From: Macrostomum lignano
Lineage: Eukaryota
Direction of reading: 5' to 3'
Assembly (NCBI GenBank): GCA_002269645.1
Contig: NIVC01001272.1
Coordinates: forward strand, 62,001 to 126,000
Length of the DNA: 64,000 nt
Numbering within the stretch: position 1 is the stretch's first letter; each line of letters starts with the position of its first letter. A program made the position numbers and the translations under genes. A model generated the notes under the pieces. It made no database searches and was not told the DNA's origin. It worked only from the letters and a program-made list of their open reading frames with translations. Of this stretch, positions 1 to 64,000 are shown one piece after another.

Positions 1-1
1 G

Positions 2-169
2 CCTAAGGCATCGGTTGCACAGCCAGAAAAACTCGCGTACACGTTTCATCGCAGCGTACTGCTCCGGTGTAACGCGACTGTTACACGCACGATGCTGCCA
101 TTCGCTACACTGCGAGCACTCAATGGCTTCTTCTCCATTGACAACAGGCTGTACACACACTACACATGG
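2..169 (+). CDS. Possible internal coding exon of a gene entering from the left edge (product unknown)
   Basis: Frame 2 is open from the window edge (PKASVAQPEKLAYTFHRSVLLRCNATVTRTMLPFATLRALNGFFSIDNRLYTHYTW) and ends at a donor-like TGG|GTATGC (170-175). No phase-compatible downstream exon found and no family recognised. Confidence 0.25.
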
Positions 170-380
170 GTATGCACCTGCCATTTTAATGATATTTCTT
201 GATCAAAAACTATTTAAGCTCCGATATCAGATAATCAGTTTTTATTGTATAGATATGCTATTCTAATACAATTATAGATAAACAGAAAATTCAAATTCGG
301 GGCCGTATCAGTGGAGGATAACTGCTATTTGATGAGCGCCCAGCCAATGAGAGTTCTGGCATTTTTGGAAGAGCGTTTCT

Positions 381-1005
381 TACCCACTGTTTCACCCACT
401 GTTTCACCCACTGTTTCACCCACTGTTTCTCACCCATTGTTTCTCGGAGAGTGGATAGAGAGTGAGAGTGGAGAGAGGGTGAGAGTTGAAAGAGAGGCTG
501 AAAGTGGAGAGAGGGTGAGAGTTGAAAGAGACTGAGAGTAGAGGCTGAGAGTAAAGAGAGGCTGAAAGTGGAGAGAGGGTGAGAGTAGAGGGAGGGTGAG
601 AGTGGAGAGAGGGTGAGAGTGGAGAGAGGGTGAGAGTGGAGAGAGAGTGAGAGTGGAGAGAGGGTGAGAGTGGAGAGAGGGTGAGAGTGGAGAGAGGGTG
701 AGAGTGGAGAGAGAGTGAGAGTAGAGAGAGGGTGAGAGTTGAAAGAGAGGCTGAAAGTGGAGAGAGGGTGAGAGTTGAAAGAGACTGAGAGTAGAGGCTG
801 AGAGTAAAGAGAGGCTGAAAGTGGAGAGAGGGTGAGAGTAGAGGGATGGTGAGAGTGGACAGAGGGTGAGAGTGGAGAGAGGGTGAGAGTGGAGAGAGGG
901 TGAGAGTGGAGGGAGGGTGAGAGTGGAGGGAGGGTGAGAGTGGAGAGAGGGTGAGAGTGGAGAGAGGGTGAGAGTGGAGAGAGGGTGAGAGTGGAGAGAG
1001 TGTGA
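381..1005 (+). repeat. 12-bp tandem repeat (CCCACTGTTTCA x~4) followed by a purine-rich 17-bp minisatellite (GAGAGTGGAGAGAGGGT)n
   Basis: Tandem units read directly from the sequence; they explain ORFs 311..535 and 430..1089. Confidence 0.95.
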
Positions 1006-1028
1006 GAGAATTAAAGAGAGACCTCGAG

Positions 1029-2088
1029 CAGCAGTGTCGGAAAATATTTCAAAGTGGGGGGGGGCTATTGTTGGGAGGGCACATTGCACATAATTTCTTT
1101 TAATCTAAGGGCACCCAAACTCCTGATGTTAGCTATATCAGTTTGTGAAATTGTCCTCTCCTCTCCTCTCCTCTCCTCTCCTCTCCTCTCCTCTCCTCTC
1201 CTCTCCTCTCCTCACCTATCTCCTCTCCTCTCCTCTCCTCTCCTCTCCTCTCCTCTCCTCTCCTCTCCTCTCCTCTCCTCTCCTCACCTATCTCCTCTCC
1301 TCTCCTCTCCTCTCCCTCCTCTCCTCACCTATCTCCTCTCCTCTCCTCTCCTCTCCTCTCCTCTCCTCTCCTCTCCTCTCCTCTCCTCTCCTCTCCTCTC
1401 CTCTCCTCTCCTCACCTATCTCCTCTCCTCTCCTCTCCTCTCCTCTCCTCTCCTCTCCTCTCCTCACCTATCTCCTCTCCTCTCCTCTCCTCTCCTCTCC
1501 TCTCCTCTCCACTCTTCTCTGTTCTCTCCTCTCATCTCTCCTCTCTTATCATCTCCTCTCCTCTCTTAGCTCGTATCAGCTCTCATCTCCCTTTTCCTCT
1601 CCATTCTCTTCTCCCTTCCCTCGTTCTCTCCTCTCTCTTATATCTCGACTCTCCTCATTCATCTCCCCTCTCCTATTTTATCTCTTTTCTCGTCTACTCT
1701 CTTCTCCTTTATTCCCTAGCCTCTCCCTTCTCTTGCCTGCAATCATCAGGGACTCCTGGGCACGTTTCGCTTAGGGGCCCACGGAAGCAGACCCAGAAGG
1801 GCAGTCATTGCGCCACGCTAGGTTCTTAATCTGGCCCTTGAGGTAAAAAGTTTGCTGACCCCTGCACTAAAAGCACTAGGCTTAGGCACATTAGATAAAA
1901 CTGTAGTGAATGGGATTGAGAACAACATTAACTATTATATCAGCCCTTAGCTTCCAAGACTCAGAAAAGCCAAAGCCGAAAACCGGCCGACACTTGCTTA
2001 AAATTCAAAAAGGGCACTTGATGGATCATGCTAAAAAGTGGGGGGGGGGCTCCAGCCCCCCCGTGACCCCTGGTTCCGACCACCCCTG
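1029..2088. mobile_element. Non-autonomous hAT-like DNA element, ~1060 bp, with 8-bp target-site duplication
   Basis: ACCTCGAG flanks both ends (1021-1028 and 2089-2096). Ends are imperfect inverted repeats: CAGCAGTGTCGGAA versus reverse complement CAGGGGTGGTCGGAA. An 8-bp TSD with CAG termini is typical of hAT. No transposase. Confidence 0.7.
1154..1565 (+). repeat. (CTCTC)n pentanucleotide polypyrimidine microsatellite
   Basis: Directly visible, interrupted by CTCACCTAT; source of the SSPLL low-complexity ORFs. Confidence 0.97.
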
Positions 2089-3434
2089 ACCTCGAGAGAT
2101 GATTTCCTGATCCAATTTAGCTGTACAGAGCATGGATATACATGTATCTATCACACAATGCGCATACTGTGTACCAGGTCGATCATTGCCAATTGATTGC
2201 ATGGTAAATTAAAATCAAGTGTAGCGATATGACTGTCCGTCTGTTGTATGGTAGGGATCAGAACTGCATGTTACATGCACGAGTATACACTGGTAGCCAA
2301 TGTGATGTACAGTACAAATGTACAATTGTAGCTAATATTCGTTCAAATAGTTTTAGAACGTATTTTTTATTAAACAGGGAGAACATCCGAAATCAAAGTA
2401 AACGATTACTGTACATGTGATGTGCATGCATTTTCGTGCCATACATTTTGATTGTATTAAGAGCGATTAGAGTAACTTTTGAGTGAGTGATCAGTGTGCA
2501 AGTGAGTGAGTGAGCGAGTAAGATACATGTAGAGGGTGAGAGAGTGAGTGAGTTAGTGATTGAGTGATTTAAAGTGAGCATGAAAGCTGCTTATAACAGG
2601 CCTCGTACAACTCGATCGAGGCCCAGCTCGTACAAATCACGGACTACTTTAGTGTCGTTTTTATAGGAAGCCTGTACATGTACACGTAATAAAAACGGTA
2701 TGGCTGCACGACTCACCATCCCGTAACCTCTAAATACAAGTGCATGTTAGCCTGCCTGCCTGCGATCGAATTGGCAAATTTGCATTGGCAATCGGACATG
2801 CTCGAATCACACATGAAAACTCACATTATAACAAATTATACCAATGATAACCAACTCAAGGACCACATTCGAAACTGCGAATTAAGAATGCAGTTAAGTC
2901 AAGAGCCTTTTTTCACAGCTTTCTACTAATAGTAGCTGTTTATTTAGGATTGATAGTTCCTTTACAATTCAAATTGAATGAAAAAACGAGGAAGGCTCAC
3001 TCAGGTCCGCCCGGCCCGCTCACCGGTTCCTCTCTCGCGGCCTTGTCGTCCCCATCTCACCCCTCCCCCAGCACCATCCAATAACATGGCGAGCCAAATT
3101 CCTCCCCCTAGCTCCCCCAAGTGTGGCGGTCTTGGTGTGTGGCGGTCTTGGTCCTACACCTAAAAATCTAACCTAACCTTCCAAATGTTTTTTTTAGAAT
3201 GAATTCATAAAACTGTGAAAAAATTACCGTTGAAAGTCATTATTCTAAAAAAGTTTAATTTCTAGTTTAAAACTAAACTAAACTAAGAAAAATTCTCTAA
3301 AACTTTTTAAATTAAATTATCATTAAATATAAAGGCCCTAGTGGATTAACAAATTGAGCTCCTGTTAATTCTGAAGGTAACTTTTTCAGTTTTCTTTTGC
3401 TTTATTACCATTTTAGATAGCCCCTAAGACTCTG

Positions 3435-4682
3435 GTCCATAGTCCGGATCAACAGGATCATGGCAGGGTATATGCCAGAGTAGAGCTGTCACGAGATCTC
3501 GACAAGACAAGATTCGAGACAAGATCTCGACATTTTTTCTCGTCTCAAGAAATCTCAAATTTTGTCAAGAAATTTGAGACAAGATTCAAGAATTTTTCTG
3601 ATACCTTTTTTCAAAAGCTTCTAAGTGATAAGATATAAAAAGGGGAGCAAATTTTCATATAAATATAACTGTTTATTGTAACACGCTTGATAGGGCAATT
3701 TTCAAATGGTAAAATCTAGCCAATGTCGAGCAGTTATTTAATGAACGTCATTATATACGAGTTTGCATTACATATGCACTCTTTTAGTTATCATTTCAGT
3801 TCTGCAGCAAGGTGTATCATAGCAGACTTGAAGACAATCTACACAGGTCTTTTGACAAATTAGTAATAGACATAGTAGGGCCAAGGGCCTATATGCTACA
3901 AGCATAAATTCTTATGAATAAATAGCAAATAATTAAAACTAGAATTAAGAAAGTATTCTGGAAAATCTAAAAAATATATTTTAGAATTGTATCTTATCAA
4001 GAAATTTAAGACAAGATAAGGCAAGATAAGAGCAAGACAAGATGCAATTCTGAAATATATTTTTTAGATTTACTTTGTCTTGTCTCGTCTCGAAATTCTC
4101 GGCTTATAAGCCTTTCTTGTCTTGAATCTCGTCTCGAATAAAATCTCTAATTTTGATAGCTCTACACCAAACTCAAACTTGATAGATCCACAGTTTGTAT
4201 GCCAATGTATGCCAAATTTTTTTTGCCTTCCCTAACTGTATGCCACTGTATGCCATAATCAGAAATCAGTTAATAGTTAATGAAAAATAGAGCATATTGC
4301 AATTTAAATATAGTTAGCCCTACACCTATGTTATATATATCCCTGTTAGTGTTATACTGCAAGCAAGTAATATATATATTATGCCTCTAGTAGCAGGTTT
4401 TATTAAAATTATTTAATAGAACAATAGATGGTAATATTTTGTTAAAGTGAATGTACTTCTAACATAAATTCCATTTCTTAAATTATTGTGCAAATTCCTA
4501 AAAAATACCGATGTTTATGTACATTACATTGCAAGTTATTACAGCAACAGTGTATACGACATTCACGCCAATAGGTAGGGCCCAATTTTTTGGTTGTACG
4601 CCAATGTACGCCAATAGGGTTAGCAAGGGGTGACTGTACGCCAAATTAATTTGGCATATAGGCCATGCTCTGGACTATGGAC
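3435..4682. mobile_element. MITE-like element with terminal inverted repeats and many T(A/G)(T/C)GCCA subterminal motifs
   Basis: GTCCATAGTCCGGA (3435-3448) is inverted to TCTGGACTATGGAC (4669-4682), 13/14 match; inverted similarity continues inward (CATGGC...TATATGCCA). TSD not identified. Confidence 0.55.
3481..4164. mobile_element. Nested MITE (TIR TAGAGCT(G/A)TCA) with subterminal CAAGA/TCTTG and CGAGA/TCTCG repeats
   Basis: TAGAGCTGTCA at 3481 and TGATAGCTCTA at 4154-4164. GACAAGACAAGA-type motifs on the left are mirrored by TCTTGTCTCGTCTCGA on the right. No clear TSD. Confidence 0.65.
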
Positions 4683-6442
4683 TCTAGTAAGTTTCAGAAA
4701 AATTGGAAAATGGGAAGTATTTTATATACCTTAAGTTCAAGAAGTCCTAAAGTAGTATTTTTTATATAGAAAATTACTGATTTTTGCAGTTTTATAAAAT
4801 AAATTGCAATAAACAACATGGTGCAAGCAAAAATTTTTGATAGGATTTGTTCTTGCAGATGGCGCAATCAAACTTTTCTATAAGATTCATTCCAACATAG
4901 GTGTGCCATGATTTTGACCATGAATTTAAAGCTGAGGCTATCTTGGTCATGCTATATGCATCTAATCTGTCATTGTTTAAAGATTCAAAACTTAAAAAAA
5001 TATGATTTCAACAATTTTATGTTTCATGATTTTTCTTTTGTTTTATTTCATAGTTGTAGGTTTTAGGATATAATGCTAAATTGTAATACAAAAAAGATTT
5101 TTTTGTACTAGTTTTTTGGTCCTAAAATAACAATTCTTCATCCTAGTTTATAGAAAAAAGGTTTTTGGAGTTGTAGTTTCATTTGGAAAAAAAACATTTT
5201 AGTAGGTATAATGGTCATAGCCAAAAAAACATGCCCATATAGAAACAAAAATTCTTTTGAATTCCTGTGAATTTTAATTGCCTGATCATCTTAAATGGTT
5301 TTTTTCTAAAAGATAACACATGCCTATTGTAAAACACAAAAAATAAAATAATTTGCCTGTCTGGAGTTTTTTATTTAACTTGTTTAAGTTTAACTGTGAC
5401 AGTTAGGAAGAAAAAATGTCTTGCTAAATTTTATGGTCAAAAACATATATACCTTGGCATTTGGTATAAAAATCCCAGTATTTTAATTAGGGATAAACTT
5501 CTTCTATATAGTTTAACTTATTGTGTCACCAGGTTTGATAGGTCCTTCTTAGCATTATATTATGAAAAATCCTAAAAGCAATTTAAGATTTAAAGGCTTA
5601 AATGACTTCAAGTATATTATATATGCACTTTTAAATTATATTAACCATGTGACTTTGTTTTGGCTAAATATGACTTCATTTTGAAACTCACAAAAAATTA
5701 AAGTTGTTAACTTTGTAACTTACCCTTGGTTTGTTAAATAATAATTGGCTTACAATTTTGCATATATAAAATATAGTAGGATATAACAAAAACTTCCATT
5801 TACAAGATCAAAAATATTATCAGTTTGTATATTATGATAAACCATTTTTAATGTAATAGTAAATAATTTTGCTATCATTAAACTTTTTTTTATAATTTTA
5901 GAGATATTTCGTTGAAATCCTAGTAAAATTGTTTATTTTTTGTAGCACCATTTATTATTTGGTGCCTATATTTTTCTACCATATTTTGATTTCTAAAAGT
6001 ATTTCTAATGTAAAAAGGTATTTTTATTGGACTAAGGCCACATTTCCCCCTATCTACTTGTTAACAACAGTATATGCCCTATCTCCATGCTACAAAAGAA
6101 TTCTACCTTAGATAATGATTCAATAAAACAGGATTTCTGGAAGGGGACTAGTTATTTATATTTTCAGTTCTATTTTCATTTTTAGAGTACTAGAAGATTT
6201 GGTGAATTGATGACTTAGCTTGAGTATTCTTGCTATAAATTCTTTTATCCCATTTAATTTTAGAATAGATTATTATATTAGTATTATTTTTTATGCTATT
6301 ATTAATTTTTCTTAAGCTTACTATCAAAGCTAAACTCTCGTTTACAGGCCTCATTCTTGTGAAAGAGTTGTTATCAGGCATTGTTTTGTTTATTTTTTTC
6401 AAATTATATATTAATAGAAAATACCTAAAATACTACTTTCAG

Positions 6443-9400
6443 GCTACTACTAGTGGTCTAGGATTCTCGCTCACGGCTCAGATTGAGCCAGTGCAGCCGC
6501 ACTCAGTTCATACTCTGGTGTTCCGCTCGCTGAAGCGAACTCACGATATGTTCTTGTCTGACAGGGACTGCCTGCCAGCCCCAGACCCTACTGCTGACAA
6601 AGTCAGGCAGGCTGTCAAGGCTAGGGACCAGTTCGGACCGGTGCTGCACATGCAATCGTCTGCTAAGACTGCCAGGCCTGCTGCTGGCAAGCAGGTCAGT
6701 TCTGCAACTTCTGCTTCATGCAACTTGAGTATTGTTTGCTTAATTAATTTGAGACAATATTCCTATGTGGAATATCTGAATATCCAACTGATAGAGTCTC
6801 ATATGCCTAACTAAAAGAATCTCATGCTCAACTACAAGAATCTCATGTCCAGCTAAAATAATCTCATGTCCAGCTAAAATAATCTCATGTCCAGCTAAAA
6901 GAATCTATGCTCAACTAAAAAAGTCTCATGTCCAGCTAAAATAATCTCATGTCCAGCTAAAATAATCTCATGTCCAGCTAAAAGAATCGCATGTCCAGCT
7001 AAAATAATCTCACGTCCAGCTAAAATAATCTCATGTCCAGCTAAAAGAATCTATGCTCAACTAAAAAAGTCTCATGTCCAGCTAAAAGAATCGCGTGTCC
7101 AGCTAAAATAATCTCATGTCCAGCTAAAAGAATCTCATGTTCAACTAAAAGAATCTCGTGCTCAACTAAAAGAATATCGTGCTCAACTAAAAGAATCTCT
7201 TGCTCAACTAAAAGAATCTCATGCTCAACTAAAAGAATCTCATGCTCAACTAAAATAATCTCTTGCTCAACTAAAAGAATCTCATGCTCAACTAAAAGAA
7301 TCTCATGCTCAACTAAAAGAATCTCATGCTCAACTAAAAGAATCTCATGCTCAACTAAAAGAATCTCATGCTTAACTAAAAGAATCTCATGCTCAACTAA
7401 AATAATCTCATGCTCAACTAAAAGAATCTCAAGCTCAACTAAAAGAGTCTCTTGATCTTTCTTTCAGGCCGCCATTGCCGCCGCGCCAGCTGGCTCAGAC
7501 GGCGCAGACTCTAACTCGGCTTTGATCCCAGCTTCTGCCGCATCCGCAGCTTCTCAGCCCGCCTCCTCGGCTGACCCGGGCTCTGCAGCCGCTTCCGCTG
7601 CCGCCGCCAACACGGCGTCGGTTCAAGTTGGCGAAGAGCGAATGCTGGTGCCTAAACGGGCTCCGCTGATGCCCAAGCCCGATTGGCATCCGCCATGGAA
7701 ACTGTACCGGGTCATCTCGGGTCACACCGGCTGGGTCAGGTAAGTGGCGTCGTCTGTGAAGTTTTTCGTCATCTATGCGCCTCTGAACTCTGATAATAGG
7801 GAATATCCCAGATCCCCAACATCCAGAATCTCCCCAGTCCCCATCATCCAGAATCTCCCCGATCCCCATTATCCAGAATCTCCCCAATCCCCAGCATCAG
7901 GTATCTCCCCAATCCCCATCATCAAGAATCTCCCAATCCCCATCATCCAGATTCTCCCCAATCCCCATCATCCAGATTCTCCCCAATCCCCATCATCCAG
8001 ATTCTCCCCAATCCCCATCATCCAGATTCTCCCCAATCCCCATCATCCAGATTCTCCCCAATCCCCATCATCCAGATTCTCCCCAATCCCCATCATCCAG
8101 ATTCTCCCCAGTCCCCATCATCCAGATTCTCCCCGATCCCCATCATCAAGAATCTCCCAATCCCCATCATCCAGATTCTCCCCGATCCCCATCATCCAGA
8201 ATCTCCCAATCCCCATCATCCAGATTCTCCCCAATCCCCGTCATCCAGATTCTCCCCAATCCCCATCATCCAGATTCTCCCCGATCCCCATCATCCAGAA
8301 TCTCCCCAGTCCCCATCATCCAGATTCTCCCCAATCCCCATCATCCAAATTCTCCTTAATCCCCATCATCACCAGGAATCTCCCCAATCCCCATCGTTAG
8401 GAATAATCCTTCCTTAGCACCAATCTCCACCAAGAATCCCTTATCTCAAACTCAAACTTATCTCAAATGTCATTGCAACCCCGCATCTCCAGGTGTGTAG
8501 CTGTGGACCCGTTGAACCGGTATTTTGTGACTGGAGCAGCTGATCGACTGATTAAAATCTGGGATCTGGCTAGCGGTACGCTGAAACTGTCTCTAACTGG
8601 GCATATTAGCACTGTTAGAGGCTTACAGGTGAGTCATATCTGTGCATACGTAATTTATTAGATTAAAAAATTATTCAATATTCATAATGCAAAAGTTCAC
8701 ATATGTACGCGTGTATTCTCATATGCACAACTTGTGTGCACTTTTTTATGCATTACATGTAGTCTAGTGAGGAGGTTGTACCTACTTGTTAGAGCGTCGG
8801 ACTCATTACTGAAAGGTCGGGGGCTCGATTCCCGATCCCACTCGAAACAATTTGTGTCCTTGACCTTGAGCAAGACACAACTCTGCATTGCTTCAGCTCA
8901 CCCAGCTGTAAAATGGGTGCCAGCATTAGCTGGGGTGATTGAGGGTGTGTGGCGACCCACCAGTCCTTGGAATGAACAGCCGTACGCTGTTTTATATGCT
9001 AGATGCGCAAAGTTAGGGCAGGTGAAATCAATTATTATCAACTATTATTACAGTAATGTGTACACCCAATATGTACATCCTATATACTAATTTTGCGCTG
9101 TCTGCCTGTCTGTCTGTCTGTCTTTCTTTGATTTTTTCGAGAACAGTCTGAACGAGAAATAAAGCCGATATGTATCGAAAAATATAAAACTAGAGAAAAA
9201 AGCCGATATGTATCGAAAAATACAAAGCCGATATGTATCGAAAAATATAAAACTGTCAAAGGCGATATGTATAGAAAGAATAGAGAAAACCCCAAGATGA
9301 AAACTTCGACTTAGAAGTGGTCAAATAAAGTGGGAATATTATGAATTTGAATTCCCCCCACGGGTCTGTACGCTCTCTAAAGTACACAGTCAGCTATTCA

Positions 9401-9970
9401 GCATCCCAAATTCAACATCACCGCAGGTGAGCGACCGTCATCCGTTTCTATTCAGCTGCAGTGAAGACAAAACCGTTCGCTGTTGGGATCTGGAAGAGAA
9501 CAAAGTGGTTCGCCACTATCACGGCCACCTGAGCGCTGTCTATGGCCTCACCTTGCACCCCACTCTGGACCTGTTAGTCACCTGCGGCAGGGACGCCACG
9601 GCCAGGCTGTGGGACATGCGAACGAAGCTATGCATTCACACCCTGGCTGGCCATAGCAGCACAGTGGCAGCAGTGGCCAGTCAGAGTGCCGAACCGCAGC
9701 TGGTGACCGGCTCGCACGATTGTACAGTGCGACTGTGGGATATCGCTGCTGGGAAGTGAGTGCTCTGTGTGTTTATGGTTGTCAAGGTGTGAAAATCTAG
9801 TCTTTAGCTCAGGCTCACTAGCTCGAAACTTCACAATTTAGACAAATCGAAAATTTGAGTTTGTTAATTTTTCAAGCTTTGAGGGCTTAGGGGTTGATTT
9901 TATTGGCTATGTGAAGAATTCATTTTTGATCCCATTTTTTTATCACATTTAAGTGTTGTTTTGCTTTTCT

Positions 9971-10053
<83 letters not shown>

Positions 10054-10056
10054 TTA

Positions 10057-10127
<71 letters not shown>

Positions 10128-11385
10128 ATCTCTCTCTATCTATCTATCTATCTCTCTCTCCCCCCCTCTCTCTCTCTAACGATGTCCCCAATTTGTGTAT
10201 GTTTCTAATAATTTAAACAAGTCAAAAGACCGTTTTAGTTTATCTCGATCTTTTTTAACCGATCAACGCGGATTGTTACAATTTCAAAAAATTGTATTTA
10301 AAGCAATTCAGTGAAAAGGAAAGCCACAGGCTATGATATATTGATGTGTGTGTCTGTCTCCAGGTGACATCTGAGTTAAACTGGGATATTAAAGTCTAGA
10401 ATTGATTTAAAGAAAGATACTTCCTTGTTGTAGGTTTTTTGAGTCTAGCTCAGAGGTTGGAAAACTTTTTTATCTCAAGAGCCAGTTAAAGAATTCAGCT
10501 CATTGCGTCATGCCAGACGAGAGTGGAAAGGAGAGGGAATGGAACATGACATGAGACAAGGATGTTCGCTTCACGCAGTGGAACTGACATTTGCATTAGA
10601 TTTGTAGCGACTTGAAGGTCGGGGGTTCGATTCCCAATCCCACTCAAAACAATTAGTGTCCTTGAGCAAGACACTTGACTCTGCATTGCTACAGTTCACC
10701 CAGCTGTAAAATGGGTGCCAGCATTAGCTGGGGTAATTGAGGGTGTGTGTGGCGACCCCCCAGTCATTGGACTGAACAGCCGTACGCAGCCTTCAATAGC
10801 AATAGCAGCGGCTGAGCTGTCGGTTGCACACCTGGCTTAATTGAGACAGGTGTAATCAATAATTATAATAATAATTGATAATTGGGCATAGCATGCCTAA
10901 ATTAAGATCACCTCATCACATCCCGCAGGTCCCTAGTGACGCTGACCAATCACAAGAAATCGGTCCGCGCCCTGGCCATCCATCCCACTCAGTTCACCTT
11001 CGCCACCGGCGCCCCCGACAACATCAAGCAGTGGAAATTCCCCGACGGTCAATTCCTGCAGAACTTCAGCGGTCACAATGCCATCGTTAATGCGCTGGCA
11101 TTGAACGAAGATGGCGTGCTGGTTAGCGGGGCTGACAATGGCTCTCTGCACATGTGGGACTGGCGTACTGGTAGCTGCTTTCAGCGACACACCAGCCCTG
11201 TGCAGCCTGGCTCCATCGATTCGGAGGCTGGGATATTTGCTCTGGCATTTGACAGGTCTGGGTCAAGGCTGATCACGGCTGAGGCTGACAAGACTGTCAA
11301 AATCTACAAGGAGGATGAGACGGCAACTGAGGAGACTCATCCGGTCAATTGGCGGCCTGGATTGCTCAAGAAGGCTCGATATTAA
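6443..11385 (+). CDS. PLRG1: Pleiotropic regulator 1 (Prp46, NineTeen complex WD40 splicing factor); 5 coding exons found, start exon not located
   Basis: Exons 6443-6694, 7468-7739, 8493-8628, 9427-9755, 10929-11385 join in frame by GT-AG (481 aa). Diagnostic [52 protein letters not shown]40 repeats and [11 protein letters not shown]; AATAAA at 11466-11471. Confidence 0.95.
6812..7450 (+). repeat. 21-bp intronic minisatellite, ~30 copies (TCCAGCTAAAATAATCTCATG / CTCAACTAAAAGAATCTCATG)
   Basis: Tandem units visible in the PLRG1 intron between 6694 and 7468. Confidence 0.95.
7805..8395 (+). repeat. 25-bp intronic minisatellite (CAGATTCTCCCCAATCCCCATCATC)n
   Basis: Tandem units visible; explains ORF 7744..8400. 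Confidence 0.95.
8774..9050 (+). mobile_element. tRNA-derived SINE with CORE-like domain, copy 1
   Basis: tRNA-like head (TTGTTAGAGCGTCGGACTC...GGCTCGATTCCC), then GTGTCCTTG..GCAAGACAC...CAGCTGTAAAATGGG resembling the MIR CORE, and an AT-rich tail. Highly similar to 10597-10880. Confidence 0.75.
9968..10177 (+). repeat. (CT)n/(CTAT)n microsatellite
   Basis: Directly visible. Confidence 0.97.
10597..10880 (+). mobile_element. tRNA-derived SINE with CORE-like domain, copy 2 (head partly lost)
   Basis: B-box GGTTCGATTCC 10624-10634, GTGTCCTTGAGCAAGACACTTGACTC 10656-10681, CTGTAAAATGGG 10704-10715, (AAT)n-like tail; colinear with copy 1. Confidence 0.75.
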
Positions 11386-12672
11386 TTAATTACCTAATTA
11401 GTGTTACTGGTTATCAACAACATTGTAATTTGTGTGTGTGTATGTGTTTACCATTGAGCTGAAATAATAAACCCGTGTGTTTATATAAAATACTTTGTAG
11501 CTTAATATTTCAGCTTGCTGAAATGACTTTTTAGTCACCTAATTATTTTGTGAATAAGTATTTTTTTCATATTTTAATTAAAGTAGGTCCTAAGGAAGAC
11601 TCTAGTAGGATTTAGGTTATCTTTGTTTCTTCTTTGGCAGCCTGATGCAGCACATCACACACAGCACAGCAGTTCGATTTGCTTTTAGTAAAAAACTGTC
11701 AATATTATCTCCTTTATTAAATGATAAAAGGAAGAATGCCATCTTGTAGTGGTTCCGGCGTCCGTAGCTTCTGGATGCTACATGAGGTGATCATGGTCGC
11801 TCGTGTGGTAGTCCTTAGGTTAGATTAGGTGAATCATTCTCAACACTGGATTCTTCGTCACTATGGATTTTCACTTAGAGTTTTCCACCCAGCTTATGAT
11901 TAAAACAAAGTTTTCAAGGCGGTACAGCATGACTTTCATTTACATGTAAACTGCAACTCAACAACAGCATACTCTGTCCCCGACCTCTAATATTGATACC
12001 TGCAAAAGTTAAACATTTATAGCTACGGCTACTTTTATATCCTGGGTTTTTTACTGTGAATTGAAGCCTACTTACCGTTAGTTAACAGAGCGCCTTGAAA
12101 GACACCAGTTGAGAATAGAATGATTTGAAAAAAATAATAGGAGACTTTCTGCTTAACCAAATCAGAAAGCTTTAAAACAAATTCATTTTATATTTTCGGC
12201 AATTTGAACATTTATAAAAACATGTCAAAATTTATAATTTTTGTCGTTAACTAAAAATCAAATTGTATTTTTTGTTAAAATAATACTTTTTTAGCGAATA
12301 CCAGTTGCTTTATCTATTTGGATTAGACTTTAAATGCACTTGGTTTGCATTTTTGAGTCAGGTAAACTATTTTCATTAAAGTTGTGAAGCTCGGTGCATG
12401 TCTTGAAGTGGCATGCTGACTAAAGTTAACTAATGAACATTTTACACTAATTAAAGACCGTCACAAATCAAGTGCATCTGATCTAGCCCTTAATGGATTT
12501 CGAAACATTTTAGTTGCGATATAAATTTATAGCTGAATATAAACAAAGCTTAGTACGTAATTGAGATTTATTTAAAATACATGTAATATCAACCAGTAAA
12601 GAACCAACTAACTACTCTACAAAAGCACTGGAATAGCAAACGTTCTATCAATTTGTTATCTCGTTCTTGTTA

Positions 12673-13976
12673 TACGAGGGGCGATCAAAAAGTTCTGTCA
12701 CTGCTTAATTTTTTCTGCACACGGGACTTCTCTCTAATTGATTTTAGTTGTTACCATAGACACATCATGTCCCCTACTTAACCATAACTTTTTTGAAGCC
12801 ACTCTTGCTTAACTCAAGAATCTGCAGCATTTCTTCATCACCACCCTTGAGCAACTATGTCAATCTCAAGCGAAGCCATACGTGCCATCATCCATTATGA
12901 GTGGAGGCGTGGCACAGCAGCTAAGGATATTGAAGCCCGCTTGGTGATCAACATGGAGAGTCTGCACCGTCATATCGCACCATATATCATTCGCTGGATT
13001 CACAGTTTTGAAGGAGGCAAAGGGGACTTCGAAGACGAACCTCGCAGTGGCAGACCCAGGACCTCCAACCAGAGTGTTATCGACAGCGTCCAGAGCCTCC
13101 TTGACGAGGACACGCGAGTGACTATTGCTGAGATAGCAGAGGCCTGTGGTATCAGTTATGGCAGCGCGCAGTCCATCCTGACGGTCCAGCTGGGAATGTC
13201 GAAGGTTTGTGCCAGATGGGTGCCGAAACTCCTGACTGCGGAGATGCAGCGCAATCGGATGCAGGCGTGTCAGTACCTGCTCCACCTGATGCAGCACCGC
13301 CAAGATGAGTTTCTCGACTCTATCGTGACAGGCGATGAGTCGATGTTCTCCCTATACGAGCCGGAGACCAAAGCTCAAAGCATGCAGTGGAAGCGCCCCG
13401 ATGAACCCACTCCGATGAAGGCCAAGACGGTGCCATCAATGAAGAAGCGGATGGGCACCATCTTCTGGGATCGGCAAGGGGTGCTGCTAATCGAGTGGCT
13501 GCCTGAGAAGCGGACGGTTACTGGAGACTCTTACGTTGCCACATTGCGCCAGCTGAAGGAAGCAATCAAGGAGAAGAGGCGTGGAAAGGTCACTAGGGGC
13601 ATCCGGCTTCTCCATGACAACCGCCTCGGCGCACACCTGTCACAAGGCGCAGGCTGCTATCCGCGAGCTGGGGTTCGAGCAGCTCCCTCACCCTGCTCAT
13701 TCGCCAGACCTGGCCCCATCGGACTTCTGGCTGTTTCCGGCGCTGAAAAACTCGCTGCGAGGGCGCCACTGGGCTTCTGTGACTGCACTGGCATCCTCGG
13801 TGAACCAGTGGTGCAAACACCAGGATGAAGACTGGTACGCTGCGGGCATTCAGAAGCTACCAGAGCGCTGGGCCAAGTGTGTCACTGCGTGGGAACTTTG
13901 TTGAGAAAGTGCAGGACGATTAACAGTTACATCGTTGTTTGTTTTGTTTCTAGTTAGGAAAGTGACAGAACTTTTT
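12673..13976 (+). mobile_element. Mariner (DD34D) transposon, decayed; right TIR truncated
   Basis: Left end TA-CGAGGGGCGATCAAAAAGTTCTGTCACT; the right end AGTGACAGAACTTTTT (13961-13976) matches only the inner 16 bp. Transposase motifs WVPKLL, TGDE, HDN and HSPDLAPSD; exactly 34 residues between the 2nd and 3rd Asp after correcting one extra C. Confidence 0.95.
12857..13920 (+). pseudogene. Frameshifted mariner transposase
   Basis: ORF 12857..13828 shifts into ORF 13581..13904 at an extra C near 13621-13622 (HDN|ASAHTCHK). Further indels near 12945-12990 and ~13890 are inferred from displaced consensus-like segments (HGESAPSYRTIY; GNFVEK). Confidence 0.9.
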
Positions 13977-14691
13977 CGAGCGAAATGAAACAAAAATCTT
14001 GAGTAAAAACTTTGATAGCCATGCAGCTTTTAGTAAAGAAAATGTCTTAAAAATTAGATCGCTTGTAACTAGCAGCTACAAAAAAGGGTTTTCTAAATTC
14101 CCTAAAAAACGAAACTTAAAAGGTGTCGATCTAGCAGCTACGACAAAAAACTAAGAGCTAAAACAGGAAAAGTTTGCAGCAAATAGTAGCTGTCATCATT
14201 ATAAGAATTAAATATATGCCAGGTGCTTTCACCAAAACGATTAAAACAGTTTCTTGAAAATAGAAATTTTTCTTTGTAGATAGCAAAAATAGCTCCACTA
14301 AGTGCTATAGTAAAGAGTCTAAAAATAATTTAAACTTTAGACATTGATTTACCTGCAACCAAACTTAAAATTAGGAGCATGCAATATTTCAGATAATAAA
14401 AGACTGCTGTAAGCGCTTTTGTTTTTTTCCGGTGTTCTAAATCCACTTTCCTATCCTACAGCAACACCCAACAGCCTTAATTGCTGTCGTAGTACTCACA
14501 GAGGTTACAGACAAGTAATTACGGGATGATGTTAAGAAATCTGTGTGCCCTTTACTTTAGAAAAAAAACTATCATTAACAAAATACGAGTCCTAACAAAG
14601 GTAGCAATTAGAAGTAAAAAAGTAACCCATTTATACAAAAAATAATTGTTTGCTGCAAGCGATAGTAGCTAGCCCGGCAGTTACATGCGGT

Positions 14692-17600
14692 CTAATGCTG
14701 CTGCTGAACTGCAGCCAAGACCTGCTCTAGTTTTGATTCCATGCTCTTCATTCGATGCCTCATTCTCTTTACTTTACCCTCAGTTTTCGCATGAAGCTGC
14801 TTGGTTTCAAATCTGTTCCGTTCGCTTTCCTGTAGGAGTAGGCGTACTTGCTGCTTCACGTCAACTGGGCCCTCGGAAGTCTGACCCCTCTCATTTCCTT
14901 CAGGCTTTGCATTCGTCGAATTATCATGCTTGTGGTAGTGTTCCTCTCCTTGGTGCTTTAAATCTTCAAGCATTTCTTGAACCTCCAATTTCAACTCCGA
15001 CAGCTCGTTTGCTGTGTGCGCCTTTGCCACGTCGAAGTCGTTTCTGTTCCACTGGGTGTCCCGTAGCAGGCGGGAGCGGCAGCGACGGAATTGAATCGCC
15101 TGGAACTCCAGAAACCGGTTGTAGTCTGGCGGGTAGAGCGACTTGTCTTGCCACCAATTCGCACCGTTTACCTGAAACGTTAAAAAAAATTATTCGCTGT
15201 CACGATTTTTAGGGCGAAGTACGATTATAAGCCTTACCTGGTCGTTGTCACTTCGTCTCTCAGAGTCAGTGGCGCCAGAGTCAGTGGCGCCAGAGTCACC
15301 GGCGCCAGAGTCATCGACTGCATTTTGGTTGATACTGCAACTTCGCGATCTGCAGCTTTCGCAAAATTTCTTCCCAACGTACCTGTAGTGTGAGCATCTT
15401 TTGCGATAGCCTTGTATTCTATAAGTTAGGTTTTGCATTATTGTTATTGAATTGTTATTTTGCTTTAGTTTAGTCATACGTTTTTGGTGTACTTTTTCCT
15501 TGTTAGTTAGAATCAATTTTGCGTGAACAGGTTAGAGTTAGACGCTATTTGTGACTCAGCGGAGGGTTGAGTTTGTCTGCGAACCCCAGCTTTGCGCGGT
15601 CAGCCAATCAGAACCGGCCTGGACCCTGGCACGCGGCAAGTTTCAATTTTACCCGGCGCCGCGGGCACAGTGCAATTCGGCTTAAGCGAGCGGCCGACCA
15701 GACGACCACCACCCGGCTTGAGGGGGTTTTGAGGGGTTGTGACTCTGACTATATATGAAAGTGTGTTTTGGCAATCGGATCTCGCTTGCTCCCTTTCCCC
15801 GGTTTTGTCTTGTCCAGTTCCCGGCCGGTGGCCCGATTTCTCCTCTCTTGTTGGTTCGCGCTTTGAGGCGCCTGAATTCTTCACCCCCGGTCCATTTTTT
15901 TGTTCCCGCCCAACCGCAGTAGTCTTGTGGCGTAACGTCTACGGCAAATTTCTGTCTGAAGTCGTCGCTATCAAGCGCGGTTAGATAGAGACTGTCGGAT
16001 CTGATCAAGTACGCGGCCTCGACCCCGAGGGCCCCAGTGTTACACTGAAGGGCAGTGCCGATAGAACTTAGTCGGTACTCCGTTGAACGGTCGGTTCGGC
16101 AGTGCTCTCGTTTGAGAGTAGGTTCTGGCTTAGGCCAGGGGTTAGGAGTCTTCTCCGTGGTCCTGTGTTCGGTGCCTCCTTCTTCTTCAGCTGAGATCCG
16201 CTTGTCAGTGCGTATGTAATCATTATTTATTAACCGTTGTTGTCGTTTTGTCAACTCTAGTTATCTGCGCCGTTTGTCTAAATCTTGTAACTCAGCTAAT
16301 CAAATTAAACCGTCAATCAAGTTAGTTATTCTTGAAATAGGATTATCACTCTCTAAATCTTTCGGTTTGTGTTTCCTCGTGTTCTTTATTTTCTTGTACT
16401 GTATCTGCGGCTATTGGAGAAGACTGGTAGAACTCGCCGACCGGCGATAGGCGATTAGGATTAATAGCTTTAAAATCTCTGACGCTCCAAGTAGGTTTGT
16501 CTAGGGCCTAAATAATTGCTCACCGTGCATGCTATTATCTAATTGCCTATTTATCACATACCGCAGAAAATAGTGCAAGTTCACCAGAAAAGAGAAAGGC
16601 GGTGGAATTGTAGGCAACTTATTGTACTCCTTCAGCATTTTAAAGAATTTCTTTCTCCAAATCCCGGTGGCTACGCCGTAAATTTGAGTGACTCGCAAAT
16701 TGAAGAGCGCGATCAGCAGGTTCATCATCACCACATTCACCAGGCCCATAAAAATGAATATTAGCAAGTAGTAGAACCACTCATATCCTTGTTTGATGGC
16801 GACTTCTCCGAGTTTTGTGCTGTTTGGAGAGGAACTGAGCTTGATTTGATCAAAGTTGCTAAACAGCAAGTTAAACGACAGGGTTGCAGCCTGAATGAAG
16901 ACTTCCCAACCGTAGTACGCATTGCCAACGTGAGCTGTGGGGGCCCAGGCAAAGGAAAACAACAGGCACGTGAAAAATACTCCAAAACAGCAAACAATCA
17001 CAAGCAGAATTGTCAGAAAAGGCAACAAGTCGAAATAAATCAGTCTCCCCAGCATGCTGATCATTGGCCCGACGCTCTCAAAGTAGCTCAAAAACGTCAC
17101 GGAGCGAAAGCAGAAAAGCACAAAGGACGTGCTTAGGACCATTTGACTTGGATAGGCTTCCTCCAATTTTAGACCATTACCGTAGTAGATCCATCTTGTT
17201 ACCAGGCCAAGAAATAGAAAAAGAATAGCTAAAACATCAAAAACATTATTGCAGTCAGCTATGTATGCGGGAATTCGTAGCACGTATTTACCAATTCGGA
17301 CTGCCTCTTTTGAAGATCTTAGTCTCCAGCTTTCAGCTATTTCTTGTGAGGCGAACGATAGAAAATAGGCTACTAAAATAGCATCCACCGCAGGCAGTGG
17401 AAAGGTAATCTGAAAGTTCAGAATGTACCAGCCGAAGAAACCAAGGAACCCAACGAAAGCTGTGGTATGGGTCCAAAACTTTGCTCTTGGAGAGTTAATA
17501 TGGGAAATTTTTGGCCTGCACGGCAGGCAGTGATAATTGCCGCAACATTCTGAGCACAAAGAATGGGGATCTCTCCACTCATCTCTCGTCAGCGAGTAGA

Positions 17601-20600
17601 TGCAGTCGGTGGCAAACAGATCTGGGCTATCGGCTTCTTCTACTAGATCGAGAACGCTTCCGTATTTTATCTCTCTTATGTTCTCACCGGACACTGCGTA
17701 CGGAAATTGTGGTCCAGAACAGTTCTTACTGCCTTCTTTGTTATTTTCTTGGTTGCTGCCGCCTGCAATAGTCATTTTTCCCTTTATATATCTGAACAAC
17801 AGCTTGAGCTCCGATGGGCTAGCGTTGACAAAAAGTTCATTCAGTGCGTTCATTGCGATGTTTGTGACTTTCTTCTGCAGTTGCAGCAACTGCTCATGCT
17901 TGCCTTTTGCCTTAGCTCTCATCCTATTTATTTCAGGGCCCAGCTGGATGAGCAAACTGAGGCAGCACGGAATCAGCTCAAACTGTCTAGTCAGAATTAG
18001 CTCAGGCAGGATTTCGTCGCGGTCAAAAAATGCGGCCAAGTCTAGAAGTGCCAGCTCTGAAGTGTTATCAACATGAGTCATTCGCTTGAACATGTTATGC
18101 CGAAGAAAACTTCTTCGGATACTTTCTTCATTATCCAGTGTGCTGATGAAATGCTTCGTGAAGAATGCTTCTGTCTCCTGTGTTATCATGTTTAGGCTGA
18201 GTGCTGCACGAAATATCTTTCTGGAGTCCATTTCCAGCGCTCTGATCAGAATCATTCTGTCTGTCTTTTGCTTCTTCGTACCCGAGTTTACAGATGTAGT
18301 TCCGTAGTCATTCGTGATAGTCACGAGAGTGTTTTGTGCCGCTTGCCTGTCAGGGAGCTTTAGTGCTCGTTGTGGTGGATCTAGAAGGCGCCAAATGTCT
18401 GTCATTTTGATCTCCTTGAGATCTTTGTCCGTGATCTGGGAGTTTTCGCTGGCACTGTTCTTTAATTTTTTATTGTACTCCTTAACAGCTTGAATAAGAT
18501 CATCGAAATTTCCGTTCTCAAAAGCTAAGTCAACGCATGATTTTTCTGACTGGGACTTGGACCAAAGCGTTAAATTGTTCTCAAGTAGAAACACAATATT
18601 TTGCCGATGGCCGGATGCGCAGGCAAAGTGCAAGCACGTATCTGCATCCTCAACGTTTTCGCAGGAGCGTGGCTTCACTTTTGACTTGATAAGGCTGCAT
18701 TTGTCCTTGGTATTCAATAGAATCTTCATAGAACCAAGCATTACCTGCAGATTGTATTGGCCTGAGAACGTGTGAATTAGGTGAGCACCTGTTTTTGAAT
18801 TGACTAAAATTTTTTTAAAGATCGTAGCAGCCTCATCGTCGGACGGAATCTTCTCTAACAGCTTGCATAGAACTGAAGTGTCTAGTTTTGTTGCGTGCAG
18901 GCAGTTCAAGTTGAGATTGTTTAGAGCCTCTGCGTTTACATTCTTACTAACAAGCAGTTTGAATCGATCCAAAATCAATTTCGCGTTTTTGTCATTCTTC
19001 AGAGTTGGCTCTGTTGAGCCAATTGCTGCTTTCATTTTTGTCTTCATCAGCGAATGCAGCAAAGTATTTCCTGCTGCGTCTGTGCGCTGGAGCTCCTCTT
19101 CTGGCATTTTGTTAATCAGGTGCTCCATAGTAAATCGTTGGGAATGCGAAACTTGGACAATCGGCTCTTCTTGATCCATTAGGTCGATTGCTAGATGAAG
19201 CACTGACTGATTTTTGTTGTTTCTCTTCCGCAGAATCTTTGAAGCTTCATTCGTCGCAAGTACTCCATATTGTTCAAACAGAATGCGAAAGAGCTCACTT
19301 TTGTCCTGCCTTTTGGCACCGATGTGGAAAATCGTGTTGCCCGATTTATCGGCTATGAGAAGACCGCCGATTTGTTTTAAATGTTTATGAAGCAGCTCAT
19401 TGACAGTTTGTAACTGACAGTTTTCGACAGCGTAATGTAAAACAGTTGATTTTTGTTTGTTTTGAACAAGCAGACATCCTGGATCGTTGGATATTTCAGC
19501 TTTTTTATCCGTTTGCTGGCTGAACTGACCACTCCATTCACTCCATCGCTGCATGCGAGATGCACTTTTCAGACGTATTGTTTCTAAGATGGGTTTATTA
19601 CTTGGCTCATCTGCATTTTTCTGACGCTTTGCTGCTACAACCCCTACAGCCTCAAGGAGTACATCATCTTGATCAGAGCACTGAGCAATAGCGTGCAGAC
19701 ACGTGTCGCCCTGTTTGTCTCTCAACTCGTACCAACTTGGCACCCCTGACGACGCTTTTTTAATTAACTTGTGAGCCCTTTCCTTGCTGCATTTTTTAAG
19801 GGCCACATGTAGAACTGTTTCTCCATTTTTGTTGGCGGACTTTAGCTTGGCAGCATCTAAATTCATTTGTGTTTCTAAATGGCCAAGGGCATCGGCGGAA
19901 TTTCTGGCAGCAAAATGGGCCACACCGTTGCCGTCGACATCTTTGTCCGTCAGCAAGTCACTGGCATTTTTAATGCCATCGATGATTTCCTGGAGAACAC
20001 CTTCGTCTCGGCAGTGCTCTATCACTTTATGCAACACAGTCTCATTTCTATTGTTTTTCCACTTCCAGCACATGGTGGAGGATTTTTCATTTATCTTGAG
20101 AATCGTTTTTGGGTATACCGAGTTTTTGGCAGCCCAGTGAGCACACGTGTCTCCATTTGAGTCTTTGAGACGCAATAGACTGAATGATTTTTGTGACTTG
20201 ATTAATTCTGTGAAGTTTTGATCCCAAGACTCGGCGGAATGGTAGCGGGCCGATAGTTGTAGAGGTGTTATTTTGTCCTCGTCTGGAGTTGTTAGACAGT
20301 TTGGCCCGAACTGCTTAACTATTTCAGTGAGCAAACTTTCCCCATCCCTATGCTTGGCGGCATAGTGAGCAGCGGTCCTGAGGTGGTCATCTTGAAACTC
20401 CAGAAGTTTCAGTCCTGGAGTTTGGAGTCCTGGATATCGGAATTCTGGAGTCCTGGATATCGTAATAAAATCAAGAGCCGTCTCGAATTTTTTTTTGCTT
20501 GCGTACAGAAGCAATTCTTCGCTTGGATCGGCACTGATCTCATCTTCGTCGCTATCATCGTAATCACTAGCCACTTGGTCAGCTTCCGCTTGATTCTCCA

Positions 20601-20601
20601 T
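14692..20601 (-). CDS. Ankyrin-repeat TRP-family cation channel with TRPM-type membrane region, TRP domain and C-terminal coiled coil (~1566 aa, 3 coding exons)
   Basis: Exons 20601-16562, 15418-15238, 15171-14692 join in frame by GT-AG (4701 nt). About 13-15 ankyrin repeats (GDTCAHWAAK, NETVLH, GNTLLH, DTCLHFACASGH), six hydrophobic segments, and NLLIALF...WRKKFFKMLKEYNKLPTIPPPF aligning with the TRPM S6/TRP box. Confidence 0.8.
15550..16348 (+). mobile_element. Possible solo-LTR-like or other repetitive insert in the channel intron (antisense to the gene)
   Basis: GC-richer block starting TGTGA and ending TATCA, containing CCAAT (15604-15608), TATATATGAAA (15750-15760) and ATTAAA (16304-16309). 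No TSD found; boundaries uncertain. Confidence 0.3.
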
Positions 20602-21169
20602 CGTCCGGAAGCTTTGATAGCCTGGCGCGGCAGATCTAACCTGAGAATTAGCGATTGGATTTCTTAAAATATAATTTCATGTCATTACAAATTTTAGCAA
20701 CCACAGTAATGACTGGTAAGGTACAAGAGTCATTCTAAAAGTCCTTTGTATTGGTTTTTAATTCTAAGGTAAAAGTATTTTGGTTTTACCTATCAATGTA
20801 TGTACACAATTTTTGTGTACCACCTGGCACAAGCCTTAATTGGTATATTTAACATCCAAGAAGAAGTCTTTGTGTTTGTGTCTATGGAACTCAATGAAGT
20901 GAGCTTTGGCAATGTCCTTTTTAGGACTGATCTTAGAATTTAATTTTAAGCGTAATTCAATAAAATTTTATGTATTTTATTTCTAGACGGGACCATGAAA
21001 TCAACTACATCCCGCTGGCTGTGTAACAATGTCGCTTAAAGTGCGCCAGATGTGCACACAGCCCCTGCTTCGAATACTAAGTTAGAACTGCGCTGATTCA
21101 TGCTTGGGTTTAAATATTTTAATGCGCCCAGATTTGTTGTTTAAGGTCCAATATTTGGCTTCGCATTGT

Positions 21170-21285
21170 TTAGGTAGTTTAATTTAGGTTAGGTTAGGCT
21201 TAGTTTACGTTAGATTAAGGTTGGGTTAGGCTATGTTAGGGTTTAGATTAGATTTAGGGTTTAGGTTAGGTTTAGGTTGTTGGCT
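21170..21285 (+). repeat. Degenerate TTAGG/TTAGGG cluster
   Basis: TTAGGTTAGGTTAGGCTTAG...GTTAGGGTTTAGATTAGATTTAGGGTTTAGGTTAGG visible. Confidence 0.7.
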
Positions 21286-22067
21286 ATTGTTGGCACTTGG
21301 AAGTCAATTCACCTGGACCTTATCAATCTGGAGTGCCATCCTAAGACAGCTTTTTATATCAATGTGTCTATCGTAATTTGTCTCAATTTTTTTTTCATTT
21401 CTGCGTCTGAAGCAGCCTGAATTCGATGATGCACTCGCGAAGAAGTTGCAACTAATCAGTTGTACACCGAATTCAGGAACTTTTGCTCATCCATGGGGAT
21501 TGGAGCTTCAAAAGGCTTTTTGTGTATAAATTTAAAAAAAAATATTTTCCTTAGTTAAAAAAACGCTAATTTTGCTGCTAATAAGTAAGCTGATGAGAAA
21601 ATTTACCGCGAGTTTTGAATTGGGTTCTTGTTGGCAAAGTCAAGTATCCTAGCGGTTGTGTGCCGATCTAAAAAAGTTGAGGTAAGTGTGGTCACTGATT
21701 GAATATTTGTTAATTCATTGTTACTTATTGTGGCAATTCTAATTTATTTTTTGTAATTAATTTTGTACTTTTGTACTTTGTTTGATAGAAACATGGAACT
21801 CGCCTATTTAGTGTTTAACACTCTTAGTATAGTACGTCTGTCTTTAGTATAGTACGAGCGTACCTCCTTTATCATAAAGAGTTTGTTCGCAGGGGAGGTT
21901 ATGACCACAAATCAAGGTGCGGAGACAGTTTAACGTGACAAGTTGTTCTTCCTATGCATACAATACATCAATGTAATTCAGCAGGCGCACTCAAAGCAGA
22001 ATATACAACAGTCATAACTTTTGAATCATCAAGCATCGCAAATACTTTGCACTGTGTGGCTTCTCTT

Positions 22068-23501
22068 TGAACTGAGTTAAGGATTGGAATGGATTAAAGA
22101 TTAAGCTGGATTAAGAACTGAACAGGATTAAGGATTTGACTGGATTATGGATTTGACAGGATTAATGATTTGAGAGGATTAAGGATCTTACTGGATTAAG
22201 GATTGAACTAGATTGAGGATTTGACTGGATTAAGAATTGGGCTGGATTAAGGATTGAACTGGATTAAGGATTGAACTGGATTAAGGATTTGACCGGATTA
22301 AGGATTGAACTGGATTAAGAATTGGGCTGGATTAAGGATTGAACTGGATTAAGGATTGAACTGGATTAAGGATTGGAATGGATTAAGGATTAAACTGGAT
22401 TAAGGATTGAACTGGATTAAGAATTGAACTGGATTAAGAATTGAACTGGATTAAGAATTGAACTGGATTAAGGATTTGACTGGATTAAGGATTGAACTGG
22501 ATTAAGGATTGAACTGGATTAAGGATTGAACTGGATTAAGGATTGAACTGGATTAAGAATTGAACTGGATTAAGGATTGAACTGGATTAAGGATTGAACT
22601 GGATTAAGGATTGAACTGGATTAAGAAATGAACTGGATTAAGAATTGAACTGGATTAAGAATTGAACTGGATTAAGGATTGAACTGGATTAAGAATTTGA
22701 CTGGATTAAGGATTGAACTGGATTAAGGATTGAACTGGATTAAGGATTGAACTGGATTAAGGATTGAACTGGATTAAGAATTGAACTGGATTAAGGATTG
22801 AACTGGATTAAGGATTGAACTGGATTAAGGATTGGAATGGATTAAGGATTAAACTGGATTAAGGATTGAACTGGATTAAGAATTGAACTGGATTAAGAAA
22901 TGAAATGGATTAAGGATTGAACTGGATTAAGGATTGAACTGGATTAAGGATTGAACTGGATTAAGGATTGAACTGGATTAAGGATTGAACTGGATTAAGG
23001 ATTGAACTGGATTAAGGATTGGAATGGATTAAGGATTAAACTGGATTAAGGATTGAACTGGATTAAGGATTGAACTGGATTAAGGATTTGACTGGATAAA
23101 GGATTTGACTGGATAAAGGATTGGAATGGATTAATGATTTGACTGGATTAAGGATTTGACTGGATAAAGGATTGAACTGGATTAAGGATTTGACTAGATA
23201 AAGGATTGGAATGGATTAATGATTTGACTGGAATAAGGATTGGTCTGGATTAAAGATTAAGCTGGATTAAGAATTGGGCTGGATTAAGGATTGAACTGGA
23301 TTAAGGATTGAACTGGATTAAGGATTTGACCGGATTAAGGATTGAACTGGATTAAGAATTGGGCTGGATTAAGGATTGAACTGGATTAAGGATTGAACTG
23401 GATTAAGGATTGAACTGGATTAAGAATTGGGCTGGATTAAGGATTGAACTGGATTAAGGATTGAACTGGATTAAGGATTTGACCGGATTAAGGATTGAAC
23501 T
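22068..23501 (+). repeat. 17-bp minisatellite (GGATTAAGGATTGAACT)n, roughly 80 copies
   Basis: Directly visible; homogeneous centre, degenerate edges. Confidence 0.97.
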
Positions 23502-24127
23502 GTGATCTATACCATACCATAAGTCTGCGTTATCATAATATTTAATCAAAAGCTGTGAAGGCTTCATGCAACTTACAGAATTTTTAGAATGTCGGAAGAC
23601 TCAACAAAGTTCAATTTCTAATTTTCAGCGCCTGAAGTGAGAATCTTTCTGGTTTACTGTCTTTATCAAGTCAGAGCAGCCTTCGCATTACATCTACTGT
23701 ATATAGCTGAGTGAAAATGAAACTCATATTCTGCCTCTGGGCGACTTAACCCCCAACCCACCACCTCATCTTTTAAGTGGAGTTAGAGTGCAATGAAATT
23801 CATTCTTCGCTGCTGAGTTATTTTTATAATACGAAACTGGACTAAATTTTTAGTCGCGGGTGCAAGACTTTGCGCTTCGGTGCTGTAATGCGGGCTCTGC
23901 TCAGATTTCTATCTTCTCTTCATTTTTCTATGAGAATTAGTCTTAATTCTAAACAGCTCTATCTCTTTTCATGCTTCAGTGCTCTAGACGTTTCTATACA
24001 GAGTGCCTGCTTGGATTAGAAACTGTGTAGGCGTTCACTGCAGTGCTTTTTTGTCTAATTGTGTGTGTACATGTATATTTATAAAGTTTGCGAGTCCGCT
24101 TCTGAGTTCTTTTAAGATAAGCACTGC

Positions 24128-24908
24128 TGATCTGTCTGTCTGCCTGTCTGTCTGTCTGCCTGCCTGTCTGTTTGTCTGTCTGTCTGTTTGTCTGTCTGTC
24201 TGCCTGTCTGTCTGTTTGTCTGTCTGTCTGTTTGTCTGTCTGTCTGCCTGTCTGTCTGCCTGTCTGCCTGTCTGTCTGTCTGCCTGTTTGTCTGCCAGTC
24301 TGTCTGTCTGTCTGTCTGTCTGCCTGTCTGCCTGTCTGTCTGCCAGTCTGTCTGTCTGCCTGTCTGTCTGTTTGTCTGTCTGTCTGTTTGTCTGTCTGTC
24401 TGCCTGTCTGTCTGCCTGTCTGCCTGTCTGTCTGTCTGCCTGTTTGTCTGCCAGTCTGTCTGTCTGCCTGTCTGTCTGCCTGTCTGCCTGTCTGTCTGCC
24501 AGTCTGTCTGTCTGCCTGTCTGTCTGTCTGTCTGCCTGTCTGTCTGTCTGCCTGCCTTAGTGTCTGTCTGTCTGTCTGCCTGCCTGCCTGTCTGTCTGTC
24601 TGCCTTAGTGTCTGTCTGTCTGTCTGTCTGCCTGCCTGTCTGTCTGCCTGTCTGCCTGTCTGTCTGTCTGCCTGTTTGTCTGCCAGTCTTTCTGTCTGTC
24701 TGTCTGTCTGTCTGCCTGTCTGCCTGTCTGTCTGCCAGTCTGTCTGTCTGCCTGTCTGTCTGTTTGTCTGTCTGTCTGTTTGTCTGTCTGTCTGCCTGTC
24801 TGTCTGCCTGTCTGCCTGTCTGTCTGTCTGCCTGTTTGTCTGCCAGTCTGTCTGTCTGCCTGTCTGTCTGCCTGTCTGCCTGTCTGTCTGCCAGTCTGTC
24901 TGTCTGCC

Positions 24909-24941
<33 letters not shown>

Positions 24942-26140
24942 GCCTGTCTGTCTGCCTGTCTGTCTGTCTGTCTGCCAGTCTGTCTGTCTGTCTGCCTGTC
25001 TGTCTGCCAGTCTGTCTGTCTGCCTGTCTGTCTGTTTGTCTGTCTGTCTGTTTGTCTGTCTGCCAGTCTGTCTGTCTGCCTGTCTGTCTGTCTGTCTGCC
25101 TGTCTGTCTGTCTGCCTGCCTTAGTGTCTGTCTGCCTGTCTGCCTGTCTGTCTGTCTGTCTGTCTGCCTTAGTGTCTGTCTGTCTGTCTGTCTGCCTGTC
25201 TGTCTGTCTGTCTGCCTGCCTTAGTGTCTGTCTGTCTGTCTGCCTGCCTGTCTGTCTGTCTGTCTGCCTTAGTGTCTGTCTGTCTGTCTGCCTGCCTGCC
25301 TGTCTGTCTGTCTGCCTTAGTGTCTGTCTGTCTGTCTGTCTGCCTGCCTGTCTGTCTGCCTGTCTGCCTGTCTGTCTGTCTGCCTGTTTGTCTGCCAGTC
25401 TTTCTGTCTGTCTGTCTGTCTGTCTGCCTGTCTGCCTGTCTGTCTGCCAGTCTGTCTGTCTGCCTGTCTGTCTGTTTGTCTGTCTGTCTGTTTGTCTGTC
25501 TGTCTGCCTGTCTGTCTGCCTGTCTGCCTGTCTGTCTGTCTGCCTGTTTGTCTGCCAGTCTGTCTGTCTGCCTGTCTGTCTGCCTGTCTGCCTGTCTGTC
25601 TGCCAGTCTGTCTGTCTGCCTGTCTGTCTGTCTGTCTGCCTGTCTGTCTGTCTGCCTGCCTTAGTGTCTGTCTGTCTGTCTGCCTGCCTGCCTGTCTGTC
25701 TGTCTGCCTTAGTGTCTGTCTGTCTGTCTGTCTGCCTGCCTGTCTGTCTGCCTGTCTGCCTGTCTGTCTGTCTGCCTGTTTGTCTGCCAGTCTTTCTGTC
25801 TGTCTGTCTGTCTGTCTGCCTGTCTGCCTGTCTGTCTGCCAGTCTGTCTGTCTGCCTGTCTGTCTGTTTGTCTGTCTGTCTGTTTGTCTGTCTGTCTGCC
25901 TGTCTGTCTGCCTGCCTGTCTGTCTGCCTGTCTGCCTGTCTGTCTGTCTGTCTGCCTGTCTGTCTGCCAGTCTGTCTGTCTGCCTGTCTGTCTGTCTGTC
26001 TGCCTGTCTGTCTGTCTGCCTGCCTTAGTGTCTGTCTGTCTGTCTGCCTGCCTGTCTGTCTGTCTGTCTGCCTTAGTGTCTGTCTGTCTTTCTGTCTGCC
26101 TGCCTGTCTGTCTGTCTGTCTGCCTTAGTGTCTGTCTGTC
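24128..26140 (+). repeat. ~2-kb compound (TCTG)n microsatellite with CCTG/TTTG/CCAG/CCTTAGTG variants
   Basis: Directly visible; source of all VCLS-type ORFs. Confidence 0.97.
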
Positions 26141-26745
26141 AGAGTCTGTACGTATTTCTTAGATTTTAGCCAATAGAGAAATTTCAGTCAACGACTTTCT
26201 TACTAGTAGAAAGAATTGCCTTCGTTTGCATAAAAAAACTATATTTTTCTATTTGAATTACATGAAAAATGTTCCAAGCTTGATTTAAAACTTCGCTTTT
26301 GCCGTTTGGTTTGTCTCTCAGCCAACTCCGGCCTTAGCTACATTATGCTACGGATCGTGCATTTGATTATGGTGTTACTTCATTTTTGTGTCTTTATGCA
26401 TTTACGAGTCTGTAGTTTTCAAAAAAAAGTTTTCATTTCTTAATTTTATTCCCCTCTAAATAAAAACGTCTGAAGGCTTTGTTAAACTGCTAAGTTTCCA
26501 AGAACTTGACCACCCATACCTTGAAATGATGACTCCTAGTCACTAGACTGAAGATGAACTGTCAGAGATTCAGAGATTCAAACTAAAATTTTCATCAGTT
26601 CATTTTTACCCAACGAGCCTGCTTTGGGACAGATTTCTCGCAGGTAAAAGCTTCACACGGGAGATTTTCGCTTAACCAGGCCCAGAGCCTCCAAGCGGCG
26701 TCCGAGCGGCTTAAAGATGGACAGGTTCCGCCGAGGATCGGAATG

Positions 26746-26760
26746 CAGCTGCAACAGCTG
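26746..26760. promoter_or_regulatory. Paired CAGCTG E-boxes upstream of the myosin gene
   Basis: CAGCTG at 26746-26751 and 26755-26760; short motifs, function inferred only from position. Confidence 0.25.
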
Positions 26761-27489
26761 CCTGCACGCGGCCCCCGGGTGACATTTACCATTCACCAAG
26801 TTTTTTTCCCGGCTCCAGGGGCTGCTGATAGTTTGTGCTGATTTTAGCTCCAATCTGCCAGCGCTTATAACTAGGGAGGCCGCGTGTCCGCATCGTTCCA
26901 GCCGAGCTGTCAATCAGAATTTTCGCCCAAGTTTGCTCCCATCTGGTTTTGCGGGTTTTCGCGGATCGGTCGGTCTCTCCCTGAAGACCTCGGCAGAATG
27001 TTAACCAGCCCCCAGCTTCTAATCCTCATGACCCGGCTTCCTGTGTCTCCTAGTCTCCTATCAATGTAATTTCCTGGGAGAAGAAATGCTCCTTTCTTTC
27101 TAGCGGCACCCAGGGGAGGGGCCGGAATCCTGCTTTGGAATCGGCAGTCCCACCGTCTTCTACCCTGATCAGCGATGGAAATCTTTTCTGCAACAGAGGT
27201 TCAACCATCCCATCAAGTAAATATCCTACAGTTTCTTTCCACTTGGTGATTCTCATTCTGTAGGAATTCATAGAATGATATGCAATTTTCATTCTATCAA
27301 TTTCGATGGCGCACTTTGCTGTAATTATCTTATGTTATTATAGTTTGGTTCAAGCAAAATCTTTATAGATGTGCGATGCATGATGCCAAAGACGAATGCA
27401 AAACTGGGTAGTATGGGCTGACCCAGATCGATAATAAGGCTTCGAGAGACGAGCCCTGGTTGGTCTGTCAGCAAAAAGCATCGATTTGA

Positions 27490-27499
27490 CCAAATTTGG
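27490..27499. promoter_or_regulatory. Perfect CArG box (CCAAATTTGG), candidate SRF site
   Basis: Matches CC(A/T)6GG and lies ~190 bp upstream of the myosin ATG. Confidence 0.35.
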
Positions 27500-27689
27500 A
27501 CATCGGCGGGCTGAGGACCGTCCCACCCCGGATCCCCCTCCCCTCTCGCCAAGGTTTCGTCTCGGCTCTGACGCAAATCGGTTAAAACTCGCTCCTCCGT
27601 GGGGAAATTCCTCCTGCCGCCCGACATCCTTGATTCAGTCAGCCCGTCAGAATCTGTCAGTGTTCCCTTGAGCCGCCGCAACAGCAGTC

Positions 27690-30600
27690 ATGTCCGGCCT
27701 GGATCCCAAAGACCCAGACTTCAAGTACCTCGGCGTCGACAGGAAAGCCCTGCTGAAGGAGCTCGGCAATGTCACCTTCGATTCTAAGAAAGTTTGCTGG
27801 GTGCCCGACGAGAAGGAGGGATACGTCAAGGGCGACGTGATCTCGCGAGAGGGCGGGAAAGTCACGGTTAAGACGGAGAAAGGAGAGGTGAGAAGTTTAT
27901 CAATTATTAAATTTATGTAAGCACTTGTAGCATGAGTGGTTGTAAGGTTTTAGGCTGCACGACGGAGTGACTGATCAGTGTCTGAGTGACAGCGAAAGTA
28001 AGTGATTAAGTGACTGTGAGTGGATAGATAGGCTGACGGACTAGCAGGTGCTGTTAGTGACTGAGTGGCATTGTGAGTGCGGCAGTGAGTGACTGGGTGG
28101 CATTGTAACTGCGGCAGTGAGTGATTGAGTGACATTGTGACTGCGGCAGTGAGTGATTGAGTGACATTGTGTCTCTGGTAATAAGAGACTGAGTGTGTGA
28201 CTTAGCGACATTGTGACTGCAGCACTGGGGGACAGATTTACATTGTGACTGCGGCAGTGAGTGACTGAGTGACATTTTGACTGCTTCAGACCTGAGTGAC
28301 TTGGTTAACATTAGGAGTAAACACGAATCAACAACAAAATTTGGCCCCAACCAGGAGAAGACCCTGAAGGAGGACGATGTGCAGCAGATGAACCCGCCAA
28401 AATTCGAGCTGTACGAAGACATGGCCAACCTGACCTTCTTGAACGACGCCTCTGTGCTGCACAACTTGAAGCAGCGCTACATTAAAATGCTCATCTACGT
28501 GAGTTGCTTTGTGTATGGGATAGTTAATTGGGATTTAATGAGATAAACATGCAGATGAACATCAAAAGTCGTGGAGAATAAGTTAGATGAGTCATAGAAT
28601 TTGGATATTGTCCTGAGTCATCGATTCACTGTATGACGAGAGTTTTGTTGTGTGGCGTCTGAATTATATCCATGTCACAGAAAAAAGAGCTGCAAAAGAG
28701 AATAGAGGGGTCACAAAGGAGGATAGAGAATCACAGAGGAGAATAGAGTCATAGATAGAGGAGAATAGATAGTCACAGAGGAAGATAGATAGTCATAAAG
28801 GAGAATAGAGAGTCATAGAGGAGAATAGAGAGTCAAAAAGGAAAATAGAGAGTCACAGAGGAGAACAAAGAATCACAGAAGAAAATATAGTCGCAGAGGA
28901 GAGCAAAGAGTCACAGAGGAGAACAAAGAATCACAGAAGAAAATATAGTCGCAGAGGAGAACAAAGAGTCACAGAGGAGAACAAAGAATCACAGAAGAAA
29001 ATATAGTCGCAGAGGAGAACAAAGAGTCACAGAGGAGAACAAAGAATCACAGAAGAAAATATAGTCGCAGAGGAGAACAAAGAGTCACAGAGGAGAACAA
29101 GGAGTCACAGAATAGGACGGAAGCAACCTCGTTAAAAAGGGGGGCTGCATTTGTCGCTTTTGCCTTGATAAAGTTTTAATGAAACCAGTTGCAATAACTC
29201 TAAATCTAACAACGGTATCTCAATCTCAGACCTACTCGGGCCTGTTCTGCGTGGTGGTGAACCCGTACAAGCGGCTGCCCATCTACACCAACAGTGTGGT
29301 GCTGAAGTACAAAGGCAAACGCAAAACTGAGATGCCACCGCACGCGTTCGCCATCTCTGACAATGCCTACTCTAACATGCTGCAGGGTGAGTTGGAATCC
29401 TGCGCCTTAGCAACAGTAACCTCATAAAAATGTTATCGATAAAGTATGTCACTCATGTTTTGTCTACCTTCATTTTAGATCGCGAGAACCAGTCTGTTTT
29501 GATCACGTATGTGGCTGTTTTAATTATTTCAATTTTGTTAATATTTTTAATATAAACTATTTAAATGATCTTTGTTTGTTTAGTTTGATTCAGGCTTCTG
29601 TTTAGCAAGGATACTTTTAACTTTACTAGAAAATGCACATGCTCATTTAAAAATTCCATAACGTCTTGTCACTCTTCTAATTATTTACTCATGTTTTGCT
29701 TTCTTCCAATACGAATCACTTCCAAGATTTGTCACTTCTGTACTTGTCACTCCCTTACTTGTCACTTTCTTAATTGTCACCCCCTTACTTGTCACTCCCT
29801 TACTTGTCACTCCCTTACTTGTCACTCCCTTACTTGTCACTCCCTTACTTGTCACTTTCTTAATTGTCACCCCCTTACTTGTCACTCCCTTACTTGTCAC
29901 TCCCTTACTTGTCACTCCCTTAATTGTCACTCCCTTACTTGTCACTTTCTTAATTGTCACTCCCTTACTTGTCACCCCCTTACTTGTCACTCCCTTACTT
30001 GTCACTCCCTTAATTGTCACTTTCTTAATTGTCAATTTCTTACTTGTCACCCCCTTACTTGTCACTCCCTTAATTGTCACTTTCTTACTTGTCACCCCCT
30101 TACTTGTCACTCCCTTAATTGTCACCCCTTACTTTTCACTCCCTTAATTGTCACCCCCTTACTTGTCACTCCCTTAATTGTCACCCCTTACTTGTCACTC
30201 CCTTACTTGTCACTCCCTTACTTGTCACTCACTTAATTGTCACTCCCTTACTTGTCACTTTCTTAATTGTCACTCCCTTACTTGTCACTCCCTTACTTGT
30301 CACTCCCTTACTTGTCACTCCCTTATTTGTCACTCCCTTACTTGTCACTCCCTTACTTGTCACTCCCTTACTTGTCACTCCCTTAATTGTCACCCCCTTA
30401 ATTGTCACTTCCTTAATTGTCACTCCCGTACTTGTCACTTCTACATTTGTTATTCTCACAGACTTACCACTCTCATAATTTTCACCCCAAATACTTGTCA
30501 CTTCCACATTTGTCACTTCCATAGACTTGTCACTCAGTGATAATTTAGACACTTTGCATTTTCGCTATTTGGCATCGCATTGTTAACACAGCTACATGCA

Positions 30601-33600
30601 CTAGCAGTCGTGACTATCCGCTTCGCTGTCATCTTATAAATGCTTTTTAGATGCTTTCTGGCTGTTTGAATTTAAGCTACTACTCGTATTTAGTAGAGCT
30701 GTGGCATTTTATTGCAAAGTTTAAGCCCAACCGTCTACTCCCTTAAAAACGACTCTCAGCGGCGAGAGCGGAGCCGGTAAAACCGAAAACACAAAGAAGG
30801 TCATCTCTTACTTCGCCCAGCTGACCGCCCTCTCCGGAGGCAAGGAGGCCGCTGAAGCAGTCGACAACAAGAAGGTTCGGTGATGAAGGATGCTGCAGTC
30901 TTCATTGATTCATTTTTATTTGTGTGACGAAATCCCTAATACGTTCTGATATTCTGTGAACGCCAGCTAAATATCAATGGTAACAATCAATATACGCTAC
31001 TAAGTAGAATGTGTCGCATTTTCCTGCATGATTTGACTTTGCCATAAATATTGATTTTTTCTAAGAAAACACGCTATACAAATGAATCGCGTACATTTTA
31101 ACAAATCATTTCTCCGGCAGGGCACACTAGAGGAGCAGATTGTGCAGGCCAACCCTGTGCTGGAAGCGTACGGCAACGCCAAAACTGTCAGGAACAACAA
31201 CTCGTCTCGATTTGTAAGTTCAAAACTGCCGCTAGCATTTTTAACTTTCTGATTAAAAATCATGAAGCTTTTCATGCAAGAAAAGTATATGAAATTTCAG
31301 GGAAAATTTATTCGAATTCACTTTGGTCCGGCTGGCAAGATTGCTGGAGCGGATATCGAGTTTTGTAAGTATTGCTGGCTGCAACATGGCTTGTATGTTT
31401 ATGAGTGAGTTCATGAGTGAGTTCATGAGTGAGTTCATGAGTGAGTTCATGAGTGAGTTCATGAGTGAGTTCATGAGTGAGTTCATGAGTAAGTTCATGA
31501 GTGAGTTCATGAGTGAGTTCATGAGTGAGTTCATGAGTGAGTTCATGAGTGAGTTCATGAGTGAGTTCATTAGTGAGTTCATTAGTGAGTTCATGAGTGA
31601 GTTAATGAGTGAGTTCAAAAGGGAGTTAATGAGTGAGTTCATGAATGAGTTTATGAGTGGGTTCATAGGGGAGTTAATGAGTGAGTTCATGAGTAAAACC
31701 ATAGGTGAGTTCATGAGTAAAATCATAGGTGAGTTAATGAGTGAGTTCATAAGTGAGTTCATCACTAATCACTCAGTTCATGACTAACAGTTGTGTCAAT
31801 GCGTGAATTCATGAGGGACTTCATGAGTGAGGTCACGAGTGATTATGTTACAGTAGTGAGTTCATAAATGAGTACATGAGTGAGTTCATTTGTTGGTTCA
31901 TTAGTTAGTTCAGGGGTTCATAAGTTCATGATTCAATGTGTGAGCTCACGAGCATAATTTTTCATAAGTGAATGTGTGAGTGCAGAGTTCATAGGCTCAT
32001 CGGTGAATTGATGAGTTTATCTGTTCATGAGCAGTGGGTGAAGAGGCGAGTGCAGTGATGCGTGTATTCTGTTCTAACTCTTTGTTAATATACAATTCTC
32101 AGACCTGCTCGAGAAGTCTCGCGTCACCTCCCAGATGGGCGGGGAGCGCAACTACCACATCTTCTACCAGCTGTTGTCTGATTACGCTAAGCAGTGGCAC
32201 GACAAGCTGCTGGTGGCCCCCGACCCCGGCCTCTACTCGTTTATCAACCAGGGCGAGCTGCAAATCGACGGAGTGGACGACTCAGAGGAGATGAAGTTCA
32301 CCGACGAGGCCTTCGACATTCTGGGCTTCTCAGCCGTGGAAAAGAACGGCATGTACAAGGCCACGTGCGCCATTATGAACATGGGCGAGATGAAGTTCAA
32401 GCAGAGACCGCGCGAAGAGCAAGCAGAAACCGATGGAACCGCCGAAGCTGAGAAGGTCGCCTTCCTGTTGGGCGTCAACGCTAAGGACCTGCTGCAGGCA
32501 ATTCTGAAGCCGAAGGTCAAAGTTGGAAACGATTACGTAACCAAGGGACAGTCACTGGAGCAGGTAAGATAAAGCTACAAATTAGTTTCAAAATGCTCAG
32601 TGCCTGCAAGTTCATCATAACGTTCATCGAAACGCTAAAACTAGGTGAACTTCTCAATGCAAGCCCTGGCCAAGTCGCTCTACCACCGCATGTTCGCCTG
32701 GCTGGTGGCCAGAGTCAACCAGACCCTGGACACCAAGGCTAAGCGTCAGTTCTTCATCGGCGTGCTGGACATTGCCGGCTTTGAGATCTTCGATTTCAAC
32801 GGGTTCGAGCAGATCTGCATCAACTACACCAACGAGCGGCTGCAGCAGTTCTTCAACCACCACATGTTTGTGCTGGAGCAGGAGGAGTACAAGAAGGAGG
32901 CCATCGACTGGGAGTTTATCGACTTCGGCATGGACCTTGCCGCCTGCATCGAGCTGATCGAGAAGCCAATGGGCATCCTGTCCATCCTGGAGGAAGAGTG
33001 CATGTTCCCCAAGGCCTCGGACACCACATTCAAGAACAAGCTGTACGACAACCATCTGGGAAAGTCGCCGAACTTTGGCAAGCCGAAGCCGCCTAAGCCT
33101 GGCAAGGCGGAGGCGCACTTCGAGCTGCACCACTACGCCGGCACCGTGGGATACAACATCACCGGCTGGCTGGAGCGGAACAAAGACCCGCTGAACGAGT
33201 CTGTTATTGAAGTTCTGAGCGCCAGCAAAGAGCACATGGTTGCGACGTTTTTCCCGCCAGTTAGTGGTAAGAACAATAGTGCTTCGATGTCATCATTTTC
33301 ATAAACATCCCGGATGTTCTTCTGGTAACATTACCCGTGGCTTTTTCTTAGACGGAGGCGACGCAAAATCCGGCAAGAAACGCAAGGGCGGCGGCATGCA
33401 AACCATCTCTGCTACGCACAGGGTAAGTAGAGTTAAAAACGCGGCCCATTTGTCCTCTACGACAGTAGGACTCAAAGCAACCCAACTAAACAATGTAACA
33501 AACCAAACAGGAGTCGCTGAACAAGCTGATGAAAAATCTGCACAGCACTTCGCCCAACTTCATTCGTTGCATTGTGCCTAACGAGTTCAAACAATCAGGC

Positions 33601-36600
33601 GTGGTGGACGCTCACCTGGTGCTCCACCAGCTTCACTGCAACGGCGTGCTGGAGGGCATCCGTATCTGTCGGAAGGGTTTCCCAAATCGCCTCATCTACA
33701 CCGAGTTCAAGCAGCGGTAAGTGACATGAAACATGAGATATACAGAAAGAATGAAATCGAGTTCTTAAGATCCCCAGCATCATGTTAACATCCATTTAAA
33801 CATTTTAGCTACTCGATCCTGGCTCCAAACGCTATTCCGGAGGGCTTCGTCGAAGGTAAAGTGGTCAGTGGCAACATTCTCGAGGCTGTGCAACTTGACA
33901 AGCAGCAGTACCGTCTGGGCACCACGAAGGTCTTCTTCAAGGCCGGTGTGCTGGCCGAACTCGAGGACATGCGCGATGAGAAGCTGAGCCGCATCATCGC
34001 GCTGTTCCAGGCCCAGATCCGTGGCTACGTGATGCGCAAGAAGCACAAGAAGCTGCAAGACCAGCGCACTGCTCTCAGCATCATCCAGCGCAACGTGCGC
34101 AAGCACCTGCAGCTGAAGAACTGGGAATGGTGGCGCCTGTACCTCAAGGTTAAGCCAATGCTTAACGTTGCTCGCCAGGAGGAGGAGATGAAGAAGGCTG
34201 CCGAGGAGCTCGCCAAGATGAAGGAAGAATTCGAGAAGATGGAGAAGCTGAAGAAGGAGCTCGAGGAGCAAAATGTCACCCTGCTGCAGCAAAAGAATGA
34301 CATCTTCCTCCAGCTGCAGGCTGAGCAGGACACTCTTGCTGACGCCGAGGAAAAAATTGAAAGCCTCATCAAACAGAAGGCAGACTTTGAGTCGCAGCTC
34401 AAGGAGCTCGAAGACCGTCTCCTTGACGAAGAAGACGCTGCAAACGAACTTGAAGGCGTTAAAAAGAAGATGGAGGGCGAGATGGACGAGCTGAAAAAGG
34501 ATATCGATGATCTCGAGCAGAGCTTGCAGAAGTCTGAGCAGGAAAAGCAGAGCAAGGAGAACCAGATCAAGACACTTCAGGAGGAGATGGCCCGACAGGA
34601 TGAGTCCCTCGCCAAGCTGCAGAAGGAGAAGAAGGCCCATGAGGAGACCATCAAGCAGACGCAAGAGGCTCTTGCTGCCGAAGAGGAGAAAGTGAAGAAC
34701 CTGAATAAGCTGAAGCAAAAGCTTGAGCAGAACCTGGACGAGCTGGAGGACCAACTTGAGCGCGAGAAGAAAGTTCGCGGAGATGTTGAAAAAGCGAAGC
34801 GCAAAGTCGAGGGCGACTTGAAGATGACTCAAGAAACGGTGGACGATCTGGAGCGGGTGAAGCGCGACATGGAGGAGCAGATCAAGCGCAAGGACGCTGA
34901 GCTAAACAGTTTGCACAACAAAGTTGAGGACGAGCAGGGCATCATTTCTCAGCTGCAGCGAAAGATCAAGGAGCTGCAGGCTCGCATTCAGGTAAGAAGC
35001 CTAAATAATTAAATATCGTACTCGCAACTCACCGTAACATTAGCAATCAACTTATCATCGTTGCCTGGTAATTCAGGAACTCGAAGAGGAGCTCGAAGCC
35101 GAACGCCAGGCTCGTTCAAAGGCTGAGAAACAGCGTCAGCAGGTGGAGGCCGAACTTGACGACGTTGCTGACAGGCTGGAAGAGCAGGGCGGCGCCACCG
35201 TGGCTCAGCAGGAGTTGAACAAGAAGCGCGAAGCTGAGCTGCTGAAGCTGCGCCGGGAGATGGAGGACAACGTGCTCCAACACGAGCAGATGGTTCAGCA
35301 GCTGCGCAAGAAGCAACAGGACGCGGTCAACGAGCTGTCTGAACAAGTCGACCAGCTGCAGAAGGCCAAGGGCAAGACGGAGAAGGAGAAAACGCAGTTC
35401 AAAGCCGAGGTTGAAGATCTGCACGCTCAGTTGGAACACGTCAACAAGTCCAAGGCTGCCGCTGAGAAGAATAGCAAGGGCTTGGAGGCTCAGCTGAGTG
35501 ATCTGCAGGTATGCTGAAATACTCTGAGAACCGCTAACCGTTATAAAACTACGTCATTTATTCATAACTTTTTTGCCTAAAGGGCCGTCTGGACGAAGCC
35601 ACTCGCCAGATTGGCGACCTGCAGTCGCAGAAGAACCGAGCTCAACAGGAGGGCGGCGACCTCGGTCGACGACTCGAAGAGGCCGAGGCTCAGCTGGCTC
35701 AGCTGACCAAGGCGAAGCAGCAGCTGACGCAGCAACTGGATGAGGCCAGGTTGAGAATCAATTATTTTTTGCATGCATTTCTACCTCTAGCAGATACTAC
35801 TAAGCAGGCAGAATACAAGTAGTGCTGGGCACTTTTTATTTCGAGGCTTGGTGGCTGGGTGTAGCCTTGCGCACTTTAAGCGACATTGTTTCACAACTGG
35901 CGACAATTCCGCCGACTCCCCTGAGCAGGCACACAAGTGCGCGGATAGTTAGCTATACGCACAGGCACACACTCACACATCTAGGAGTGTACAGCGGCCA
36001 TAACTTTATTTATGGTTAGGCATGTACACTTCACTGTGCCTTGGGAGGTTGGCCTTCAAAGGGCGTCGCCATAATTGATTTCTACCACGGGTCACAAGGT
36101 GGGATGAGGGGACAAAGTATGGGCATGAGCTTTTACTCGGGGGGCAACATGTCCCCTGCACCCCCCCCCCCCGATGGCGACGCCCCCGCTCAAGGCCGTT
36201 AATTGCTTTAGCAGACCCAGGCCGAGATTTCTAATTTAGCCCCAAAATTATGTGACTGCACTTGGAATCGAGCCTGGGCCGCTGGCATATCAGAGCGCCG
36301 CCCTGGGCTACGCCCCCCCCCCCTAGTGCTAGACACTCATCAATAAATCGGTGTATTCACGATGCATTTCTTCGTAAAATACTATCGCAGACGCAATCTA
36401 GAAGACGAGAGCCGTCAGAAGACCAAACTGAGCTCGGAAGCTCGCAACCTGAATGCCGACCTGGACCAGCTGAGAGAGCAGCTCGAGGAGGAGCAGGAGG
36501 CCAAGTCCGATCTGCAGCGGCAGCTGGCCAAGGCTCAAGGTGAGGCCCAGCAGTGGCGCTCCAAGTACGAGACTGGTGGCGGCGGCGGTGGCGGCGAGGA

Positions 36601-39600
36601 GGCCGAGGAGCTCAAACGACGTCTGCAGGCGAAGCTCCTTGAGGCGCAGGATGAGGTCGACAGCGCAAAGACTCGAGCTGCTCAAGCCGAGAAGGCAAAG
36701 GCCAGACTGCAGGCCGAGCTGGAAGACGCCTCTGTGGACCTGGAGCGCACCAGCATTCTCGCCTCGCAGCTCGAGAAGAAGCAGAAGAATTTCGACAGGA
36801 CTCTGGCTGAGTGGCAGCAGAAGTGCCAGCAGGCCCAGGCTGAGCTGGAGACCGTGCAGCGGGAATCCCGCGGCTATTCCACCGAGATCTTCAAGCTGAA
36901 GGCCCAGCTGGAGGAGGCCCGGGACCAGACCGAGGCGGTTCGCAAAGAGAATAAAAATCTGGCGGACGAAATTCACGATCTCACTGAGCAGCTGGGCGAG
37001 GGCGGGCGAAACGTGCACGAGGTTGACAAGGCCAGACGCAGGCTCGAGATGGAGAAGGAAGAGCTGCAGGCGGCGCTGGAGGAGGCAGAGGCGGCGCTTG
37101 AGCAGGTGAGGCACGGAGGCAAAAATTTTTCGTTTAGCGGTTACTTTAAACATAAATTTCACTTGGTTACAGTATAAATCATTTTCTGTAGCAAGTTGGT
37201 GGTTGACTTAGTTGCCTCTCCATGTAAATCTGATTTTAGCGATAAGAAATTTCTAAGTAGATCTCTATTAGAAGGGTTTGTGCAAACAAGAAGTTGCGAA
37301 ACGTTTGAGTTGGAAAGTCGGAAACCACCTGGAATCCTGGGAAAACCAAAAAAAAAATTGGTACACCACCTGGAAGCAGATCCTGGGCCAACCGAAAAAT
37401 TGTTACACCACCTGGAAGCAGATCCTGAGCAAACCAAAAAATTGTCACACCACCTGGAAGCAGATCCTGAGCAAACCAAAAAATTGTCACACCACCTGGA
37501 AGCAGATCCTGGCCAAACCGAAAAAATCGTCATTTTCAAGCCTAAAATGCAGGTTCATATACATCAGGTAATCACTTAATTCGCACAGGAATGATGTTGA
37601 AGTAATTCACAACCAAAATTCTAAAAGGCTGTTCACAAAATGAATGACGTCTTTAAGAACTGTCTGAGTTAAACACGCCTTTAAAACGTTTGTTTTTCTT
37701 CCACAGGAGGAGGCCAAAGTGGCCAGAGCTCAACTAGAAATTGCTCAATCGCGTCAGGAAATCGATCGCCGCCTCGCCGAAAAAGAGGAAGAATTTGAGA
37801 ACAGCCGAAAGAACCATCAGCGCGCCATGGACTCCCTGGCTGCCACGGTGGAGGCAGAGGCCAAGGGCAAGGCCGAGGCTCAGAGGCAGAAGAAGAAACT
37901 TGAGCAGGACATCAACGAGCTTGAGGTGGCTCTGGACACCGCCAACCGCGCTAGAGCTGAGGCTGACAAGACGATCAAGAAGATGCAGCAGCAGATGCGA
38001 GAGGTACAGAGTCAGGTGGAGGACGAGCAGAGGCAGAGGGACGAGGCCAGGGAGCAGGTAGGTTTAATTATGCTGAGTATGTTTGCATGCCTGTCTCGCC
38101 ATGGTAACCGCCAGCCATGAATCGCTGCATCTCCAGGCCATGTCAGCCGAGCGAAAGTTGAACATGCTCAGCTCAGAGCTGGAGGACCTGCGCACCCAAC
38201 TGGAGACGGCTGAGCGAGCTCGCAAAGCTGCCGATGCCGAACGAGCTGAAGCTTCCGACCGCATCGGGGAGCTGTCCGCCACGAACTCGTCTCTGAGCGC
38301 GGCCAAGCGCAAGCTGGAGGCGGACGTGAACGCTATGCGCGCTGACATGGACGAGCAGCACAATGAAGTCAAGCAGTCAGAGGATCGGGTTAAGAAAGCT
38401 GTGCTCGATGCGCAGAGGCTGGCTGACGAGCTGCGTTCTGAGCAGGTTGGTAACTGGTTTTAAGCATTGATAAAGGGCTCATAGTAATTTAAGCTTTAGT
38501 CAAAAAATCAAAAATATATGATTCCACCTGCCCCCAAGGACTAAAGGGTCGCTACACACACCTTCAATTAACCCCATTTTACAGCTGGGTGAACTGAAGC
38601 AAAGCAGAGTTAAAAGATTTTAATTGTTCTAAGTGGGTCAAGAATCGAACCAACGACCTTTTAAATCGTGAGCCCGACACCCTAACCAACAGACTACAAT
38701 ACCTTCAGACTAGAATCGCCTCAGGCTACAACTCCTTCAGGCTACAACATCTTCCCGGTAGTAGCAACTATAACGAAGTCTTTACTAAATACCTGGTACT
38801 TTGGCAACCCATTCCTATCTGTAGGAGCACTCGCTGCACGCCGAACGAGCTCGCAAGCAGCTCGAGTCGCAGGTGAAGGAGCTTCAGGTTCGCCTCGATG
38901 CCGCCGAGGGCAACGCCATGAAGGGCGGCAAGCGAGAGATGGCTAAACTCGAGTCTCGCGTACAGGAACTGGAGGCTGAGCTAGACGCTGAACAGAGGCG
39001 TCATCAGGAGACGCAGAAGAACGCCAGGAAGGCTGACCGACGACTCAAGGAACTGTCGTTCGCTGTGAGTTCAAAGAGCTCTGAGTTAGAACTTCGATGC
39101 TCGATCGATTTCACTATTATTATTACCACCTGTCCGCAGAGCGAAGAGGAGCGCAAGGCGCAGACCAAACTGCAGGAGCTGGTGGAGAAGCTGCAGTCGA
39201 AGGTGAAGACCTACAAGCGCCAGGTTGAAGAGGCCGAAGAGATCGCAGCCATCAATCTGGCGAAGTTCAAGAAGGTTCAGCAGGACCTGGAGGAGTCGGA
39301 GGAACGCGCCGACATGGCGGAGCAGAATTTCAACAAGCTGCGCTCGAAGAGTCGCGCCAGCGCCAGCGTAGCCCGCGGCGCGAGTCTGGCTCCCAACTCT
39401 GCTGGGGTGAGCGATTGGGCGGAGGGATGCGGTAGCTTAGGTCATCTGGGCGATGGAGCTGTAGTGAACGCTGGTTAGTTTAGAGTAAAGATCTAAGAAT
39501 GTATTTTTATTTATTTCTGGTAAAGCCTAAAAACTAAAAAAAGGCAAAGTTTATTTACTTAATTGACAATCAATATTTCAGGGCGCTGCCATTCGAGCTC

Positions 39601-39629
39601 GATCTCGTGGCGCCATGGATGAAGAATGA
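27690..39629 (+). CDS. Mhc: Muscle myosin II heavy chain, 20 coding exons, 1956 aa
   Basis: Exons 27690-27887, 28355-28498, 29230-29386, 29479-29506, 30760-30874, 31121-31213, 31301-31364, 32103-32563, 32645-33266, 33352-33422, 33511-33716, 33809-34991, 35077-35508, 35583-35749, 36391-37105, 37707-38057, 38137-38445, 38825-39064, 39140-39406, 39582-39629 join in frame (5871 nt). Motifs [39 protein letters not shown] region and long coiled-coil rod. Confidence 0.97.
27990..28290 (+). repeat. ~32-bp degenerate intronic tandem repeat (GAGTGACTGAGTGGCATTGTGACTGCGGCAGT)
   Basis: Visible in myosin intron 1. Confidence 0.85.
28690..29110 (+). repeat. Purine-rich ~19-20-bp repeat (AGAGTCACAGAGGAGAACAA) forming ~58-bp higher-order units
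   Basis: Visible in myosin intron 2. Confidence 0.9.
29725..30440 (+). repeat. 15-bp minisatellite (CTTACTTGTCACTCC)n
   Basis: Visible in myosin intron 4; explains the TCHSL/VTSKG ORFs. Confidence 0.97.
31400..31790 (+). repeat. 12-bp minisatellite (ATGAGTGAGTTC)n
   Basis: Visible in myosin intron 7; explains the MSEF/MNSL ORFs. Confidence 0.97.
36061..36185. mobile_element. Small MITE (12-bp perfect TIR GGGCGTCGCCAT)
   Basis: GGGCGTCGCCAT 36061-36072 and ATGGCGACGCCC 36174-36185 in myosin intron 14; TSD unclear. Confidence 0.6.
37363..37525 (+). repeat. 42-bp tandem repeat x4 (ACACCACCTGGAAGCAGATCCTGAGCAAACCAAAAAATTGTC)
   Basis: Visible in myosin intron 15. Confidence 0.92.
38546..38697 (-). 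mobile_element. tRNA-derived SINE, copy 3 (internally deleted)
   Basis: Reverse complement reads GTAGTCTGTTGGTTAGGGTGTCGGGCTC...GGTTCGATTC (A/B boxes)...CTTCAGTTCACCCAGCTGTAAAATGGG...GTGTGTAGCGACCC, matching copies 1 and 2. Confidence 0.7.
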
Positions 39630-40659
39630 TCGACTGCCTCACCGGCTAGTGACGTCACTTTTGCTGCTGAATAAGCAGACGGCTCACTGTTTAATGATTG
39701 ACCGAATAATTACGCAATCGACTTAGTGGCTTATAAAACAATATTTAGACACAAATTCTATGCTAAATTATAGTGCAATACATATCGTGTAACCCAAGTT
39801 TTCATAATGCTATCTAGCCTTATGACAAAAATCGACGATAATTTTTTCAGATAGAAAATCTCTAAGCTGGTAGAAACAATAGTAATGGTCTACCTTATAT
39901 TGTACCTGATTTACAAATCTTAGTTTAGATCCAACGTAGTTTAACCCTGAAATTTTTCAACTCGTCATTTATTAACCAACTTGCCCTGCCGAAACTACGA
40001 GTATCAATAACCGTTTAAGACAAACAGCCGTTTTTTGTTAACCCAGCCTTGTAGTTTCACTACTGCCACACGAAGTAGTCCGTTAGGTTTCAACGCACCA
40101 AAATAAAACAGCTTTTCCCGGAAAATGAACGCCTTTCCTGTTTTTTGTAAGTTATTTTTTTCGCTGGGATATTTTTGCAATTACGAGCGTAGTTCAAATT
40201 TTGCGCGTTAATAAACAATTTTTAGACTTTGCACAGTATAGGAACAGACAAAGTGGTGACAATATTGTACATTGTACAATTGCTGTCATGAACGAAAAGC
40301 TTGAGTAGAGTGGAAAAATCTTATTCAACTCAGCTGCAAACAAAGCAGTCTAAACATTTTTTGCGTGCGTTTAAGATTCTTGGACTCGGTTTTCGCGGAA
40401 AAAATGAGGTTTAAATTAGCACATCAATTTTCTTACCTGAATGGACACTCAGCAAAATGTCAGGGTTTCACCCAGAAACCAATGGTCAAAGAGTGGCAGC
40501 TTTGATCCAATTATATCCAAAACTCTCCACTCTCTCCTAACCAGACTCACCGAAGATGCAGATTGGTTCGATAGTGGAAAAACCTCCAAACCAAAAAAGT
40601 AATAAAATATGAGCACCAGAGGAAGAAAAAAAAGTCGCAAAGCACTGAAAACGCCACCC

Positions 40660-41339
<680 letters not shown>

Positions 41340-41944
41340 AGCCACCCAGAGACCCTGGCGCAAAGCACCAAGTTTGCCCCGCCATGCCGCAGCCTGTGAG
41401 CTGTAAGTAAAATGAGTTAAATTCGTAAAAGAGCTGCAGGCACCCTGACATATCAAATATATTTGATCATCGCCCCTACAAAGTCTATGAAAGATGAATA
41501 TGAACTGAAGAGTTTTCACAAAACAGTCAACAAATGATTTGTAACTTGTAACAGTAGTGTTTTAAAATTAATCAAGTCTTGAAGTTTTTCCTCTGTTACA
41601 AAAAGTCTACTGTCAGCTGGGTATAAAAATCTGTAGCCAGCCCTCCATTTAGTCAATGCTACCAAAAGTGCGCCGCGTACACCGAGTCTGCATGCATTCA
41701 GTTGCGCATTTACGACTAGCTGCGCGCGCTTGTCATTGTTTAAAGGAGGGCCTTGCTTACTAGAGGGACGAAAGGAAAGAGCGATATTTAGTACAGGAAA
41801 GACAGAACAGTACAATATAGTACATTTTCTCGTAATCACTGTACACAAAGGCTGAATAAGGTACTAACTACTATGTAATTTAAAGCTTTGAATGCATTTC
41901 CATGCTAGAGCTAACATTGCAATCGGTTTAATAATTGTGCTAAA

Positions 41945-44900
41945 ATGACCGAGGAATGTTTAGGAAACCATCACTCCTCACTGATGCTCGCAGCGTTAAG
42001 AGGCAATGTCAGCCAAATCGTACAACTTAAAAACTGTACTGACGTCGACTTGCCCATCGACATTGATGGCAGGCCGTACACCGCTTTGCACGCGGCCGCC
42101 AGCCATGGTCATTTGGCGGCGGTGACCGCTCTGCTTGAGGCCCAAGCCGACGCTAACGGAGGCGTCTCAGCTTCAACTGGCTGCCGTTACCCAACGCCGA
42201 TTTATTGGGCAGCGATGGGCGGACACGAAGCAACGGTTGAAGCCCTGCTACTGGCCCAGGCAGACCCAGACCTGCCCGACCAAGATGGACAAACACCGCT
42301 CTATGTAGCTGTCACGTTTCGACACTTGTCGGTCGTGAAGCTTCTTATCTCAGCTCAAGCGAATGTCAATTTTAAGGACGACGTTGAAACGACGGCACTT
42401 CATCTGGCTGTCAGCCGGGGCTACACCGAAATCGTGGCTGCTATTTCCGGCTCCAACCAGGTTAATTCAGACCAGAAGCAGATCCAGGGTGCTTCAGCAC
42501 TGCACTTTGCAGCCCAGATGGGCGAACTGTTCATAGCTTTGTCGCTCATCAGGCTTTCTGGGGCCGACGTTAATCTCGAGTCGGACGTCGGCGCAACGCC
42601 GCTGTTTCTGGCCGCTCAAGACAACCACTGCGAACTCATTGATGCTTTGACTTTCTTCCTAGCAGATCCTGACCTGAGCCGGAATGGACAATCGCCGATA
42701 TACTCGGCAGCTAAATTTGGACATAGTCGGGCCGTTGATCGGCTGCTACGAGCCCAGGCTGACGTTAGACATGTTACCCGTTACAGTACGACGCCATTGT
42801 ACATTGCGGCTCAGAATGGTCGCAAAGATATTTTGACAGCTCTGATTAAAGCTGGCGCCAACACTGATGATCAGCAAAAGCAAGGAGCTTCTGCGCTGTA
42901 CATTGCTTGTCAAAAAGGGCACGCTGCAATCGTTGACGTTCTGATCAAAGCGCAGGCCAATCCTGACTTACAGGCAGCTGAAGGAGAGACTGCTTTGTTT
43001 GTCGCGTCACAAAATGGACACAATGGTATTGTCAATAAGCTGATAAGTGTCCCAGCAGCATTGGACCTGCAGCGGATTAGCGGTCTGACTGCCATGGGAA
43101 TCGCCTCACAAAATGGGCATTTTACCACCGTTCAAATGTTAATAAAAGCTACTGCAGACGTCAACGGCGGTTCAAATCAAGCTAACAGCGCGCCGTTGCG
43201 TCTTGCATCGGAGTTTAATCACATCGAGATCGTTCAAGCTTTGCTAGACGCCCGGGCTGACGTCAACTTGGCGAGGCACTCGAGCTCCTCTGCTGTCTAC
43301 TCTGCCGCGTTTATTGGCCACAGCGACATTGTTAGAATTCTGGTCAAGTCAGGAGCTGACATTACGATTGACTCACCAGAATCATTTTCACCAGTTCATG
43401 CCGCCGTGGCAGGAGGCCAATGGCGCATTCTGCATGTCCTCAGAGAGCTAGGAGTGCAAATTTCAGTAGAGACGTGCGAATTTCTACGAGGGCTGGCACT
43501 GGTTCTGTGCCTTGCTGATTCAGAGACTGTAAACCGTGAACTAACGCAAATGACGTTTTTGGAAATTGACTCCGAGATTAAATCGCCTATCATTCCGAGC
43601 CGTTCCAACCAAAGTTTTCGGAATCCATCTCAAACTGAGCATCCGGACGCGTAAGTTTCTTTTAAATCCCAGTGACGACTGTCTAAAGTGAGATCCTATG
43701 AAAGCTAACTCGAGCAAAGAATATTACTTTACAGATCAACATTGGTCTTGAATCAATCAGCGCAGAGCTTGCAACTCCATTCCAAGCTTTCTGCGGCTGG
43801 GTTCACAGAACAGCGAGCCAGTCTACAAGGCGCGGCCGCCGACGTCCTGGAGCACATCCTTCGTCTGAGGACAAGTTATGACGACATTTTTATCGTTGGC
43901 AGCTACTCGGAGACCTGGGGCAACAATCTGGTGTGCGTGGATGGACGAACAGACTCTGAATCGGATATTGACATCACCAGATTTGTCCAAGGCAGGCCGC
44001 TACACCTGAAAGGAATTTGTAAATGTCCCCTGGCTGAGACAGATTCGACAGTTGAATACGTTGCTGGTCACATAATCTTTCCTGGTTACTGTAAGTAGTT
44101 TAAAAGTATTGCATAAAATCTGATGGTGCTAAGAAAAAAATCTGATTTCTACCTCGTCCTCGTTTCAGCCGCAAATCCTGCTGAACCAATGTTTGGTTCA
44201 ATGATTCGTCCAGCTGTAGACAGGGTCAGTGCCTTCCGCTTATGTTGCTACCCTCCCATCGGACCACTGCAGCTCCATAGAGTCGCCAAGTCGAATATCC
44301 CAAATGCTGTGCTGCAGCTACTCACAAGAGATATCAGTACATTTCCCTGTCACGTGGTGCACGCGGCACCTCAGGGACAGGCCGGGAACCAGCTCCGAGT
44401 GAGCACGACCTTCTTGGAGAGGCGTCTGATGCGGAGCCTATCCACTTTGCAAGGCCAGCTATTTGTTGCTCTTAAGTTTCTAGTGAAGAAAATTATCGGC
44501 CGACGAGTTCACGGCCTGAAGGCGTATCACGCTAAAACCATTACTTTTAGAATGGTGGAAGAGACACCAGCTGAGCAGTGGACACCGCAGAATCTATTTG
44601 ACCTGCTTCAACGATCGCTCAACATGCTTCTGAACTCCGTGCAGAGCAGCTACGGGCAAGATTATGATGATGGACGAATTATGGAGCACTTCTTTCTAAG
44701 CGATGCGCATCTATACCTGAAAGGAGCTGATAGAAGTACAGCGCAGGAGGTTGCTAATGTTCTTAGGGAGGTTATCGATGAGCTGCCTGAGCTTTTGACA
44801 AAGTTCATGAAAACATTGATCCCAGTCAGCAGTGCTGGCTTGTTTTACTTTCATCCTTTTCTTATACGAGCTACTGCCTCGCATCGATGCTCAGTGGGAG

Positions 44901-45596
44901 TACCCAGTGGGAAAATTGCAACTGCACGAAATCTACATTGTAGTGCGGCAGTGCGTGCTGCTTCTATCACAGAGGGGCAAAGATTCCATCGCCTCGCTTC
45001 TAGAAAAGCTGCCAGACTGCTCCAGGTCGGCCAGAGAGTGCCTGAAAGTTTTGGATTTCCTTAAACTCGGCGATCAAGCATCGGCAAAAAGAGTACTGCT
45101 TGACAACAGAAGCCACAAAGTGAGTCAAGGACTTGAATGGAAAGCAGCAGAAGGATCAGATGAAAGAGCATCAGTTGATATGGTGTGGAATTATTTGAAA
45201 GCTAACGACTCTTTTTGGAAGTTTTCAATGGAGTTCCGTGAACGTCCGGTAATGAAGTTTTTACCTACATTTATTTCTGAGGTTTTTCCATGCCAAATGA
45301 GCAACTACAAAAGCTACCACTATCTGAACTTCAATGCACTGATGAGATGTTTACAGCTTGAGTTCGACTTTGACTCAGATCTTGCCAATGATTGGTTTCA
45401 AAAGACTGCGACGAATGAAGAGTTGGACGACCAAGAGCTGGCCGTCATGCTGCACTACTGCCCCGATACTGATCTTGTCTCTGGGCTGCTAAGCAAGTTT
45501 AGAAGCCGAATGCATCAGTCCCCGTTGGAGAAAGGACTGCTAAGTGAGCTGCAAAATCGAGTAAGTTTCCTGAATATTCCTGAATTGATAGAGTAG
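41945..45596 (+). CDS. Ankyrin-repeat (~15) + cGAS/Mab-21-like nucleotidyltransferase (cGLR-like) fusion, ~1162 aa; one +1 frameshift in exon 3
   Basis: Exons 41945-43650, 43735-44090, 44169-45596 join in phase by GT-AG. NTase motif VGSYSE...ESDIDI, third Asp in VDRVSAF, Mab-21-type LRVSTTFLERRL, LKAYHAKT, EQW..NL, EHFFL. Removing one T from TTTT 44857-44860 joins ORFs 44123..45064 and 44832..45596. Confidence 0.8.
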
Positions 45597-47626
45597 TTTG
45601 TTCAGGGTAATCTTATTTTTAAAAATATTTTGTTAAACTGCGGTAACTTTGATCTCTGAACAAATTCCATTTCAGAAGGACTTTGGCCAAATCCTCGAAA
45701 AGCAGCTGCTGCCCTCTGACACCGAACTTGAAAAACTTAATAACTGAAAATTGGAGTTATAAAGCAGAATTGCATCTCTACATGCCAGGCTTGTGTATTT
45801 TTATGCTAAGCAAATTTGTACTTTTCCCATTATGATGCAACAGGCTTCGCTTCCAAGATCTGTCAAAAACAATCGCTGCATTTCCCCGACAGTGCCGTTC
45901 AACTCCAGGCACTCGAAGTCATTTTCAAACATACAGAAATCGCATAGATGCACGTCTAAAATCCCACTATCGAATGTCGCTATGTCTCCGTAGTTTCCTG
46001 AAGTGGATCGCAGCCGAGACTCGCCTCACTCATATAAGTCCAATTTTAGCTCCATCAGCTGCCAGTTGCAAGCAGTCCTCTCGAGCCCCCTAGAGACAGG
46101 CAATCTGAAAAAAAGAGGAAATTCGTATCCCCCAGTGAGCTAATTGGCGAGGAGCGGTACGAGAGTAGCCACTAAGCTTCTCCGCTCCTCTTCCTCAGAG
46201 GTACTCTAGAAGGATATAGATTTTAATCAGCCAGAGGGACAGCTTTATCTTATCTACAGACAGCTAGAATGAGGATTCTGTTGCTCAGTAGGTGAGGTCT
46301 TCTAATTCCATCTGTGCTAACTAGTCAAATCCTTTAGATTTTCCCATTCACATGTACTCTTTCTTGCCTTTAGAACTTTATAGAAATCTTATTGAGCAAC
46401 TTTCAAACGTATTAGCTCGTAAATGTAGGCAATCATTTTATAGTCGATTGCTATTCCAATTATTCTTGCACCCTTGCCTCTAAAGCACACAGCAGCTCCG
46501 GTAGCAATTCAGAGGAGTCGTGTCGTCCACCAGAAAATTAGTTGCTAAATAATTCATCGAGACGAGTTTGTCGCCATCGGTGAAGCTTCAAAATGTTCCG
46601 ACAGCAAGTCTACAAGTTTACCGATAGCGAGGAACATTGATTCACTGGTTTGCATTGATGGCAAGAACGTGACAGTATCCAACCTACTAGCAACAAGTCC
46701 TTCAAAGTATTACTAGAAATCGCAATCCACTCCTGAAAAATACAGTGTATGATGATAATGGTTCAAGTGAAAACCATCAAATATACGATCTAAATCTGTT
46801 AAGTGGTAATTTTCTATGATGAAAGCCTCAAACTGTGTTTTTATGACATCTTTATCCGCTAGAAATACGCAAAAGTACATTGCACAGAATTGGGCTATTG
46901 ATGTTTGTCTAGGCTATTTCGCGCTGCGGGTTTCACTTTCTTGCCTGCCCCAACGTGTCCGGCGCCCCGCTTACAAGGGCCAAAAGGCGTCGTTAATCAG
47001 AGTGAAGTGGCAGGTGCGCAATAAACGACGAATCAAGCAAATTTATTATGGGCCAATGCACCGAAGGGCTTTCGCTTCAGAACTGCATGGCTTGGCTTGT
47101 TTAATAAATCATCGGCTGACTAAGGAGAGAGTGAAGAAAGACAAACGCCAGATTAGGGCAGATTAACGGCTTCGGCCATTTTCGTCACCTTTTCGGCCGG
47201 GGCTAATAGGCCCCTCAGGCGTCGAGATGCTAATCAGGTGAAGCTTTTCCCGCAGAAAATTCTTGGCATCAGGTGCAGCAGACCGAGACGAGAGTCAATC
47301 AGCCTGTTTAGCTTGCCTTTTCCACTGCTTCTTTATTCCCTGTGCCTGGAGGGGAGAGAGAGTGAAGTTTATGGGCTGTGAAGTTTATGGGCTGTGAAGT
47401 GAATGACATTTCTCGTGTTTCAAGCCCATGCCAACTCCCTGGCTCTCTGGGACAGCTCTAATCTATAGGGATTTTGTGGCGCCTTCTTTTATGGGTATTT
47501 GCGTCAGGCAGGGCCTAGGATTTATTGTCGAGAACGTTGATCCATTCTTGTTCCTAGTCCAAATAGCGACTTTCGTCTAAGAATATTTTGCACCTTTAAT
47601 TATTCTCCCAAACTATTATGGCTCCA

Positions 47627-48568
47627 CTAGATCACCTGTTGCATTTGACTCTAGAGATCAGCTGTTGCATTTGACTCTAGAGATCACCGGTTGCATTTGA
47701 CTCTAGAGATCACCTGTTGCATTTGACTCTAGAGATCAGCTGTTGCATTTGACTCTAGAGATCAGCTGTTGCATTTGACTCTAGAGATCACCTGTTGCAT
47801 TTGACTCTAGAGATCAGCTGTTGCATTTGACTCTAGAGATCACCTGTTGTATTTGACTCTAGAGATCACCTGTTGCATTTGACTCTAGAGATCAGCTGTT
47901 GCATTTGACTCTAGAGATCACCGGTTGCATTTGACTCTAGAGATCACCTGTTGCATTTGACTCTAGAGATCAGCTGTTGCATTTGACTCTAGAGATCACC
48001 TGTTGCATTTGACTCTAGAGATCACCGGTTGCGTTTGACTCTAGAGATCACCGGTTGCGTTTGACTCTAGAGATCACCTGTTGCATTTGACTCTAGAGAT
48101 CAGCTGTTGCATTTGACTCTAGAGATCAGGTGTTGCATTTGACTCTAGAGATCAGCTGTCGCATTTGGCTCTAGAGATCACCTGTTGCATTTGACTCTAG
48201 AGATCACCTGTTGCATTTGACTCTAGAGATCAGCTGTTGCATTTGACTCTAGAGATCAGCTGTCGCATTTGGCTCTAGAGATCACCTGTTGCATTTGACT
48301 CTAGAGATCACCTGTTGCATTTGACTCTAGAGATCAGCTGTTGCATTTGACTCTAGAGATCAGCTGTCGCATTTGGCTCTAGAGATCACTTGTTGCATTT
48401 GACTCTAGAGATCACCTGTTGCATTTGACTCTAGAGATCAGCTGTTGCATTTGACTCTAGAGATCAGCTGTTGCATTTGACTCTAGAGATCAGCTGTCGC
48501 ATTTGGCTCTAGAGATCACCTGTTGCATTTGACTCTAGAGATCAGCTGTTGCATTTGACTCTAGATCA
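47627..48568 (+). repeat. 26-bp minisatellite (GATCA(C/G)CTGTTGCATTTGACTCTAGA)n, ~36 copies
   Basis: Head-to-tail units with no spacers. Confidence 0.97.
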
Positions 48569-49118
48569 ACTCTATACATTACAAAATGCTTTAAGCAGTC
48601 ATTATCAGTCACTTGTAGCACAATTTTTCATAAAGTGCACTGGCTTTTGGTTCCTACATTTATTGCCTCATCCGCCCCGCATCGTACTGAGGACTCCTAT
48701 TAGTTCAGTCAGCTTACAGTTGCCGGGTTCACTGAGGCGGAACTCGGTGCCCCGTATCAGCGCAGTGCAGGCCAAGCATTATCGCGCACAGCTATTATCC
48801 ACTCTGCTTTAAGAGCTGCAGTCTTAGTAAGCCTAGTGGTCCAGCTTCATCAGCCAGTCTCCAGTCCCAGATCGACTCTTACAGTCTCTTTCCTTTTCCT
48901 CTCTGACTGTCTGCGGCTGGCCAATAAGAATTCACCGCTTGTCTCCATGGGACAAATTTGCTAGTCTGTCATTCTGTATTTCTTCCCGACAGCCATCAAG
49001 TAGTTGATTCGTCTGCCTCATCTCCGTTCTTCCAACTCGGCACCGCTGTGACAGAAAGCAGGTTTTTACCCAGGAAGAAATCCGGAGCCTTTAAAGCGTA
49101 ATCATTTTTTGGGTTTCT

Positions 49119-53518
<4,400 letters not shown>

Positions 53519-54371
53519 ATTTGTGCGCAAAATCATTTTGTTATTCCGAAGTGAATTTATAACTTTTATTTACGGAAATGCAATTTTCTCACATTATTTA
53601 TTCATCTCATTTCATTTGCGTGTATAAATGCGTACTATAACACGCATGCTTTATGCTAATATTTTAATGAAAATAAATTCAAAGTGCAATCCGTACTTTG
53701 AAAAAATTAATCATACTCTTCAGTGCGTTTTTAAAATAGGACTATCCTTTTCGGGAAAAAACTTCAAAACCTTCTGAAACCTGCGACTTTAAGAAAATAT
53801 AAGGAAGTTTAAATGAAAAGGGAATTAAAACAAATATATTCACAGCATATTACTACTAGCATGGTAAGATATTTAGTAGCATTTACCGAGTGCAATAGTA
53901 CGATTGTTTTTTAATCTTGTCAAGTACCCTGATACTCCATTCTTTCAATCGAACTCACTACCTGACTGTACCCTAAACCAAAGGAAAATGGCATATGGCT
54001 TTGTATTTTATTGTCGGTAATTAACAAGCTAAACTACAAAGGGCAGTGCTTCGAGAGAGGTTTATTAATTCCCTACTGTATAGATACGGGCTTACACAAC
54101 ACAAGCTTAGGCAAGCTTACACAAGGGCTAAACTCTAAAGACAAAAGTCGGTTTCTTCTGGAACCTGTACCCGAGAAGATTGTGGCTAGTTTCCTATGCA
54201 AAGAAATTTATGACATTAATTGGTTTACTATTAGGCTATAAATTATGATTAGTTAAGTCAACAGCACTATTTAAAATGTAGCGCTGGTCATATAGCCACG
54301 CACTGGATTGCAGAACTAAGATATCTATTCACTCCATTAGTTGGGCACGGGTGCTTTTCTAGCCAGCAAAG

Positions 54372-64000: not shown

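Follow-up and report, generated by a model that had tools for sequence, protein, structure and literature searches.

An ankyrin-array TRPM-type channel gene from a Macrostomum-expanded clade

The gene and the insertion in this copy

The window analysed here is a 64-kb stretch of Macrostomum lignano DNA, and its positions 14692-20601 hold, on the minus strand, one gene with a predicted product of 1,554 aa that is 99% identical to BOX15_Mlig004986g2. An uninterrupted ORF of 1,366 codons lies at 16501..20601 (-). The canonical GT-AG model has exons at 20601..16562, 15382..15238 and 15171..14692, gives the full 1,554 aa, and has the same boundaries as a preliminary description of the locus, all of whose quoted peptides (LDLVEEADSPDLFATDCIYSLTRDEW, IWRKKFFKMLKEY, IPPPF, FLEFQAIQF) are present in the product. 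Exon 1 (16562..20601, minus strand; 4,040 nt, aa 1-1347) encodes an ankyrin array, a linker, S1-S6 and the TRP domain in a single open frame and ends at a donor, G/GTATGT, at 16561. As ankyrins and pore lie within this one exon, joining them needs no splicing, and the proposed fusion is borne out at this level. Paralogues P0002 and P0005 can be aligned to the exon 1 product from about aa 22. Exon 2 (15238..15382, minus strand; aa 1348-1395) is Cys-rich, of low complexity and predicted to be disordered, with pLDDT below 50 at residues 623-659 of the AF2 model. A 66-nt intron (15172..15237, minus strand; GTAAGG...TTTCAG) precedes exon 3 (14692..15171, minus strand; aa 1396-1554 plus stop), which was placed by tblastn and encodes the post-TRP helix and helical tail. 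The paralogues and a metagenomic relative have an intron at the same position, and the two-exon structure is conserved among them.

Exons 1 and 2 are separated in this copy by a solo-LTR-like insertion of 1,175 bp (15384..16558, minus strand) with the ends 5'-TGT...ACA-3', with a 4-bp direct repeat, GGTA, on either side (16559-16562 and 15380-15383). Neither the second genomic copy (L001) nor two paralogue loci (L002 and L003) contain it, and an Rfam search of the insertion gave no match. It lies just after the TRP domain, which it parts from the post-TRP helix and tail, and could itself serve as intron 1 (GT at 16561-16560, AG at 15384-15383). Production of the full protein would require splicing of the insertion at the GT-AG sites that its own ends create. 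It is possible, although we hold this only tentatively, that the copy is instead a disabled allele in which the insertion stays unspliced, so that the product breaks off at aa 1,366 and has neither rib helix nor coiled coil. A disabled allele would accord with an insertion that is derived and found in this copy alone, and with an unspliced frame that stops 19 codons past the exon 1 boundary of the spliced model. However, the junctions G/GTATGT and ACAG/G are good splice sites, splicing there yields precisely the sequence that the second copy has without interruption, and exons 2 and 3 are still open. The dN/dS between the two genomic copies is 0.21, by which the gene is under purifying selection, and this too speaks against loss of function.

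Domain architecture of the predicted protein

The ankyrin array (18454..20529, minus strand; aa 25-716) comprises about 14-16 divergent repeats by Pfam and matrix scan, close to the 13-15 estimated previously. Pfam matches to the protein are to Ank families only (Ank_2, Ank_4, Ank, Ank_3, Ank_5; Ank_2 at 1.6e-17). A position-matrix scan yields 15 ankyrin-like peaks in aa 1-720 at a spacing of about 36 aa, compared with 5.3 ± 1.9 peaks (maximum 10) in shuffled sequence; two further repeats are visible by eye, and a non-repeat insert of roughly 55 aa interrupts the array at about aa 324-378. In the same type of scan, the peak count of one canonical TRPM is at chance level. With its Pfam Ank matches and 15 peaks, the protein differs from canonical TRPMs, which have no canonical ankyrin repeats.

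A helical linker (17572..18387, minus strand; aa 739-1010) follows the array. Its distal part is MHR4-like and is closed by the motif LDLVEEADSPDLFATDCIYSLTRDEW (17575-17652, minus strand; aa 984-1009). Profile comparison by hhalign of the family linker with canonical TRPM MHR4/pre-S1 gives 93% probability (E 3e-7) with this motif aligned, and 90.6% with TRPM_MCLZ, the meclonazepam target of Schistosoma mansoni; the linkers of the family and the TRPM_MCLZ group do not detect each other by phmmer. There is thus moderate support for an MHR4-type helical region preceding pre-S1/S1, as the preliminary description had read it. No LSDAT_euk (SLOG/MHR1-2) or TRPM2-domain match to the protein was found in Pfam at E<=1, a phmmer comparison with the MHR regions of one canonical TRPM gave no hit, and NUDT9H, kinase and Nudix domains are likewise without a Pfam match. 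Membership of TRPS by SLOG plus Nudix was rejected, neither domain being matched. Of the suggestion that ankyrins replaced MHR1-3, what stands is that a single protein joins a long array to a linker, pore and TRP module of TRPM type, with SLOG/MHR1-2 absent; the MHR4-like region is retained.

The S1-S6 domain (16693..17490, minus strand; aa 1038-1303) was delimited by phmmer alignment to TRPM2 and a helix map, and includes the pore helix and putative filter FSNFDQ (16846-16920, minus strand). It is followed by the TRP helix and TRP box 2 (16582..16692, minus strand), also aligned to TRPM2, in which IWRKKFFKMLKEY (aa 1314-1326) provides W1315 and E1325, and LPTIPPPF contains IPPPF at aa 1332-1336. 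The TRP box reads IWRKKF. Beyond the insertion lie the rib-like post-TRP helix (15064-15129, minus strand), with FLEFQAIQF at aa 1415-1423 as described previously, and a long helical tail (14695-15039, minus strand) that is probably a coiled coil; within this exon 3 part the AF2 model has helices at its residues 672-693 and 702-730. The coiled coil, asserted in the preliminary description, is inferred from long predicted helices, and Pfam TRPM_tetra gave no hit in the protein.

Sequence, profile and predicted fold all assign the membrane module to the TRPM type rather than to TRPA or TRPC. Searched against the PDB with phmmer, aa 1015-1364 match TRPM2 (2.3e-21, over aa 1028-1355), TRPM3, TRPM1, TRPM7 and TRPM4, while NOMPC is matched at 3.8e-11 over aa 1152-1341 only. 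With the TM region as query TRPM6 is matched, and TRPA1 and TRPC are absent at E<=10. Profile-profile scores (hhalign) for this region are 222-258 with canonical TRPM groups, 213 with TRPM_MCLZ, 43 with TRPC and 21 with TRPA. A TRPA-type membrane domain was rejected on the missing phmmer match and an hhalign probability of 1.3%, and a TRPC-type domain with an EWKFAR TRP box on its score and on the IWRKKF box. The AF2 model (731 residues, pLDDT 80.8) was built from an alignment that contained TRPMs, which biases its membrane part toward the TRPM fold; the best 50 Foldseek matches are all TRPM (TMq 0.48-0.57, alignments covering all 731 residues), with no TRPN among them. The TRPM-type pore module proposed earlier is confirmed by these results.

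In the VSLD, E1087, E1090, N1119 and D1122 occupy the Ca2+-site positions of TRPM2 (aligned to zebrafish TRPM2 E857, Q860, N883 and D886). Of the five Ca2+-site positions of the TRPM2/4 type, four (E1087, N1119, D1122 and E1325) do not vary across the family; E1090 stands in place of the TRPM2 Gln, and the Q860-equivalent varies in paralogues (E, K, D). Because of this invariance the protein is predicted to be a Ca2+-modulated cation channel. The filter of this copy reads FSN, without the Gly of the TRPM FG(Q/E) motif, and conduction properties are therefore uncertain. The product would act as a subunit in a TRP cation channel built as a tetramer, which the putative coiled coil of the tail would assemble together with the MHR4-like linker, as in TRPMs. 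Its gating would be modulated by Ca2+ at the S2-S3/TRP site, and cations would pass through the unusual F-x-N-F-D-Q filter. The long ankyrin array may take the place of ADP-ribose/SLOG sensing, as a protein-, cytoskeleton- or stimulus-coupling module, and the many paralogues may reflect sensory diversification.

Phylogenetic position and origin of the ankyrin array

The gene groups with many Macrostomum paralogues and one misbinned metagenome contig, the latter unassigned and the only carrier outside Macrostomum among 1.84 billion representatives. This clade is recovered in 195-200 of 200 bootstraps. The tree is neighbour-joining (NJ) only, with no labelled TRPN, TRPV or TRPS references and with weak deep nodes, at 30-55%. 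By the phmmer and profile comparisons above, the membrane region falls with neither TRPA nor TRPC. The premise of the preliminary description that TRPM channels have no ankyrins is outdated, as flatworm TRPM_MCLZ (Smp_333650) lacks MHR1/2-SLOG and carries N-terminal ankyrin repeats, in a group named "TRPM-like" (PMC10788528, PMC11731825, PMC12861061). Since TRPM_MCLZ was published with ankyrins and without SLOG, an array on a TRPM-like pore is an architecture already published and not a new kind. The TRPM_MCLZ orthogroup was recognised by the published residues Y940, H946, Y944 and Y1038 (PMC10788528). The family is large and expanded in Macrostomum, its clade has strong support, and it is probably no orthologue of TRPM_MCLZ. 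The earlier idea of an unnamed TRP subgroup fails for the architecture and may hold for the distinct clade, of which no description was found in the literature.

The carriers of ankyrin-bearing TRPM-like channels that were found are Macrostomum, trematodes, cestodes and a monogenean, all flatworms. It is quite plausible, if somewhat short of probable, that the family arose by strong divergence from the single flatworm lineage to which TRPM_MCLZ belongs, with one ancestral SLOG-to-ankyrin replacement followed by array lengthening and fast evolution in Macrostomum. The two groups share an ankyrin N-terminus, absence of SLOG, a giant first exon and a very low exon number (PMC10788528), and all ankyrin-bearing channels form one clade in 21-30% of corrected-distance bootstraps. 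However, the best NJ tree keeps the two clades apart, the family TM profile is no closer to TRPM_MCLZ than to canonical TRPMs, and the linker similarity escapes phmmer. A joint clade of the family and Smp_333650 orthologues appears in only 5-30% of bootstraps, and competing placements have weak support as well. Descent from the TRPM_MCLZ lineage would refine the main explanation rather than contradict it. The separate clades, the differing linkers and an array of about 15-21 rather than about 6 repeats would also suit an independent gain by a second domain-shuffling event. This we consider unlikely, given that two identical fusions confined to flatworms are less parsimonious and that Macrostomum itself has TRPM_MCLZ-like intermediates (P0052, P0057, P0072) with ankyrins and a clear MHR4.

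In the rooted NJ tree the family is basal to all other TRPM-like sequences (36-39% of corrected-distance bootstraps, 89% with uncorrected distances), and MHR3 and MHR4 are reported to hold divergent, degenerate ankyrin repeats (Burroughs 2015 as cited in PMC13143021). Both would fit an old stem branch of the TRPM/TRPS group that kept ancestral ankyrins and never acquired SLOG. We regard such an origin as very unlikely, since the family is confined to Macrostomum and the one contig, long-branch attraction would yield the same basal placement, which is strongest with uncorrected distances, and the ancestor inferred by Himmel 2020 had SLOG and no ankyrins (PMC7306681). It is similarly improbable that the Macrostomum clade branched early within the TRPM/TRPS superfamily and kept a long ancestral array, the TRPM_MCLZ-like channels being intermediates and MHR3/MHR4 of ordinary TRPMs the degenerate remnant of that array; were it true, the inferred "ankyrin-free, SLOG-linked" TRPM-TRPS ancestor would be overturned. 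The best explanation overall, which we think probable, is an ankyrin-array TRPM-type channel of a Macrostomum-expanded clade, with the mechanism outlined above and, in this copy, an LTR-like insertion that would have to be spliced for the full protein.

Significance and comparison with known channels

Both TRPM_MCLZ and TRPM_PZQ have been validated as targets of anthelmintics, the former being odd for its ankyrins. Dozens of diverged ankyrin-TRPM-like genes are present in Macrostomum, which is free-living and genetically tractable, and one of its clades combines a TRPM pore with arrays as long as those of TRPA/TRPN. With these genes the swap of SLOG for ankyrins could be dated and polarised, and they are a natural experiment on the effect of a long ankyrin array on TRPM gating. 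With RNAi, in situ hybridisation and transgenesis, M. lignano offers a laboratory system for relatives of a parasite drug target. Large TRPM surveys without Platyhelminthes (PMC7306681, PMC13143021) missed this whole architecture class.

TRPS (ced-11-like) channels, the sister family of TRPM, have SLOG and Nudix and no ankyrins (PMC7306681); the window protein resembles them in its TRPM-related pore and lacks both domains. With TRPA1 and TRPN (NOMPC) it shares a long N-terminal ankyrin array before a six-TM TRP channel. These arrays number 14-18 repeats in TRPA1 and 29 in NOMPC. The membrane domain is nevertheless not TRPA-like, and the match to NOMPC is weaker and shorter than that to TRPM2. 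Canonical TRPMs (TRPM2, TRPM3, TRPM4, TRPM7) are the best sequence and fold matches from pre-S1 to the TRP domain, and have in common with the window protein the MHR4 terminal motif, the S4 Arg, the Ca2+-site residues of TRPM2/4/5/8, the rib-like helix and the helical tail. In contrast to them, the window protein has a long bona fide ankyrin array, has no SLOG/MHR1-2, NUDT9H or kinase, and does not conserve the filter Gly.

TRPM_MCLZ shares with the window protein ankyrins in place of SLOG/MHR1-2, TRPM-like S1-S6, a TRP helix with an LPPPF box, C-terminal helices, and a flatworm-restricted gene of very few exons, one of them giant. The array of the window protein is two to three times longer (about 15 repeats compared with about 6), as regularly spaced peaks number about 14-21 across the Macrostomum family and about 6 in TRPM_MCLZ orthologues. 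Its linker is its own, alignable at profile level only. Thr1169 occupies the position of His946, the S4 residue of the VSLD pocket on which meclonazepam sensitivity depends, and the filter is FSNFDQ where that of TRPM_MCLZ is FYSIFEVS.

Gene structure and an insertion in the coding sequence

The ankyrin repeats, S1–S6 and the TRP domain of the channel gene all lie within one exon, inside an unbroken minus-strand ORF of 1,366 codons (16501..20601). Since both parts occupy one ORF, a pair of separate ankyrin and channel genes is ruled out, and the case that the preliminary description would have counted against itself, transcripts that do not join the ankyrins to the pore, cannot apply. Canonical GT-AG sites and the BOX15_Mlig004986g2 model define three minus-strand coding exons (20601..16562, 15382..15238, and 15171..14692), which together encode a 1,554-aa product. 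The outer limits, 14692 and 20601, are identical to those first proposed, and all peptide strings quoted at that stage are found in the protein. The nearest database protein to the ORF is BOX15_Mlig004986g2 of Macrostomum lignano itself (99% identity). Pfam searches of the ORF returned ankyrin families only (Ank_2, 1.6e-17; Ank_4; Ank; Ank_3; Ank_5), with no match to SLOG (LSDAT_euk), TRPM2-domain or Nudix even at E ≤ 1.

A second genomic copy of the gene (L001, GenBank contig NIVC01000045.1), 97–99% identical to the window copy, reads uninterrupted through CTGCGGTACGTTGGG, where the window copy has 1,175 extra bases (15384–16558). The paralogues P0002 and P0005 also lack an intron at this site; the only intron they contain is the small one that precedes 'WW.DK'. 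As it is missing from the second copy and from both paralogues, the 1,175-bp segment is, judged by these comparisons, a derived insertion inside coding sequence. It ends in TGT...ACA and is bordered by a 4-bp direct repeat, GGTA (16559–16562 and 15380–15383); it showed no terminal inverted repeats, matched no Rfam family and had no further copy in the DNA examined. These ends, the target duplication and the lack of inverted repeats form the signature of a solo LTR, and the element is best described as solo-LTR-like. Together with the duplicated GGTA, its ends also form G|GTATGT and ACAG|G, and splicing at these sites would give back exactly the uninterrupted reading frame. Because its GT-AG ends would restore the frame in this way, the insertion may be a newborn intron; without its splicing, the protein would stop at residue 1,366, past the TRP domain and short of the rib-like helix and tail.

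Between the two copies, 16 changes are synonymous and 12 non-synonymous; the resulting dN/dS of 0.21 is consistent with constraint. A homopolymer at codon 36 (window ~20496; L001 ~5579) reads A9 in the window and A8 in the GenBank copy. A8 puts the latter out of frame, and this accounts for the internal start, Met184, of the NCBI protein model; the shift may be genuine or a sequencing error in the homopolymer. Myosin heavy-chain tail exons lie at 33861–37177 (+) (Myosin_tail_1, 8e-40 and 5e-36), and the copy in L001 is also flanked by a myosin gene, so that the two channel-gene copies are syntenic.

Other features of the window include a mariner-type transposase (Transposase_1, HTH_32) at 12857–13904 (+), ~800 bp downstream of the channel gene, which is a decayed copy, being split over two overlapping frames. 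Satellite arrays are dense at 22067–23502 and 24131–26140, and recur at 447–1008, 6809–7451, 7807–8395, 29729–30439, 40660–41339, and 47629–48565; among them are a 17-mer present in 84 repeats and a (CTGT)n-like array 2 kb long. P0009, the UniProt model of a paralogue, contains a translated repeat (EDWKTGR...) matching the 24–26 kb array, and this model is therefore probably chimeric. At 41945–43654 (+), a 569-aa ORF consists of canonical ankyrin repeats (Ank_2, 2.8e-76) and has no channel domain in its vicinity; a Mab-21-like ORF comes after it (44123–45064, +), and both are unrelated to the TRP gene.

Ankyrin array, linker and channel module

Ankyrin repeats were counted with an ungapped position-matrix scan for the helix-turn-helix, with shuffling controls, in place of a home-made ankyrin HMM, which undercounts because the repeats are divergent (five only in the window protein). 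The scan of residues 1–720 gave 15 peaks at ~36-aa spacing (shuffled sequences: 5.3 ± 1.9, maximum 10). Two more repeats were seen by eye, bringing the total to ~14–16, in line with the original estimate. The same scan detected 14–21 repeats across the window family, 7–9 in a second Macrostomum group of ankyrin channels, ~6 at regular spacing in orthologues of the published flatworm channel TRPM_MCLZ, and only chance-level signal in a canonical TRPM.

Comparison of the window protein with all PDB sequences matched residues 1015–1364 to TRPM channels, from pre-S1 to the TRP domain (TRPM2, 2.3e-21; TRPM3, 5e-19; TRPM7, 4e-15; TRPM4, 5e-12; and TRPM1). The match to NOMPC was weaker (3.8e-11) and began only at S3. 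The gene thus combines an ankyrin array with a TRPM-type pore, as the preliminary description had observed. Upstream of the pore, profile–profile alignment between the family and canonical TRPMs, over the 330 residues that precede S1 and extended by 60 aa into S1, gave a probability of 93% (E 3e-7), and placed SVLDLVEEADSPDLFATDCIYSLTRDEW on the end motif of TRPM MHR4. Together, these two matches lend moderate support to an MHR4-like linker.

An initial AF2 model, built from a five-paralogue alignment, was discarded (pLDDT 41). A second, covering residues 739–1469 and using a 42-sequence alignment, reached pLDDT 80.8 and pTM 0.78; because TRPMs were among the aligned sequences, its membrane part does not count as independent evidence. 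The model comprises an all-helical linker (739–1010), S1 (1038–1061), S2 (1070–1093), S3 (1117–1141), S4 (1146–1171), S5 (1178–1214), a pore helix (1228–1246) followed by a loop whose first residues are FSNFDQ, and S6 continuous with the TRP helix (1270–1328). A re-entrant helix and a disordered Cys-rich stretch then lead to a rib-like helix containing FLEFQAIQF (1410–1431) and a long terminal helix. All of the best 50 Foldseek matches to the model in the PDB are TRPM2, TRPM3, TRPM4, TRPM7 or TRPM8, with alignments of 680–840 columns to the 731-residue query and TMq of 0.48–0.57.

In the alignment to zebrafish TRPM2, E1087, E1090, N1119, and D1122 correspond to E857, Q860, N883, and D886, the VSLD Ca2+ site of the TRPM2/4/5/8 type; E1325 occupies the TRP-helix position of the same site. 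Six paralogues show no variation at E1087, N1119, D1122, W1315, and E1325, and these five residues are at least 90% conserved in 42 family, TRPM_MCLZ and TRPM sequences. The filter region, FSNFDQ in the window protein and FGNFDQ in paralogues, differs from FG(Q/E). Given the conservation of the Ca2+-site residues, the product would be expected to form a Ca2+-modulated, tetrameric cation channel, in which a long ankyrin platform, in place of the SLOG ligand sensor, may couple a partner, the cytoskeleton or a physical stimulus.

Distribution of the family

With a linker-plus-channel profile as query, a full HMMER scan across 1.84 billion representatives found 38 below 1e-30, matching from the linker onward; all weaker matches were from pre-S1 only. 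A word-indexed search, run with a profile of a mixed alignment, yielded just four proteins and was set aside. Name look-ups identified nearly all strong matches as Macrostomum lignano proteins. The one exception is a 5,106-bp contig (L004; GCA_036350755.1, JAZBNS010000602.1) filed under a Kangiellaceae MAG and encoding a 1,537-aa family member. Its GT-AG intron coincides in position with the small intron of the window gene, and hence it is a misbinned eukaryotic contig contaminating the bin. The paralogue P0002, 56% identical, lies at 141125–151835 of NIVC01000045.1 (locus L002), the contig of the window gene's second copy, which is ~100 kb away. P0008 is on this contig too; the family is clustered, at least partly. 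Next in rank came channels with ankyrin repeats from flukes, tapeworms and a monogenean, many of which carry the automatic name 'TRPM7'.

Relation to published ankyrin-bearing channels

TRPM and TRPS channels have been described as devoid of ankyrin repeats, these having been lost before the TRPM/TRPS split (Himmel et al. 2020, PMC7306681); Platyhelminthes were sampled neither in that study nor by Morini et al. 2026 (PMC13143021). The flatworm channel activated by meclonazepam, TRPM_MCLZ (Smp_333650), lacks MHR1/2-SLOG, has N-terminal ankyrin-like repeats and three exons, and belongs to a 'TRPM-like' clade adjoining the TRPMs (PMC10788528, PMC11731825, PMC12861061). The fluke and tapeworm matches are its orthogroup, as confirmed by marker residues at the published numbering: Tyr940 in the S. 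turkestanicum protein, His946 and Tyr1038 in the S. haematobium-group protein, and Tyr944 in the S. japonicum-group protein. A strong match in Opisthorchis viverrini (P0172/P0037), a 2,059-aa 'ankyrin repeat protein' with tandem channel domains (853–1154 and 1518–1831), was rejected as a family member. Each domain corresponds to one of two O. felineus isoforms, and the model probably concatenates the alternative TRPM_MCLZ exons 3a and 3b, which have been described (PMC12861061).

A neighbor-joining tree of S1–TRP (122 sequences, 298 columns, 200 bootstraps) was rooted on one TRPA1, with one TRPC, verified against the PDB, as second outgroup, and contained no labelled TRPN, TRPV or TRPS; one group ('X', no SLOG match) could not be assigned to TRPS. 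The window family holds together as a clade in 195/200 replicates, and TRPM_MCLZ groups separately with the second Macrostomum ankyrin group (P0052, P0057, P0072; 125/200). A single clade of all ankyrin-bearing channels appears in 5–30% of replicates, the figure varying with the distance measure. The window family is basal to all others in 36–39% when distances are corrected and in 89% when they are not, a dependence that is the pattern expected from long-branch attraction. Profile scores for the family membrane domain (canonical TRPMs, 222–258; TRPM_MCLZ, 213; TRPC, 43; TRPA, 21) place it as close to canonical TRPMs as to TRPM_MCLZ, and far from TRPC and TRPA.

Of the original interpretation, the architecture and pore type stand, but the claim of novelty is outdated, since an ankyrin-bearing TRPM-like channel is already a published flatworm feature. 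The part that does appear new is the clade itself, found in a free-living flatworm, which is large and divergent and carries long arrays. Taken together, the tree, profile scores and repeat counts indicate that the window gene shares with TRPM_MCLZ the published design of an ankyrin N-terminus on a TRPM-like channel, but differs from it in branching separately and in having a long array and a linker of its own.
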